DNA of 64,000 bases, from positions 2,304,001 to 2,368,000 of the forward strand of contig CBDCDC010000002.1 in the NCBI GenBank assembly GCA_965215195.1. Direction: 5' to 3'. Source of the stretch: Candidatus Latescibacterota bacterium (GTDB lineage: Bacteria > Latescibacterota > UBA2968 > UBA8231). Made by a program: the position numbers and the translations under genes. Every line of letters starts with the position of its first letter. Positions within the stretch are counted from its first letter, which is position 1. The notes beneath the pieces were generated by a model. That model made no database searches and was not told where the DNA came from. It was given only the letters and a program-made list of their open reading frames with translations. Shown in pieces: positions 1-64,000 of this stretch.

Positions 1-1
1 C

Positions 2-688
2 CAACCGCCGCGCAAGCAAAGCGGCTGGGGGGCCAACTACCACGCCAATCCCGAGCGCGGCTATCACGCCAACGGCGAGCGGGCCGCGGGCAAGACCCTC
101 ATCATTGAGGACTACTGGAACGCCAATCCGGCCTTCGACGTTTTGCTCGATCACCAGCCGACCATGCGCTACATCCACGGCATCGTCAAGCAGCGGCCCA
201 CGATCAACAACTCCGAGATCCGCATCCGCTACCGCGGCAACGCCACTGGCTGCCACGGCGGCACGGTCTCGGCCAGCCAAAAGTACCGCTACAGCTACAC
301 CGAGCACGGCATCGACTGCATGATGGTGCGCATGGTCTATTTCATCCGCGATTGCACCAACGAGCAGGGGGCCTTTTGCGTGGTGCCGGGAACGCACAAG
401 ACCAATCTGCCCTCGCCCCACAGCAACGACCCGGACGAAGACCCAGACATGATCGGCCTAGAGGTCAAAGCCGGCGACGCGATCCTCTTCACCGAAAATT
501 TGCGCCACGGCGGTTTCACCAACCGCTCCGCGCAAACGCGCAAGACCCTGCACGTGGGCTACGGGCCGTATTGGATGATGTCGCAAAACATCGCCACCAT
601 GGACGAAAAGCAGCACATCACCCCGGAGACGTTCGCCCGCCTCACAGAAGCGCAACGGGATTTGTTCCGGGCCTATTCGCCCTCTTAA
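2..688 (+). CDS. Phytanoyl-CoA dioxygenase (PhyH)-family Fe(II)/2OG enzyme, 5'-partial
   Basis: Frame is open from base 2 (QPPRKQSGWGAN...) into the tracked ORF 143..688. Motifs GAFCVVPGTHK and KAGDAILFTENLRHGG...R are typical of PhyH. Confidence 0.85.
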   Translation, partial: QPPRKQSGWGANYHANPERGYHANGERAAGKTLIIEDYWNANPAFDVLLDHQPTMRYIHGIVKQRPTINNSEIRIRYRGNATGCHGGTVSASQKYRYSYTEHGIDCMMVRMVYFIRDCTNEQGAFCVVPGTHKTNLPSPHSNDPDEDPDMIGLEVKAGDAILFTENLRHGGFTNRSAQTRKTLHVGYGPYWMMSQNIATMDEKQHITPETFARLTEAQRDLFRAYSPS

Positions 689-3240
689 GTCGGAAATTCC
701 TCGTAGTAGCGGTCAAAGGCCGCAGGCGTACCGCAGATGTAGAGCGCGTCCTCGGGCGACAGCACCAACGAGGCCGGGATCTCCATGAGCACGTCGCCGG
801 CCCGCTCGACAGCCACCACCGAGCAGCCCGTGCGCTCGCGGATGCGCGCTGCGAGCGGATGGCGTCCGGCGAGGGGGCCGGGCCGGAGCTTAACCATCTT
901 GATCCGCGGCTTGTGCGAAACCGTCTCCCCGAGGACGTGGTGGACCAGCAACTGGCCAGCGACTTGGCTGACCGAGAGCGCGAAATCAGCGCCGGCGCGC
1001 TGCACCCGGTCTGCGTTTTCAACGTGGGACACGCAGGCCAACAAGGGAATCTCCGGGACGTGATCGCGGACCACGGCCGCGGCGAACAGGGCGGCCCCGT
1101 CGCTGTCGAGGGCGAGGATAACTACCCGCGCCTCTGCAATGGCGGCGCGGTCGAGGACGCGGACGTCGAGCACGTCGCCGACCACATCAACTCCGGCGCT
1201 CTCCACCTCATCGACGACCCGCACGTCCTCGCCGGCAGCGCGGAGGATCTCGACTAGCTTCTGCCCCACATCGCCAAAGCCGATCACCGCTATCGGCCCT
1301 TGCTGGGTAATCGGTCGGGCCATGTCGTTTAACCTGTGAATGCTCTCGGGCGTACCGACTGCCACTAAAATGGCTCCGGGCTGTAGCTTTTCCGCAGCGG
1401 CCGGTGGCGAGCCGAGCGCGTCGTCTGCCCACTGCCCGACGATGTGGGCACCGGTGCGGGTGTAGAGCTCGGTCTCGGCCAAGGTGCGATTGGCGAGCGG
1501 GCTTTGGTCGTGAACGCGCAGCTCGGCCACTTCGAGGAGCGAGTCGAGCGGCTCTACGCCCGCCACTCGCGGCCCGATCTTGGCGCTGGCGCGGACGGCA
1601 ATGGCGGCGGCGAGGACGTGGTTGGGAGTAAAGGCTGCGGTTGCACCCGCCAGCAACATGGGGCCGCGGCGCTGGGGGTGCTCGATCATCGCCACAATGG
1701 GACCGGCGAAACCCTGCTCGCGGGCACTGAGCGCGAAAAGCGCGTTGTCGTCGTCTGAGCCGTTGGCTACCAGTGCCTTCGCCTTGGTCAACGGCCGCAG
1801 ATTCAAAGTCTCCGCCGCTAAGCGCGCATGCACGACCTGCACATCGGCACTTGTCTGGAGCTGCCGCGCCAGCGCCTCGTCCTCTTCGATCACCACCAGC
1901 GGCAGGTGCCGGCTGGAAAGCTCTTCTATTAGGGTCTCGACCTCTGGCCCGTATCTGTAGATGACCACCGCGCCCGCCACTGTGGGCAAGGCCCCTTCGG
2001 CTGGGTTCTCGGCGACGAGTGGGGTATTGAACTTGTCGATCTGCAACACCCCGAGGTGGGTGTCCCCTCCATGCGCCACCCGACCTTCTAGGAGGACTGA
2101 ACAGCCTTTGAGCGCCAACGGCGTGAAAAGATTTAACAGGAACGCGGTGAAGATCAAAATGGTAAAGGTCGCCGGATCAACCGCCCCTTTAGCTAGGGCC
2201 AGCGCGGCCAAGATAAAGGCCATCTCGGCGCGGCCGCACATGCCCACTCCCACCGTCAGTGCCTCCCGCCAAGGCATGCCAATGCGCCGCGCCATGCCGC
2301 CGGCGCTGAGCACTTGCCCGGCGATGACCGTCACTGTTAGGAGCGCGATGAACGCCACGCCCGACGCGCTAATGTCAAACGAAATGGAAAAGCCCAGCGA
2401 GATGAAGAAAATCGGCCCGAGGAACGAATAGGCAATGCCATAGGCGCGGTCATTTACCACCTTGACTAGGTTGGGGTGGGCGACCCGCTCCTCAAAGAAC
2501 AGACCCGCCAAGTAGGCACCCAAGATCATGTGCAGCCCAATGGCCTCGGCAAAAAGGCCGGCCGCAATGGCAGCTAACAGCACAAAGGTAAAGCCCTTGC
2601 CGCCTTCGGCGCGGAAGGGTAGGGTGAGGCGGGGATAGACAAAGGTGCCCAAAAGCAGCGAGACCGCGAAAAAGCCCACTACCTTGCCCAAGTTAATTGC
2701 TAGGTCCAAGGGGGCAAAGGTGCCGCCGGAGAGTGCGCCGATCACTAGGCTAAAAAAGATCAAAGTCAAAAGGTCGTTGATGATGCAACTAGCGACGATG
2801 ATCCGCGCCACGCGCGTGTCGGTCAACCCCAAGTCCTTGAGACTTTTGAGGGTGATTACGACAGCGGTAGCGGTTCCGATGATAAGCCCCACGAAGATGG
2901 AAGCGGCCAGATCCAGCCCGAAGAATTGGGCGACGGCAAAGCTGACGGCAAAGGGCACCGCAGCCCCTGCTATCGCCACCCCCAGCGAGCGCTTGAGCGC
3001 GGCGAAAAACTCGTTGGGTTGGGTCTCCACCCCGGCGTGGAACATCAAAAAGAAGATGCCGATCTCGGCCAACAACTGGATGGCCTCATTCGGCTCAATC
3101 CAGCCGAAGACGGCCGGCCCGACCAAGACCCCGACGATCAACTCGCCCATTACGGTGGGCAGGCCCAGCGGCCGCAGGGTAACGGCCACCAGCCAGATCC
3201 CGGCGAGCAGGATGAGTAAGTCGAGGGCTATGTCGTGCAT
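685..3240 (-). CDS. Kef/CPA2-type cation:proton antiporter with two tandem TrkA-N/TrkA-C (RCK) modules
   Basis: Hydrophobic N-terminal ~385 aa with LGLPTVMGELIVGVLVGP and GRAEMAF, then a Rossmann motif VIGFGDVG and two TrkA-C-like segments. Confidence 0.9.
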   Translation of the reverse strand: MHDIALDLLILLAGIWLVAVTLRPLGLPTVMGELIVGVLVGPAVFGWIEPNEAIQLLAEIGIFFLMFHAGVETQPNEFFAALKRSLGVAIAGAAVPFAVSFAVAQFFGLDLAASIFVGLIIGTATAVVITLKSLKDLGLTDTRVARIIVASCIINDLLTLIFFSLVIGALSGGTFAPLDLAINLGKVVGFFAVSLLLGTFVYPRLTLPFRAEGGKGFTFVLLAAIAAGLFAEAIGLHMILGAYLAGLFFEERVAHPNLVKVVNDRAYGIAYSFLGPIFFISLGFSISFDISASGVAFIALLTVTVIAGQVLSAGGMARRIGMPWREALTVGVGMCGRAEMAFILAALALAKGAVDPATFTILIFTAFLLNLFTPLALKGCSVLLEGRVAHGGDTHLGVLQIDKFNTPLVAENPAEGALPTVAGAVVIYRYGPEVETLIEELSSRHLPLVVIEEDEALARQLQTSADVQVVHARLAAETLNLRPLTKAKALVANGSDDDNALFALSAREQGFAGPIVAMIEHPQRRGPMLLAGATAAFTPNHVLAAAIAVRASAKIGPRVAGVEPLDSLLEVAELRVHDQSPLANRTLAETELYTRTGAHIVGQWADDALGSPPAAAEKLQPGAILVAVGTPESIHRLNDMARPITQQGPIAVIGFGDVGQKLVEILRAAGEDVRVVDEVESAGVDVVGDVLDVRVLDRAAIAEARVVILALDSDGAALFAAAVVRDHVPEIPLLACVSHVENADRVQRAGADFALSVSQVAGQLLVHHVLGETVSHKPRIKMVKLRPGPLAGRHPLAARIRERTGCSVVAVERAGDVLMEIPASLVLSPEDALYICGTPAAFDRYYEEFPT

Positions 3241-3325
3241 GAGCGGCGCCTCTGCGCGTTGACTGGTTTACAACAAGGAGTTTAAGAAAAGGACTCAGTA
3301 CACGACACCTACGCGGTGCCTCAAC

Positions 3326-5125
3326 GTGAATCAAAACGCTCCCAACATCCATCCCCGCGAAGTGCGCCAAGCCCTCATGTGGTTTGCCGGCGTCCTGTGG
3401 CGCGGTGCGCCTTGGGCCATGGTCGCCAGCGTCTGCGGCCAATTCCTGCCGGCCTTTTTGCCGGCCGCGAGAATTTTGCTCATCAAAGAGCTAGTCGATG
3501 GCGTCCACGGTGTGTACGGCCAAGGAGCGGAGGGGTTTGCGGTCGTAGTACCGCTGCTAGCTTGGTTGGCTGGGCTGCGGCTGTTGGAGGCAATGCTCTC
3601 GGCGGTGCGGGGACACGCGGCGGCCGCGGTGCGGGAGAAGACGAGCTGGAAGTTGCAGGAGCGGGTGCTCGCGCAAGCGGCGCGGGTGGGGCTGGACGAG
3701 TTCGAGTATCGGGAATTTTTCGACCGCATGCAGCGGGCGCTGCGGGCGGCCTACTTTCGGGCTTACGGCATCTTCCGGGATGCGATGTCCACGCTCGAAA
3801 GCGCGATTGTGCTCTGCACCTTGATCGCGCTCTTTGCGACCGGGCACTGGTCGATCCCGGTGGTGCTGTTCTTGGGCACGGCCCCGGTTTTCTATACCCA
3901 AATGCGGCGCGGGCGCGAAATCTACGCGCTCTTCCACGAGCAGACGCCCGAGCAACGCCGCGCCGAGTATCTCGTGGGTTTGATGACCGATCGCGACGCC
4001 GCCAAGGAGATCCGGCTCTACGGGCTAGGCGCCTTCCTCTGCCGCACTTGGGAGGCCCTAGCGCAGACGCTCCGGCGGCAGCGCTTCGAGCTAACGCTAC
4101 AACAGCAGCGCTATTTGTTCGGCGGGCGGCTGAGTGGCATTAGTTCGGCGCTGTTGGCGCTGGTCATTCTGCTCTATCAGGCCGCCTATGGCGCCCTGAC
4201 CTTGGGGGGATTCTTCGCCTTGGCCGAGACCATCGTGCGCTTCCAAGGCACCCTCTTCCAAATGCTCCGGCAGATGGGCGATGTCTTTGAGCAGGCGCTC
4301 TACATCCGCGACTTGCGCTCGTTTGTGGAGTCGCCGACCGAGCAGGGAGCGGGATGGGAAAAGTTGCCCGAGCAGCCGCTGGACATCGCCGTTGAGGGGG
4401 TGGGGTTTGCCTACGGCGACGGGCCGCCGGTGCTCAACGGGGTCCAGCTGCGGCTCAGGCCCGGGGAGAAGCTAGCGTTGGTAGGTGTCAACGGAGCGGG
4501 CAAGACGACCTTGGTCAAGCTGCTCTTAGGGCTGTACCCGCCGGGCGAGGGCCGGGTGCTCTACAATGGAGTAGATGGACGCCGGATTGACCCGCAGGTA
4601 TTGCGGCGGCGCTGTGCGGCCGTCTTTCAGGACTTTGTGCAGTATCAGCGCACGGCGCGGGAGAATATCGGTTATGGGCAGGCCGAGGAACTGGGCGACC
4701 AAGCCCGGGTGGAGCGGGCGGCGCAGGCAGGCGGGAGTGCGCCGATAGTAGAGGCACTGGCCGCGCGCTACGACGCGACCTTGGGGCGCTACTTCGAGGG
4801 AGGACAGGACCTATCGCGCGGACAGTGGCAGAAGCTGGCGCTGTCGCGGGCCTATTTCCGCGACGCCCAGCTTCTGGTCTTTGACGAGCCGACGGCCGCG
4901 CTAGATCCGCGGGCCGAGTTGGAGGTCTTTCGCCAGTTTCGCGCCTTGAGCGCAGGCAAGTCGGCCGTTTTTGTCTCGCACCGCATGGCCTCGGCCCGGG
5001 TGGCCGACCGCATCCTCGTCTTGGATGGAGGCCGGGTATTGGAGGAGGGGACTCACGATGAGCTGATGGCGCGCGGGGGCGAATACGCGCGGATGTTTGC
5101 GCTGCAAGCACAGGGGTACCAATGA
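3326..5125 (+). CDS. ABC exporter, fused permease + ATPase
   Basis: TM N-half, Walker A GVNGAGKTT, signature LSRGQWQK, Walker B LLVFDEPT. Confidence 0.93.
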   Translation: MNQNAPNIHPREVRQALMWFAGVLWRGAPWAMVASVCGQFLPAFLPAARILLIKELVDGVHGVYGQGAEGFAVVVPLLAWLAGLRLLEAMLSAVRGHAAAAVREKTSWKLQERVLAQAARVGLDEFEYREFFDRMQRALRAAYFRAYGIFRDAMSTLESAIVLCTLIALFATGHWSIPVVLFLGTAPVFYTQMRRGREIYALFHEQTPEQRRAEYLVGLMTDRDAAKEIRLYGLGAFLCRTWEALAQTLRRQRFELTLQQQRYLFGGRLSGISSALLALVILLYQAAYGALTLGGFFALAETIVRFQGTLFQMLRQMGDVFEQALYIRDLRSFVESPTEQGAGWEKLPEQPLDIAVEGVGFAYGDGPPVLNGVQLRLRPGEKLALVGVNGAGKTTLVKLLLGLYPPGEGRVLYNGVDGRRIDPQVLRRRCAAVFQDFVQYQRTARENIGYGQAEELGDQARVERAAQAGGSAPIVEALAARYDATLGRYFEGGQDLSRGQWQKLALSRAYFRDAQLLVFDEPTAALDPRAELEVFRQFRALSAGKSAVFVSHRMASARVADRILVLDGGRVLEEGTHDELMARGGEYARMFALQAQGYQ

Positions 5126-6885
5126 GTCTCTTGCTTAGGATGCTCAAAGAGGCACTACAAGTCCATCCCCTAGGGGTGGGGGGGTTGGCGGTGCTGGCGT
5201 TGGTTAGCTCTCTGCTGCCAGCGGTAGAACTGTGGCTGACCGGGCGGATCGTCGATGAGTTGGCCGCGGTGTTGGGCGAGGGGCGGGCGGCTTTTTTGCA
5301 GGTCCTGCCTTGGGTCGGCGGATTTTTCGGCACGCTCTTTGCCTATATGTTGCTCGATATGGCGCGGGCGATCTTGCAGGTCGATGTGCAGGAAAAAATC
5401 GGCGTGCGGATCCAGCGCCGGGTCATCGACAAGGTGCAAAAGGTCGAGTTGGCCAGCTTTGAGCATCCCGCGTTCTACGACGCGCTCAAGCGGGCCAACG
5501 AGGACCTAAGCGGCCGGCTCCTGAGCCTGCTCAATGTGGTGCTAGACGTCGTCGGTGCGCTCGGGGGGCTGGGCGCGATTGTGGCCGTGATGTTGACCGG
5601 CCACTGGGCACTGGGACCGCTGGTGGTGATTGGTTCGGTGCCGGGGGTATGGGTGATGATGCGGATGAACAAGAAAACGCACTACGTCTATCGCGAGCGC
5701 ACGCCGCAATACCGCGAAACAGCCTATCTCCGCGAGCTGATGACCAAGCGCGAGGAGGCGATGGAGGTGCGTCTGTTCACCCTGCGCGACCATCTGCTCG
5801 ACACGTGGCGCAAAAAAGTGGTTGCACTGGCAAAAGAGCGGCGCGGGCTAGAGACCAAACAGGCATGGCTCGGCGGGCTGACTTCCAGCCTTGACGGCTG
5901 GGCCTACGTAGGCTGCCTGACGATCCTCGCTTGGATGGTGGCCGGGGCGCAATTGACAATTGGCCAGTACGGGATGCTGACGCGGGCGGTGCAGCAGTTT
6001 ACTTGGCGGCTCGAAGGGATCATGCGCTCGCTGGGCACCCTGCACGAGGAATCCCTTTACTTGGGAGACCTCTACGAGTTTTTCAGTCTGGCGGCCTCGG
6101 AGGAATCCGCCGGGCCGGCAGACGCAGGCGGAAAAACAAAAAAGGAAAACCTGTCGCTGCGCTTTGAGAAGGTGTCCTTCCACTATCCAGGCGGCGAAGA
6201 AGTGCTGGCGGATATCGACTTGGACATTCGCCCGGGCGAGCGGATCGCGCTAGTGGGCGAAAACGGGGCCGGCAAGACGACCTTGGTCAAGCTGATGATG
6301 GGACTGTACCAGCCGACGAGCGGACAAATCCTGCTCGGCGACAGGCCGCTACAAGAATGGCCGCGGGAGCGGGTCCGGCGGCTTTTTGCGGCCGTCTTCC
6401 AAGACTTCGTGCGCTTCCAGTTTTCAGTGCGCGACAATATCGCCTTTGGTGCGCTGGGCGAGCAAGCGGCCGTCGAGCAGGCGGCCGAGTGGGCCGGGGC
6501 GGCCGAGTTTATCGCCGAACTACCGGACCAGTACGGGACCCTGCTGGGCAAGGAGCTGGGGGGCGCAGATCTATCGACCGGACAGTGGCAGAAGCTGGCG
6601 ACGGCGAGGGCGCTGGTGCGGGCGGCCGAGTTCGTGGTGCTAGACGAGCCGACGGCGGCGCTGGACCCCAAAGCCGAAGCCGAAGTCTATCGACACTTTG
6701 GGGAGATGACTCGGGGCAAAGCCTCGGTGTTGATTTCGCACCGGCTGGGTGCTGCGCGGATCGCCGACCGAATTTTGGTGCTCAAGGGGGGGCGGCTCAT
6801 CGAGGAGGGGACGCACGAGGCATTGATGCACAAAGGCGGAGAGTACAGCCGCTTGTTCAGCCTGCAAGCTCGGTGGTACGAGTAG
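5122..6885 (+). CDS. ABC exporter, fused permease + ATPase (likely heterodimer partner of the upstream gene)
   Basis: GENGAGKTT, LSTGQWQK, VVLDEPT. ATGA overlap with the upstream gene. Confidence 0.93.
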   Translation: MSLLLRMLKEALQVHPLGVGGLAVLALVSSLLPAVELWLTGRIVDELAAVLGEGRAAFLQVLPWVGGFFGTLFAYMLLDMARAILQVDVQEKIGVRIQRRVIDKVQKVELASFEHPAFYDALKRANEDLSGRLLSLLNVVLDVVGALGGLGAIVAVMLTGHWALGPLVVIGSVPGVWVMMRMNKKTHYVYRERTPQYRETAYLRELMTKREEAMEVRLFTLRDHLLDTWRKKVVALAKERRGLETKQAWLGGLTSSLDGWAYVGCLTILAWMVAGAQLTIGQYGMLTRAVQQFTWRLEGIMRSLGTLHEESLYLGDLYEFFSLAASEESAGPADAGGKTKKENLSLRFEKVSFHYPGGEEVLADIDLDIRPGERIALVGENGAGKTTLVKLMMGLYQPTSGQILLGDRPLQEWPRERVRRLFAAVFQDFVRFQFSVRDNIAFGALGEQAAVEQAAEWAGAAEFIAELPDQYGTLLGKELGGADLSTGQWQKLATARALVRAAEFVVLDEPTAALDPKAEAEVYRHFGEMTRGKASVLISHRLGAARIADRILVLKGGRLIEEGTHEALMHKGGEYSRLFSLQARWYE

Positions 6886-6888
6886 GGG

Positions 6889-7158
6889 TTAGCGCCGTCG
6901 GCCTCTCCGGGGCTTGCCGCGCGAGTGCGCGGAAGGGCGGTTGGTCATTTCCTCGACGACCATGTCAAAGCCCTTGAGGTTTTGCCCGTTGAGCATGTCG
7001 ATGGCCTCGCGAGCCGCGGCCTTGCTGGGCATGTCGATTTGGCCCCAGCGGCGGCGCGGATCAATGGTGACAGCGGCGACAGCTCCAAACAGCTCGAACA
7101 GCGTACGGAGGTCGTCCTCGGTGGTGTCAGCAGCTAGATTATCGACTCGAATTTTCAT
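6889..7158 (-). CDS. RRM (RNP-1) RNA-binding protein
   Basis: MKIRVDNL...EDDLRTLFELFGAV...AIDMLNGQNLKG with an Arg-rich tail. GGAG RBS upstream of the ATG at 7158. Confidence 0.88.
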   Translation of the reverse strand: MKIRVDNLAADTTEDDLRTLFELFGAVAAVTIDPRRRWGQIDMPSKAAAREAIDMLNGQNLKGFDMVVEEMTNRPSAHSRGKPRRGRRR

Positions 7159-7168
7159 CCAAACTCCA

Positions 7169-7208
7169 AAAATAAAAGGGGGTGATGCAGTGTACATCAC
7201 CCCCTTTT
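7169..7208 (-). terminator. Rho-independent terminator between the csp and RRM genes
   Basis: Perfect inverted repeat AAAAGGGGGTGATG (7174-7187) / CATCACCCCCTTTT (7195-7208), with a T-rich tail on the minus strand. Confidence 0.85.
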
Positions 7209-7227
7209 GTGCTTATGAGGCGAGGGC

Positions 7228-7437
7228 CTAAAGTGCTACGACGCTCTCAGCCGCCGGGCCTTTCTTGCCCTGGACGACTTCAAACTCCACCTGCTGCCCG
7301 TCGGACAAGGTGCGAAAACCCTCGGCCCGGATCGCGCTGTGGTGGACGAAAACATCTTCGCCGTTCTGGCGCTCGATAAATCCGAAGCCCTTCGCGTCGT
7401 TGAACCACTTTACGGTTCCCTTCTCGCGGTCTGCCAT
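7228..7437 (-). CDS. cspA: Cold-shock protein
   Basis: [15 protein letters not shown] (RNP1) and DVFVHHSAI (RNP2), 69 aa. The paralog letter is uncertain. Confidence 0.95.
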
Positions 7438-7628
7438 GGGTAAAATCCTTTGCAATGTGCGGTTAGAGCAGAACGTGCGAATAACTTTGAGTAGGAATCT
7501 ACTGCTTCAGGCTTTTCGGTAGGAAAACTACATCAGGCCCGGGGGTAGGAATCTACGCGAATCCGAACGACTGCCAACGTGGGTCCATGAACGCCCCTAC
7601 AACTATTGCAGAGACAAGCGATGGGCTA

Positions 7629-7656
7629 AATATAGTCAATCTCAGCCGCAGCACAA
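7629..7656 (-). promoter_or_regulatory. Putative sigma70 promoter of csp, implying a ~185 nt 5' UTR
   Basis: Minus strand TTGTGC-16 nt-TATATT. Long leaders are typical of csp genes. Confidence 0.45.
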
Positions 7657-7824
7657 GCAACTAATTCGCCTGCCGCCGAGCCGTCAAACCCACCCCGTCC
7701 TCTCTACTCATTGGTTTGGAATTGGCACTGCGGCCTTTATATTAAAGGAATTCGCAACCGGATAGACGGCGCCAATCCCGTTTATCCCGTCCATCCACGT
7801 CGCACCAATGGAGATAAATGGCCC

Positions 7825-8544
7825 ATGAGCGCAACCGGACCGGGGTTTGCCACCGAAGACCTGAGCCTCTTTACGCGGATACAGCGCGTGTTTTACGCGC
7901 CGCGCACGGCTTTTGCCGCAGTGCGCGGCCAAGAGAGCGCGCACGACTGGTTGCTGCCGGCGCTCCTCGTTTGCGCGGTGGGGATTGGTGCCTATCACCT
8001 GACCCTCGACGTAGGGGCACCGGCCGTACAGCAGCTAGAGGGCTTGGACGAGGCCGAGCGACAGCGCCTAGAGGCGTTCCAAGCGCATGGCTGGATGGTG
8101 ATCCCGGTGGGGCTTTTTTCTTCTTTAGTCGTGGTTGGGGGCGTGCTTTTGGCGCTGGCGCGCTCCGTTTTCCAAGCCGAGGTCAGCTACCGGCAAATGC
8201 TGGTAGTGAAAGCCTATGCAGCGTTGGTGGTGGCTGTCGAGTGGGCAGTGCGGGCGGTGCTGGTGCTGACAACCGGCGACCTTGAGGCACATCTGGGGCT
8301 GGGCCTCTTTCTGTCCGAGGAGGCTGCCGCCACGTTTGGCGGCCGGGTGCTCGTGGCCCTCAACCCCTTTGACCTGTGGCAGATTGGGATCATGGGCGTC
8401 GGGTTGAGTGCGCTGGCCGACGCGCCCGTGCGCAGGGCGACTCTCGCGCTTGGGCTTCTGTGGCTGTTCTGGCTAGTCGGCGGGGTAGCCATCGAGACCA
8501 TCGGCCAAAACGCACCCCCGCCGCCCAGTGCCCTCCCTTTGTAA
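7825..8544 (+). CDS. Yip1-family membrane protein
   Basis: RIQRVFYAPRTAF N-terminal motif, about five TM segments, LNPFDLW motif. Confidence 0.75.
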   Translation: MSATGPGFATEDLSLFTRIQRVFYAPRTAFAAVRGQESAHDWLLPALLVCAVGIGAYHLTLDVGAPAVQQLEGLDEAERQRLEAFQAHGWMVIPVGLFSSLVVVGGVLLALARSVFQAEVSYRQMLVVKAYAALVVAVEWAVRAVLVLTTGDLEAHLGLGLFLSEEAAATFGGRVLVALNPFDLWQIGIMGVGLSALADAPVRRATLALGLLWLFWLVGGVAIETIGQNAPPPPSALPL

Positions 8545-8634
8545 GCGTTTTGGGCGCGAATGCGCCGATTCTAAGCGTTTTTACACGACAGTAACTATTT
8601 TGGATTCTAATGCGCCGGTTCTAAGCGTTTTACA
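8542..8634. repeat. Intergenic direct repeats AATGCGCCG(A/G)TTCTAAGCGTTTT
   Basis: 23-bp copies at 8559 and 8609 (one mismatch, 50-bp period) plus a partial TAAGCGTTTT at 8542. Confidence 0.85.
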
Positions 8635-8645
8635 GGATCGAGCCC

Positions 8646-10142
8646 ATGCCTAACGAGGAACGCCGCCCCATTGGCCACGCTTGGCTCAGGCGAGAACTAG
8701 CTTTAGCGGTTCCTCGGCCAGCAACCGAGAGCTACGTCGTGGCCGGCAGCCGGCGAACCGAAGTACGCGGATCGCGCATCGTCGAGCTATATCCTCGACA
8801 ATATGCCACCGACGAGTCGGTCGCGTCGCACATCCGATTCGCACTGCGCCGCGAACCGGTGGATCTCGCCGTGCTGGTGGCAGCCTTCAAGGCCAAGGTG
8901 CTCTTAACGCTCGCTAGTTTCGCGGCCTTTGCGCTCTTCATCTATCCCGCTGCTGTCCGCGGAGACCGAGGAACCTTGCTCGAAGCCTTGTTGCTTCCCA
9001 ATCCCATCTGCGCACCCGTGCTCTCGGCCGTTGCCAAGCACGAATTACAGATCCTCTATACGCAAATCGACCGCGACGCCGACAGCCGGCCGCGTTTTAC
9101 TCGGCACGAGTACCGCGTCAATCCGCAGGATTATTTTTATCCGGCCAGTGCGATCAAGCTGGCAGGGGCCCTGCTGGCGTTGGAAAAGCTCAATCAACTG
9201 GGCATTGCGGGCGTGGACCGGCATACGCCCGTCCGCATCGACAGCGCGTATAGCGGGCAGACCGCGGTGCGCGAAGACCCGACCGCACCGGATGGTCTGC
9301 CCACAATCGCCCACTACATCCGCAAGCTCTTCGCCGTCAGCGACAACGACGCGTACAACCGGCTCTACGAGTTTGTAGGACAGCAGCGGATGAACGAAGG
9401 GCTGTGGGAGAAGGGATACTGGGATGTGCGCCTGACGCACCGACTTGCCATGGTGCGCTCACCCGAGGAAAACCGGCACACGAACCCGCTGGCGTTCTAC
9501 CAAGGCGACCAAATCCTCTACCGGCAGCCGATGCTGGTCAATCCGCATACGTGGCGCGCACCCGCGCCGATTCTCAAAGGCGAGGGACACATCCAAGGCG
9601 GAGCGTTGGTGGCCGCGCCCAAGGATTTCGCTGGGTCGAACTACATGGCGATGGAAGTGTTACAAGACCTACTGGTGGCGGTGTTTTTCCCCGAGGAGTT
9701 GCCCGCAGAACGGCGCTTCGATCTGCGGCCCGACGACTACCGCTTCCTCTACCGCGCCATGTCCATGTTGCCGCGCCAGTGTCCCCACTCCCAATACGAC
9801 CCGGAGCGGTACTACGACAGCTACGCGAAGTTTTTCCTGTTCGGCGACCGCAAGGAACCCATGCCCGAGTCGGTGCGAATCTTCAACAAGGTGGGGTTGG
9901 CCTATGGGTATGTGACCGACAACGCCTATGTCGTCGACTTTGAGCGCGGGGTTGAGTTTTTGCTAACGGCCGTGGTGCTGGTAAACGAGAACGGCATTTT
10001 TAACGACGGGGTCTACGAATACGACGAGGTGGGGTTGCCGTTTCTGGCCGAACTGGGTCGGGTCATCTACGCGTACGAGTTAGAGCGCAAACGAGCGCAT
10101 CGGCCGGATTTGAGCAAGTGGAGGGTCAACTACGGGCCATAG
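8646..10142 (+). CDS. Serine hydrolase/class A beta-lactamase-like protein with a fused Fic-family N-terminal fragment
   Basis: YFYPASAIK (SxxK), SDN and NKVG motifs. The first ~83 aa (IGHAWL...YPRQY...HIRFALRREPVDL) resemble N-termini of long Fic proteins. Confidence 0.75.
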   Translation: MPNEERRPIGHAWLRRELALAVPRPATESYVVAGSRRTEVRGSRIVELYPRQYATDESVASHIRFALRREPVDLAVLVAAFKAKVLLTLASFAAFALFIYPAAVRGDRGTLLEALLLPNPICAPVLSAVAKHELQILYTQIDRDADSRPRFTRHEYRVNPQDYFYPASAIKLAGALLALEKLNQLGIAGVDRHTPVRIDSAYSGQTAVREDPTAPDGLPTIAHYIRKLFAVSDNDAYNRLYEFVGQQRMNEGLWEKGYWDVRLTHRLAMVRSPEENRHTNPLAFYQGDQILYRQPMLVNPHTWRAPAPILKGEGHIQGGALVAAPKDFAGSNYMAMEVLQDLLVAVFFPEELPAERRFDLRPDDYRFLYRAMSMLPRQCPHSQYDPERYYDSYAKFFLFGDRKEPMPESVRIFNKVGLAYGYVTDNAYVVDFERGVEFLLTAVVLVNENGIFNDGVYEYDEVGLPFLAELGRVIYAYELERKRAHRPDLSKWRVNYGP

Positions 10143-10154
10143 ATGCCGACCGCT

Positions 10155-11165
10155 TCAGCCCACTTCCACCCCCTGCACCCCAAATACTTCCCGCAAAAAA
10201 TTCTCGCCCATCCGCACGTAGCCGGTGGCGTCTGGATGGAGGTTATCGGGCAGGTACTCGGCGAGGCTTTCGTCGAAGAGCTTGAGACCGTCTATGTAAT
10301 AGATGTTGTCGTCGCCGCGCCTTTTGAACGCTTCCACAGCTTCCGCAACCTCAACCCGCATCTGTTCCAAGGTCAGGCCGACCGCATTGGGCGTGGTCTC
10401 GCGGTCGTGACCCCAAATCGGCGAACAGACCGCAAACGGGGTGTGGGGATGGCCGTCGCGGATCGTGGCAATGGTGCCGAGGACGGCCGGGCGGAAGGCA
10501 CGCGGCCCGAGGCTGGCCGCGCCGTAGATGTTGATGCCGATCTTGACCGAGACAAAGTCGGTCGGCAGGTCGCGGATCAGCCGGGCGATGAACGGGTCGG
10601 CGTGGCACTGGCCGCCGTAGCCCAGCGACGTGAGGTTGAAATTCTGGGCGCGAGCTACCACCCCGGGCCAAGTGGTGGCGGGCGATCCGGCGCTGCGGCA
10701 ATGGGTGATGGAGCTGCCATAGGCAACCCACTTCAGCCGCGTGTCTTCGCTTTTTTCGCTGCGCGCTCCCTCGGGCAATGCAATGTGGCGCAGGGCAACG
10801 GGCATGGCCGGCGACAGCCAAATCTCCACGGATTTCTCGCCCGCCGGCAAGCCCTCGAAGCGGACCTCAGTCGCGCCGGCCACAGGCGAAGCCGTAGCCG
10901 CGATCTGCCCGCTGATGCACAGGTCAAAGTTGCCGTCCTCGGCCAGCGGCTCGCAGCCGACGACTAGTGCCTCGGCGTCGGTGGCCAAGCGGACGCGCAC
11001 ACCCGAAGGCATCTCAGCCCGCCCGGCCAAGCCGCTCTCCCCGGGCGAGTACAGGTCCGTATCCTCATAGGGAATGCGCCAAGGCTTGACCCAGCCCGGC
11101 CCCTGTTCGAGCGACAGGGTGCCGCTCCAAGTCAGGCGGGGGTCAGCAGCAGGAATGACGGGCAT
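10155..11165 (-). CDS. SGNH/GDSL hydrolase with an N-terminal beta domain (SsfX3-like)
   Basis: YGSSIT block I, LGYGG, GIN, and DNLHP block V. Confidence 0.85.
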   Translation of the reverse strand: MPVIPAADPRLTWSGTLSLEQGPGWVKPWRIPYEDTDLYSPGESGLAGRAEMPSGVRVRLATDAEALVVGCEPLAEDGNFDLCISGQIAATASPVAGATEVRFEGLPAGEKSVEIWLSPAMPVALRHIALPEGARSEKSEDTRLKWVAYGSSITHCRSAGSPATTWPGVVARAQNFNLTSLGYGGQCHADPFIARLIRDLPTDFVSVKIGINIYGAASLGPRAFRPAVLGTIATIRDGHPHTPFAVCSPIWGHDRETTPNAVGLTLEQMRVEVAEAVEAFKRRGDDNIYYIDGLKLFDESLAEYLPDNLHPDATGYVRMGENFLREVFGVQGVEVG

Positions 11166-11177
11166 GGAAAATCCTCC

Positions 11178-12014
11178 TCAGCCGGTGCGCGGCCGAATCA
11201 CGGTTTCGCCGTCGGGTTCGACCAGGGGCCGGTTGTAGATGTAGGGGGGTTCGAGGACCGCTTGTTGCGCCTCGGTCAGCTCGCCGACCCATGCGGGTTG
11301 GCTGGTCTGGTAAGTGCCGCCGGCAAAGTGCAGGTACTTGGGCGAGTAGCGGTAGAGCAGGGAGCGTCGCTCGTGCTCGGCCTTCCAAGGGAGCGTACCG
11401 TGCAGGGTCGCCTCGTTGAAAATGACCATGTCGCCGGCCTTACAGGGGACGTTGTACACGATCTCGCGGTGCTCCTGCCAGTGGCGGATCTTTTCCGGCA
11501 GCGGGAAATTCGCCTTGTGACTGCCCGGGATCACGCACAACCCACCGTCGCCCTCCTTGACGGCGGCGAGCTGGAACTGGCAGACGATCATGCCGCAGCG
11601 CATCTGGTCGTTGGCATAAGCGTAGTATTGGGCGCCGTTGAAGTGGCGGCTAGTCGAGCCGTGGAGGATTAGGCCCTCGGCTCCCTTGCCGCCGCAGAGC
11701 ATAAAGGGCGAGTGGTCCATCTTCCAGCCGCGGCCAAAGAGCGCGTCGAGATAGGGGATGAGTTTTTTGTGCGCCAACAGGGTGCGGAAGGGCCGGCAGT
11801 GGGGTTTTTCCCATTCGAGCATCCCCGTGAAGATACCGCGCCGCCTACCTTCGAGCGCGTCGCTGCCGCCGGTGTTGTGGTTGCCGTCTTCGCCGCGCTT
11901 GTCTTCATTGGCGTCAAAGGCCGCGTTGAGTGCATCAACTTCGGCAGGGGTGAGGAAATCGGGGACCTTCAGGAAGCCCTGTAAGTCGAAGAGAAATTTT
12001 TCCGTGTCGTTCAT
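11178..12014 (-). CDS. PhyH-family Fe(II)/2OG enzyme
   Basis: EKFLFDLQGFL, GGLCVIPGSHK, KAGDMVIFNEATLHGT...RR. Confidence 0.88.
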   Translation of the reverse strand: MNDTEKFLFDLQGFLKVPDFLTPAEVDALNAAFDANEDKRGEDGNHNTGGSDALEGRRRGIFTGMLEWEKPHCRPFRTLLAHKKLIPYLDALFGRGWKMDHSPFMLCGGKGAEGLILHGSTSRHFNGAQYYAYANDQMRCGMIVCQFQLAAVKEGDGGLCVIPGSHKANFPLPEKIRHWQEHREIVYNVPCKAGDMVIFNEATLHGTLPWKAEHERRSLLYRYSPKYLHFAGGTYQTSQPAWVGELTEAQQAVLEPPYIYNRPLVEPDGETVIRPRTG

Positions 12015-12812
12015 TTAATAATACGTCTCCGCGTTGTGTACCGGATCGTAGCCGACTTCGCGCCGGGGCGTTTCAATGTCAAAGATGTTGTAGGTGTTGT
12101 CCGAGATGGCAAAGTAATGCGCGCCGCTGGGCAGGTCGCCGGCGCAATGCCGCTGGAAGCAGGCGTGGACCAAGCGGGCGGCGTCCTCTTGGTGGCACCA
12201 GACCGCGAAGTACCCGCGCTCGGCTGCCAAGGGATCGTTTTGGGCGTTGACGCCGCCCCAGCGCATGGCAATGGCACTGTGGCCCTCGTCGGCGACCTTT
12301 TGCACCCACTCCTCCACGTAGGCTTTTTCGCGTCCGTAGTCGTTGATCGGATGCGCGGGCACGGCTGCGGAAATCCGCTCGGGCCAATGGGTTATTTTGT
12401 CGAAGCGCCGCTCGGCCAAGGTCCAATAGAAGCCCTCCGCGTGAAAGTCGTATAGCCCATCAACCGCGTGAACCGAACTGGAGCCGACGATCATCGGCGG
12501 GTCGTCTTGGGCCAACACTGCTTCAAATACCAAATCGGTCATCCGGTTCATGGCCTCCAAGCCGCCACCGCGGGCCAGATAGACGATCAAGTCGCACCCG
12601 GGGATCAGGGCGCGAAAGGCATCCGGCGACTCCACAATATCGAGGTCGATAAAATCCCCTCCGGCATCCGGCTCGGTCGCCTTATCTGGCGCATTAGGCA
12701 AATCCACAGAAACCATGCAGTAGCGCGGGTCGCACCGCGGCATATAGGTCCGCAAGCCCGAGCCAATTGTGCCGCGCCCGCCAATGAGCAAAACCTTGTA
12801 TTCTGACGCCAT
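12015..12812 (-). CDS. NAD-dependent epimerase/dehydratase (extended SDR)
   Basis: IGGRGTIG, SSVHA, and YGREK (YxxxK). Confidence 0.8.
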   Translation of the reverse strand: MASEYKVLLIGGRGTIGSGLRTYMPRCDPRYCMVSVDLPNAPDKATEPDAGGDFIDLDIVESPDAFRALIPGCDLIVYLARGGGLEAMNRMTDLVFEAVLAQDDPPMIVGSSSVHAVDGLYDFHAEGFYWTLAERRFDKITHWPERISAAVPAHPINDYGREKAYVEEWVQKVADEGHSAIAMRWGGVNAQNDPLAAERGYFAVWCHQEDAARLVHACFQRHCAGDLPSGAHYFAISDNTYNIFDIETPRREVGYDPVHNAETYY

Positions 12813-13005
12813 GCAATTCCTCCTTGCGTGGGGGCAAACCTAAGCGACGGCCCGCCGATTGACCAGCCTTTCCGGCACAGTGGCCGCTGATTCAGTTCGT
12901 CCCGATGAACGCGCCACTGAGGCATGAACCCTGGTCGCGGAGCTGACGGCGCTTGTAACCTACTAACACCTCTTTCGATAGCGCACAGTGCCCATTGTCC
13001 CTTCC

Positions 13006-13157
13006 CTTACTACCCGACACCAGCCCTCAGCCTGCCAAGGATCGAGGGCATCTTGCCCTCGTCGAGGGCGGGACGCCCTCGATCCCGCACCCAGCGGAAA
13101 CAGCAGAAAAGGCGTACTCAAAGTAAGGGGCGCCTACTTTAGGTGGCGTGTACTAAG
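13006..13157 (+). mobile_element. MITE family A, copy 1
   Basis: Termini CTTACTACCCGACACC / GGTGGCGTGTACTAAG. 9-bp direct flanks GTCCCTTCC at 12997-13005 and 13158-13166. Confidence 0.9.
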
Positions 13158-13173
13158 GTCCCTTCCTCACTAT

Positions 13174-14436
13174 TCATCGTCTGCACCTTCCCTTCGGCTC
13201 CTCTCCAGTTCCTCGGCGCAGCGTCAACCGCAAGTAGTCCTCGGTCGCCTCAAACTCCGGGTCGACGCCGTTGTGCGCCCGCATCAACGGAATGATCTTG
13301 TTCCGCACCCCCATGCCGCGTGCATCGGAATAGCTGTAGTCCCGCAACGTCTCGGAGATGAGCAGATTGCGCGGAACCCGTTGGCCAGCGATCATCTTTT
13401 CGACCGTCATGCCGTTTTGTAGCGCACCGGGGCTGAGTATCTCTATCCGGTCCGCATAACGGACCACCTCAATTTGCTCGTACCGCGTCCAGTCTCGATG
13501 CGTTAGCGCGTTGACAACCCCTTCGCGCAGCGCTTCGAGCGGATAGTGCCAGCGTCGCTCCCGGCGCATGGACTCTTCTACTTGGCTAGCTTCCTTGGAT
13601 ACGAACGGCCGCATCGCATCGGCAAGGCGTTCGATCAGCCCCTTTTCCACCAGTTCACGCCCCCCCGACAGCACCTGCCAAAGACCGACGAGCGGCCCTT
13701 CAATGACTTGATCGTCAAGGGCTGCGTAGGTTTTTTCCTCGCCCTCAAAGCACATCCAGCGGATGCCGGCATGGCGCAACAGGCGGCGCGGCCGATAGCC
13801 GAACAAGATCAAACCAGCGATTGTACAGGCGGGCGGGCCGTCTTCCCGCTCGGTCATGAATCCCAGCGCACAAAGCCGCTCGCCCCACGCCGCATCAGTC
13901 TCTGGCACTTCCCAGTCGCCGACGATCGCGGTGAGGTAGTCGGCCAGCCGTTCCCGACTCAAATCGCACAAGCCGCTGCCAGAAACGGGCAATAGCTCGG
14001 TGTGAATCAGCCCACCGGCAGCGAAAAGCCGTGCCTGCTGCTCGCGTGAAGCCAGCCGCGAGGTGCTGCCGATCCGTACGTAGATGTCTTCCCTGCCGCG
14101 ATACCGGACGACGTAGGGTTTGGTGGCACCTTGCGTAACGGTGACAACCGCGACGCGGCGTACATCATCTAGCGGAATCTCCTCGTAGAACGGCAGGATC
14201 ATTGGATGCACCGTGCGCCCAAACACAGAATCCATCACCCACTGTTCGAGATCGTCTCTCTGGATGCCAGTGATGGTGCCGTCGTCTTCCACGCCAAGAA
14301 GGACGCGCCCCCCCTGAAAGTTGGCGAGCGCCACCACTTCCCGTGCGAGTTGCTCTGGACGCAAATCGTCTCGCTTGAACTCCACTCCAGAGTTCTCGCC
14401 CCCGGCTATCAGTTCGAGAAGTTCCGAGCGCTTCAT
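13174..14436 (-). CDS. Schlafen/AlbA_2 domain + HATPase_c_4 (RecG C-terminal-like) protein
   Basis: GENSGVEFK, VALANFQGG.VLLGVEDDG, ALREGVVNALTHRD, SPGAL, RGMGV. Confidence 0.88.
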   Translation of the reverse strand: MKRSELLELIAGGENSGVEFKRDDLRPEQLAREVVALANFQGGRVLLGVEDDGTITGIQRDDLEQWVMDSVFGRTVHPMILPFYEEIPLDDVRRVAVVTVTQGATKPYVVRYRGREDIYVRIGSTSRLASREQQARLFAAGGLIHTELLPVSGSGLCDLSRERLADYLTAIVGDWEVPETDAAWGERLCALGFMTEREDGPPACTIAGLILFGYRPRRLLRHAGIRWMCFEGEEKTYAALDDQVIEGPLVGLWQVLSGGRELVEKGLIERLADAMRPFVSKEASQVEESMRRERRWHYPLEALREGVVNALTHRDWTRYEQIEVVRYADRIEILSPGALQNGMTVEKMIAGQRVPRNLLISETLRDYSYSDARGMGVRNKIIPLMRAHNGVDPEFEATEDYLRLTLRRGTGEEPKGRCRR

Positions 14437-14549
14437 CGCACCGTTCCACAATCTATCGTCAGCCCCATCCGCTGGCGGCGGCGAGGCTTGGGGCGAGGCT
14501 TCGGCGGTCTCCCTCCTTTTGGGGATCCACTACCACGTTTTTTAGCCAT
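14433..14549 (-). CDS. Small basic Lys/Arg/Pro-rich ORF (38 aa)
   Basis: MAKKRGSGSPKGGRPPKPRPKPRRRQR. Its stop overlaps the ATG of the AlbA_2 gene (ATGA). Confidence 0.4.
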   Translation of the reverse strand: MAKKRGSGSPKGGRPPKPRPKPRRRQRMGLTIDCGTVR

Positions 14550-14629
14550 ATTGCTTAGTACCAATGCTGTGGACATTTTTTCTGTGACCAGCCAATTCAA
14601 GAAAGCGCCCCGCAAACATCAATATGTAG

Positions 14630-14658
14630 TTGACAACTATTTTTAGCCCCAATAGATT
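14630..14658 (+). promoter_or_regulatory. sigma70 promoter of zapA
   Basis: TTGACA-17 nt-TAGATT, 45 bp upstream of the zapA ATG. Confidence 0.65.
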
Positions 14659-14703
14659 GATTACTCGCCACGTGGTTAGCACACAATTATCCCAAAAAAT
14701 CTC

Positions 14704-15033
14704 ATGTCGCAACAACAGCCCATCGCGGTCCGCATCTACAATCAGACCTATCACCTCGTCAACAGCGAGGACCAAGACCCCGAGTACATTCGGCTCGCCG
14801 CAGCCTATCTCGACGAGAAGATGCAGCAGACCGCCGCTAGGGTCGGGTCCCGCGCCCCGCTCGACATCGCCATCTTAGCCGCGCTCGATATCGCCGAAGA
14901 AGTGATCGGCGCTCGCCAGCACAAGGACGCACTGCTCAACAGAGCCGATGCCCGCATCGACTCCTTCACCCAGTTGCTATCCGACGATCCCATCACCACA
15001 GACACCCCCTCCACCGACGCCAAGCGGTTCTGA
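14704..15033 (+). CDS. zapA: Cell division protein ZapA
   Basis: VRIYNQTY...EYIRLAAAYLDEKM...IAILAALDIAEE followed by a coiled coil. Confidence 0.88.
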   Translation: MSQQQPIAVRIYNQTYHLVNSEDQDPEYIRLAAAYLDEKMQQTAARVGSRAPLDIAILAALDIAEEVIGARQHKDALLNRADARIDSFTQLLSDDPITTDTPSTDAKRF

Positions 15034-15040
15034 TTCCCTT

Positions 15041-16780
15041 CTATATATAGTACTGGATTTCCCGCTCCCTAGACTCTCGGGAGTGAGGCACATTGAGCGG
15101 ACACCGCGCCTTGTAATCGGGATGGAGTTGCGCCCACAGGAACTCGAGCGCGTGTTGATTCCAGTGAAAAAAGTGATCGCGGCCAATCTGCTCCATCAGC
15201 CCCGACCGCTCCAGCGCGTCGGTAAGCTGCCGTTTGGCCCGCGTGAAGTACAGGTCCAGCCCAACTTCGCGCAGGCGTTCAACCACGTTGCGCAGCGCCT
15301 GTTCGCCCGAAGCGTCGATCCGGTTGATCCCGTCCGCATCGAGAATTAAGTACTTCAGCTCGGGTGCCCAAGCGATCGTTTCGAGCACCTTGTCCTCAAA
15401 ATAACGGCCAGACCCAAAGTACAGTTGGCCGTCAAAGCGCATAATCGCGATCTGCTGATCCGGCCGCAGGCCCGCGTCGCTTTCGCGCATGGTGCCGTCG
15501 AGGTGCCGGGCGAGAAAAACCACGCGGGGCCGCATGGTGCGGTAGAAGTTGAGCACCAGCGAGGCGCCCACGCCGAGGGCAACCCCCAAGTGCAGGTCCG
15601 GTGCCAAGACCAGCGTAGCGACAAAAGTCGCCGCCCCAATCAACCCGTCGTGGGCTTTAATGCGCCAAGCGGTCAAGAGGGGCTGGATGCGCACCAAGCC
15701 GCACACCGCGGCGATGATGACAATGGCGAGGGTGGCTTGGGGCAGATAGTACAACAGCGGCGTGAGCCAAAGCAGGGTCGCGGCGATGACCAGCGACGCC
15801 ACGACCGAGGCAAAACCCGTCCGCGCCCCGCTTTGGTAGTTGACGGCCGACCGCGAAAACGAACCCGAAGTCGCATAGCTTTGGAAAAGCCCGCCGACCA
15901 GATTGGCCATGCCTTGGCCGATGAGTTCCCTATTGATATCGAGATGCTGCCGCGTCCGGGCGGCAAGGGTCTTGGCAATGGCCATGGCCTCCATCAGGCC
16001 GAGCAGGGTCAAGGTCAAGGCCCCCGCAAAGAGCTGGGATAGGATCTCCGCGTCTAGGGCCGGCAGCAAGGGCCGCGGCAAACCGCGCGGGATCTCGCCG
16101 ACCACTTCCCCGCTAAACCCGACCAGCCAAGAAACGAGCGTGGTGACCGCCAGCGTCGTCAACATGCTCGGCAACTCCCAGCGCACGCGGCGCAAAACCA
16201 CCAGCAGGCCCCCGGCCAACGCCGCCATCCCCAGCGTCGGCCAATGGACCTCAAACAGCGCCACGTCGATGACGCGAAGGGCCGCCAGCAAATGCCCCCC
16301 CGGCTGGGGTGCCACACCGAACACCTTGTGCAATTGGGAGATGGCAATGATAAAGGCCGCGGCATTGGTAAAGCCGACGACCACCGGGCTGGACAGCAGG
16401 TCGATCAGCAAGCCCAACCGCAACGCGCCCAAGGCGATCCGTATCAGGCCGACGAGTAAGCCCAAGGCCAGCGAATAGGCGATATATAGCTCGCCGCCCG
16501 CCGGGGCGAGCCCCTGCACGGTCGTCGCGCTGATGAGCGAAGCTATGGCCACCGGGCCAGTGGACAAATGCCGGGAAGAGCCAAAGAGAGCGGCTACGGC
16601 CGGCGGCAGAAAGGCCGCGTACAGCCCATAGACCGGCGGCAGCCCGGCCAGCTCGGCGTAGGCCATGGCTTGGGGCACGAGGATCGTCGCCACAGTGAGG
16701 CCCGCGACCACATCGGCGCGCAAGACGCCCGGCTGGCCGAGTTCGGGCAACCAGTGGATAAATGGAAAAAATCGCTTCAT
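15041..16780 (-). CDS. SulP-family anion transporter with STAS domain
   Basis: DVVAGLTV...PQAMAYAELAGLP..GLY, GSFSRSAVN, STAS DASG motif. Start taken at MKRFFPF. Confidence 0.93.
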   Translation of the reverse strand: MKRFFPFIHWLPELGQPGVLRADVVAGLTVATILVPQAMAYAELAGLPPVYGLYAAFLPPAVAALFGSSRHLSTGPVAIASLISATTVQGLAPAGGELYIAYSLALGLLVGLIRIALGALRLGLLIDLLSSPVVVGFTNAAAFIIAISQLHKVFGVAPQPGGHLLAALRVIDVALFEVHWPTLGMAALAGGLLVVLRRVRWELPSMLTTLAVTTLVSWLVGFSGEVVGEIPRGLPRPLLPALDAEILSQLFAGALTLTLLGLMEAMAIAKTLAARTRQHLDINRELIGQGMANLVGGLFQSYATSGSFSRSAVNYQSGARTGFASVVASLVIAATLLWLTPLLYYLPQATLAIVIIAAVCGLVRIQPLLTAWRIKAHDGLIGAATFVATLVLAPDLHLGVALGVGASLVLNFYRTMRPRVVFLARHLDGTMRESDAGLRPDQQIAIMRFDGQLYFGSGRYFEDKVLETIAWAPELKYLILDADGINRIDASGEQALRNVVERLREVGLDLYFTRAKRQLTDALERSGLMEQIGRDHFFHWNQHALEFLWAQLHPDYKARCPLNVPHSRESREREIQYYI

Positions 16781-16863
16781 GCGTTCGCTAGAGGTAGGTT
16801 GACACCCAGTCGGCGGCCAGCGTACACTTAGCGGACTATCCACCTCGACAGCAGGAGTGCCGC

Positions 16864-17652
16864 ATGGACCCACACAAGCAGCGAGCCTTTTTCGACCAGC
16901 AGGGCTACTTAATCGCCCCCGACCTGCTCAACGGCTGCGAAGTCGCCGAATGCCAGCGCGAGATCCAACGCCTGCATCAGCTAGCGGCCAGCCAAGATCC
17001 GCTCAGCCACCACTTTCAGCGCGAGCCTTTTTCTAAAGACCAAAACCGCAATGGCCTGCCGGTGCTGCGCAAAATAGAGAACACCCGCGCCCTGTCGCCG
17101 TACTTTGCCCAACTCGCGGCCCATCCCGGCCTCGTTGCCCTCGTGCAGAATCTTCTCGGGGACGACCTGCTCCTCTTTCGCAGCACCTTGATGCTCAAGC
17201 CCGCCTTCCACGGCTCGGCCCACGCCCTGCACCAAGACTCGGCCTATTGGCCCATGGAGCCGCCCGCTCTCGTGACCGCGAGCATCGCCCTCGACGACGC
17301 CACCCCGGCCAACGGCTGCATCAAGGTCATTCCCGGCAGCCACCAGTGGGGCTTGCAGGAATGGGGCCACATCGCCCAACAGCAAGGGGCCCCGCTGACG
17401 AGTCGCGAGGACATTGACAGCTCGCGCCAGCTCGACGTGCCGCTTGCGGCCGGGTCCGCCGTGCTGTTCCACAGCTTGATGGTCCACGGTTCCGGCCCCA
17501 ACCAGACCGACCGCTCGCGCAACACCGCGCTCTACGCCTATTTCTCACCGCACGTGCGCTACGCACCCGGTGCCAACGGCCCACAGTCGAAGTCCTTCCC
17601 GGTCATCGCCGGCCTCAATGGCGCAGCCGAACACGTGCTAGTCGCCTCCTGA
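16864..17652 (+). CDS. PhyH-family dioxygenase
   Basis: HQD, NGCIKVIPGSH, HGSGPN...R. Confidence 0.92.
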   Translation: MDPHKQRAFFDQQGYLIAPDLLNGCEVAECQREIQRLHQLAASQDPLSHHFQREPFSKDQNRNGLPVLRKIENTRALSPYFAQLAAHPGLVALVQNLLGDDLLLFRSTLMLKPAFHGSAHALHQDSAYWPMEPPALVTASIALDDATPANGCIKVIPGSHQWGLQEWGHIAQQQGAPLTSREDIDSSRQLDVPLAAGSAVLFHSLMVHGSGPNQTDRSRNTALYAYFSPHVRYAPGANGPQSKSFPVIAGLNGAAEHVLVAS

Positions 17653-17720
17653 GCAACCGCCCTAAAAAAAGAGATTACATCCCTAAGTGCCAACGAGGTG
17701 GAGGGTGTCAACAGCGCATT

Positions 17721-17761
17721 AAAAAAAGGCCGATGCCCGCAGTGCGGACACCGGCCTTTTT
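17721..17761. terminator. Bidirectional terminator between convergent phyH and infC
   Basis: AAAAAAAGGCCG...CGGCCTTTTT hairpin with A and T tails. Confidence 0.85.
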
Positions 17762-17779
17762 GCGCTCCTCGGACCAACC

Positions 17780-18301
17780 TCAGAGGGGCCTGAGAATGAG
17801 CGACATTTCGCGGCCCTCCATTTTGGGATCCTGATCGACGACGGCTACATCCCCGAGCTTGACAGCCAACTCTCTCAGTAGCTGGTACCCCCGCTCCTGA
17901 TAGGCCATCTGCCGCCCGCGAAAGCGGACGCTGACTTTGACCCGGTTCCCCTTTTCGATAAACGTGCGAATGTGGCCCATCCGGTATTCGACATCGTGTT
18001 CGGAGGTATTGGCATAGCCGAGGCGAATGCCCTTCATCTGCACGTTGTGCTGCTTTTTGCGCGCTTCCTTGGCCTTCTTCTCTTGGTCGTAGCGGAACTT
18101 GCCGTAGTCGATAATCCGGCAGACCGGCGGGCGCGCTTCGGCCGCCACTTCCACTAGGTCGAGATTGGCTTCCTCGGCCATGGCCAAGGCACGGGCCGTT
18201 TCGATGATCCCCACCTGCCCCCCATCGGACCCAATGAGCCGGATTCGGGGGACGCGAATATCATCGTTTACTCTCGTAAAACTCTTTTTCTTTGCTGCGA
18301 T
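17780..18301 (-). CDS. infC: Translation initiation factor IF-3 (non-canonical ATC start)
   Basis: LDLVEV...PPVCRIIDYGKFRY and KVSVRFRGR. The frame extends upstream through RVNDDIRVPRIRLI to an ATC 8 nt after GGAGG. Confidence 0.95.
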   Translation of the reverse strand: MAAKKKSFTRVNDDIRVPRIRLIGSDGGQVGIIETARALAMAEEANLDLVEVAAEARPPVCRIIDYGKFRYDQEKKAKEARKKQHNVQMKGIRLGYANTSEHDVEYRMGHIRTFIEKGNRVKVSVRFRGRQMAYQERGYQLLRELAVKLGDVAVVDQDPKMEGREMSLILRPL

Positions 18302-18462
18302 TGCATCAACCTCCGTAAAGGGTGGAAAGTGCGGGCGTTTCCCGCAGAGGTTTTTAATATATTCTCAGTGCGAATTAAAACAAGCAAAGATTTGCCCCTT
18401 CCGCTTTGGCAGCCATGAGCGAATAGGTTAATTTTGCCTATTTTCCACCCGAAGGAGAGCTT

Positions 18463-19464
18463 ATGGCCCGCACGTACGATGTCTATGGAGTCGGCCACGC
18501 CCTAGTGGACATCCAATATCGAGTCGTCCCAGAATTCCTCGCCGAGCACCAGATCGCAAAAGGGGTTATGACCCTCGTCGATGAGGCGCGGCAGCGCAAC
18601 CTCGCCGCCGCGGTCAGCGGCGAGCCGGTCGCCTCGGCGTCGGGCGGCTCGGCGGCCAATACCCTCATCGGCGTCGCCCGCTTTGGCGGCCGCACCTATT
18701 ACGCCTGCCTGACCGGCCGCGACGCTTGGGGCGACTTTTACCAGCGCGATCTCCAAGCAGCCGGCGTCGCCACTCATCCGGCCAACCGCGGCGCCGGCAA
18801 AACCGGCCAGTGCTTGGTTTTTATTACTCCAGACGCCGACCGCACCTTCAACACCTTTTTGGGCATCAGCAGCGCCATCGGCCCGGCCCAGCTCCAAGAG
18901 GAGGTCATCGCCGACAGCCAGTACATTTATATAGAAGGCTACCTCTTAAGCTCGGACGATGGCTTTGCCGCTGCGTGCCGCGCACAGCAAATGGCTCAGC
19001 GCCGCGGCACGGCCGTCGCCCTGACCCTGAGCGATCCCTTTGCCGTCCGGGCCTTTTGGGCGCGCTTTGCCGCGCTCCTGCAGCGCGGCGTAGATCTGCT
19101 CTTCTGCAACGAGGAGGAGGCCCTCGCCAGCACGGGCACCAGCGACCGCGCGGCGGCCGGCGCAGCCCTCGCTTCCCAAGTCGGCACGGCCTACGTAACG
19201 TGCGGGGCCGACGGTGCCCTAGTGTACGCCGACGGCGTCCACTACCAAGTGCCTGGCGTCCCGGTGCAAGCTATCGACACCAACGGCGCCGGCGATCTCT
19301 TTGCCGGTGGCGTTCTCTACGGGCTGTCCCACAGGTACAGCCCCTTAGACGCAGCGCGCTTGGGCTGCTATGCGGCTGCACAAGTGGTAACCCGCTTCGG
19401 GCCGCGCCTAGAACAATCGCTCGCCGATCGCATCGATCGCATCCTATCCCACTTCTCAACCTAG
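18463..19464 (+). CDS. PfkB-family carbohydrate/adenosine kinase
   Basis: GGSAANT, DTNGAGDLFAGG. Confidence 0.92.
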   Translation: MARTYDVYGVGHALVDIQYRVVPEFLAEHQIAKGVMTLVDEARQRNLAAAVSGEPVASASGGSAANTLIGVARFGGRTYYACLTGRDAWGDFYQRDLQAAGVATHPANRGAGKTGQCLVFITPDADRTFNTFLGISSAIGPAQLQEEVIADSQYIYIEGYLLSSDDGFAAACRAQQMAQRRGTAVALTLSDPFAVRAFWARFAALLQRGVDLLFCNEEEALASTGTSDRAAAGAALASQVGTAYVTCGADGALVYADGVHYQVPGVPVQAIDTNGAGDLFAGGVLYGLSHRYSPLDAARLGCYAAAQVVTRFGPRLEQSLADRIDRILSHFST

Positions 19465-19477
19465 CTTGGAGGTCCGC

Positions 19478-20434
19478 GTGAAGATCCTAGTCCACTACCC
19501 ATTCACCGACGAACAGCACGACCACTTGCGCCAGATAGCGCACGAAAACGGGGGCCACGAAGTCTTTGTGGCCAACGACGATCAAGAGGCCATCGCCGTA
19601 GCCGGCGAGATCGACGTCATCGTCGGCAACTTCCCGCCCGCGGTCTGCGCGGCCGCCCCCAACCTGCGCTGGATCCAGTCCTTTAGCACCGGCATGGACA
19701 AGTTCCTCTTCCCCGCAATCATCGCCCGCGACGAAGTCGCCATTTCCAACGTGGCCGGGCTGTACGCCCCCCAAGGCGGCGAACACGCCTGGGCCTTGCT
19801 CCTCGCCCTGACCCGGGGCATTGATCAGTCGATTCGCCACAATGACCAGCGCAAATGGGCCGGCGGTACTACCGTTGAGCTAACCGGGCAGACCTTGGGC
19901 CTTGTGGGACTGGGGGGTTTTGGGATTGAAATGGCCAAGCGGGCCGCTGGGTACGACATGCCGATCATTGCCATTGACCCGGTGCGCCGCGACCTGCTGC
20001 CGGGCATTTCCGAACTCAAAGACAACACCCGCGAAAACCTGCACCTCCTCCTCGGCCGCGCCGATGTGGTGATGATGGCTTGTCCGCTCACCGAGGAAAC
20101 CTATCACCTCATCGGGCGCGAGGAACTGGCGCTGATGAAGAAGAGCGCCTATCTAATCAACGTGACGCGGGGCGGCATCATCGACGAGGACGCACTCTGC
20201 GAGGCACTGCACGACGGGCAGATTGCCGGGGCCGGTATCGACGTCACCGAAGTTGAGCCGCTGCCCCCAGCATCCCCGCTGTGGGACGCGCCCAACATCA
20301 TCCTCACCCCGCATCGGGCCGGTGCCTCCCAGCACCGACCGCGCAAAATCTACGAGTTCTTCTGCGCCCAATTAGAGCGCTACCTCAAGGGCGAGCCAGT
20401 GCTCAATATCATCGACAAGAAGAAGGGGTACTAG
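19478..20434 (+). CDS. D-2-hydroxyacid dehydrogenase
   Basis: GLGGFG, INVTRG, DVTEVEPLP, TPH. GTG start after GGAGG. Confidence 0.92.
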   Translation: MKILVHYPFTDEQHDHLRQIAHENGGHEVFVANDDQEAIAVAGEIDVIVGNFPPAVCAAAPNLRWIQSFSTGMDKFLFPAIIARDEVAISNVAGLYAPQGGEHAWALLLALTRGIDQSIRHNDQRKWAGGTTVELTGQTLGLVGLGGFGIEMAKRAAGYDMPIIAIDPVRRDLLPGISELKDNTRENLHLLLGRADVVMMACPLTEETYHLIGREELALMKKSAYLINVTRGGIIDEDALCEALHDGQIAGAGIDVTEVEPLPPASPLWDAPNIILTPHRAGASQHRPRKIYEFFCAQLERYLKGEPVLNIIDKKKGY

Positions 20435-20436
20435 GG

Positions 20437-20576
20437 CGTAAAAGCGATACGTTCGACCGCATACGGCTGATCTCGGCACGCAAAGCAACCACAATACCAT
20501 GAAACAGGAATGCGATTTTTCCAAGGCCGTGAGAGGAAAATTTTTCCGCGAGGGGGCAGAGCTACAGCTACCCATT
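20437..20576 (+). pseudogene. Remnant of a BrnT toxin 3' end and the 5' end of its antitoxin
   Basis: IRLISARKAT (BrnT C-terminal signature) ends in a TGA overlapping the ATG of MKQECDFSKAVRGKF (antitoxin-like N-terminus). Confidence 0.7.
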
Positions 20577-23500
20577 TGCTCTGATAGGGAGTTTGCCCAA
20601 GGCCAAGTCGTATGCTTGGCGTCCGACCCGTCCATCCGAGGGGCCGTCGTCGCAGTGTTGCCGGGAACGCCCGAAGACCGCATCAAGGTTTTTGTAGATG
20701 GCAGCACTCAGACCTATTACGCCTCTCAGTTGCGGGCCGACGATCAGAGCGATGGCGTCTCATCTCTTTCTGCCGATCAGTTTCACGCCTACTTAACTGC
20801 CCTACAAATACGCTATCCCGGCCTATCGACCTTGTATTCGCTCAACGCGGCGCGGGTTGACTTCATCCCCTACCAGTTTCGCCCGGTGCTGAAATTTATC
20901 CGCTCGGACCGCCCGCGTCTGCTGATCGCCGATGGCGTCGGCGTCGGCAAGACCATTGAGGCCGGGCTGATTCTACGAGAATTACAGGCGAGGCGGGAGA
21001 TCCAATCCGTTCTCATTATCTGCCCCCGCCCCCTAGTGACCGAGCGCAAGTGGGAAAAGGAAATGAGGCGGTTTGACCAGCGGTTCACCCATCTCGACGG
21101 ACGCACCCTGCGATACTGTATCAGCGAGATGGATTTAGAAGGCGAGTGGCCCGAGCGCCACCAGCAGGCAATTGTGCCCTATTCGCTGTTTGACGAGGCA
21201 CTTCTTTATGGCCGAAAGCGGACCAAGGGCCTGCTAGGCCTCGACCCACCGCCGCGCTTCGACCTCGTGATCGTCGATGAAGCCCACCACATCCGCAACC
21301 AGCACACCTACGCGCACAAGGCGGTGCGGTTTTTCTGCGACCACGCGGAAGCGGCGGTCTTTCTCACGGCCACCCCGATCCAACTCGGCGATCACGACCT
21401 GTTTGTGCTGCTCAACGTGCTGCGTCCTGATCTCGTTTTGGACGAGGAGAGCTTCCAGCATATCGCGGCCCCCAATCCGTTTATCAACGAGGCGGTCCAT
21501 CACGCGCGTACCCAAGTATCGGGTTGGACAGCGCAGGCAGCCCAAGCTCTCGACCAAGCCGCCGCAACTCCTTGGGGACAGACAATGCTCAGGGCCAATC
21601 CTGAGTTTAACCGGATCAAAGCTCAGCTTGCCGAAGATCGCGTCATCGCCGCCGACAGAGTCCAACTCATCACCGACCTAGAGGCATTGCACACCTTTGC
21701 GGGAATCATAAACCGGACGCGCCGGCGCGACATCGGCGCGTTCACCATTAGAAAAACAGAAACGGTCAATGTTCCATTCACTGCCCAACAGCAACAGCTT
21801 CACGACGAATTGCTCCGAGTCCAAGCGGACATATTTCGTCGCCTGCACGGCGACCTCAACGTCAAGTTCATGCTGACCACGATCCGACGCCAAGCAGCAA
21901 GTTGCCTGTATGGACTGGCCCCTTTTCTTGAGAATATCCTGAACCGGCACCTCGACGAATTGGAATGGGAGGAAGCCGACGATATGGGGCCGGAGCCATC
22001 AGACGAGGCCATCGGCTCAATCCAAACGCAAATTCAAACTATCCTTGAAAAAGTACGCGGTCTTGATCCCCGCGACCCAAAGCTAGAAGCCCTGCGCGAA
22101 ATCATCCGCGACAAGCAACGCCTACCCAATAACAAGGTGATGCTGTTCAGCAGCTTCCGGCACACTCTTTCATACCTATACGAACATCTCAAGGCAGACG
22201 GCGTCCGCGTCGGCATGGTTCACGGTGGAACGCCGGACGAAGACCGCGTTGCGCTCAGGAACCGCTTTGAGCAGCCGCGAGAGGACGACAATACACTCGA
22301 CGTTTTGCTGTTCTCGGAAATCGGTTGCGAAGGATTGGACTACCAATTCTGCGACTGCATGGTCAACTACGACTTGCCGTGGAATCCCATGCGCGTTGAG
22401 CAACGGATTGGCCGCATTGACCGCAATGGCCAGCAGAGCGAGACCGTCGCCATTGTCAACCTGATCACGCCGGGAACGGTTGATGCGGACATCTACGAAC
22501 GCTGTCTCGTGCGCATCGGGGTATTTGAGAGTGCTTTGGGCGGCAGCGAGGAAATTTTGGGAGACATCTCCAAGGAGATCAAAAACATCGCCGAGAACTA
22601 TGCTCTGAGCGAAGAGGATCGCCGGGGCAAGCTACGACAGTTGGCGGATAACAAAATCCGGTTGGTACAAGAACAGGAAAAGCTCGAACAGCAGCAGAGG
22701 GAGCTTTTTGGCATTCGCCTGCCAGAAGACCAGATGAAGAAGGAGGTTGAAGAAGCTGCCAGTTTCTGGTTGTCTCCGGCCTCTCTACAAAGGCTCGTCG
22801 CGCTTTATTTTAACGAGACATGCGGCGAGGGGCGGGAGTATATCCTCGGCGGAAAAGCCTTGAAAACGCTCCGCTTATCGCAGGAAGCGCGAACCACCCT
22901 GTTGCGCGATTTTCAGCAACTCCCGCGACGGAACGCGCCCGACTATCGGGCGTGGGAGAAATGGCTGAAAGGCGGCGATCCTCACTTATCCATAACCTTT
23001 GAGGCGGACTGTGCAACGGAACATCCCAATGCTGCGTTCATCATGCCGCTCCATCCTTTAGTGAAGCAGGCGGCCCGATCGCTGGAGACAGGGCAACGAA
23101 TCTTCACCGCGCTGAAGACGCAGAGCCGTGAGGCCCCCGTGGGCCGCTATGAATTTGCCGTGTATCAGTGGCGGTTCCACGGCATTCGGGAAGATTTGGT
23201 GCTCAAGCCGATAGCCTCGTCAGCGGCTGTGACGCCGCACTTAGGCCGTCTACTTGAGAACGCGGTGGATGCTTCGCCCGCTGAGCCGGTGGATAGCGGC
23301 TCTCCGGTGTGGGATGCCCTCGACGCGCAGCATTATACGGTGTGGGCACAAGCGAAGGAAGGGCATATACAACGGACGCGAGAGCTCGCCGAGTATCGCA
23401 AAGAAAGTCTGTCGAAAAGCCATCAAGCGCGGATGGCACTTCTCGAAGAACAACTCGCTCAGGCCAGCGACGAGAAACTGCAACGAATGCGGCGGTCGGA

Positions 23501-23618
23501 AAGCACGGCTGCCGAGGCCGACTACACTCGGCGGCTCCAAGACTTGGAGACTGCTATGGAGCGCGCGGATATTGTCGCCGAGCCGGTGGCGTATGGAGTT
23601 TTAAGCATAGGAAATTAG
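20499..23618 (+). CDS. SNF2/RapA-like superfamily 2 helicase
   Basis: LIADGVGVGKT, DEAHH, LTATP, EGLD, YDLPWNPMRVEQRIGRIDR, C-terminal coiled coil. Confidence 0.93.
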   Translation: MKQECDFSKAVRGKFFREGAELQLPICSDREFAQGQVVCLASDPSIRGAVVAVLPGTPEDRIKVFVDGSTQTYYASQLRADDQSDGVSSLSADQFHAYLTALQIRYPGLSTLYSLNAARVDFIPYQFRPVLKFIRSDRPRLLIADGVGVGKTIEAGLILRELQARREIQSVLIICPRPLVTERKWEKEMRRFDQRFTHLDGRTLRYCISEMDLEGEWPERHQQAIVPYSLFDEALLYGRKRTKGLLGLDPPPRFDLVIVDEAHHIRNQHTYAHKAVRFFCDHAEAAVFLTATPIQLGDHDLFVLLNVLRPDLVLDEESFQHIAAPNPFINEAVHHARTQVSGWTAQAAQALDQAAATPWGQTMLRANPEFNRIKAQLAEDRVIAADRVQLITDLEALHTFAGIINRTRRRDIGAFTIRKTETVNVPFTAQQQQLHDELLRVQADIFRRLHGDLNVKFMLTTIRRQAASCLYGLAPFLENILNRHLDELEWEEADDMGPEPSDEAIGSIQTQIQTILEKVRGLDPRDPKLEALREIIRDKQRLPNNKVMLFSSFRHTLSYLYEHLKADGVRVGMVHGGTPDEDRVALRNRFEQPREDDNTLDVLLFSEIGCEGLDYQFCDCMVNYDLPWNPMRVEQRIGRIDRNGQQSETVAIVNLITPGTVDADIYERCLVRIGVFESALGGSEEILGDISKEIKNIAENYALSEEDRRGKLRQLADNKIRLVQEQEKLEQQQRELFGIRLPEDQMKKEVEEAASFWLSPASLQRLVALYFNETCGEGREYILGGKALKTLRLSQEARTTLLRDFQQLPRRNAPDYRAWEKWLKGGDPHLSITFEADCATEHPNAAFIMPLHPLVKQAARSLETGQRIFTALKTQSREAPVGRYEFAVYQWRFHGIREDLVLKPIASSAAVTPHLGRLLENAVDASPAEPVDSGSPVWDALDAQHYTVWAQAKEGHIQRTRELAEYRKESLSKSHQARMALLEEQLAQASDEKLQRMRRSESTAAEADYTRRLQDLETAMERADIVAEPVAYGVLSIGN

Positions 23619-23636
23619 GGGTCAGAGGAGATTACT

Positions 23637-24120
23637 GTGAACAGCGAGCTAGCTGGTCATCCTGTCGTATATTTGGAGACGACGGTGGTAAGTTACCTTA
23701 CGGCCAAGCCAAGTCGCGATGTAGTCGTGGCAGGGCATCAGCAATCAACCCGAGAATGGTGGGAGGAGAGAAAACAGGACTTCAGAGTTGTTGCCTCGCA
23801 ACTTGTGCTCCAAGAGGCAGGCAGAGGCGATATGCAGGTAGCTCAGCGCAGACTGGACATTTTGCAGGAAGTGGAGTTGCTTGAGATCACCCCAAATGCG
23901 ACGACCTTAGCGCGTGCTTTGATAGGGAATGGAGTAGTTCCTGAGACTTCACTTGAGGATGCTTTACATGTTGCTATCGCCGTGGTCAACGGCTGTAAGT
24001 ATCTAGCGCCATTTAGCCGGCGCAGGCGTAAGGACGCGAATTGAGTCGTTCTGTCGAGATGAAGGATATGAGCCGGCGATTATCTGTACGCCGGAGGAAC
24101 TTTTGGAGGATGAAATATGA
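23637..24120 (+). pseudogene. PIN-domain (VapC-like) toxin, frameshifted
   Basis: VYLETTVVSYL...EDALHVAIA. After GCKYL the expected C-terminus (RHLA...IESFCRDEGYEPAIICTPEELL) is in another frame. Confidence 0.8.
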
Positions 24121-24341
24121 AGGACGATCCCATCGTCGCAGAAGTGCGGCGAATCAGGCATGAGCATGCAGCGCAATTCAAATACGACTTGGACCTGATC
24201 GCGAACGATCTCAAAGCGCAAGAAAAGGCAAGCGGCCGCTCATATATCATCTTGACACCGCGTCGTATAAAACCGAGAACGCATAGCGTATCAAAGCAAA
24301 AGCCTGTCAACGAGCCACCGGGCACGGATGGCACTGCTTGA
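24117..24341 (+). CDS. Small protein coupled to the PIN gene (putative antitoxin)
   Basis: MKDDPIVAEVRRIRHEHAAQFKYDL. ATGA overlap with the reconstructed PIN stop. Confidence 0.7.
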   Translation: MKDDPIVAEVRRIRHEHAAQFKYDLDLIANDLKAQEKASGRSYIILTPRRIKPRTHSVSKQKPVNEPPGTDGTA

Positions 24342-24609
24342 AGAGCTACTTGAATAGGCGGATAACGAAAAAACCTAAGTACACGACCCCTCCTGTGGGT
24401 ACGTTCGTGCTCGATGGTAGAACGCTGTTGAATGCGAAGGCGTTATTAATTTTATTGAATTATATAGCCGTAAACATTGATAACTTTGATAAACAGTAGC
24501 CCCTGTGGCGGGTAGGCTGCCCGCGTACCCGGCGGAAACCCAAAGGGAGTTTTAAGAACGCTTCAAAGGAAAGTTGTTGATTCTACTAGATTTTGTGTGA
24601 AATTATCAA

Positions 24610-24718
24610 TGATGATTACGAGCAGCACGTCCAAGAATTGGATACTGACATGGCAAAGGCGGATATTATCGCCGAGCCGGTGGCGTATGGCGTTATCGAA
24701 CTGTTGAAAGGAGATTAG
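24610..24718 (+). pseudogene. Orphan 3' end of a second SNF2 helicase allele
   Basis: Encodes DDYEQHVQELDTDMAKADIIAEPVAYGVI, matching the helicase end ADYTRRLQDLETAMERADIVAEPVAYGVL. 31/32 nt identity between 24659-24690 and 23565-23596. Confidence 0.85.
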
Positions 24719-24720
24719 CG

Positions 24721-27700
24721 GTGTCAAGTGATTACAAAGCAATAACAAAGCATAACGAGGACCAATTGGGAAAGGATACTGCGTCCCGAAAGACGCAGAT
24801 TTCTATGTACTCCGATTCCACTCATTTTATATATGAGATTCTACAGAATGCGGATGACTATGGAGCAAAGGAAGTACTCTTCAAGCTCTCGGAAAAGGAA
24901 CTTTGGATTGAACACGATGGAGAGCCGTTTACTGAGGAAAACGTCAAGGCAATCACTTACTTCGGCCAGAGCACAAGTCGAGAAGACCTTGTCAAGACAG
25001 GTCGTTTTGGCGTTGGCTTCAAGTCGGTCTTCGCTTTCACGGCAACGCCGATCATCATTTCGGGCTGTGAACACTTTCAGATATACGGTCTGTACCGCGT
25101 CAAGGAGCATCCCTATCCAGATGATTTTCCACGTTCTCGCACCCGGATCATTCTTTCTTTTAACCATGAATCCGAGAATCCGGATTATGTGGAAGACTTG
25201 ATATCGCAAGCAGATGCTTACGCAAAAATAGAAGAACGACTGACGAGTCTCAATAAAAACACACTACTGTTCACGCAAAACATTCGGAAGATTCGCTGGG
25301 AGACAAATGACGGCTCAGGACACTATTTACGCGAAGACGATATAAGAGCCTATACGAAAATTATGTCAAACGGTCGACAATTCGGACTTGATTGAGGGTC
25401 AATAAGTAAGGAAAGCGTAGGTTGCCAAGACCTTTTTATTAACAGGAAATCAATTTTCGTATAGGCTCTAAGCAACAATTCCCGAACGACCTCGATTACC
25501 GCCGGAGAACAGGTCAAGAAATACCTTGTGTTTTCACGAGAGCCAAGATGGAAAGACGAGGTGCATAAAACGGTAGATATAGCCTTTGGTATAGACGAGA
25601 AAGGAGAATTGGTACCAGTGCCAACAGAAGAGAGTTTTCTCTACGTCCTCTTTGCTACAAAACAGGAGACCCATCTCAGATTTATACTGAATGGCCCATA
25701 TCGAACAAATCCTGCGCGGGAGACCATCTCGGAATATGATTCTTTTAACAGACACCTTATAAAGGAGACCTGTGATTTGATGGAGGATACGCTACCACAA
25801 ATCCGAAAAAAGGGGCTTCTTACAACTAAATTTTTGGCTGTCCTTCCAAACGGAGGTGATAAGCTGAGGGTTTACAAGTCAATCATGGACAGGCTAGTTG
25901 ATCTATTCAATAACGAAAAGCTGACGCCGATGAAACGCGGTGGCCATGCTCCTGCGTCAGGAATCTACCGGGGAAGCAGACAGTTGTCCGAACTGATTGA
26001 TGACGAAGATTTGGCGACGATTCTTGGAAAAGATCCATCTCTACCCCTATGGGCTGCCAATGCTCCGCAACGAAACCAAGAGGCAGACAATTTTCTGTCT
26101 TTACTCAAAATCTCCGAATGGAAGGAAGAAGGCCTTGTAAGCGAGCTATCTAACCAGCCTGACTTGGTAATGAGATGGCTAAAGAAAAAATCGTACAAGT
26201 GGCATCAAGAATTCTATGCATTGCTTGGCGATTTCTGCACTTGCCCACGATACGCATCTGAATATAGCAAGCTTGAATATAGAGATCGCAAAGAGGTGCT
26301 ATCCAATCTTCCCATCGTCCGTATCAGCGATGGTACTACCTACAAGAAAGGGAAGGACTGCTACTTCCCAAGCGACGATGTGGAACACGATGAAAAATTT
26401 CCCCGTGTCGCCAAAGGCGTCTATTCGTCTGGAAAAAACAAGGATCAGAAGGAAAAAGCTCGCAAATTCCTTGAAAAGATTGGTGTTGATGACGTTGGAG
26501 AAGTCCATCAAGTTGAGGCGATTTTGAAGCAGCGGTACGTAAAAGGTACAATTAATCTCCGCAAGCAACATCACGAAAAAGACTTAAAAAGATTTATTAC
26601 ACTTATTGAGGATAAACCAAGCCAAGCAAACCTATTCAAGGATTACTTTATCTTTGAACTAGACAACGAGCACTGGGGAAGGCCATGCGACCATGTTTTT
26701 ATGGATCGTCCTTATCTCGATACCGGATTGAGAGCCTACTATGAAGCACTTGGCAAAAATTCAAATCGAAAACGAGCACTCTCTCCGAAATATGAAAAGT
26801 ATGGCATAGAGCCAGAAAAGATCGGAGAGTTCGCCAAAGTGGTGGGGGCTCAGATAAAACTGTCTGATGAGGTTGAAGAGCAAGAGATTCCATATCGTCA
26901 TCCCAAACGGGATTATCTATTTAGTGCCCCAGGCGAACGCATACGGAATGAGATCAATACCGACTATACAATTCCTGCATTTAAGGTTCTATTAGATAGC
27001 CCTAATCTCGATAAGGCGCGGCTCATTTGGCGAACGATGGATTCGCTGGATGACAAGTACTTGAAAGCAAAGTATCGGAAAAACGTAAGTGGAGGATTCC
27101 ATTGCGCAGCCTCTAGTCTCGTATACGAGTTAAGGAAGGCAGAATGGGTTCCTCAGAAGTATGGAGAGACTCTCAGTTTTGTACGCCCTTGTGATGCATC
27201 AAGCGATCATCTTCCAGAAGGTTTTCCGTATAAATCTTGGCAAGAGTGGATTTCCAATATTGAATTCGGCAAGAGAAGGAGAAATCGAGAAGAACGGGAA
27301 CGAATAACAAGGGAACAAGCCAATCGAGAATTTCGAGACAAAGAGGAGGCTGCTAAAAATATTGGATTTCCTTCCTATGAGCGCAGTCAAGTGTATGCAA
27401 AGATAGACCGGGAAAATCCCGAAATGCTAGATAAGTTTATTCAGCAACAGGAAACCAAAAGGCAAGAGAAAGCACCAAATAATTCAGACAGTAGAAAAAA
27501 GAAAATCCCTTTCCATAAGGCCCTATCCGAGGCTTTCGTAGCACCTAGCAAAGATGCCGTTGACAATGACACAGGCTATGGAGGTTCCGTTCAAAACCCC
27601 TCACGTCGCCGAGATAGAATCTCAGAAAGCCTCGCCGCCAATATAGAGGCTGAGGACAAGCAGGAAAACCGCTCGTATTTTACTACCGTTAAAAAATGGA

Positions 27701-28101
27701 AGGGTAAAAACGACCAAGTTCGGGTAAGTCTTACTGAATGGTACGGAGGTCAATGTCAGATTTGCGATAAGACCTTCACGCAAAGCAACGGCGAGCCGTA
27801 CTTTGAAGGGCTGTACCTTGTTTCCCACACGACTGCCGAATGGATGGATCGAGTTGGTAATGTCCTCTGCCTCTGCCCCTGGCATAGTGCGATGTTCCAG
27901 TTTGGCCCGAAAGAAGTCGATGAAGACATCATTCAGCAAATTTTACGCTTGAAAGTTCAGGCAGAAGGTGGCGATGGTCAACTCGCAATCAAGTTGCGAT
28001 TATGCGAGGAAGACGTAGAAATCAAATTTGCAGAACGCCACTTGATTGATCTACAAGAAATGATCAAGAAATCTCAGGAGTTAGAAAGTCCTGTTCCTTG
28101 A
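24721..28101 (+). pseudogene. Sacsin-like GHKL ATPase with C-terminal HNH-like nuclease, interrupted by a MITE
   Basis: HFIYEILQNADD and TGRFGVGFKSVF at the N-terminus, CQIC...GNVLCLCPWH at the C-terminus. Both ORFs are in the same frame and rejoin when 126 bp are removed. Confidence 0.85.
25346..25468. mobile_element. MITE family B (123 bp, IS5-like ends)
   Basis: Perfect 17-bp TIRs GAGCCTATACGAAAATT / AATTTTCGTATAGGCTC, with TAA duplicated at 25343-25345 and 25469-25471. Confidence 0.92.
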
Positions 28102-28349
28102 TCCGACACGATGGGCTCCTTATAAAGGCTACCAGAATAAAGCTTTGGCTTTTGCGGCGGGCGATTCAACTTCTCACAAGTTTGGAGATAATCATCAACC
28201 GCTTCTTCAAAAGCGGCCCGCAGTTCGGCGACGGATTCGCCGTGAAAACCAACAATATCATCAATACCTACAATATGCCCGATAAAGCAACCATCGTTGT
28301 TGCTATATTCGATTTGAGCGGCATATTCTTTATAAAGCATTGTGTTCAT
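28074..28349 (-). CDS. hicB: HicB antitoxin, C-terminally truncated
   Basis: YKEYAAQIEY...FHGESVAELRAAFEEAVDDYL...KP..YSG. Confidence 0.85.
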   Translation of the reverse strand: MNTMLYKEYAAQIEYSNNDGCFIGHIVGIDDIVGFHGESVAELRAAFEEAVDDYLQTCEKLNRPPQKPKLYSGSLYKEPIVSDQGTGLSNS

Positions 28350-28600
28350 GGTGTTATTCTTGCCTGTTGTAGAAAACGCCGGGCGTCACGTACTTGATAT
28401 GGCTTTGCCTCTTTCTGAGGATGAGGACGGTGAAAAGTGGCAACAACATTATTCAGTTCAAACCGCACCCGAGAACCTTTGCCTTCAATGGCTCTAGCAC
28501 CAAGTGCCGTAAAAAGTGCTTCTATGCGCCTCCATTCCAGTGTAGTAGGAACTGGCGATCGAAAAATATTGTCCAAAGTGCTCTGATGCTGTTTATTCAT
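28346..28600 (-). CDS. hicA: HicA toxin
   Basis: WRRIEALF...EGKGSRVRF...FHRPHP. Confidence 0.9.
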   Translation of the reverse strand: MNKQHQSTLDNIFRSPVPTTLEWRRIEALFTALGARAIEGKGSRVRFELNNVVATFHRPHPQKEAKPYQVRDARRFLQQARITP

Positions 28601-28733
28601 TGACTTTATGACAAAAAATGGCTCGGAGGCCTACGGGTCAAGCATTCAGGGTCTTTGGACATTCTCATTGTAATAAGCGATTTCCTGGCCCATAGTTATA
28701 TAAATAATTGACCATGCTATCCGCAACTCACGC

Positions 28734-29885
28734 CTATTTCGGCCCAGTAATAAAGTCGAGGTAATTCCCTTGATGGACGACCTCAAACGAACTGTCGCGG
28801 TACGCTTGCCGCCAGCCTCCGGGCACCCGGGTGGTGGCTTGAGGCGACCATTTCATTTCAGCGGCGTACAGCCCCCCTCCCCACTCCTCGATCAAGTCGA
28901 TCTCCTGCTGGTCGTAGGTGCGCCAGAAATGGCTCTCGGCCAAGCGCCCCGTATATAGGTTGTACTTCAGTCGTTCGACCAAGACATAGTTCTCCCACAA
29001 GGCCCCCACATCGTCGCGCAGAGACAGGACGTTGAAGTTGTTGATCAGTCCGTTCCTAATGCCATTGTCGTAAAAATAGTACCGCCGGCTCTTGGTAATT
29101 TCCTTGCGGAGATTGCGGCTGAAGCCGCGGCGGCTATAGAGGATATAGGCTTTTTCGAGCAGGTCGAGATAGCGCTCTACCGTGTTCTTGTTCATGCCTA
29201 ATTGGGTTCCCAGTTCCGCCACTGAAACCTCGCGGCCAATCTGAAAAGCGAGCAACTGGAGCAAGCGGAGCAGTTTGTCGGCGTGTCGAACGCCTTCCAA
29301 CTGTAGAATATCTTTGAACAGATAGGAAGCGATTAGTTCCTTTATATAGAGCTGGCGGTCTTCGTTCGACTCCATGAGGACGACCTCCGGGTAAGACCCG
29401 TAGATCAACCGCAGTTCGAGCTGGGCCTTGGTTTGGTGGGCTGTTTCCACCTCCTGCAGTTCGAGCTGGGCCAAGGGCAACAGCAGCAGAGTGTATTTGC
29501 GGCCGGTCAAAGGCTCGCCCGTCTGCTGCGCTAGATCAAAGGAAGAAGACCCCGTGGCGATAATGCGAAGCCCTGCGACGTGATCGGCTAATAGCTTCAG
29601 ATTCAGGCCGATTTGCCGCACGTGCTGGGCTTCGTCGATAATCAATGTGCGCCGTTGGCCGATAAAAGCTCGCAATTTGACCAAGGATTGACTTTCCAAA
29701 TAGTCGCGTACCGTTATATCTTCCCCAGTCACTACGAGGGCGTCGCGGTCGTACTGGTGGACGTAATGCTGAATCAACGTGGTCTTACCCACCCGCCTAG
29801 GACCGTACACCACGGCGACTTTACCGGGAGTAGCGAGGCGCTTGAGTCGAGTAAGTTGTGCTTGGGGAATATAGATATCGGACAT
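28734..29885 (-). CDS. AAA_14 ATPase with DUF4143
   Basis: GPRRVGKTT, IIDEAQ, TGSS, YGSYPE, GALWEN, EIDL...EMKW. Confidence 0.9.
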   Translation of the reverse strand: MSDIYIPQAQLTRLKRLATPGKVAVVYGPRRVGKTTLIQHYVHQYDRDALVVTGEDITVRDYLESQSLVKLRAFIGQRRTLIIDEAQHVRQIGLNLKLLADHVAGLRIIATGSSSFDLAQQTGEPLTGRKYTLLLLPLAQLELQEVETAHQTKAQLELRLIYGSYPEVVLMESNEDRQLYIKELIASYLFKDILQLEGVRHADKLLRLLQLLAFQIGREVSVAELGTQLGMNKNTVERYLDLLEKAYILYSRRGFSRNLRKEITKSRRYYFYDNGIRNGLINNFNVLSLRDDVGALWENYVLVERLKYNLYTGRLAESHFWRTYDQQEIDLIEEWGGGLYAAEMKWSPQATTRVPGGWRQAYRDSSFEVVHQGNYLDFITGPK

Positions 29886-29950
29886 AATGCTAACCGAATT
29901 AACGTTAATTCAGTCATTTGTCAAGCCCACAATCACAGAGCGAGCACCCA

Positions 29951-30736
29951 ATGGAACTGGAAATAACCTCCCTGCACCAAGAACAGTACGAGCGCGACGG
30001 CTTTGCGATCGTCCGCGGCGGCTTTACCGCCAACGAGTGCGACCGCTTTGTCGCCTACATGATGGATCTCCACGCCGGCCGCTTCAGCGTCGAGGGCTAT
30101 CTCCCGCGCCAGCCGGACGATTGGAGCCGCTTAATCAGCCGCAGCCTGCACCATCCGGCCGGCCTAGCTTGGATGCTCGATGCCAGACTGCGCCAGCCGC
30201 TGCGCACCTTCCTTGGGGACGAGCCTGACGGGGTTCAGAGCATGTATTTTTACAAGGGATCCGAGCAACGCCGGCACCAAGACGCCTTTTTCCTGCCGGG
30301 CTGCATGTCGGCTTGGGTCGCTCTCCAGCAAGTCAGCACCCGCAACGGCAGCCTTCGCATTCAGGTGGGCTCCCACAAGAGAGAGCTAATAGAAAAGCGC
30401 CATTTCCGCTGCGATGAAAACGGCGAGCCGGGCCCTTGGTATGGCTGGAGCCAAGACGACGCCTTTGATGCCCTTTTCGCCCGCAACGAGTTGCCGGAAA
30501 TTGCCATTGAAGCGGCCCAAGGCGACGTCGTGTTCTTCAACGGCCGCTCAATCCACCGCGGCGGCCCCATTTTGGACGAGGACGCTTTTCGCCATAGTTG
30601 GGCCGGCCACTACATTCCCCGCTCCTACAATCCGTGGCCCTACGAGAGCCACCCCCGATTGCGCGTCTCCTTTGACGGCGTGTGCCGCTTTACGCCCACG
30701 CACGGAGACCGCTTCGCCGTCTATGAGGTGCGGTAA
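29951..30736 (+). CDS. PhyH-family dioxygenase
   Basis: QYERDGF, HQD, NGSLRIQVGSH, GDVVFFNG..IHRG. Confidence 0.9.
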   Translation: MELEITSLHQEQYERDGFAIVRGGFTANECDRFVAYMMDLHAGRFSVEGYLPRQPDDWSRLISRSLHHPAGLAWMLDARLRQPLRTFLGDEPDGVQSMYFYKGSEQRRHQDAFFLPGCMSAWVALQQVSTRNGSLRIQVGSHKRELIEKRHFRCDENGEPGPWYGWSQDDAFDALFARNELPEIAIEAAQGDVVFFNGRSIHRGGPILDEDAFRHSWAGHYIPRSYNPWPYESHPRLRVSFDGVCRFTPTHGDRFAVYEVR

Positions 30737-30756
30737 AGCCAAGGAGGAGGTTGACC

Positions 30757-32127
30757 ATGAAGCTGTGGATGGATGTAATGCGCGACCTCGAGAGCGTGAT
30801 GAACGATCACGAGCGCATACTCGATGCTTGGGCCGAGGGCGGCGTCGACGGCGTCGTGTTCGGCCCACTCGTGTTCGGCACTGCGAAACTGTCGAAGCAG
30901 GCCGTGTCCGCTCCCAGCGGCGATGTCGTGGCGGATGCGTACGATCCGAACCCGGCTGTGTACGCGCGACTCGGAGTCGAGCCGCCGCCGCCGCCGGAAC
31001 AGAAGCTGCCCGAGAAAAGGGCTCTGCTAGAAAAGACCATGAACGCCGCCAAGGACCGCGGCATGCAGGTCTATTGCATGTACGCCGATGGCGGTGCCGG
31101 TCCAGGAGGTACGGGCCACCACCTGCACGACGACAAGACGCTGGCATCGCGGGTGGCGCGCATGGTCGACGCGCTAGAGCACTTCCCAATGGCGGATGGC
31201 GCGGTGATGGACGGGCCGGAGTGGGGGTACGAAATCGCCCCTCATCACATGAACCACCGCTCCTACTTCTTTCACGACCTGCCGCAATCTGTGGCACCGA
31301 TGGCCGAGGATCTGGGGTACGACTACGAGGCCATGGTGGCCGCCAAAGACAGGCTCCGGTCCCTGCTTCACAACCTCGACCCGGTGCGCATCCGCGCACA
31401 CGCCCGCGGCGGTCTAGTCGGAGCCTACCGCATGCTCGGCGCCGATCCCGACCTGATGGCTTGGCTGTCGTTTCGGGCCGACTCCCTGACGCGCTATTTT
31501 CGCCGCATCCGCGCCGGCGTCGCCGCCGAGTTGGATCACCCGGTGCGCTTGGGATGCGGCCCGCGCTCGGCCGCCTTCGCGCCCTTGTGCGGGTACGACT
31601 TCGTCGATCTGGCCCAGTTCATGGATTTCCTGCTGCCGAAGCACTACTTCTTTCACCGCGGCTTCGACGGCTTTCTCGGCACGGTCTATCGCTACTCGCA
31701 GACGCTTTTGGAGTGGAATCCGGGGATCAGCGTGGCCGACACCCTCGATGTCGTGCAGGCCCTCTTCGGCATCGTCCTGCCGGGGGTGGGCGACGACATG
31801 CTCGATTTCGAGAGCGCCCTCAATCCAGAGTTTTTCGCGCAGGTGGTAACGCAGGAGACGCAACGGGCGCTGGCCTCGGTCGACGACCCGCAGCGCATCG
31901 TGCCCTGGCTCGACAGCGGTCGCTTTCCCCACGACGGCGACCCAATGTCGGCGCGCGACCTCAAGATGTTGCTCGACGCGGCCGAGGCCGCAGGGCTCAG
32001 GCGCTTCAACTACCACCATCAGGGGAACCTCAGTCCGGGTGAATGGGTGGTCATCAGCGACAAATGCGGAACCCGCTGGGACCCGCGCAAGAGCGACTAC
32101 GAGCCACCGGACGAGCTGGTGTTGTAA
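30757..32127 (+). CDS. Hypothetical protein, possible TIM-barrel/glycoside hydrolase-like fold
   Basis: Long ORF with host-like codon bias and a GGAGG RBS. The fold call is tentative. Confidence 0.65.
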   Translation: MKLWMDVMRDLESVMNDHERILDAWAEGGVDGVVFGPLVFGTAKLSKQAVSAPSGDVVADAYDPNPAVYARLGVEPPPPPEQKLPEKRALLEKTMNAAKDRGMQVYCMYADGGAGPGGTGHHLHDDKTLASRVARMVDALEHFPMADGAVMDGPEWGYEIAPHHMNHRSYFFHDLPQSVAPMAEDLGYDYEAMVAAKDRLRSLLHNLDPVRIRAHARGGLVGAYRMLGADPDLMAWLSFRADSLTRYFRRIRAGVAAELDHPVRLGCGPRSAAFAPLCGYDFVDLAQFMDFLLPKHYFFHRGFDGFLGTVYRYSQTLLEWNPGISVADTLDVVQALFGIVLPGVGDDMLDFESALNPEFFAQVVTQETQRALASVDDPQRIVPWLDSGRFPHDGDPMSARDLKMLLDAAEAAGLRRFNYHHQGNLSPGEWVVISDKCGTRWDPRKSDYEPPDELVL

Positions 32128-33695
32128 GCTTGGTCCTCCCTAGGGCCGATGACGCGGCGAGCGCGGTCGCTCAGGCGCCGCGGGGTCCATTTCGGCTCGC
32201 GGACGAGGCGCACTTCGATCTCGCCGACGTCGCGCAGGCGGGCGCGGAGCTGCTCCTCAATGCCAGCGGAAAACCAATCGAGCCAGGTCTCGCGGCCCGC
32301 GTACGGCATGACGATGTCGACGCGGATGTCGCTCCCTTCAATGACGACCTCCTGCACGATTCCGATATCGAAGAAGCTGAGCTGGCGCTGGCCCCAAGGC
32401 GATCCTTGAACGTAGAGCTCGAATTCGTTCGTGGCCCGCAGTGCGTCCATGACATTGTCGCGGCTGATCGGCCTAGGAGCCGGGAGGGCCTCTCCTTGGG
32501 TGATTGGGTTGAGCAGGCGCTGCTGGTAGCCGACGAGGTCGGCGAGGCCGCGGTGCTTTCCTCCCTCTTCGTATCGGTGCAGGACGTAGGCGTTCTTCTC
32601 GTACACGTGCTCGCCAGCGCGCATCGCCGCGTTATGTACCGGATAGCGGACCCAAGTGCCGATGTGCGAGAATCCGGCGTGAGCTGGCTGCGGCCAGCTC
32701 GGGTTGGTGTTCTCGAATTCGAGGTGAATGCTGCCGAATCCTTCGCCGGTTTCGCGGTTGAAATGGGTCACCCAGCGAGGGTCCTCGCGCTGCCAGCCCC
32801 GGGCCCCAAAACCGATCTCTCCCTCCGGCCCCATCCAAGCTCGTTCGGGTAGCTGTTCGCCGATGACGAACTCGTCGTTGCGGCAGTCGCGGAAACGCAC
32901 GTCCTCGAGAACCTCGAGCTTCGACTCCATGATGACGTAGGGCTGACCGGCCCAGAAGCTGTAGGTTACAGTAGCCATGACCTTGTGGGGCCGGCCGACT
33001 TGGGGACCGATTGACAGGATCGGATGGCCCCAGCGGCGGATGCGCACGCAGACCGGTCCCTTGACTACATCATAATCGAACAGGGGCGGGCCGTCCCAGT
33101 TGGTGAGCCGGTAGCGGCCAACGCGCTCGTCACTCCAGTCGGGGCCCCAGTGAATGGTGCCTTCGACTCCGTGGCCGTGTCGATTTACGAGTTTTGCTGG
33201 CCCCCTTTTCGAGTAGTGATCCTTCCAGTTGCCGTTCATCTTCCCGAGGACAGCGCGGTAATGCTCGTTTTCCACCTCGAGGGCATACCCTTCGCCCGAG
33301 ACCTTGAGGTCCGTGTCGTAGTGGGGCTCGGGTGCCTCCGGGTTGCCGTATAGCAGGAGGTAGGTCGCCGAACCTCCGGCGGCCACATCGGCGAGGAAAA
33401 ACAGCCGGCAGCGCAGCAACTCGTCTTCGCGGTCCATGAGGTGCGCCTGACTCGGCACGACTTCTATAGGACCGGTTTCGCTGTGGAGACGGGCGACGCG
33501 GATCTCGCGGCCGAGGTCGGTGACGTGGCCAGCGTGAATGTCCACGTCCGCTTCAATCGGTTCGCCCCGGCGGTCGTGCGTCGTGTCGTTCACCAGCACT
33601 AGGCGCTTGGCGTACTTCCAGTTAGGAGGCACTTGCGGCAGTGATGCGGTCGAGTCCCAGTCGCAGGCGGGAATGTAGATGGAAGATTCTTTCAT
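32097..33695 (-). CDS. Hypothetical protein with a C-terminal DUF59/MIP18 (FeS assembly P)-like domain
   Basis: C-terminus VMDALR...FFDIGIVQEV...EVRLVREPKWTPRRLSDRAR. The N-terminal region is beta-rich (YLLLYGNPEA). Confidence 0.7.
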   Translation of the reverse strand: MKESSIYIPACDWDSTASLPQVPPNWKYAKRLVLVNDTTHDRRGEPIEADVDIHAGHVTDLGREIRVARLHSETGPIEVVPSQAHLMDREDELLRCRLFFLADVAAGGSATYLLLYGNPEAPEPHYDTDLKVSGEGYALEVENEHYRAVLGKMNGNWKDHYSKRGPAKLVNRHGHGVEGTIHWGPDWSDERVGRYRLTNWDGPPLFDYDVVKGPVCVRIRRWGHPILSIGPQVGRPHKVMATVTYSFWAGQPYVIMESKLEVLEDVRFRDCRNDEFVIGEQLPERAWMGPEGEIGFGARGWQREDPRWVTHFNRETGEGFGSIHLEFENTNPSWPQPAHAGFSHIGTWVRYPVHNAAMRAGEHVYEKNAYVLHRYEEGGKHRGLADLVGYQQRLLNPITQGEALPAPRPISRDNVMDALRATNEFELYVQGSPWGQRQLSFFDIGIVQEVVIEGSDIRVDIVMPYAGRETWLDWFSAGIEEQLRARLRDVGEIEVRLVREPKWTPRRLSDRARRVIGPREDQAYNTSSSGGS

Positions 33696-33833
33696 CCGGG
33701 ATTTTTCCATGGCAAAAGAGTAAACATGAGTACGTTTTCCCGCGAATATGCAACGGACGCGACCGAGGCACAATAGCAGCAGCTTGATCGACTGTTGCTG
33801 GCGCACTGCTAGTTTGTTGGTGTCCCAACTGTT

Positions 33834-34109
33834 TCAACAAGCCAGATGCTCATCGAGAGCGGCACTGAGTTGGCGAAGAACCTCGGGAAACGCGGAGGAT
33901 ACGTCGTCCCTTTCGTTGCGCTCGAGATCGTACAGTATTTGGGGCCACTCGCGCTGAAGGCGCTTGGTCTCGTCAGGCGTAATGTGCATCGGCTCGAAGT
34001 TATCCCCTCCGCTGCGCTTCCTCGAGTGTTTGTCCGGCATGTGCAAGCTTTCTGTTCGGCGAGCAAGGTAGCCGTTCACCGTGTTCATTCTATAATCAAA
34101 GCTTTCCAA
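33834..34109 (-). CDS. Hypothetical protein or gene fragment
   Basis: Short ORF filling an intergenic gap. No motif recognised. Confidence 0.25.
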   Translation of the reverse strand: MESFDYRMNTVNGYLARRTESLHMPDKHSRKRSGGDNFEPMHITPDETKRLQREWPQILYDLERNERDDVSSAFPEVLRQLSAALDEHLAC

Positions 34110-34243
34110 ACCTTATTCGAGGTTGTCAAGAGAAAATTTAGCGCGGCACCGACGCAAGCCACGTCCCTTCCGCACGGCGACGCGGCGATTGCGGCCTACG
34201 GCCCATTTGCCTAATCTGAATATCTTCCCCAAGCGGAGCGGCG

Positions 34244-34741
34244 ATGAACGCAGAAAAATTCGACTATGCCCAATGGTGCGACAGCACGGGCGCACCCCTA
34301 GCGAAAATGCCCGACCGGCTCGGCGTGGCGACCAATGGCTTTATCCGCGACCAGACCGGCAAAATCCTGCTGCAACAGCGCGCGGACAGCGGCTTTTGGG
34401 GCATGCCCGGCGGGCAAGTCGAACTCGGCGAGTCCGTCGAGCAGGGCGTGGTGCGCGAAGTGTATGAGGAAACGGGCTTAGAGGTGCGCGTCGAGCGGCT
34501 GATTGGGATTTACTCCGGGCCGGAGAGCTACCCGTTTATGCGCTACCCCAACGGCACCATCGTCCACTACGTCACCCACGTCTTTATCTGCGACCCCATT
34601 GCCGGCGCATTGCGGCTCTCCGCAGAAAGCACGAACATCGGCTATTTTGCCGCCGATGCCCTGCCCGCCCAGACCTTGCTCTCGCACCGCATCCGCATTG
34701 AGGACGCCCTGACCGGCCTAGTCTCCCCGTTCATTCGCTAA
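34244..34741 (+). CDS. NUDIX hydrolase
   Basis: Nudix box GGQVELGESVEQGVVREVYEETGL. Confidence 0.93.
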   Translation: MNAEKFDYAQWCDSTGAPLAKMPDRLGVATNGFIRDQTGKILLQQRADSGFWGMPGGQVELGESVEQGVVREVYEETGLEVRVERLIGIYSGPESYPFMRYPNGTIVHYVTHVFICDPIAGALRLSAESTNIGYFAADALPAQTLLSHRIRIEDALTGLVSPFIR

Positions 34742-34820
34742 TGTTGACCGCACTTCGCCCAACAGCAGATATTTCTTTTTCGCTCGCCCCAACCTTCAAC
34801 TCGCCAAGAAGAGGAACGAC

Positions 34821-35798
34821 ATGATCAAAATTGCCGAAGTCCTGCCCGATCACCCCACGCCGCTGTGGAAGATGGTCAAGCAATGCGGCGTCAACCACGT
34901 GGTCGGCGGCTTCTCCACACCCGGAGACCCGGCCGACATCCATCCCGAGCAACGGCCCTGGAGCTTTACCAACCTCGTGCGAATGAAAACCGCCTTTAAC
35001 GACGGCGGCTTCTCCCTCGACGTCATCGAAGCCCGCCCGCCGCTCAACAAGGCCAAGCTCGGCCTCTCGGACCGCGACGAGGAGATCGAGTACGCCTGCG
35101 AGCTGATTCGCAACATGGGCAAGATCGGCATTCCGGTCTGGTGCCCGGAGTGGATGCCCGTGCTCAACTGGACCCGCACCTCAATGGCCGCGCCCGGGCG
35201 CGGCGGCGCCATGGTCACCGGCTTTGACAACGAACTAATGAAAAACGCGCCCCTGACCGACGCTGGCGTCGTCACCGAAGAGCAGCTTTGGGACAATTTG
35301 CAGTACTTCCTCGAAAAGGTCGTGCCGGTCGCCGAGGAAGCTGGCGTCAAACTCGCCATGCACCCGGACGACCCCCCGCTGTCGCCCCTGCGCGGCATGG
35401 GGCGGATCATGCGCAGCGTCGAAAACTACCAGAAGCTCCTCAACCTAGTGCCCAGCCCGGCCAATGGCATCTGCCTGTGCCAAGGCAACTTCACCCTGAT
35501 GACCGACGATTTGCCTGAGGTCATTCGCCACTTTGGCGACCGCATCTTTTTCGTCCACTTCCGCGACGTGCGCGGCACGCCCGAAAAATTCGTCGAAACC
35601 TTCCACGACGAAGGCAAGACCGACATGCGTGCCTGCATGGAAGCCTACCGCGACATTGGCTTTGAAGGTGTCCTGCGCCCGGACCACGTGCCGACGATGG
35701 AAGGCGACCGCAACGACAGCCCGGGCTATTCGTCGATCGGGCGCTTGTTTGCCATCGGCTATATCAAGGGGCTGCGCGAGGCCGTGTACGCGAATTAA
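34821..35798 (+). CDS. uxuA: Mannonate dehydratase-family protein
   Basis: LWDNLQYFLEKVVPVAEEAGVKLAMHPDDPP, HFRDV, RPDHVP, GRLFAIGY. Confidence 0.88.
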   Translation: MIKIAEVLPDHPTPLWKMVKQCGVNHVVGGFSTPGDPADIHPEQRPWSFTNLVRMKTAFNDGGFSLDVIEARPPLNKAKLGLSDRDEEIEYACELIRNMGKIGIPVWCPEWMPVLNWTRTSMAAPGRGGAMVTGFDNELMKNAPLTDAGVVTEEQLWDNLQYFLEKVVPVAEEAGVKLAMHPDDPPLSPLRGMGRIMRSVENYQKLLNLVPSPANGICLCQGNFTLMTDDLPEVIRHFGDRIFFVHFRDVRGTPEKFVETFHDEGKTDMRACMEAYRDIGFEGVLRPDHVPTMEGDRNDSPGYSSIGRLFAIGYIKGLREAVYAN

Positions 35799-35886
35799 GC
35801 CATCCTACGTCATTCATAAGTAGGCAGGCGGTATGCTGCGGATAATCGAATGATTGTGGGTTGCTACTTACAGCCCGTTCAATGCG

Positions 35887-36915
35887 ATGTGTAATCGTTT
35901 AGCGGCAAAAATCCGCACGTACTTGTCGATACTGGGCGCGCTCCTGCTCGCCATCCATCCCTTGGGAGCCGAGGAACTGCGCCTTGGCGGGCCGGGTGGC
36001 TGGGGCGAGTGGAAGCTGCCCGGCGACGCGATCGATATCGCCGATGGCGTGCTCAAGCCCGCGTTCGTGCGCCAGAATATCGACGCAGTGCAAAACGCCG
36101 CGACCTTTGGCGGCGGCATCCGCGCCGCGGGCACGGCCCTAAATCGCGCGGCGCGGCTGATTGACGGCAACGTAGAGACGGCTTGGACGCCCGCTGCCGA
36201 GGCCCCGCTAAAGGACTGGTGGATAGAGGTCGATCTAGGTCGGGTGGTCTCGGCGCGTACCATACGCCTGCACTTTGCCGCAGGCAGCGAGCCGCTCGCA
36301 TTTTTCAAGGTTTTCACTTCCGACGGCGAGCCTTTCTTCACCAACGCTGGCGTGGCCATTGAGGGGACCCTGCGCTACAACGACCGCCGCCTGTACAGCT
36401 TTAACCAAGACCGGATCGTCGAGATCGACTTTGGCCTCAAGCCCCTAAAGCACATTCGCATCCAAGCCGACAGGAAGACCCTTGGCGCCCAGCTCAGCGA
36501 GCTGTCAGTAGAGAGCGTGGGCGACAATCTGTCCCTCGGCGCACAAGAGCGCGGCGGTCAGATCGATGTGCATAGCCTAGTCGGCTCGGGCCGGAACGAG
36601 CGCTACGAGAATCCCTTGATCAGCCGCAACCTAATCGACGGGGATATCACCTCGTACTGGGGCCGCAAGGAGGGGCGCGGGAAGACGCCGGTGGGGCGCT
36701 TCGTCCTCGACTTGGGCGTGCTCTTTTGGGTAGATCGAGTGCGGTTGTTGGGAGATTTCACCGGGCTGCCGACGACCGGCGAGAGAGCTCGCACCCGCTT
36801 TGGGTCCATCAACTACTTGTGGTACAAGATGTATGGGTCGGACGGCTCGCTGGCACCGGACGGCTCGCTGCGCTGGATCTCGCTGGGGGAGTTGCCCGAA
36901 TCGCCGCGCAACCAG
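35887..36915 (+). pseudogene. Truncated large secreted discoidin-domain protein
   Basis: Signal peptide and two discoidin-like repeats (LIDG..ETAW...EVDLG, LIDGDITSYW...LDLG). Protein-like sequence ends at about 36915 and the frame runs antisense into the next gene. Confidence 0.7.
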
Positions 36916-36952
36916 CTAAGTCCCATTTTGCAGGGCCGCCGGGTGCTAACTC

Positions 36953-37831
36953 CTAATTCCCAACGGCACTTGCCTCCATCACCCCCAACCCTTCCTCCAA
37001 TTCCTCGACGCTGGCAAAGGCGACCAAGGTGCAATGTACCCCCTCGGTCGCCAGCACCCATTGAATCGCCCGTTCGGTGCGCGGCACGCGCTCGCCCGGC
37101 TCGGCTAGCTCGTGCCAAGGGCCTGAAACAATCGGATAGACCAGCGGCAGCTCTCGGCGAATGCCTTCCCCCCTTGGCGATAGCTCCTCGACCTTTGACT
37201 CCCCCACGGCCGACCAGTCGGTCTGCGTCTTGTCGGCCCAGCTAAGCCACTGGCCGCCCAAGGCCTTCATAATCAGTACGCCCTTCCCAGCCTGTGCCGA
37301 CGCCGCAATGCCCGGGGCCTGCCAGCGGCAGACGTAGTTGTAGATGACCAAATCGGCGTCCGCTGCGGGTTCGGGGCCGCGTCCGGCATAGGCTTGTTGG
37401 TCGGCCAACATGTGCCGGATCAAGCACAAGGCGCGCACTTTGCCCTTGGCTTGGCACGCGGCGATGCGCTCGGCCAAACCCTCGTTTTGCAGATAGGCAT
37501 AGTGGTGTACCCGCAAAATATCAATGGCTTCGCGGCGCACATTGGCGAGGTGCTTGTCGATAGTTTCCTCCACCTCGGCGGCTGCCGGTGCGCCCACCTT
37601 GAGCGAGAAGAAGCGGTCGTCCCGCGGGCCTTTTAGTTCGTCCGGGATGTGGACTTCGTCGCCGTAGCCCATGTCGAATAGGTTGATGCCCAGCTCAACG
37701 GCCCGCAGGTAAATCCGGCGTTTCTCCGCGGGCGGCGGATGGCCGTTGACGCCCTCGTAGCGGGCCAACAGCCCGCCCAAGCCGATGGTACTCAGCTCCA
37801 TGTCCGTCTGTCCAAAGCGGCGGTATTCCAC
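36953..37831 (-). CDS. Aldo/keto reductase family protein
   Basis: YRRFGQTDMELSTIGLGG, AVELGINLFD, MKALGG. Confidence 0.82.
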   Translation of the reverse strand: MEYRRFGQTDMELSTIGLGGLLARYEGVNGHPPPAEKRRIYLRAVELGINLFDMGYGDEVHIPDELKGPRDDRFFSLKVGAPAAAEVEETIDKHLANVRREAIDILRVHHYAYLQNEGLAERIAACQAKGKVRALCLIRHMLADQQAYAGRGPEPAADADLVIYNYVCRWQAPGIAASAQAGKGVLIMKALGGQWLSWADKTQTDWSAVGESKVEELSPRGEGIRRELPLVYPIVSGPWHELAEPGERVPRTERAIQWVLATEGVHCTLVAFASVEELEEGLGVMEASAVGN

Positions 37832-37987
37832 GATAGCCTCCTTGCGTCGTTAGCTTGCTGCACCCAATATGGCACGTTAATTTCTCCGCCACCATCCCGG
37901 CCGCACTTGGCACGACCGCGGGCACTACGTAAAACACTGGATCAACCTGCTCATCGCCGAGCGCGCCCAACAGGAGGTCGCCACCCC

Positions 37988-38815
37988 GTGAAACTCTACT
38001 ACAGCACCTATGGCATGAAACAACTCGACGTCTTTGGGGCCTTGCCGCGCCTCGCGGACATGGGTTACGAGGGCATGGAAATCGCCGTCACCCCGGGCTG
38101 GCCGACCGCGCCAGCCAACGTGGACGCGGCTGCCCGCAAAAGGCTCGCCGACCTCTTCCGCCAGCTCGGCTTCCCAGCGCCGGCCCTGATGGCCCTGCTC
38201 TCGCCTTGCGTCGAAGGCGAGGGACGCGCAGCCGCGCTAGCCCAGTTCAGGGCGACCTTTGAACTGAGTCGCGCACTCCGGCTCGACGACCGCCCAATGG
38301 TCGTCAGCACCACCCTCGGCCATCCCAAACCCGCTTGGGAGACCGGCAAAGGGCGCATCGCTGAGCTGGTCCTCGAAGTGGCCGACATGGCCGCTGAATA
38401 CGACGTCATCGTCGCCATTGAGCCGCATGCCGGCGACGACTTTGAGACGCCGGAAAAGGCCGCTTGGCTCATGCAGCAAACCAACCACCCGCACCTCGGC
38501 CTCAACTTCGACTACAGCCACTTTTGGGTTGAGGGCATTGACTTGCAGCACTCAATTGACCTGAACCTCCAGTACTCGGTCCACAATCACATCAAGGACG
38601 GCTATCTCGACGACGAGGGGCGGGTCCGCTATCTCCTGCCCGGCAGCGGCAAGCTGGACCTGAGGGCTTACTACAAGGCCATGCAGGACGCCGGCTGGGA
38701 CCAGTACCTCTGCCCGGAGGTCACTGGCCAAATATGGAACGCAGGCGGGTACGACGCTTGGAGTACGGCGCAGTTTTGCTACGATGCGCTAAGCGCGGCG
38801 CGGGGCCGATCCTAA
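37988..38815 (+). CDS. Sugar phosphate isomerase/epimerase (AP endonuclease 2 TIM barrel)
   Basis: GYEGMEI, AIEPH, NFDYSH, HIKD, PGSG. GTG start after GGAGG. Confidence 0.88.
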   Translation: MKLYYSTYGMKQLDVFGALPRLADMGYEGMEIAVTPGWPTAPANVDAAARKRLADLFRQLGFPAPALMALLSPCVEGEGRAAALAQFRATFELSRALRLDDRPMVVSTTLGHPKPAWETGKGRIAELVLEVADMAAEYDVIVAIEPHAGDDFETPEKAAWLMQQTNHPHLGLNFDYSHFWVEGIDLQHSIDLNLQYSVHNHIKDGYLDDEGRVRYLLPGSGKLDLRAYYKAMQDAGWDQYLCPEVTGQIWNAGGYDAWSTAQFCYDALSAARGRS

Positions 38816-38975
38816 GAAGCCGCCTGAAAACCCCTCGTGGCTTCGACGTCGAGCTCCGCCGAAACGCCGTCCTCTGCAACCCACAGGCGAGGGCGAGACG
38901 CCCTCGATCCCAAGGATTCCGGCGACTTGACTCTTGCCCTCCATCCCAAGGATTTTAGCGACCTAAGACAGCTTC

Positions 38976-39178
38976 TTAAGTACCCGACACCTAAAGTAGG
39001 CGACCCTTACTTTGAGTACGCCTTTTCTGCTGTTTCCGATGGGTGCGGGATCGAGGCACCAGTTCCCAAGCACGGGCTTGCGCCTGCTCTCGGGTCCGGG
39101 ATCGAGGGCGTCCCGCCCTCGACGAGGGCAAGATGCCCTCGATCCTTGGCAGGCTGAGGGCTGGTGTCGTGTAGTAAG
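38976..39178 (-). mobile_element. MITE family A, copy 2 (with ~50 bp of extra internal sequence)
   Basis: Same body as copy 1, inverted. Flanks GACAGCTTC at 38967-38975 and 39179-39187. Confidence 0.88.
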
Positions 39179-39234
39179 GACAGCTTCTAACGAACCTCTA
39201 CGATGCACACCAAGAAGCGCCCGATGGCTGGCGC

Positions 39235-40050
39235 TTATTGTTCATCGCCGACGATCTCGACCTCGCTGCCCTTCTCACGCGCTTGGGCCTTAAACTCGGC
39301 CAACGCCTTGTCGAGGAGGGCCTGTGCCTCCTCAACCTCCTTGCCCCAAGCGACGATATCCACCGGCAGTCGCTGACCCTCGGCCGTGCGCTCGCTCAAC
39401 GCGACGAAGGCCTTGAGGTAGGTATTGGGACATTGGCTCATTACGCTGTGCAGGATCGGGCCGCACTGGGATTCGGGTAGGTTGACGACGACCCGCAACG
39501 AGAGCCGCACGTCGTCGTATATTCCGGCCAAGGCATCCTCTACCGACTGGCGGAACAGGGCCTCAACCTCGCGCGGCGGACCGGGCAGACTGTAAATTGT
39601 GGTCTCGCCGACCTGCGACTCCACGCAGGGAGCCACGCCCGCCGGATTGGGGTGAGCCGAGGAGCCGGCCGGTTTGGTCGCCATCTTGACCAGCCCTTCG
39701 CTGACGTCAGCGCGCCTTTCAATACTGCGGCTCTCCATGTAGTGCCTGACCAAGGTTTCATCTACTGCCGTGCTCACCCCCATGACCTTGGCGATGGCCT
39801 CAACCGTCATGTCGTCGGGCGTCGGCCCAAGTCCCCCGGTGGTGATCACCACTCGGGTGCCGCGCTGGCAGGCATCTTTGAGCGCACCGGTCAACTCGTC
39901 CATATCGTCGTCGAGGATTGCGATCCGACGCACATAGCCGCCCAGCGCTGCGATCTGCTGGGCCATCCAGAAAGAGTTGGTGTCTTGGATCTGTCCGTTT
40001 AACAGCTCGGTGCCGATTGAGTAAATTTCGATAGCCGGTCGGTCGGTCAT
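39235..40050 (-). CDS. CinA-like molybdopterin-binding domain protein
   Basis: IGTELLNGQIQDTN, TTGGLGPTPDDMT, LPGPPRE. Confidence 0.9.
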   Translation of the reverse strand: MTDRPAIEIYSIGTELLNGQIQDTNSFWMAQQIAALGGYVRRIAILDDDMDELTGALKDACQRGTRVVITTGGLGPTPDDMTVEAIAKVMGVSTAVDETLVRHYMESRSIERRADVSEGLVKMATKPAGSSAHPNPAGVAPCVESQVGETTIYSLPGPPREVEALFRQSVEDALAGIYDDVRLSLRVVVNLPESQCGPILHSVMSQCPNTYLKAFVALSERTAEGQRLPVDIVAWGKEVEEAQALLDKALAEFKAQAREKGSEVEIVGDEQ

Positions 40051-40195
40051 AATCTCTTTCTCTGCGGTTGTGATAGGCAAGAAGGATCGGATATGCACCG
40101 GGCATTGAACCCAGCTAGGCAGTGGCAATATAACAAGCCGGAATAAACGATTCGAGTGGTAAATCGTCTTGTTCCTACTATCTGATGTAGGATGC

Positions 40196-40346
40196 CTTAG
40201 TACACGACCCCTAAAGTAGGCGACCCTTACTTTGAGTACGCCTTTTCTGCGGTTTCCGCTGGGTGCGGGATCGAGGGCGTCCCCCCTCGACGAGGGCAAG
40301 ATGCCCTCGATCCTTGGCCGGCTGAGGACTAGTGTCGTGTAGTAAG
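40196..40346 (-). mobile_element. MITE family A, copy 3
   Basis: Termini CTTAGTACACGACCC / AGTGTCGTGTAGTAAG. Flanks GTAGGATGC and GTAGGATGT (8/9 match). Confidence 0.9.
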
Positions 40347-40409
40347 GTAGGATGTATATTAGAGCCTAATCCAACTTCAACCGTGCTGTCGAATTACAAG
40401 GAGAAAAAT

Positions 40410-40892
40410 ATGAGCAGCGTCCACGACTTCACGGCCCAAACCATCCGCGGCCAAGACGCCGACCTAGCCGCCTACGCCGGCAAGGCGCTTCTCGTCGTCA
40501 ATGTGGCCAGTGAGTGCGGCCTGACTCCGCAATACGCCGACCTAGAGGCCCTGCATCGCCAATACGCCGCCAAGGGCCTCGTGGTTCTCGGCTTTCCCTG
40601 CAACCAGTTCGGGGGGCAAGAGCCCAACAGCGAGGCGCAGATCCTCCACTTCTGTCAGACCCGCTACGACGTCAGTTTTCCGCTCTTTGGCAAGATAGAG
40701 GTCAACGGCCCCAACCGGCATCCGCTCTATGCCTATCTCGCCGGCGAGGGCGCGGCTTTTCCCGGTGCCATCTCGTGGAACTTCGAGAAATTTCTCATCG
40801 ACAAGGACGGGCAACCGCTGGCCCGTTTCGCGCCCCGCACCACACCCCGCGATCCGAAGCTGGTCGCGGCTGTCGGAGAGGCCCTCGCGTGA
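40410..40892 (+). CDS. Glutathione peroxidase (Cys type)
   Basis: NVASECG, GFPCNQFGGQEP, WNFEKFL. Confidence 0.95.
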   Translation: MSSVHDFTAQTIRGQDADLAAYAGKALLVVNVASECGLTPQYADLEALHRQYAAKGLVVLGFPCNQFGGQEPNSEAQILHFCQTRYDVSFPLFGKIEVNGPNRHPLYAYLAGEGAAFPGAISWNFEKFLIDKDGQPLARFAPRTTPRDPKLVAAVGEALA

Positions 40893-42295
40893 CGCGCCCC
40901 AACATCGTCTTTATTCTCATCGACGATATGGGCTGGAAGGACCTCGTCTGCTACGGCAGTTCCTTCTACGAAACGCCCCACATCGACCGCCTCGCCCGCG
41001 AGGGCATGCGCTTTACCGACGCGTACGCGGCCTGCCCGGTCTGCTCGCCGACCCGCGCCAGCATCCTCACCGGCCAGTACCCGGCCACCGTTGGCATCAC
41101 CGACTGGATCGACGTGCATGGGCACATTCACCCGGCGCGTGGCCAGCTCGTCGATGTGCCGTATCTCAAGCAACTGCCAACGCAAGAACACGCGCTGGCC
41201 CGCGCCCTCAACGAGGGCGGCTATCAGACGTGGCACGTAGGCAAGTGGCACTTGGGCGGCGACGGGCACCTGCCCGCAGACCACGGCTTTGAAGTCAACA
41301 TTGGCGGCGCGCACCAAGGCTCGCCCGGGCGGGGCGGGTACTTCAGCCCTTGGACCATTCCCCCTTTAGAGGACGCCGATGTACCAGAGGGCACGTACCT
41401 AACCGACTACCTGACCGACCAAGTGCTCAACTTGGTGCGCAACCGGGACGAGCGGCCCTTCTTTTTGAACCTTTGGCACTACACCGTCCACACGCCGATC
41501 CAAGCCAAACGAGAAAAGATCGCCCACTACGAAGCCAAAGCCCGCGCCCTCGGCTTGGATCGAGTCGCAGCTTTTGCCGAGGGCGCGTACTTTCCCTGCG
41601 AGCACAAGAAGGACCAGCGCGTCAAACGGCGGCTCATCCAATCCGATCCGGTTTACGCGGCCATGATCGAGAGCCTCGACGAAAACTTGGGCCGCCTCTT
41701 CGCCTTGCTCGACGCGCTCGGCGAGGCCGAAAACACCGTCGTGTTTTTCACCTCGGACAACGGCGGCCTCGCCACCTCCGAAGGCTCGCCGACCTGTAAC
41801 GCGCCGCTGGCCGAGGGCAAGGGCTGGATGTACGAAGGCGGCACCCGCGAACCCTTGCTGGTGCGCTGGCCCGGCCAGATCGCCCGAGGCAGCATCTGCT
41901 CAGTCCCAGTGACCAGCCCGGACTTCTACCCGACGATCCTCGAACTGGCCGGCTTAGACCCCATCCCCGCGCAGCACTGCGACGGTACGAGCATCGCGCC
42001 CTTGTTGCGCGGCGTCGAATCCATTGAGCGCGAGGCCATCTTCTGGCACTATCCGCACTACGGCAATCAGGGCGGCACCCCGGGCTCGTCCGTGCGCGCC
42101 GGCGACTACAAGCTGATCGAGTTTTTTGAAGGCGGGCGGCTGGAACTCTACAATCTGCGCGACGACATCGGCGAAGAGCGCAATCTAGCCGAGCAGATGC
42201 CGCAAATCCGCGACCGGCTGCACGGTCTATTGCGCGAGTGGCGCGAAAACGTGGAAGCCAAAATTCCCCAGCCCAATCCCAATTGGCGCGGCTGA
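40889..42295 (+). CDS. Sulfatase (Cys/formylglycine type)
   Basis: PNIVFILIDDMG, CSPTRASILTG, GKWHLG, SDNGG. GTGA overlap with the peroxidase stop. Confidence 0.95.
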   Translation: MTRPNIVFILIDDMGWKDLVCYGSSFYETPHIDRLAREGMRFTDAYAACPVCSPTRASILTGQYPATVGITDWIDVHGHIHPARGQLVDVPYLKQLPTQEHALARALNEGGYQTWHVGKWHLGGDGHLPADHGFEVNIGGAHQGSPGRGGYFSPWTIPPLEDADVPEGTYLTDYLTDQVLNLVRNRDERPFFLNLWHYTVHTPIQAKREKIAHYEAKARALGLDRVAAFAEGAYFPCEHKKDQRVKRRLIQSDPVYAAMIESLDENLGRLFALLDALGEAENTVVFFTSDNGGLATSEGSPTCNAPLAEGKGWMYEGGTREPLLVRWPGQIARGSICSVPVTSPDFYPTILELAGLDPIPAQHCDGTSIAPLLRGVESIEREAIFWHYPHYGNQGGTPGSSVRAGDYKLIEFFEGGRLELYNLRDDIGEERNLAEQMPQIRDRLHGLLREWRENVEAKIPQPNPNWRG

Positions 42296-42332
42296 AGCGG
42301 TATGTTTAGCTAAAAAACGGAGATCGCCGTCT

Positions 42333-43828
<1,496 letters not shown>

Positions 43829-43932
43829 TTACCCTCGTCTCTAAATTGTTTGGTTGTCAGGGTGATAACGTATAGTCAAGTTATCGTATTGGGAGGAACG
43901 CTACGTGAGCAAGAATGAACTAGGCGAACACA

Positions 43933-43950
43933 GGTTGTCATTTGACAACC
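43933..43950. promoter_or_regulatory. Palindromic operator candidate overlapping a TTGACA box
   Basis: GGTTGTCA-TT-TGACAACC, 40 bp upstream of the two-gene module. A related site lies at 43852-43869. Confidence 0.55.
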
Positions 43951-43990
43951 CCTCAACTTCCTTCCACTTTTTGTAAGAAGCTGCATCCCA

Positions 43991-44254
43991 ATGGCGAGAA
44001 AAGCTCATCCCAAACGAGAAATCGAGGCCGCTCTCAAACATGCAGAAGAACACGGATGGAGAGTCGAAGTAGGGGGTGGACACGCATGGGGTAAAATCTA
44101 CTGCCCCTATAATGACAGCGAGTGCAGATGCGGGGAATTCTGCATAGCCAGCATTTGGAGCACCCCGCGCAACCTTGGGAACCACGCAAGACAAATTCGT
44201 CGAGTCGTTGACCACTGCACTACCCGTATGAGAAGCGAAAACGGCGAGAGATGA
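43991..44254 (+). CDS. Small Cys/His-containing HicA-like protein (putative toxin)
   Basis: HPKREIEAAL...GWRV...GHAWG..YC...WSTPRN. Confidence 0.65.
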   Translation: MARKAHPKREIEAALKHAEEHGWRVEVGGGHAWGKIYCPYNDSECRCGEFCIASIWSTPRNLGNHARQIRRVVDHCTTRMRSENGER

Positions 44255-44787
44255 AAATGCACGAGTACGAGTTTACCTTGAAATTCAGCTTACAAAACGC
44301 GCAAGCCGACCCGCAGGAATACGTTGAGTCATTGGGTAAAGCCGGATGCGACGATGCCCTAATTGGCATTGGTCAATGCGGGCGCATCGCGTTCAGTTTT
44401 ACGCGAGAATCGATATCTGCTTACGAAGCTGTCTCAAGTGCCATAAAAGATATTCGCAAAGTGCTCCCCAATGCGAAACTGGTAGAAGCTGTTCCCGACC
44501 TTGTCGGGCTGACAGAGGTTGCCGAGCTATTGGGCTTCACGCGACAGAACATGCGCAAACTCATGATTCGCGCTGGTGCAACCTTTCCTGCACCAGTGCG
44601 CGATGGCAAACCGGCGATATGGCATCTATCTCAGATCCTATCTTGGATGACTAAGACTGGAAAATACGAGATCAACGAAGCGTTAATAGACGTTACAAAA
44701 ACCAACATGATGTATAATGTTGCCATAGCAAGCCAAGAGCTCGATCCTCAATTTCAACAAAAAATTATCCCACTGATTCGGGCGTGA
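44251..44787 (+). CDS. HTH (AlpA-like) DNA-binding protein (putative antitoxin)
   Basis: PDLVGLTEVAELLGFTRQNMRKL...FPAP. ATGA coupling to the upstream gene. Confidence 0.75.
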   Translation: MKMHEYEFTLKFSLQNAQADPQEYVESLGKAGCDDALIGIGQCGRIAFSFTRESISAYEAVSSAIKDIRKVLPNAKLVEAVPDLVGLTEVAELLGFTRQNMRKLMIRAGATFPAPVRDGKPAIWHLSQILSWMTKTGKYEINEALIDVTKTNMMYNVAIASQELDPQFQQKIIPLIRA

Positions 44788-45689
44788 CTGGAACAGTCCC
44801 CACGCCAACCCGCTACCGCGACCGCCAAACCGGGTCTATCGTCGTCGAGCACGTTCCCGGACAGTCCCTCCTCCGCTGGTTCTACGGCACGAGCACGGGG
44901 CAGCTCGTTTTTCGCGCCATCCTCAACCGGCCTCTTTTCTCCCGCTTCTACGGCTGGTGGAAGCAAATCACTTGGACTCGGCGTCAAATCCGCCCTTTTG
45001 CCGAGCGCTACCACATCGACCTCGACGAAATCGAACATCCCCTCAGCCACTATTCCAACTTCAACGACTTTTTCATTCGCCGCCTCAAGCCCGGAGCCAG
45101 ACCCTGCGACCCCGACCCCGAGCGCCTCTGTTGCCCAGCCGATGGCAAGGTCCTCGTCTATCCGCAGCTCGCCCCCGAGGAAGTACTGCCGGTCAAAAGC
45201 AACCAACTCGCAGCCCGCGAACTCCTAGCCGCAGCAATCGACCCCACCCCGTATCACAGCGGTGCCGCCCTCGTCGTGCGCCTCGCCCCGTACGACTATC
45301 ACCGCTTCCACTTCCCAGCCGACGGCCAAGTAGGTCAAACCCAGTGGATCGACGGCTCCTATCACTCGGTCAACCCCATCGCCCTCGCCCGCGTGCCCGA
45401 CGTTTTCCACCGCAACCGGCGCGCCGTCTGCGAGCTAGCGACACCCACCTTCGGCAGGATTGCCTACATCGAAGTCGGTGCTATCAACGTCGCCAGCATC
45501 GTCCAGACGTACTCGCCTGGGCCTTGCGAGCGCGGCCAAGAAAAGGGCTTTTTCCAGTTCGGCGGCTCAACCGTCGTGCTGCTCTTTGAGCCGGGGGCGA
45601 TTGCCTTTGACAGCGATCTAGTGGCCGACTCCGCAGCCGGCCTAGAGGTACACGTCCGCACCGGGGCCGGCGTCGGCAGCCGCGCTTGA
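44784..45689 (+). CDS. psd: Phosphatidylserine decarboxylase
   Basis: FNDFFIRRLKPGARP, PADGK, RLAPYDYHRFHFP, FGGST autocleavage motif. Confidence 0.93.
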   Translation: MTGTVPTPTRYRDRQTGSIVVEHVPGQSLLRWFYGTSTGQLVFRAILNRPLFSRFYGWWKQITWTRRQIRPFAERYHIDLDEIEHPLSHYSNFNDFFIRRLKPGARPCDPDPERLCCPADGKVLVYPQLAPEEVLPVKSNQLAARELLAAAIDPTPYHSGAALVVRLAPYDYHRFHFPADGQVGQTQWIDGSYHSVNPIALARVPDVFHRNRRAVCELATPTFGRIAYIEVGAINVASIVQTYSPGPCERGQEKGFFQFGGSTVVLLFEPGAIAFDSDLVADSAAGLEVHVRTGAGVGSRA

Positions 45690-45750
45690 CCCGCTCCGGC
45701 GGCTGCGGCAAATTTCCCGCTCTGCAATCCCCTATCTCTGGAGGCTACTT

Positions 45751-46731
45751 ATGTCCCTGCAAATGCGCGTAGGTCTGGGCCAGTTCAACGAACTCACCGA
45801 CGAAAAGCTCGCCTTTATCAAGCAGATGGGCTGCGACGATTTTCTGATGAATACCCCCAAGCTCCCCGGCGACAAGCAATGGGAATACGAGGACTTGGCC
45901 GCTCTCAAAAAGCGGGCCGACGATGCCGAGCTGCGGCTGATGGCCCTCGAAAACGTGCCCACCTCGTTTTACGACAAAATCATGCTCGGGCAAAGCGGCC
46001 GCGAAGAACAGCTCCAGCACATGAGCAACACCGTGCGCAATATGGGCAAGGCCGGCATCCCAATCCTCGGCTACCACTGGATCCCCAACAGCGTCTGGCG
46101 CACGCCCGAGCCGGCGACCTTGCGCGGCGGCGCTCGCGCCACTCGCTTTGCCCTCGCCGAGCACAATCCCGAAGAACTGACCCATGGCCGCGTCTTCACC
46201 CACGACGAGATGTGGGAAAACTACTGCTGGTATTTGGAGCGCATCCTGCCCGTAGCCGAGGAAACCGATGTGCGTCTAGCCCTGCACCCGGACGACCCGC
46301 CCACCGGCACGACCCTCGGCGGCATAGCGCGGATATGCAGTTCTTTCGACGACTTCAAGCGCAACATGGACACCTTCGACAGCCCGCATCACGGGCTCGA
46401 CTTCTGCATGGGGTGCTGGTCGGAGATGGGCGGCCACGACAGCGTCATCCGCGCCGTGCGCCACTTCGGCGGGCAAAAGAAAATTATCTACATCCACTTC
46501 CGCGATGTCATCGGGCCGGTGGAGGACTTCCACGAGACCTTCATCGACTGCGGTCAAGTCGATACCTTCGAGGTCGTCAAGACGCTCAAGGCAGTCGGTT
46601 TCGACGGCTTTATGATCACCGATCACGTGCCCCACATTGTCGATGATTCGCCTTGGGGGCACCGGGGGCGCGCCCATTGCGTGGGCTTTATGCAGGCCCT
46701 GATCCAAGTGGTCGACAAGCTCGGCGCGTGA
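45751..46731 (+). CDS. uxuA: Mannonate dehydratase-family protein, second paralog
   Basis: LALHPDDPP, HFRDV, DHVP. Confidence 0.85.
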   Translation: MSLQMRVGLGQFNELTDEKLAFIKQMGCDDFLMNTPKLPGDKQWEYEDLAALKKRADDAELRLMALENVPTSFYDKIMLGQSGREEQLQHMSNTVRNMGKAGIPILGYHWIPNSVWRTPEPATLRGGARATRFALAEHNPEELTHGRVFTHDEMWENYCWYLERILPVAEETDVRLALHPDDPPTGTTLGGIARICSSFDDFKRNMDTFDSPHHGLDFCMGCWSEMGGHDSVIRAVRHFGGQKKIIYIHFRDVIGPVEDFHETFIDCGQVDTFEVVKTLKAVGFDGFMITDHVPHIVDDSPWGHRGRAHCVGFMQALIQVVDKLGA

Positions 46732-46763
46732 CCCGAAATATCAGGGGATTTAGCAAAGGCATG

Positions 46764-47843
46764 CTATGCGTGCAATAAAGACGCAAGACCCATCCAATCG
46801 GCTAGTTTTTCATGCTGGAAAATCATAGTCTCTTGGATGCTCGACAGCCGTCCTTTTCCCGCTGCTTTGGCCCGTTGGTACATGGCGTGGGCAATGGCCA
46901 CATCGACATAGGCTAGACCCACTGCATTGAAATAGATCCGCTCCTCGGCTGTTTCCCGGCCGCCCTTTTCGCCAGCAACGACTTCGACCAAATTCGCGTA
47001 AATATCCTCGTCGAAGAGCTCGCCATCCTTGTACATGCGACTGAGCGTTTGCGTTCTATGCTTTACGGTCTCCCAATCGTCGCACACAATTTTATCGCAC
47101 TGTTTCGCCACTCCATATTCGTCCTCCCAGCCACCGATATGGCTGTAGAAGGCACCGGGCTTCATCCACGCCGCTTTGAGCAGAGGCGCTTGCGCACTAG
47201 TGGCGGTGACGAGAATATCGGCACCCTCCATGGCCCGCTGTGCATTCGCATCCGAGGCAACAAAGCGAAGATCGCTAAAGAGGGGCCTCATCTCTTCGAC
47301 GAACTGCCTTTCTTCGCGGGCATATTTGGCGGAAATTCGGCACTCCTCAAGGGTTGGGATCGCGGCCTTCATGGCAATTAAGTGCATCTTAGCCTGCTCG
47401 CCCGCGCCTATGAAAGCAATGCTCGTAGAATCCGGCTTGGCGAAATGCTTTGCAGCAATGGCACCCATCGCGCCCACGCGCACATTTGAGCAAAGGGTGC
47501 CGTCCATGAAAGCGATGGGGAATCCTCTCTCAATCTCGGATAGTATGATGACAGCAGAGAGGTTCTGCACACCGTACTGCTCGGGATTGGTGGGAAATAC
47601 GGATACCCATTTGACTCCGCATACCTTTTCGGGCAACAGCGTTGCTGGTAGGCAGTTGATGCGATCTTGGGTACTGTCATTGAAAATCTGGACCACTTTT
47701 TCTGGAAAAAGGATCTCATCTCTGCGGAAGGCAAGCATGGCGTTTTCCGCCGCGCTCATGGCCAAGCGCATATCCAAGCATCCCGCTTGCAGGAGATCCT
47801 CCTGCGAAAGAAAGAGGCATTCAATGCGGTTCTTATCAGTCAT
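46764..47843 (-). CDS. Ornithine cyclodeaminase/mu-crystallin family protein
   Basis: GVKWVSVFP.N, IGAGEQA, ADILVTAT, FNAVGLAYVD. Confidence 0.9.
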   Translation of the reverse strand: MTDKNRIECLFLSQEDLLQAGCLDMRLAMSAAENAMLAFRRDEILFPEKVVQIFNDSTQDRINCLPATLLPEKVCGVKWVSVFPTNPEQYGVQNLSAVIILSEIERGFPIAFMDGTLCSNVRVGAMGAIAAKHFAKPDSTSIAFIGAGEQAKMHLIAMKAAIPTLEECRISAKYAREERQFVEEMRPLFSDLRFVASDANAQRAMEGADILVTATSAQAPLLKAAWMKPGAFYSHIGGWEDEYGVAKQCDKIVCDDWETVKHRTQTLSRMYKDGELFDEDIYANLVEVVAGEKGGRETAEERIYFNAVGLAYVDVAIAHAMYQRAKAAGKGRLSSIQETMIFQHEKLADWMGLASLLHA

Positions 47844-47927
47844 GGTTTCGCCTTTCTCGTGACCTGTTTAGTTTTGTGGAAACTACTTGGAGCACAAACG
47901 ATAATCCACCTAAGGCATTTTGATCAA

Positions 47928-48764
47928 ATGCGAACCGCGGCCGCGCCGCTCGCATCCTGCCGCCGTGCTCGCCGACCAAGCACGCGTCTCCTTCTCACAC
48001 TTCTGCTCGGCACCCCGGCCCTAGCCCAAGACGAGCGCCCCCCCATATCAATCCCCCAACCCGAACACCAGCGCGCGACCCCGACACCGGGCACTCCCTT
48101 GACCATCGTCCAAGTGAGCTATAGAGAGGCGATCAAGGAGCGCGACTATCTCTCGCTGGCCGCGCAGGAACTGGTGAGCTTCACTCGCGTATCGACCCAA
48201 CTCGAAGTGCCCCTGCACTCGCGCGTCCTCACCCTCGACGACCCGCGCATCGCGGACGCGCTGATGCTCTACATGACCGGCTTTGACTGCGTCATACGCC
48301 TAGACGAGCGCGAAAAGCAAGGGCTTGCCCGCTACCTGCACAGCGGCGGCCTGCTCTTTGCCGAGGATATCCTGCCCTTAGAGGCGAATGTTCGCGGATC
48401 CGCTGGCGTAGCCGGCACCCCCTTCGACCGGCAGTTCAAGGCCCTGCTCAAAGACCCGCAAGTCCTCGGCAGTAAGGGAGGCCGCTGGCGCAAGTTGCCC
48501 AAGAGCGATCCCCTGTACTCGGCCTATTTCGACTTCCCCGATGGGCCGCCCCTGAGCGGCACGAACCGGGGCAATGTCTTCGCCTTGGAAGCTATAGAAC
48601 TCAAGGGCCGGGTCGCCGTTATCTTCAGCGATCTCAACATTAGCTGGTCTTGGGGCAACCGCGACGCCGAAGGCCGCGACCGCAGCTTGCAGTTCGGCAC
48701 CAACCTCTTGGTCTGTGCGCTGGCGCAAAAATACGCGGGCCGACCCCTGCCCTTCCGGCGCTGA
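47928..48764 (+). CDS. DUF4159-like protein
   Basis: LYMTG...LARYLHSGGLLFAED...GRVAVIFS...GTN. Start uncertain. Confidence 0.7.
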   Translation: MRTAAAPLASCRRARRPSTRLLLTLLLGTPALAQDERPPISIPQPEHQRATPTPGTPLTIVQVSYREAIKERDYLSLAAQELVSFTRVSTQLEVPLHSRVLTLDDPRIADALMLYMTGFDCVIRLDEREKQGLARYLHSGGLLFAEDILPLEANVRGSAGVAGTPFDRQFKALLKDPQVLGSKGGRWRKLPKSDPLYSAYFDFPDGPPLSGTNRGNVFALEAIELKGRVAVIFSDLNISWSWGNRDAEGRDRSLQFGTNLLVCALAQKYAGRPLPFRR

Positions 48765-48765
48765 G

Positions 48766-49683
48766 ATGGGTGCTGGCGCGGCGCACTCCGCCCAAATTCG
48801 CAGCGACCTCCTGCTCCTGCTCACAGCTCTGATCTGGGGTTTTGCCTTCGTCGCCCAACGCGCTGGCATGGAGCACGTCGGCCCCTTCTTCTTCAATGGC
48901 GTGCGCTTCGCCCTCGGCTGCTTGCCGCTTTTGCCCTTTGTCCTGCGCACCACCACCACACCGCTCGCATCCCGCCTCCGCCACGCCCTCCGAGGCGGCC
49001 TACTCGCCGGGCTTTTTCTTTTTACCGCCGCTTCCCTGCAACAGGTCGGCATCGTTTACACTACGGCCGGCAAGGCCGGGTTCATCACTGGGCTATACGT
49101 AATTCTAGTGCCAATCCTCGCCTTGTTGCTGCGGCATCGCAGTCGCCGTAGCACTTGGACCGGTGCTTTGGTGGCGACCGCCGGCCTGTACCTGCTGAGC
49201 GTGGAGCCGCCGCTGGCCATGGCCCACGGCGACGCGCTCGTGCTCGCAAGCGCGTTCTTTTGGGCCGGGCACGTGCTGGTCATCGGCAGCCTCTCGCGTC
49301 AGCTCGATTGGGCGGTGCTCGCTTTTTTGCAATTCCTCGTCTGCTCGCTCCTCAGCGCGGCCGTCGCCATCGCCACCGAGCCTATCGCCCTGCAACCGCT
49401 CGTCCATGCAGCCGTACCCGTGTTTTACGGGGGCGTGCTGTCGGTGGGCGTGGCCTATACCCTGCAAGTGGTGGCTCAGCGGCGGGCGGCCCCCGGCCAT
49501 GCGGCCATCATCCTCAGTCTGGAGACGGTTTTCGCGGCGTTGGGAGGGTGGCTTTTGCTACACGAGGAGATGCCCGTGCGCGGGCTGGTCGGGTGTGGGC
49601 TGATGTTGGCGGGGATGCTGATCTCGCAGGTGGGATTGGGGCGGACCTGCAAGAGTCTAAGGGCCGCGTCGAGACTGAAGTAA
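48766..49683 (+). CDS. EamA/DMT-family transporter
   Basis: LIWGFAFVAQ, AGFITGLYV, ILSLETVFA, ten TM segments. Confidence 0.92.
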   Translation: MGAGAAHSAQIRSDLLLLLTALIWGFAFVAQRAGMEHVGPFFFNGVRFALGCLPLLPFVLRTTTTPLASRLRHALRGGLLAGLFLFTAASLQQVGIVYTTAGKAGFITGLYVILVPILALLLRHRSRRSTWTGALVATAGLYLLSVEPPLAMAHGDALVLASAFFWAGHVLVIGSLSRQLDWAVLAFLQFLVCSLLSAAVAIATEPIALQPLVHAAVPVFYGGVLSVGVAYTLQVVAQRRAAPGHAAIILSLETVFAALGGWLLLHEEMPVRGLVGCGLMLAGMLISQVGLGRTCKSLRAASRLK

Positions 49684-49772
49684 AGACGCGGCCTATAAAA
49701 AAAGGGGAGAAGGGAGGAATGAGGGGCGGCGGCCGTACAGAAGGGAAGGGCTGCACGACTTCTGACCCTATG

Positions 49773-49908
49773 CTTACTACCCGACACCAGCCCTCAGCCT
49801 GCCAAGGATCGAGGGCATCTTGCCCTCGTCAAGGACGGGACGTCCTTGATCCCGGACCCATCGGAAACAGCAGAAAATGCGTACTCAAAGTAAGTGTCGT
49901 GTACTAAG
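49773..49908 (+). mobile_element. MITE family A, copy 4 (short)
   Basis: Termini CTTACTACCCGACAC / GTGTCGTGTACTAAG. Flanks GACCCTATG at 49764-49772 and 49909-49917. Confidence 0.9.
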
Positions 49909-50088
49909 GACCCTATGTAAAAAATGGCAGTGGAATTTTACAGGAGAGAGTACGATGTACAACGCCACCACAGACAAGAATAGGACCGCAGGACGAATAG
50001 GCTCCGTTGCTCCCCTAAGAGGGCTGCTCTATACTATGCCGTTCAACGCTAACCCACGCTAAACTCCGCACCTAGAGAAAGGATCAAA

Positions 50089-51045
50089 ATGTCGGACATC
50101 GCACTGACCAACCCATTTTCCCTCAGCACGGACGACGGCTACACTTGGCTCAAGGGCAATCTCCACTCGCACACCACCAATTCCGACGGCAAAGCCGCGC
50201 CCCAAGAGCGACTTGACGGCTATGTCGGCCAAGGCTACGACTTCCTCTGCCTGTCCGACCACCACAAAATCACCTTTGTCGATACCGTGCAGGCCCCGAG
50301 CGACTTCGTGCTCATTCAAGGGGCCGAACTGCACCCGGACAATCCCTTCGGCGGCCAGCGGCACCATTTCCTCTGCCTCCATATCCACGAGGACATGGAC
50401 GCCGAGAAGATGCCCCCCCAGCACGTCATCGACGAGGTCCGGCACCAAGGCGGTGCGGTCTGGCTGGCCCATCCCCATTGGAGTTCGGTCAACATCCTGC
50501 GCGACGCGCTGCCGCTTTCCGGCTTCGCCGGCATTGAGGTCTTCAATACCACCTGCCGCTGCGCCGGACGCGGCGAGTCGAGCGTACATTGGGACGACTG
50601 GATGGAGCTAGAGAATCGCCTCTATCCCGCGCTGGCCAACGACGATTCGCACGCCCTCGAAGCCGACCGGCGCGACACGTACCAAGGCTGGACTTGGGTC
50701 CGCGTCAAAGAGCGCACGGCCGACGCAATCGTTGCCGCCCTAGTCGCCGGTGCTTCGTACGGCAGCACTGGACCCGCAATCCACGACATCCAGCTCCGCC
50801 GCACCGACCGCGAAGGCGACGAGCGCACACAGGTCGAAGCTACAGTGTCCTGCTCGCCGGCCCAGCGCATCGCGGCAGTGTCCGACTTCTTCGGTGCCGA
50901 GTACCATCAGCATGGTGCTCTCTTTGAGACCGCGACCTTCGCACTCAGGGCCAATGTCCGCTGGGTGCGCTTCGAGGTCATCGACAGCCGCGGCCACAAG
51001 GCGTGGTCCAATCCGTTTGATCTAACGGGTCTTAGGCGGGAGTAA
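50089..51045 (+). CDS. PHP-fold metallohydrolase (CehA/McbA-like)
   Basis: KGNLHSHTTNSDG, SDHH, AHPHW, IEVFN, NDDSH, AWSNP. Confidence 0.88.
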   Translation: MSDIALTNPFSLSTDDGYTWLKGNLHSHTTNSDGKAAPQERLDGYVGQGYDFLCLSDHHKITFVDTVQAPSDFVLIQGAELHPDNPFGGQRHHFLCLHIHEDMDAEKMPPQHVIDEVRHQGGAVWLAHPHWSSVNILRDALPLSGFAGIEVFNTTCRCAGRGESSVHWDDWMELENRLYPALANDDSHALEADRRDTYQGWTWVRVKERTADAIVAALVAGASYGSTGPAIHDIQLRRTDREGDERTQVEATVSCSPAQRIAAVSDFFGAEYHQHGALFETATFALRANVRWVRFEVIDSRGHKAWSNPFDLTGLRRE

Positions 51046-51079
51046 GCCGCCTATCGCCCCCTGTCGAAGGACCAATATC

Positions 51080-52291
51080 ATGGCTGACCGCCCCAAAATC
51101 GCCGCCATCAGCACCATTTTCCACCAGTACTCCCACACCCAGCACATTGTCGACCGCTTCTTGGAAGGCTACGGCTGGAACGGCCGCCACCACCGGCCGG
51201 CCATGGACCTCGTCTCGCTCTACGTCGATCAGGTCAATCCCGACCCAGAGGCCGACCGCCCGGACCTGAGCCGCGACCGCGAAGCGCGCTTTCCCCAGCT
51301 AACGATCTACCCCACCGTCGCCGACGCCCTGACGCTGGGCGGCTCAACCCTCGCCGTCGATGGCGTCTTGCTCATCGGCGAGCACGGTTCCTATGGGCAC
51401 AACGAAAAGGGCCAGCACCTCTACCCGCGCTACGAGCTTTTCAAACAGATCGCCTCGGTCTATCGCACGACCGGCAAGAGCGCACCCGTGTTCAACGACA
51501 AGCATCTTTCTTGGAACTGGGAGTGGTGCCAAGAGATGTACGATATTTCGCACGAGCTCAATTTCGCCTTTATGGCCGGCTCTTCGCTGCCCGTTACTTG
51601 GCGCACCCCGTCGCTCGACATGCCCCTTGGTGCCGAGGTCGAAGAAGCCGTCTGCGTCTGCTATGGCGGCGTCGATAGCTACGACTTCCACGGGCTGGAG
51701 ACCTTGCAGTGCATGGTCGAGCGCAGAAAGGGCGGCGAGACCGGGGTCAAATGGCTCCGGGCCTACCGCGACGACAACTTCTGGCAAGCCCACGCCGAGG
51801 GCGCGTGGTCGCATGCGCTCTTTGCAGCCTGCCTCTGCCGCAGCCACACGCTCGCTCCGGCCAGACCCGGGTTCAACAATCCTTTCCCCACCATTGACGA
51901 ACTCAAGCACCTAGTCAAAAGCCCGGTCGCCTACCAGTACGAGCACACCGACGGCCTCCGCTCGACCATGATCCTGATGAACGGGCTAGTCGAGGATTTC
52001 AACTTCGCCGCTCGGCTCAAGGGACGGGACGAGCCGTTCTCGACCCAGATGTACTTGCCCATGCCCCCGGCCCGCACCACGCTCGCCAACTTCTTCAGCC
52101 CGCTGGTCAACAACATCGAGCAGATGTTCCTGAGCGGCCAAGCCACCTATCCGGTTGAACGCACCCTGCTCACTTCGGGCTTGGTCATCGCCGGCGTCGA
52201 TAGCCTCCAGCAAGATCAGACCCAAGTCGAGACGCCCCATCTAAACATCGCCTATCAGGCCACCGCAGAATCCACTTTCTGGACAACCTAG
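51080..52291 (+). CDS. Conserved hypothetical protein (distant oxidoreductase-like), paralog 1
   Basis: Shares SH.QH..DRFL.GY, IGEHG.Y, YPRYE, NDKHLS and AGSSLPVTWR with the next gene. Confidence 0.75.
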   Translation: MADRPKIAAISTIFHQYSHTQHIVDRFLEGYGWNGRHHRPAMDLVSLYVDQVNPDPEADRPDLSRDREARFPQLTIYPTVADALTLGGSTLAVDGVLLIGEHGSYGHNEKGQHLYPRYELFKQIASVYRTTGKSAPVFNDKHLSWNWEWCQEMYDISHELNFAFMAGSSLPVTWRTPSLDMPLGAEVEEAVCVCYGGVDSYDFHGLETLQCMVERRKGGETGVKWLRAYRDDNFWQAHAEGAWSHALFAACLCRSHTLAPARPGFNNPFPTIDELKHLVKSPVAYQYEHTDGLRSTMILMNGLVEDFNFAARLKGRDEPFSTQMYLPMPPARTTLANFFSPLVNNIEQMFLSGQATYPVERTLLTSGLVIAGVDSLQQDQTQVETPHLNIAYQATAESTFWTT

Positions 52292-52393
52292 AATGCCCCT
52301 GCTGTATTTGCGCTGCGAATCCCCTATTCTGCGCCCAGCTAGGGCACGCCCCACCCAACCCCCTCGCCCCTTTCTCTGGAGCTTTCGTCGCCC

Positions 52394-53575
52394 ATGGCCA
52401 CCAAACGCATCGCCGTCATCGCTACCATCTACCGCTACCTGTCGCACGCCCAGCACTTTGCCGACCGCTTCTTAGTCGGCTATCCCTACGGCGGCCGCTG
52501 GCACCGCCCCGACTGCAAAATCGCATCGCTCTACGTGGATCAGCAACCCGAAGGCGACCAAAGCCAAGACCGAGCGCGCGAATTCGGCTTTGCCGTGTAC
52601 CCCACCATTGCCGAGGCCCTGCGCGGCGGCGGCGACGAGCTGGCTTGCGACGCAGTGCTGATCATTGGCGAGCACGGCGAGTACCCCAAAAACAACAAAG
52701 GACAAGTTCTGTACCCGCGCTACGAGTTCTTCAAAGAATGCGTCAAGGTCTTTGAACAAGACGGCCGCACCGCGCCCATCTACAACGACAAGCACCTGTC
52801 CTACAGCTTTGACAAGGCGCAAGAGATGATCGCCGACGGGCACCGGCTCGGCTTCCCGATCTTGGCCGGTTCTTCCCTGCCGGTCACTTGGCGTCTGCCC
52901 GATGTCGAGCTGCCCTTGGGGTGCCCGATCGAAGAGGCCCTGATGATCGGCTGCGGCGGCTCCGATCCCATGGACTACCACGCGCTAGAGGCCATGCAGT
53001 GCATGATTGAGCGTCGCGGCGGCGGCGAGACTGGCGTCAAATCCGTGCAATTGATCGAAGGAGACGACGTGTGGAAAGCCGGCGAGGAAGGGCGCTATTC
53101 GCTAAGACTGCTCGAATCCGCCCTCTCGCGCAGCGACACCCCCTGCGGCAAAACCGACGAGGACGGCCGCACCCAAGACCTGCTCGGCAACGGCGAGTTG
53201 CCCCGGCTCGTCAAAGAGCCAGCCGCGTACTTTATCGAGCACAACGACGGCCTCGAGACGACCCTCCTAATGCTCAACGGCGCCATCCGCGACTACTGCT
53301 TCGCCTGCCAGCTCGCCGGCGAAGACGATCCCATCTCGACCCAATTTTTCTTGCCGCCGACGCCCAACGTCACGTATTCGGCCTGTCTGGTCGCCAAGAT
53401 CTGGGAAATGATCGAGACCGGCCGCGCCCCCTTTCCCGCCGAGCGCACCCTAATCGTCAGCGGCGCGCTCGAAAGCTGCCTGACCTCCAAAGTGGAGGGC
53501 CACAAGCGGCTCGCAACGCCTCATCTCAAGGTGGAGTACCAAGCGCCAGCCGCATCGCATCACGGCCGCTTCTAG
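52394..53575 (+). CDS. Conserved hypothetical protein (distant oxidoreductase-like), paralog 2
   Basis: Full-length similarity to the preceding ORF. Confidence 0.75.
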   Translation: MATKRIAVIATIYRYLSHAQHFADRFLVGYPYGGRWHRPDCKIASLYVDQQPEGDQSQDRAREFGFAVYPTIAEALRGGGDELACDAVLIIGEHGEYPKNNKGQVLYPRYEFFKECVKVFEQDGRTAPIYNDKHLSYSFDKAQEMIADGHRLGFPILAGSSLPVTWRLPDVELPLGCPIEEALMIGCGGSDPMDYHALEAMQCMIERRGGGETGVKSVQLIEGDDVWKAGEEGRYSLRLLESALSRSDTPCGKTDEDGRTQDLLGNGELPRLVKEPAAYFIEHNDGLETTLLMLNGAIRDYCFACQLAGEDDPISTQFFLPPTPNVTYSACLVAKIWEMIETGRAPFPAERTLIVSGALESCLTSKVEGHKRLATPHLKVEYQAPAASHHGRF

Positions 53576-53791
53576 TCAGCGAAGTCAACGTGTTCATCAA
53601 TGGTTTCGCTTTGATACGCCGCACAATGCGATTCTTCCCGAAATAGCGAATGCCCATGCACGAGGCGTGTCGGTTGAAACCTTAGTCGAGCGCATACGCG
53701 ACTCGGTTACGACAAACTCACCTAGCTAGCCTTTGCAATGCTCTATCCGCCGACCGCACGGTCGGTACCTACAAACGAAAGGAAATATCCT

Positions 53792-54814
53792 ATGTCCACC
53801 ATCCCCACGCGCCCTTTGCGCACCGGCGTTGAGCTGAGCACACTCGGCTTTGGCGGTGCCCCTTTGGGCGAGCTTTTCGATCCGGTCAGCGAAACCCAAG
53901 CCCAAGACACCCTGCAAGCGGCTTGGAACGCCGGCATCCGCTACTACGACACCGCCCCGTTCTACGGCTACGGCAAAAGCGAGCACCGCCTCGGGCACTT
54001 TCTCCGCCAGCAGGAGCGCGGCGACTTCGTGCTCTCGACCAAAGTCGGCCGGGTGCTCACAGCCACCCGCGACCTCGATTCTTTTGCGAAGGGCTTCTGG
54101 ACCGGCGGCCTGCCCTTTGACTTCCGCTTTGACTACGGGTACGACGGCATCATGCGCTCGTGGGAAGACAGCTTGCAGCGGCTGAGCCTCAATTCCATTG
54201 ACCTGCTGTTGATCCACGACCTCGACAGCTTCTTCCACGACAGCGAGCAGCGCTTCTCCGCCCATCTCAACCGCCTAATCACCAGCGGCTGGCGCGCCCT
54301 CAACGAGCTGCGCTCCCACGGGCTGATCAAGGCCGTCGGCGCGGGTCTCAACCGCATGGGGGCCATGCCGCGCCTGCTCGACGGGGTTGATCTCGACTTC
54401 TGCATCGTCGCCATGCCCTATACGCTCTTGGACCAAGACTCCCTCGACGAGGAGTTCCCGCTCTGCCAAGAGCGCGACGTGCGCATTGTCATCGGCGCGG
54501 TCTTCGCTTCCGGCATCCTCGCCTCCGGCCCGGTCGAGGGTGCCCGCTATGCCTACGACACAGCCTCGCCCGAAATCCTCGCAAAGACCCGCCGCATCCA
54601 AGCCGTCTGCCAGCGGCACGACGTGCCCTTGCCGGCCGCCGCCATGCAGTTCCCGTTCGGGCATCCCCTCGTCGCGGCGATTATCCCGGGGGCGCAAACC
54701 CCGGCGCACATCGAGACCAACGCACAGTGGTTTCAGCACCCCATACCAACGGACCTGTGGGCCGAGCTAAAGGCCGAAGGGTTGCTGCGGGCAGACGCGC
54801 CGACTCCATCGTAG
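53792..54814 (+). CDS. Aldo/keto reductase (D-threo-aldose/L-fucose dehydrogenase-like)
   Basis: LGFGGAPLG, DTAPFYGYGKSE, STKVGR, SLQRL...IHD. Confidence 0.9.
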   Translation: MSTIPTRPLRTGVELSTLGFGGAPLGELFDPVSETQAQDTLQAAWNAGIRYYDTAPFYGYGKSEHRLGHFLRQQERGDFVLSTKVGRVLTATRDLDSFAKGFWTGGLPFDFRFDYGYDGIMRSWEDSLQRLSLNSIDLLLIHDLDSFFHDSEQRFSAHLNRLITSGWRALNELRSHGLIKAVGAGLNRMGAMPRLLDGVDLDFCIVAMPYTLLDQDSLDEEFPLCQERDVRIVIGAVFASGILASGPVEGARYAYDTASPEILAKTRRIQAVCQRHDVPLPAAAMQFPFGHPLVAAIIPGAQTPAHIETNAQWFQHPIPTDLWAELKAEGLLRADAPTPS

Positions 54815-54821
54815 AGGCCGC

Positions 54822-54845
54822 GGGCGATTCGCGAATCGCCCCTAC
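54822..54845 (-). repeat. GTAG-type REP palindrome
   Basis: Minus strand GTAGGGGCGATTCGCGAATCGCCC: a GTAG tetranucleotide followed by a perfect palindrome, just after a stop codon. Confidence 0.7.
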
Positions 54846-54873
54846 GGAATCCCAAAGATAGAGGAGATTAAAG

Positions 54874-57800
54874 ATGAACCTTGCGGCCCTGAGCCAGCAA
54901 AAGGCATTTGATCACATCCTCGGACAGCACTACACGGTCTTTGACGGGCTGTCCGGGATGCACGTGGAAGACATCTACCAAGACCGCCGCGGTCTTCTCT
55001 GGATCGCCACGGCCGACGGCGGCGTAAGCCGGTTCGACGGAGCGCACTTTGACACTCTTGGCCTGTCGAATGGGCTGCCCCATCTCACGGTAATGACCAT
55101 TGCCGAGGACCAAGACGGGCGACTGCTGTTCGGTACGTTAGGCGGCGGGCTGGCCGCATACGACGGGAGCGGCTTTCAGGTGTACACCACCGAACACGGG
55201 CTACCTTCCAACGAGATCCTGAGCTTGCAACCTCAAGCCGATGGCTCGATACGGATGCTGACCGGCGCAGGGATAGGCCGGTTTGCTGATGGCCAGTGCG
55301 TAGAGCGCGTGACAGAAATTGCGGGTCATCCGCTAGGAGCGGTGTACGACATAGCGACCGACGCGGCGGGTACGACGTGGCTGGCGACGCGGGAGCGAGG
55401 GGTTCTTAGCCTAGATGGTCGGCGCATAAGCACAGACTCAGGCGATGGGGATGGCTCAATGCAGTGGCCTTGGAAATTCGCCCAAGGCCCCTCCGGGCCT
55501 CTTTGGATCGCCTTTCGCTACGTTGGCACCGAACCCGTTATAGGCTGCTATGATCCAGACAGCAAACAGCTCGAACTCATCAAGGCGGGCGACCAAGCCG
55601 AGGAGGCGGAGGTCATACAGCACGGTACGCGGCATGTGCGCTTGGACGATAGAGGCTTGCTGTGGATGACCCGCCGGGGCGTACTGGTGTACGACGGACA
55701 GGCCTGGCATCCATTCTCCACCCGCTTGCCCGATAGCCACTTTTCGGATACGCGGCTGACGTACGAGGACCGCGAGGGGAATATCTGGTTGGGGCTTTGG
55801 GGCGGCGGGCTGGTTTTTTGCGATCCGGTCAGCGTCCAGCTCTACACCCAAGCCGACGGCCTACCCGACTGCGAGGTCCAGTGTCTGGGCGAAGACCGCG
55901 CAGAGCGGCTATGGATCGGTACGATGAGGGGCCTAGCCTGCCGCGAAGCCGACCGGATTCGCCCAGTAGATCCAAGGCGGGCGGTCTCAACTCTGGTGGT
56001 AGATCGGCAGGGACAGGTCTGGAGCGGAAGCCCCGAAGGACAGGTATTCAAAGAGACGGGTGGAGAAGCCCAAGCGATTGAGGGGGCCGAGACGATCCAC
56101 GCCGAAGCAATCGCGGGGCTGTGGGAAGACCCAGCAGGGTGCCTTAACGTCTGCACGTCCGCGGGACGATGGGGACGAATCGAAGAAGACCGCTTTATGG
56201 CACTTGAGGAACGGTTGCCCCACGATTGCACGGTCATGCTGTCGGATGGAGCAGGAACCCTCTGGATCGGCCTTAATAGGAAATCATCGGCCCTCTGCTA
56301 CTACAAAGACGGCCATTTCCACACGCCTAATATGGCCGGCGTGGAAGACATTGCGGAGGTGAGTGCTTTGTGCGAGTACCAAGGCATCCTCTGGGTAGGG
56401 ACCGAGAACCACGGCCTGTTCGCCTTAGACCACGCTTCCGCGGAGGTCCGCCGGTTTACGGTGGATCAGGGGGCGCTGTCCGTCAATGGCATCTTAGCTC
56501 TGGTGAACGATCCGCAAGGCGGTATGTGGATTGGGACCAGCGGCGGGGGCGTCCTGAAGTACGATGGCCAGCTCTTCCACTGCATCCGGCTGGGACAGGG
56601 AGCGTTGGAAAATATCGTCGAGGCCATTCTGCGCGATAGCCAAGGCCGGCTGTGGTTCGGGACGCGGGCCGGTCTCATTGCTTATCAGCCCGGGCAGACG
56701 CCGCCTCGCATCCTAATCCGCCAAGTCGTGGCCGGGCGGACTTGGGACGAACCCCAAGCCGTGTCCTGCCCGGATAGCACCCCCGAGATTCAGTTTCACT
56801 TCCAAGGCATCAGTTTCAGGAGCGGGGCCGAGCAGATGCGCTACAGCCATCGGCTCGTCGGCCGCGGCCTAGCAGAAGAGTGGAGTGCGTTCACGTCCGC
56901 CAATAGGGCGACGTACCAAGACGTGCCGGCCGGCCTGTTCCACTTTGAGGTGCGGACCATAGATCGGGATGGCTTGATGTCGGACGTAGCTCGCCTAAAG
57001 GTGCGAGTGGTCCCCACTCATCTCCGGCGCTCGGAGCAAATGCTGCGAGTCTCGAATCAGGGTTTTCTCAGCCAAAGTCCGGCCATGGCACGGCTCCTCG
57101 ATAAGATCGAGTCAATGGCCGCAACGGACCTGACGGTGCTGGTGCTGGGCGAGACCGGGGTCGGCAAGGGAGTGCTGGCGCGGATTCTCCACAACCTCAG
57201 CCCGCGCCAAGCAAAACCCTTTATACCTGTCAATTGCGCGGGCCTGTCCCCCGGGGTGATCGAAAGCGAACTGTTCGGCCACGAAAAGGGGGCCTTTACC
57301 AGCGCGAATGCCCGAAAGATCGGCTACTTTGAACGGGCCAATGGCGGCACCTTGTTCCTCGACGAGGTGGGCGATTTGCCTTCAGAGTCCCAACGGGTCT
57401 TGCTCCACATCTTGGAGGAGGGCCACCTGACGCGCGTCGGCGGCGAGAAGTCCATCCCCGTAGATGTGCGAGTCGTTGCTGCGACCAACAAGGTTCTAGA
57501 AGAAGCCATTCAGGCGGGGGCGTTCCGCGAGGACCTGTTCTATCGGCTGAGCGTACTCTCGGCAGTACTGCCGCCCCTGCGGGAGCGTCAGGAGGATATT
57601 CCGCTCTTGGCCGCTCATTTTGCGAGCCGATGTGCCGAACAGCTAGGGCGGCCGACGCCGGTTTTGAGCGAGGCCGCGGTGGCACGTTTGCAGCAATATG
57701 CGTGGCCGGGGAATGTGCGCGAATTGGAGCATATAATTCAGCAGGCGGTCGTGTTGGGCGACAGGTACGTCATTCAGGTGGCCGATGTGCCGCTTCAGGC

Positions 57801-58017
57801 TACCGAAGCGGAGCCTGCCCTGCCTGTTGAACAAGGTTTCGACGGGGATGCTGAAGATGAGGACGAAAAGCAGCGCATTTTGGCGGCCCTCCAAGCCACG
57901 AAATGGCGGGTCTATGGCCCGCGGGGAGCGGCTCAGTTGTTGGACATGGGCCCGGAGAAGCTGCGGTATCGAATGCGCAAGCACGGGTTGCAACGGCCAA
58001 AGAAGCGGTCGCAGTAA
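54874..58017 (+). CDS. sigma54-dependent activator (bEBP) with N-terminal Reg_prop beta-propeller and Y_Y_Y domains
   Basis: Repeats GL...V..I.QD..G.LWI.T, then [46 protein letters not shown] and a Fis-type HTH. Confidence 0.93.
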
Positions 58018-58071
58018 AAGATCGCGGATTAGAGGGGGTGCGGCTAATCTGTAAAAAGTCGTGCAAAAGTT

Positions 58072-58117
58072 GTGCAAAAGTCGTTCATTTGAACGGAAAT
58101 ATGAACGACTTTTGCAC
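58072..58117. promoter_or_regulatory. Candidate upstream activator sequence (perfect 17-bp inverted repeat)
   Basis: GTGCAAAAGTCGTTCAT-12 nt-ATGAACGACTTTTGCAC, with an extra GTGCAAAAGT direct copy at 58061. Confidence 0.7.
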
Positions 58118-58250
58118 GGAAAATCGTAGATCGACTTGCAACGCCATCTAATGATTGCCTTGCAGAGAGGTATTTCTCGCGATCTAACACCTTGTTTTTC
58201 AATCCTTTAGGTTCGTCCTAAAGGACTTTTTTTGTGCCTGACCTGATCGT

Positions 58251-58266
58251 TGGCACACAACTTGCA
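58251..58266 (+). promoter_or_regulatory. sigma54 (-24/-12) promoter
   Basis: TGGCAC-ACAAC-TTGCA, an exact consensus match, 50 bp upstream of the A24 peptidase ATG and downstream of a bEBP gene. Confidence 0.9.
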
Positions 58267-58316
58267 TTATATCGTCGTTGAAGGCGAAACCTCCTCTACC
58301 ATGAGGCGTAACGGAT

Positions 58317-59435
58317 ATGGAAGCGCTACTCAATGATTTTGGCCGCGTGTTTGCGTTGGAGCTACTGATGGTCTGTGCTCTTACCATCTGCGGTTGCTAT
58401 ACGGTCTATACGGATATTCACTTCCGCCATATCCCCAATGGGGCGAGTTGGGGCCTAGTGGCCGTAGGGTTGGTCGGCCAAGGTTTATTCTGGCTGTGGG
58501 GAGCGGTCGAACTGGAGCAGGCCGGCCTCGTCTTTTTGGTCGGTTTTGCCGTTAGTTACGCCCTCTATATCTATGGATTCTGGGCGGCAGGCGACGCCAA
58601 ATTGTTTTGGGCTTTTGTCTTGGTGCTGCCGCCGACGTGCTTCTCTTCCCCTTCCCTTTCCTCGTTTAACGCGCCGATTTGGGCCCTGCTGCTCAACGCG
58701 TTCGTGCTCACCTGTTTTGTCTTGCTGGTCTTGTGGGCGATGTTGCGTCGAGGTCGGTCCGCGGAAGCCACGGTGGATTGGGACGCCTCGCAAGGGCTGT
58801 CTCTCGGCTTGGAGTTGGCCGGCCTGATCGGGCTGGTGCTGGGTTTGGGCTCCTTCCTGCTGGGAGAGGCAATGACCTTTGTCGAGGTCGTGGTCGCTGT
58901 CCTCGTACTCTATCTACTCGTTGACCGCTTCGTGCCCCGGCGTTACCGGCTGACCTTGGCCCTGCCCGGTCTGATCTTAGGCGGCTACACGGCCTTGGCA
59001 TCTGGAGACTGGCCGATCTATCTGGTGCTGTGGATCGTCTCTTGGGGGGCGTTCTTCCTCTACCATATCATCCGGCATCTAGCTCCTCGGTCCTTCGTAC
59101 AGGTGCTGCCCATTCAGGCGTTGCGCCAAGGCATGGTGCCGCGTCTGGCGATCTATGCGGCGGATAGAGGAGGGGCCTACCGTTGTGGCGCAGAAGTCGG
59201 GCAAGAGCAGGACGTGCTGTGTCATCCCGGCCGGCCGTTGACGAAGGGGCACGTGCGGACGTTGCACGAAAAATCGGCGGGCGGTGCTTTCGCGCCATTT
59301 GGCAATGAGTTGGCAGTGGAACTGGCCGTCCCATTCGCGCCGATAATCGCTGTCGCTGGGGTGTTGACGGTGGTCTTGGGCGGGAGTCTGATCCAACCAT
59401 TGATCCAGCTATTCTCGCCGTGGCTGCGGTCTTAG
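58317..59435 (+). CDS. A24 (prepilin/preflagellin-type) GxGD aspartic peptidase with extended membrane C-terminus
   Basis: YTDIHFRHIPN and WAAGDAK carry the catalytic Asp residues. C-terminal L..GMVP and PFAP motifs. Confidence 0.82.
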   Translation: MEALLNDFGRVFALELLMVCALTICGCYTVYTDIHFRHIPNGASWGLVAVGLVGQGLFWLWGAVELEQAGLVFLVGFAVSYALYIYGFWAAGDAKLFWAFVLVLPPTCFSSPSLSSFNAPIWALLLNAFVLTCFVLLVLWAMLRRGRSAEATVDWDASQGLSLGLELAGLIGLVLGLGSFLLGEAMTFVEVVVAVLVLYLLVDRFVPRRYRLTLALPGLILGGYTALASGDWPIYLVLWIVSWGAFFLYHIIRHLAPRSFVQVLPIQALRQGMVPRLAIYAADRGGAYRCGAEVGQEQDVLCHPGRPLTKGHVRTLHEKSAGGAFAPFGNELAVELAVPFAPIIAVAGVLTVVLGGSLIQPLIQLFSPWLRS

Positions 59436-59445
59436 GGGGCTAACG

Positions 59446-60063
59446 ATGAATCGGGATAGAAAAGACCCTGTGACGATGGCCTTTGGCGTCTTGTTGGTCG
59501 CCTTGCTGCCGACCTTTTTCCTGTTGGCGAGCCGCTATCAGTCGCTCGACGAGCGCATGCGGCAGTTGCAGCCGAAGCCCTTTGTACCCGCGCCTTCCCC
59601 GGAGGACCTGTTGGCGCAAGTAAGCCACGTCGTATCCGACAGTACGCTCCATCTCCAACCGGTCTGGGCTGCCGAGCCGGAACCGACTTCTGGCCTCGTG
59701 GCCGACTACCAAGTCATGCGCGGCGACGAGGCGGTCTATCGGCTGGTGCTGTTCCGCTACGACATCGCTTGTCGTGTGTGCCGGGACGTGCTGGCTGCCG
59801 CCCTGTACGAGGGCGACACACTGGCGCAGATCCTCCTGCTCGACGAGTGGGAGGTGCGCGGCGAGCGGGTGGATACGGCGCGTTTTTTGCGCCAATTCGC
59901 CGGTCGCTTGATGGCGGAGGAACTGGCGCTTGAGTCCAATGTCGATGGAATCAGCGGAGCCACGTTTTCAACCGGGGGCTTGGTCGAACAGCTCAACACA
60001 GCCGCGGCGTGGGTGCGGGAGCATCCGCTGGAGACGCCTGCAAGCGAGGAGAAACGACTGTGA
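59446..60063 (+). CDS. Membrane-anchored FMN-binding (flavinylation motif) protein with CxxC
   Basis: N-terminal TM, CRVC, and VDGISGATFST (DGxSGAT). Confidence 0.78.
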   Translation: MNRDRKDPVTMAFGVLLVALLPTFFLLASRYQSLDERMRQLQPKPFVPAPSPEDLLAQVSHVVSDSTLHLQPVWAAEPEPTSGLVADYQVMRGDEAVYRLVLFRYDIACRVCRDVLAAALYEGDTLAQILLLDEWEVRGERVDTARFLRQFAGRLMAEELALESNVDGISGATFSTGGLVEQLNTAAAWVREHPLETPASEEKRL

Positions 60064-60599
60064 ACGCTCTCAGACCCACTCGCGGGGCTACGACCTTGAT
60101 TGTGGCCACGGGCGTCCTGTTGGGAGCCTGTACTTTCTTGGCGGCCAAGATCGTCAACCCCCCTCCCATTGATCCGCTCGATGTGGAGTTTTGGGATTTG
60201 CTGGGCACGCAAGCGGCTATACTGGAATTAGAAGATCTGGCGGGCACGGGCACGGTTTCTAACGCGCAGTTTGTGAACCAGCCCTATTTGATCATTTTCG
60301 CCGACTCTGAATGCAGTGCCTGCGAGAGCATCTATCCCCACCTGCTGCGCGCCTCGCAGGTACAGGGGGTGAATGTCCTGTTGATTGCCTCGGGCGACCG
60401 GCCGGCGATGCACGACAAAATGGAGGAACACAGTTTTGCGTTCCCCGTCGCCTTTGATTCCCTGTTGACGGCGAATGCGCCCTTTGAAGTAAAGGCTTTT
60501 CCGGCCTCCGTATTGGTGGATGCCGAAGGCAACATTGCCAAAGCCGCTACCGGTGACCAGACCGCCATAGCCGTAATACGCTTGGCTGGAAGGTCCTGA
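60060..60599 (+). CDS. Membrane-anchored thioredoxin-fold redoxin (TlpA/ResA-like)
   Basis: CSAC, FPVAFD, cis-Pro loop FPASVLVD. GTGA overlap with the upstream gene. Confidence 0.82.
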   Translation: MNALRPTRGATTLIVATGVLLGACTFLAAKIVNPPPIDPLDVEFWDLLGTQAAILELEDLAGTGTVSNAQFVNQPYLIIFADSECSACESIYPHLLRASQVQGVNVLLIASGDRPAMHDKMEEHSFAFPVAFDSLLTANAPFEVKAFPASVLVDAEGNIAKAATGDQTAIAVIRLAGRS

Positions 60600-60614
60600 A
60601 AGGATGAATGCACC

Positions 60615-61181
60615 ATGCAATATGTAACGCTCTTGCGTCGTCCGGTGGTGTGGACGGTGATGGCCTGTGCCGCAGTCGTGCTCTTTTTGGCGTTGCGTCC
60701 CTCTTCGTCGGCCATCTCGCCCGTGGTCTGGACCGAGCCATCGGCCAACCCTCTGTCCAAGGTGCTGCGATCGGGGGATGCTGCGCCGGACTTCGCGCTG
60801 CCGGCCGTGCAGGGTGGCGTTGTAGCATTGAGTGCGTTGCAGGGAAAGTCCGCCCTGCTCGCCTTTGTTACGGCGGAATGTCCCTATTGTCAGAAATTAA
60901 ACAAGGAACTCGAAGCCTTTGAACTGAACGCGGATCAACAACTCGTGTTCATCTGCACCGGGGAGGAGGGGGCGCGGAAGATTAGCGAGACCTATTCCTT
61001 TACGTACCCGGTGTTAATTGACTCGGCTGGCGCAGTCTCACAGGCGTACAAGACCCCCGGGGTGCCTACGGTGTATCAGATCGATACCGAGGGGACGGTG
61101 GTGGACTTCGTGTTGGGGTGGCCGCCGGCTTGGGAGTTTGTGCGGGGTTTTGGCCGCGCCCAGCCGAGCGAAGGCTCTTGA
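60615..61181 (+). CDS. Membrane-anchored thioredoxin-fold redoxin (TlpA/ResA-like)
   Basis: GDAAPDFAL, CPYC, YPVLID, GVPTVYQID. Confidence 0.88.
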   Translation: MQYVTLLRRPVVWTVMACAAVVLFLALRPSSSAISPVVWTEPSANPLSKVLRSGDAAPDFALPAVQGGVVALSALQGKSALLAFVTAECPYCQKLNKELEAFELNADQQLVFICTGEEGARKISETYSFTYPVLIDSAGAVSQAYKTPGVPTVYQIDTEGTVVDFVLGWPPAWEFVRGFGRAQPSEGS

Positions 61182-61228
61182 GGTAATTAGCTCAATGACC
61201 ACTACGGCCCAGAAAGGAGGTGTATCCC

Positions 61229-61312
61229 GTGCTCGCAGGTTTGATGCCAAGTCAGCGACCACAACGGTTCGCTGATCCTTTTCCGACCCTTTTGAGGAGA
61301 AATGCATTATGA
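61229..61312 (+). CDS. Putative 27-aa leader ORF coupled to the Cys-rich peptide gene
   Basis: Strong SD AAAGGAGGTG at 61213-61222, then GTG. Its TGA overlaps the ATG at 61309. Confidence 0.4.
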   Translation: MLAGLMPSQRPQRFADPFPTLLRRNAL

Positions 61313-61635
61313 AGTCCTTAACGTTTGTTTTCGAGGCGACGCTGCTGGCCCCGCTGGTGGAGTTCGCCACGTCGACCAGCGGCCACGTTGAGCCGCGTCA
61401 GGGCTTGGCCTTGGGGTGGTTGGGCAGCGTGGTGGCCGGGCTGGCGGTGGTGTTCGGCACGGCCGACCAGGCGCAGGCCGATCCCTGCAACGAAGGCTGG
61501 CACTGCTCCAACGATATGTGCGACTGGGATCACCATGGAAACCCCATAGCGGCGTATGACAAGAAATGGGTTCACCATCCTAATGACCCCCCTGGATGCG
61601 TAAGCACGGCAAGGGCCTGTACCTGTCCTCCGTAA
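61309..61635 (+). CDS. Secreted six-cysteine peptide precursor
   Basis: GAGGAG RBS, 57-aa leader with a hydrophobic core ending AQA, and a 51-aa core with 6 Cys, 5 His and 3 Trp. Confidence 0.75.
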   Translation: MKSLTFVFEATLLAPLVEFATSTSGHVEPRQGLALGWLGSVVAGLAVVFGTADQAQADPCNEGWHCSNDMCDWDHHGNPIAAYDKKWVHHPNDPPGCVSTARACTCPP

Positions 61636-61703
61636 TCTACCATCCGGATATATCGCGGCTGTCCAAATAGGAGGATGGTTCTGCGGTAAGTGCTGAGAGG
61701 TAT

Positions 61704-61742
61704 AGCCCCTGTGGCACTCTAGGGCCGGGTGCCACAGGGGCT
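61704..61742 (+). terminator. Strong stem-loop downstream of the peptide gene
   Basis: AGCCCCTGTGGCAC / GTGCCACAGGGGCT, a perfect 14-bp stem with only a weak T tail. Confidence 0.6.
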
Positions 61743-61829
61743 GGTTATCCTCTGGTCTGCGGAGTCTGTCGTATCATAGAGGTAGAGCATTCGCTCGACT
61801 AACATTCTTCCCCATGCTGGAGGTGCATT

Positions 61830-64000
61830 ATGCGCTGCTTGCTGATTGCGATTGGATTACTATCGGCTCCGCTGGGAGCTTTCGCCCTAACGTGGGATTT
61901 TGACGAGGGGACAACTTGGGGCTGGACCGCCTACGAGAGTGAATTAAACTTCGGCAATCTTAATCCCACCACGGTGTACAGCGAAGTCGAAGATGGTATC
62001 TGGCGCATTGCGCCGGTGCTAAACGGACAGATACCGGCCATTCGCTTGCTCTCGCCGCTGATTGGGGAGGACTCGGCCTTGTTCGACCGGGTCACCCTCC
62101 GGCTGCGTATCATCCATAATCGCCCCACCGGGGGAACCCTCCTGATGGCGTGGTCCAATGGCGAATCCCGACGCCGCAAGCAGGAAGCGGGCCAACTTGG
62201 AAGCCGGTCGGAGTTTTATACGGGCCGTTATCAACTGTATCCCATCGAATGGGAAAATATCACGATAGATATTCGCGCCTTGGAAGCCGGTTTGGAAGCC
62301 AGACAAGAAGAGCCGATTGCGACCATTTGGGCGGATACCTCGATAGTTTGGCAGGACACTCTCTTCCACTTGCAATTAGACCTAAACTTGAACCATAACC
62401 CCGAGGGTCCGGCCGATCATCCTGAGTTTGTCGAAGTCGATTGGATTCAACTGACGGGGGCTGAAGAGTTGCTGTTCGGGGAATTGCAGCCCCGGGCGAT
62501 CGCCAAGGCTGGGTTGCCCGGGGCGTTGTTTGCCGAACCGCGTTTTTCTGCTTTGGGTCCGGGTATCGGTAGCTTAGAATCGCAAGGTACTTTGGGCGAT
62601 GTAGATGGCGATGGCGATGCCGACTTGGTGGTGGTCTGGACCCACGACACGGTCGTCAAAGTGACCGAAGGGACGTTTGAGAGGACGACCCAAGCGGGCT
62701 GGACGGTCGCGTCCAGCGACGGGTTGGGCGGCTTGGGTCCCACCCGAGAGGTGCTCCGCGGAGGCGAGCCCCTCATGGGCATTGCGGGGGACGACTTCAA
62801 CGGGGATGGACTGCTTGATCTGGCCTTTCGTGATGGTCGGACCCTCGAATTGTGGCTCAACCGGGGCGAGGATGGCTTTGAAACCATCCTCCAGCTATCC
62901 GACGTGTGGTTCGAGGGCTTAGCCGATGGCGATGGCGATGGCGATGTGGACCTGTTGGTCTGGGAGTTCGCCGACCGATTCCACCTACTAGAGTCGCAGG
63001 TGATTATGTGGATCAATGACGGCGCGGCCGGGTTTGCCCACCGCGATCGGTTCGTCCTCGACACCGAAGAAGACCTCCGTGCTTTCCTGCTGGCCGGGCA
63101 ACCGGAGGGCGAGGCCGTGCGCCTGTTGTGGTCCCGACCGTCCTGCAAGCCTGGGGGGACTTTACGGCTGACCCAGCCGTGGGCGGCCAGCGAGCAGTCT
63201 CCGCTGTTTTTTGACGCCCCGCTCAATCCCTGCGACCTGCACCTGCTCACCGATCTGGACGGGGATGGGGCGGTGGAGTTGGTTGGGACACCCGAGCGGA
63301 ATCTATACTTCGACTTTGATGTTCTCACCACCTACCACGGTTTGGCGTTGTGGCGAGTGGACGCTTCGGGCGGGGTGGAACGCCACGACCTGCTCGGTCC
63401 GCAGGTGCTTCTGCCGGATCCGTATTTTGATGATGGGGTCCTTGCCCGCGACCTGACTGGCGATGGCCTGCTGGACTTGGCCGTAGTGGATGTCAACCCG
63501 GCGACGGGGCCGGCGCTGGTGGTGCTGGTCGGCCAGCGCGATGGGGTGCCCGTCGTCGAGGGGCGCTATCCGCTGCCGGGCGTGGGCGCCGAAGTGCTCG
63601 CCGGCGATGTCAACGGCGATGGGGCTGTTGATCTGGTGGTGTTGGGCAGGAGTGTGGAAGGGGGCGATGGCGGGGCCTTCGTCTTTCTCAATCAAAGCGT
63701 CCCGGCCACTGCTATCGCGGCCGAGACGACGGCGACGCCCGCAACATTTGCGTTAGGTGCCAACTATCCCAACCCGTTCAATCCGGCTACGACGATCCCC
63801 GTATCGGTGGCGGGTGCGGGCGACGTGGCCGTAACCATCTACAACGTCTTGGGGCAGCCGGTGCGCGCGGTGTGGAACGGTCCGTTGGCGGCGGGCGAGC
63901 ATCGGCTGACGTGGGATGGCCGAGACGGGCAGGGGCAATCCGTCGCCGCCGGAGTCTATCTGGTGCGGCTGCACCAAGGCGACCACACGCGCCTCCGCAA
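61830..64000 (+). CDS. Secreted FG-GAP/VCBS-repeat protein with C-terminal FlgD-Ig/T9SS-A-like sorting domain, 3'-partial
   Basis: Absent from the ORF track because it runs off the window. GGAGG RBS, signal peptide MRCLLIAIGLLSAPLGAFA, several GDVDGDGDADL-type repeats, and NYPNPFNP...IYNVLGQ.VR...WDGRD...GVYLVRL in the same frame. Confidence 0.88.
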   Translation, partial: MRCLLIAIGLLSAPLGAFALTWDFDEGTTWGWTAYESELNFGNLNPTTVYSEVEDGIWRIAPVLNGQIPAIRLLSPLIGEDSALFDRVTLRLRIIHNRPTGGTLLMAWSNGESRRRKQEAGQLGSRSEFYTGRYQLYPIEWENITIDIRALEAGLEARQEEPIATIWADTSIVWQDTLFHLQLDLNLNHNPEGPADHPEFVEVDWIQLTGAEELLFGELQPRAIAKAGLPGALFAEPRFSALGPGIGSLESQGTLGDVDGDGDADLVVVWTHDTVVKVTEGTFERTTQAGWTVASSDGLGGLGPTREVLRGGEPLMGIAGDDFNGDGLLDLAFRDGRTLELWLNRGEDGFETILQLSDVWFEGLADGDGDGDVDLLVWEFADRFHLLESQVIMWINDGAAGFAHRDRFVLDTEEDLRAFLLAGQPEGEAVRLLWSRPSCKPGGTLRLTQPWAASEQSPLFFDAPLNPCDLHLLTDLDGDGAVELVGTPERNLYFDFDVLTTYHGLALWRVDASGGVERHDLLGPQVLLPDPYFDDGVLARDLTGDGLLDLAVVDVNPATGPALVVLVGQRDGVPVVEGRYPLPGVGAEVLAGDVNGDGAVDLVVLGRSVEGGDGGAFVFLNQSVPATAIAAETTATPATFALGANYPNPFNPATTIPVSVAGAGDVAVTIYNVLGQPVRAVWNGPLAAGEHRLTWDGRDGQGQSVAAGVYLVRLHQGDHTRLR

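Follow-up and report, generated by a model that had tools for sequence, protein, structure and literature searches.

The locus considered here raises the question of what a sigma-54 activator, an A24 membrane peptidase, a flavin-binding protein with a CxxC motif, two redoxins and a small cysteine-rich precursor might accomplish together. The gene set, from an uncultured Latescibacterota bacterium, appears to be switched by sigma-54 and to trim, disulfide-fold and export a large and highly variable family of small, cysteine-rich peptides. The reading that is preferred, and considered reasonably probable, is a dedicated, sigma-54-switched pathway of leader processing, thiol-disulfide chemistry and export, serving a multigene family of small secreted Cys-rich proteins. 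The window analysed (the whole stretch of DNA, 64 kb in length) contains every element listed in the initial annotation, namely an enhancer-binding activator (bEBP), an inverted repeat, a -24/-12 promoter, the peptidase, the CxxC protein, two redoxins, a 108-residue open reading frame (ORF), a hairpin and an FG-GAP protein, all on the plus strand and at the positions that it gave. The operon does not end at 64000 but continues beyond the window as repeated pairs of peptide and FG-GAP/T9SS genes.

The bEBP (54874..58017, plus strand) joins an N-terminal Reg_prop/Y_Y_Y propeller sensor to an AAA+ domain (Sigma54_activat, 216.4 bits), with GAFTSA at residue 806, and to HTH_8. No hydrophobic or membrane segment was found in its sequence, and the protein is therefore taken to be cytoplasmic; rpoN is present in the genome (200.5 bits). 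An unstranded enhancer-like site of direct and inverted repeats (58054..58118) lies ~135-200 nt upstream of the promoter and comprises three direct repeats with 11-nt spacing (58054-87) and an inverted repeat with perfect 17-nt arms (58072-88 and 58101-17). Related loci carry two to five tandem palindromes of 16-17 bp, in three sequence classes, at an equal distance from the promoter. A conserved AT-rich hairpin with a T-run (58203..58235, plus strand), laid out as TCCTTTAGG-N5-CCTAAAGGA-CTTTTTTT, separates the enhancer from the -24 element; it was matched in a terminator search and fits the IHF consensus with one mismatch. Of the 18 promoter regions displayed, 16 have a near-identical sequence at the equivalent position, and the R2 and L035 regions have a different AT-rich sequence in its place; by sequence, the element is like a terminator and/or an IHF-type bend site.

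The sigma-54 promoter (TGGCACACAACTTGCA, 58251..58266, plus strand) precedes the start codon of the A24 gene by 51 nt. The motif TGGCAC-N5-TTGC at 58251-65 is the sole exact match in the 64 kb, although with one mismatch allowed there are six matches in the window against 5.15 expected, and the motif alone is therefore not beyond chance. The promoter call is based on conservation in orthologues and not on the motif match by itself: an equivalent promoter is found at the equivalent position in seven of eight type-1 orthologous loci, and in type-2 loci it lies upstream of the first gene, which there is the peptide gene. This conservation shows the -24/-12 architecture; in operation, the cytoplasmic propeller-sensor bEBP would bind the tandem palindromes and fire the promoter.

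The precursor gene (61309..61635, plus strand) encodes 108 residues with six cysteines, divided into a leader (61309-61482) and a core (61483-61632), and has no Pfam or NCBIfam family match. The proposal of a Cys-rich precursor stands in so far as the six-Cys ORF is real and its family large (184 homologues, none named), but the conserved part is the leader and not the core, with a mean identity over 7260 pairs of 84.5% for the 58-residue leader versus 35.7% for the Cys-rich core; such a conserved leader and hypervariable core do fit the description "RiPP-like". The leader consists of an EFxxSxSGxxxxRxGLxLGW motif, a hydrophobic segment and AQA|D. Its n-region is the most conserved portion, F19, S24 and G25 being invariant in 40 sequences and across four operon types, and the h-region is followed by a conserved AxA site. 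An even Cys count is seen in 111 of 121 cores, and type-1 cores have conserved His residues (DHxGN, YxH). The source genome has at least 12 leader-bearing genes, the precursor gene among them, and all 12 leader matches there precede Cys-rich sequence; some leader proteins bear their own T9SS tail, including variants with Cys-rich repeats. In the preferred reading, each precursor has an extended, family-specific signal peptide, in which a conserved n-region on the cytoplasmic side (EFxxSxSGxxxxRxG) leads into an h-region that spans the membrane and then the AxA site; the hypervariable core behind it contains 4, 6 or 8 cysteines.

In a co-occurrence test set beforehand, 23 Latescibacterota loci with the long A24 subfamily were found to carry a leader-bearing Cys-rich ORF in 21 cases (the other two loci being cut by contig ends). 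Trx1 is present in 23, Trx2 in 20 and FG-GAP in 17; the FMN/CxxC protein is encoded in 18 and missing from five, and a bEBP homologue adjoins 13. Five distant loci with a long A24 gene, all from other phyla, contain none of these operon partners. Two of the outcomes that the initial annotation had named as refuting, namely homologous operons devoid of a Cys-rich small ORF and a failure of the genes to co-occur, were thus looked for and did not arise. Among 41 relatives, the 15 A24-positive genomes have leader matches in every case and the FMN/CxxC protein in 14, and for the 26 A24-negative ones the counts are five and two, respectively; one of these five is the single-contig genome G022, and leader matches of this kind count against the preferred reading. 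That the genes are neighbours by chance or only co-regulated, with the small ORF not a real gene, is already disfavoured and hardly credible, given that the same genes are retained in two rearranged orders at ~40% identity, plus more distant variants, that the homologues of the small ORF share its conserved leader and that the redox genes are linked by fusions. Both the co-occurrence and the fusions support the reading of a dedicated processing and thiol-disulfide pathway.

The long A24 (GxGD) aspartyl membrane peptidase (58317..59435, plus strand; 372 residues) exceeds the PF01478 cut-off of 26.5 with 30.7 bits. Its catalytic residues are D33 and D93 (AAGDAK), and it has a C-terminal PFAP motif and an insertion at residues ~157-336 of four helices and a small beta-rich domain; D33, G92, D93, K95 and F340 are invariant across 25 sequences. 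Its structure model (pLDDT 75.6) resembles FlaK (3s0x_B; Z 12.9, rmsd 3.5, 166 residues aligned), the next match having a Z of 6.7. A second cluster in the source genome retains FMN, Trx1 and Trx2 proteins at 94-96% identity but only an A24 fragment of 56 residues, which counts against the preferred reading. The two cluster A24 genes are the sole Peptidase_A24 matches in that genome. The lack of pilus assembly genes, first noted for the operon, extends genome-wide, with neither a T2SSE ATPase nor a pilin N_methyl motif found anywhere in the 95.2% complete assembly; a membrane protease of pilin type is thus encoded in a genome where pilus genes were not found. No pilus substrate for the cluster A24 was found in the genome, and in the present proposal the enzyme is assigned to the leader n-region. 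The long FlaK-like protease would recognise this conserved segment and, as with class III signal peptides, cleave it on the cytoplasmic side of the membrane, behind either G32 (RQG|L) or the invariant G25. When A24 was modelled together with leader residues 1-58, the predicted complex scored 0.58 (best of three controls, 0.01), with at least 95% contact agreement among three runs and a partner pLDDT of at least 67. Of 80 solved complexes, 58 reach the mark met by this score, as do two of 110 mismatched pairs; scores of 0.60 or under account for just seven of the 80 and for both mismatches that passed, so that the model lends weak support to A24-leader contact.

Flp and type IV pilins combine an A24 peptidase, a G|hydrophobic helix and a small disulfide-bonded head, a combination that the present system resembles, and the peptides could be viewed as pilin-like subunits that keep the helix after the A24 cut and are assembled into, or anchored as, a surface structure. 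This is most improbable in view of the missing T2SSE and N_methyl matches, the AxA site conserved after the helix, the absence of Glu at +5 and the variants that combine Cys-rich repeats with a T9SS tail, which need a soluble periplasmic intermediate. The same signal-peptidase-I-like AxA site means that A24 cleavage would be dispensable for release, and it favours a scheme in which A24 is not the protease that matures the cargo but behaves as a signal-peptide peptidase: signal peptidase I releases the core, and A24 afterwards cleaves the leader remnant within the membrane, either clearing it or freeing an n-region peptide as a cytoplasmic feedback signal for the bEBP. A24, presenilin and signal-peptide peptidase have a common GxGD mechanism, conservation within the leader is highest in the n-region, leader proteins occur in genomes without an A24 match, and the bEBP sensor, having no membrane segment, must sense something cytoplasmic. 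However, no A24 enzyme is known to act on a leftover leader in this way, the bEBP is adjacent in just 13 of the 23 loci and its contact with the peptide is hypothetical, and the scheme, in both its forms taken together, is regarded as distinctly unlikely.

For the preferred pathway, the thiol-disulfide step would fall to three anchored proteins, the genes of which follow A24 with gaps of 10, -4 and 15 nt. The first, an N-terminally anchored RnfG/NqrC-like FMN_bind protein (59446..60063, plus strand; DGISGAT/CRVC), scores 18.6 bits for FMN_bind, below the Pfam cut-off of 22, and all 11 FMN/CxxC family members match weakly. It has a flavinylation motif, DGISGAT (T173), and two cysteines in total, C109 and C112, which form the CxxC; CxxC and DGI[ST]GAT are invariant in the 11 sequences, and CxxC is kept in the distant family representatives inspected. 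The model (pLDDT 79.9) gave 15 top Foldseek matches that are all RnfG or NqrC (E from 2.4e-4), and the family profile search reaches genuine multi-FMN_bind proteins. In solved FMN_bind domains, the loop between strands 1 and 2 bears a Tyr that stacks on the isoalloxazine (PMC10339131). The CxxC sits in this loop in the model and, by ungapped extension of the profile alignment, at the flavin-stacking aromatic position. ApbE is present in the source genome, and in L080, from another lineage, ApbE (242.5 bits) adjoins a CxxC-FMN_bind gene. A protein joining FMN to CxxC in this manner is of an undescribed type.

Trx1 (60060..60599, plus strand; CSAC) and Trx2 (60615..61181, plus strand; CPYC) are anchored TlpA/redoxin-like proteins with one N-terminal hydrophobic segment each, matching AhpC-TSA and Redoxin at 34.2 and 27.9 bits and at 62.4 and 52.0 bits, respectively. 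The Trx1 ORF is open from 60009, its start being most likely the GTG at 60060, which overlaps the FMN stop as GTGA behind GAGGAG. CxAC is found in 22 of 26 Trx1 homologues; those of Trx2 have CPYC or CPHC alone (18/24), CLAC plus CGYC (1/24) or no CxxC (5/24). Neither CxxCH, as already annotated, nor CxxxCxxC occurs in the seven products. In other lineages, single ORFs in L077 and L090 unite two redoxin domains with a CxxC-FMN_bind domain, and these fusions support the view that the trio acts as one unit.

The operon contains no gene for a partner that would donate or accept electrons, so that both an oxidative and a reductive direction of electron flow come into consideration. Neither DsbB nor VKOR was found in the source genome, and these were found in none of 16 FMN/CxxC-positive relatives versus six of 25 negative ones, a complementary pattern that is weak, as 19 of the 41 have neither DsbB/VKOR nor the FMN/CxxC protein, and that comes from kin rather than independent genomes. 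With the parts unchanged, a flavoprotein fed by a membrane donor could keep Trx1 and Trx2 reduced, either for isomerising wrong disulfides (DsbD-DsbC-like) or for holding the thiols of the peptide reduced for metal binding. Flavinylated proteins usually carry electrons outwards (PMC8238504). In addition, Trx1 and Trx2 have ResA, MauD and StoA as their closest named relatives (at scores far below cut-offs), the conserved His residues of type-1 cores are compatible with metal binding, and the L090 fusion has as neighbours a YHS-domain gene and a weak PepSY_TM fragment (22.8 vs 28.8 bits). Nevertheless, a donor module (DsbD/CcdA, PepSY_TM, NapH-like) was not found in the operon, the single DsbD_TM gene of the genome is >1 Mb distant, some other factor must make the first disulfides where DsbB/VKOR are not found, and the prevalence of even Cys counts fits full pairing; the reductive arrangement, both variants included, is thus rated unlikely.

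A conserved GC-rich hairpin between the peptide and FG-GAP genes (61704..61742, plus strand) has a 14-bp perfect stem (61704-17 and 61729-42) and no T-run after it, and is therefore not a canonical terminator. Four peptide genes of the genome are followed by this hairpin, with a single compensatory change (C-G to A-T), and it probably serves in mRNA processing, stability or attenuation. The FG-GAP/VCBS propeller protein (61830..64000, plus strand; FG-GAP_3, 59.7 bits), the gene for which ends 19 nt beyond the window, ends in a T9SS sorting domain (TIGR04183), which scores 30.3 bits where the cut-off is 23. Peptide and FG-GAP/T9SS genes are paired in repeated two-gene tandem modules, of which further examples follow at G000:C2:2368146 and 2370993, and PorU is present in the genome (628.6 bits). 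For export, the folded peptide may rely on its own T9SS tail or leave with the neighbouring FG-GAP/T9SS protein.

Compared with a canonical class III signal peptide, the leader has no Glu at +5 and no net positive charge in the n-region, which counts against the A24 step. On the periplasmic side of the preferred pathway, Trx1 (CxAC) and Trx2 (CPYC) would exchange disulfides with the core and be recycled by the ApbE-flavinylated FMN_bind protein, its CxxC lying against the flavin. A reduced FMN_bind protein reacts readily with O2 (PMC10339131). The trio would then amount to a Trx-Trx-flavin sulfhydryl oxidase analogue split over three proteins, with O2 as the probable final electron acceptor.

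Seven closely packed, co-oriented ORFs occupy the + strand from position 54874 to the end of the window, and the features on which the initial annotation had based an operon here (the ORFs themselves, upstream repeats, a promoter, protein motifs and a hairpin) were all recovered. The first ORF, starting at 54874, encodes a sigma-54 activator (bEBP) of 1047 aa, in which Pfam recognises Reg_prop and Y_Y_Y repeats, a Sigma54_activat domain (216.4 bits) and HTH_8; the activator loop reads GAFTSA and a hydrophobic segment is absent. Upstream of it, on the + strand, a pair of neighbouring ORFs (403 and 393 aa; 51080-52291 and 52394-53575) are by eye similar from the N-terminus and look like tandem paralogues; an ORF read by eye as aldo/keto-reductase-like comes next (53738-54814). 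Within the operon, the intergenic gaps are 10, -4 and 15 nt if the start of Trx1, the first of two thioredoxin-fold proteins, is taken as the GTG at 60060, which overlaps the preceding stop codon as GTGA and has GAGGAG just upstream. A hairpin with a perfect 14-bp stem lies at 61704, 3' of the ORF for a 108-aa peptide precursor; a role as an intrinsic terminator was ruled out because no T-run follows the stem. Four modules have the 195-nt spacer that carries this hairpin between the peptide and FG-GAP genes, and among them there is a single compensatory change (C-G to A-T); the hairpin is read as a putative RNA processing or stability element rather than a terminator.

The closest loci are in Candidatus Latescibacterota MAGs, a few of them labelled Gemmatimonadota by their submitters, and two main arrangements are found. 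Type 1 loci (approximately 80% identical) have the order [bEBP]-A24-FMN-Trx1-Trx2-peptide-FG-GAP, where A24 is a 372-aa membrane peptidase, FMN an anchored FMN_bind-like protein with a CxxC motif and Trx2 the second thioredoxin-fold protein, and type 2 loci (approximately 40% identical) have the order peptide-FG-GAP-(Cys-rich T9SS protein)-FMN-A24-Trx1-Trx2. Remoter arrangements include Trx-A24-peptide and FMN-Trx-Trx-A24-peptide. Outside the window, which spans C2:2304001-2368000 of the source genome G000, that genome carries a second type 1 cluster (C2:2766027-2780000) with its own -24/-12 promoter and three leader genes, and with FMN, Trx1 and Trx2 at 94-96% identity; its A24 gene is a 56-residue fragment only, and the cluster would have to be served in trans or be decaying.

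Control by sigma-54 is indicated by several features of the DNA ahead of the A24 gene. The 300-nt gap after the activator contains three direct repeats 11 nt apart and a perfect 17-nt inverted repeat (58054-58118), together with a terminator-like AT hairpin and T-run (58203-58235). The -24/-12 element TGGCACACAACTTGCA at 58251-58266 is the sole exact TGGCAC-N5-TTGC within the 64 kb, although with one mismatch allowed there are 6 occurrences against 5.15 expected, so that the motif taken alone is no better than chance. The position of the element is kept in seven of eight type 1 loci, and type 2 loci have it ahead of their first gene, the peptide gene. Promoter regions carry two to five tandem palindromes of 16-17 bp upstream, which fall into three sequence classes, GTGCAAAAGT..., ATACGGAAAATCGTAT and CCACGGAAAAGTCGTGG (58054-58118 in the window and the equivalent sites in related loci L030-L047). 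Downstream of the palindromes, 16 of the 18 promoter regions examined share a terminator-like block, TTTTTCAATCCTTTAGG-N5-7-CCTAAAGGATTTTTTTGTGC, which resembles an IHF site, with one mismatch to the consensus. As the enhancer palindromes split into three classes, it is suggested that the bEBP paralogues have diverged in DNA specificity, which would allow separate switching of several clusters per genome. The gene rpoN was found in G000 (200.5 bits), and hence a Sigma54_activat domain, a GAFTGA-type loop (here GAFTSA), an exact and conserved promoter and the sigma factor, the features of a sigma-54 bEBP regulon, are all present.

The 108-aa ORF encodes six cysteines and matches no family in Pfam or NCBIfam. 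Its 184 homologues, of 59-189 aa, are all unnamed, and the conserved portion of the family is the N-terminus. In this leader (residues 1-58), 40 sequences drawn from four operon types all share F19, S24 and G25, while E18, S22, R30, G32, L33, L35, G36 and W37 are nearly invariant; the resulting motif, EFxxSxSGxxxxRxGLxLGW, leads into a hydrophobic stretch and then an AxA-type site. Mean pairwise identity among 121 type 1 members (7260 pairs) is 84.5% for the leader versus 35.7% for the core, and 111 of the 121 cores have 4, 6 or 8 cysteines. Twelve leader matches were found in G000, three of which are tandem peptide-FG-GAP modules: the window's own and those at C2:2368146 and C2:2370993, both just beyond the window end. 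Some leader proteins are longer (255-339 aa) and combine repeated Cys-rich modules with a T9SS-type C-terminal domain. The precursor layout is therefore RiPP-like, as had been proposed, with a conserved leader, a variable core and adjoining processing genes. In the ESM Atlas, the peptide comes nearest to clusters of unnamed 89-92 aa proteins, the majority of them from Candidatus Poribacteria, with scores of 0.84 and 0.78 (below the 0.9 mark), which provide a lead to similar small proteins in another phylum.

The neighbourhood search called for by the initial annotation shows that these genes travel together. Among 23 Latescibacterota loci that encode such an A24 at full length, several of which come from the same genomes and are thus not independent, a leader-profile match (E < 0.01) is present in 21, the two exceptions (L043 and L044) being cut by contig ends. 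The same loci contain Trx1 in 23 cases, Trx2 in 20, the FMN/CxxC protein in 18, FG-GAP in 17 and the bEBP in 13, and none of these six partners was found in five distant long A24 loci from other phyla. At the level of whole genomes (G000 and 40 relatives), A24 was matched in 15 of 41 with a single-protein query, which may miss remote A24 forms. All 15 have leader matches and 14 have FMN/CxxC, the exception being G007, an assembly of 340 contigs. For the 26 A24-negative genomes, leader matches occur in five (G011, G022, G024, G027 and G029) and FMN/CxxC in two (G027 and G033). G022, a single-contig genome that neither the A24 nor the FMN/CxxC query matches, encodes three proteins with the leader (282-334 aa), which is evidence against the view that all leader proteins strictly depend on the system. 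Taken together, this comparative evidence supports the interpretation of the operon as a probable dedicated peptide-maturation pathway.

Sequence, motifs and fold all place the peptidase in family A24. Its score for PF01478 is 30.7 bits (cut-off 26.5), and this family is precomputed on 40 of the 51 A24 homologues listed. D33 and the G92-D93-x-K95 motif are invariant in 9 sequences and also in a set of 25, in which F340 of the C-terminal PFAP motif is likewise invariant. A Foldseek search of the AlphaFold model (pLDDT 75.6) against the PDB gave nothing at E <= 0.001. In an exhaustive VIA search the model aligned with FlaK (3s0x_B; Z 12.9, rmsd 3.5 A, 166 residues aligned, model range 12-364), the sole match with Z >= 8, the runner-up being at Z 6.7. 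The model also shows an insertion at residues ~157-336, made up of four extra helices and a small beta-rich domain, and the region 140-340 matches no Pfam family at E up to 10.

The claim that pilus assembly genes are missing holds, and can be extended from the operon to the genome. G000 (95.2% complete) has no match to the pilin N_methyl domain (PF07963) or the T2SSE ATPase (PF00437), and by these two families the pilus, Tad, T2SS or archaellum machinery expected of a conventional A24 enzyme was not found. PF01478 itself is matched only twice in the whole genome, by the window gene and its type 2 paralogue. The A24 enzyme is thus left without a conventional substrate in this cell, making the co-inherited leader the obvious candidate. 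Two cut sites can be considered: G32 (RQG|L), immediately before the hydrophobic stretch and with a basic residue at -3, and G25, the sole invariant Gly of the leader. Compared with class III features, Glu at +5 is absent and the n-region is not basic, with no net positive charge. When A24 and leader residues 1-58 were predicted as a complex, the score was 0.58, against 0.01 for the best of three controls; of 80 solved complexes 58 attain the score mark, as do 2 of 110 mismatched pairs, and scores of 0.60 or less at the mark comprise 7 of the 80 solved complexes and both passing mismatches. Contacts agreed by at least 95% between runs and partner pLDDT was at least 67, and the prediction lends weak support to the pairing. 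Elsewhere, distant long A24 homologues (24-26% identity, 390-490 aa) occur on Myxococcales/Deltaproteobacteria MAG contigs (L058, L059, L062 and L071), directly downstream of two or three ORFs with radical-SAM-like CxxxCxxC motifs at their N-termini, an arrangement that may represent another peptide-maturation system.

The FMN/CxxC protein (205 aa) has CRVC and DGISGAT motifs, and the cysteines of the CxxC are its only two. Motif, profile and fold mark it as a relative of FMN_bind, although the window copy is below the Pfam cut-off (PF04205, 18.6 versus 22 bits, over the last 25 residues only). PF04205 matches are weak throughout the 11 sequences of the family (best E 5e-4), and the relatives in L080 and L090, loci from other lineages, reach 23.3 bits. 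R104, D106, I107, C109, C112, R113 and D114 are invariant in these 11 sequences, as is the flavinylation motif D167-G168-x-x-G171-A172-T173; the general form of this motif is described as D-G-x-[ST]-G-A-[ST] (PMC8238504, PMC10339131). A family profile run against 1.84 billion representatives gave 887 matches at E <= 0.001. Approximately 30 of these are full-length members, with the CxxC kept in those inspected, and the remainder are genuine multi-FMN_bind proteins with E down to ~1e-36, three of which were confirmed by Pfam at 240-481 bits. A metagenome scan with the family returned mostly ordinary FMN_bind genes, with the CxxC form in 5 of 80 loci.

The structural model of the protein (pLDDT 79.9) combines a helix at the N-terminus with a domain of beta-sheet and helix, and the model's top 15 Foldseek matches are RnfG and NqrC. 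Sequence-profile searching of the family against the PDB found nothing significant (best E 0.25 and 1.5), and the NCBIfam RnfG models give 22.1 and 16.1 bits (cut-offs 205 and 230). Solved FMN_bind domains have a Tyr stacked on the isoalloxazine, contributed by the loop that joins strands 1 and 2 (PMC10339131). The CxxC lies in a loop (residues 106-114) between the modelled strands 95-105 and 115-122, and this loop would correspond to the flavin-stacking loop. The profile alignment to canonical FMN_bind domains begins at the Asp immediately after the CxxC, so that an ungapped extension places the aromatic of the canonical G-F/Y-x-G between the two cysteines; the canonical flavin-stacking position would then fall between C109 and C112. 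ApbE is encoded in G000 (273.9 bits), 0.6 Mb away.

Both thioredoxin-fold proteins are above the Pfam cut-offs for AhpC-TSA and Redoxin, at 34.2 and 27.9 bits for Trx1 (CSAC) and 62.4 and 52.0 bits for Trx2 (CPYC). CxAC is found in 22 of 26 Trx1 homologues; the 24 Trx2 homologues comprise 18 with CPYC or CPHC alone, one with CLAC and CGYC and five without any CxxC. The best NCBIfam scores are far from their cut-offs: 51.5 versus 170 bits for ResA, 32.6 versus 188.6 for MauD, 35.1 versus 210 for StoA, 15.6 versus 123 for DsbE and 17.1 (from Trx2) versus 120 for PedC_BrcD. A role in cytochrome c maturation was rejected, with ResA (39.2 and 51.5 bits for the two proteins) and DsbE below their cut-offs and, in agreement with the earlier reading that cytochrome c is missing, no CxxCH in any operon product; CxxxCxxC is equally absent. 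Maturation of methylamine dehydrogenase was likewise rejected, the two proteins scoring 32.6 and 29.0 bits against the MauD cut-off, and none of the Pfam or NCBIfam matches of the operon products is to a family for cytochrome maturation or methylamine dehydrogenase. The CxxC motifs and membrane anchors speak against a peroxiredoxin role for Trx1 and Trx2, which was dropped for this reason.

That the FMN/CxxC protein, Trx1 and Trx2 form one unit receives independent support from fusions in other lineages. In L077 (556 aa) and L090 (468 aa), a single ORF encodes a CxxC-FMN_bind domain preceded by a pair of AhpC-TSA/Redoxin domains (109.5 and 134.5 bits), and these were preferred to P0194, a candidate Trx and CxxC-FMN fusion with a Redoxin score of 16.9 bits, below the cut-off, and no significant BLAST match to Trx2. 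In L080, the CxxC-FMN_bind gene adjoins ApbE (242.5 bits). Neighbours of the L090 fusion (1712-3962) on its two flanks are a YHS-domain gene (43.4 bits) and a PepSY_TM fragment that matches weakly (22.8 versus 28.8 bits); they hint that the lineage has a link to metals and an electron partner in the membrane. G000 has one DsbD_TM gene, and neither DsbB nor VKOR was found in it. Across the 41 genomes, DsbB or VKOR is above cut-off in none of the 16 with FMN/CxxC versus 6 of the 25 without, a pattern that is only a hint because 19 genomes have neither DsbB/VKOR nor FMN/CxxC and the genomes are kin.

The FG-GAP protein, encoded after the 108-aa ORF, carries the T9SS sorting domain TIGR04183 (30.3 bits, cut-off 23), and G000 encodes PorU (628.6 bits, cut-off 420), so that both features of a T9SS cargo are present. 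Its first 230 residues match no Pfam family at E up to 10. The leader proteins with Cys-rich repeats score above the cut-off for FlgD_ig and below that for Por_Secre_tail. At least 50 ORFs in G000 match the C-terminal part of the PorU model, a T9SS sorting-type domain, and the ~730-aa FG-GAP protein has expanded greatly, to approximately 35 paralogues clustered in four regions around leader genes.

From its sequences, the system is best described as leader-guided peptide maturation by unexpected enzyme families. In the mechanism proposed, A24 would cleave the leader after G32 or G25, and the FMN/CxxC protein would carry covalent FMN. The redox trio (FMN/CxxC, Trx1 and Trx2) would run oxidatively with O2 as the acceptor; a reduced FMN_bind protein has been reported to react readily with O2 (PMC10339131). 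The peptide would be exported with or through its T9SS partner. A broader joint proposal, speculative and on balance doubtful as a whole, has two parts: that a pilus-independent A24 is the dedicated peptidase for a new extended signal peptide (EFxxSxSG...RxG) marking diversifying secreted Cys-rich mini-proteins, and that a flavinylated FMN_bind protein with a CxxC loop makes periplasmic disulfides de novo, as a bacterial, non-homologous counterpart of QSOX supplying Trx partners where DsbB/VKOR are not found. As part of the same speculation, the leader piece released by cleavage could also act back on the propeller-bEBP in the cytoplasm. If the proposal is true, the peptides would be the first bacterial A24 substrate class unrelated to pili or secretion pseudopili, and the leader would be a new sorting motif identifying hundreds of unannotated small ORFs in Latescibacterota metagenomes. 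It would also offer a directly testable candidate answer to the long-standing question of periplasmic disulfide formation in bacteria where DsbB/VKOR are not found; the candidate disulfide-maker is a compact flavin-CxxC protein with two Trx partners, occurring elsewhere as single-polypeptide fusions that would be easy to express and assay. Moreover, the disulfide-rich hypervariable cores, each paired with an FG-GAP/T9SS surface protein, would constitute a natural library of stable mini-proteins, with possible ecological roles in competition, adhesion, host interaction or metal binding.

The A24 protein resembles PilD, TadV/CpaA, FlaK and PibD in its above-cut-off Pfam match, both catalytic Asp motifs, the C-terminal PF(A/G)P and the FlaK fold. 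A class III signal peptide has a basic leader, Gly at -1 and a hydrophobic stretch from +1, often with Glu at +5, and archaeal PibD also processes sugar-binding proteins that are not pilins. The leader described here, as the candidate substrate, has a conserved Gly ahead of a hydrophobic helix, but is 20-32 residues long, not basic, without Glu at +5 and followed by an AxA site. In contrast to PilD-type processing, G000 yielded no genes for pilin, ATPase or platform, the enzyme has four additional helices and a beta domain, and the cargo is a hypervariable Cys-rich peptide. Class II bacteriocin systems of the PedC/BrcD layout, in which the bacteriocin contains disulfides and the thioredoxin is an accessory protein, are similar in that a conserved leader with a variable Cys core is encoded with a dedicated leader peptidase and a dedicated Trx-fold protein. 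However, A24 takes the place of the C39 ABC transporter, there is no double-glycine leader and export appears to be by Sec and T9SS. Trx1 and Trx2 are like TlpA, ResA, CcmG and MauD as anchored redoxin-fold CxxC proteins for specific periplasmic clients, and differ in scoring far under every equivalog cut-off and in the lack of CxxCH in the products.

The FMN/CxxC protein shares with RnfG and NqrC an N-terminal anchor helix, an FMN_bind domain with the DGxSGAT motif and the same fold, but its operon lacks Rnf/Nqr partner subunits and an invariant CxxC would replace the aromatic stacking loop. A full-text literature search, which for PMC8238504 covered the main text, returned no description of this system, in line with the initial view that it matches none that can be named. 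The nearest published cluster type found is a hybrid of DsbD, DUF3570, Trx-like and DUF4266 proteins (Meheust et al. 2021, PMC8238504). It likewise has an extracytosolic flavinylated protein with Trx-like proteins and a small Cys-motif protein; the system described here has FMN_bind rather than DUF3570, no DsbD, and in addition A24 and a leader-bearing hypervariable cargo. The terms 'A24' and 'CxxC' do not occur in the main text of that paper, in which the one occurrence of 'peptidase' shown is a reference title, and the common ground is only the mixture of flavinylated and Trx-like carriers.

QSOX consists of Trx-Trx-Erv/FAD with CxxC motifs, and Erv/ALR and Ero1 are also flavin-dependent sulfhydryl oxidases. 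The trio is similar in having two Trx-fold CxxC modules and a flavin module whose own CxxC is predicted to lie near the isoalloxazine, and the Trx-Trx-flavin order of the L077 and L090 fusions is that of QSOX. There is, however, no homology to QSOX, Erv or Ero1: the flavin module is an FMN_bind domain of the ApbE-type, covalent-FMN kind with the RnfG/NqrC fold, as opposed to the FAD helical bundle of Erv/ALR, and Erv/ALR is absent among the Pfam matches listed for the operon products at E up to 0.01. Furthermore, unlike QSOX, the trio is bacterial, periplasmic and membrane-anchored, and is known here from sequences and models. The resemblance to QSOX/Erv, an analogy, may thus be one of mode of action and not of membership.
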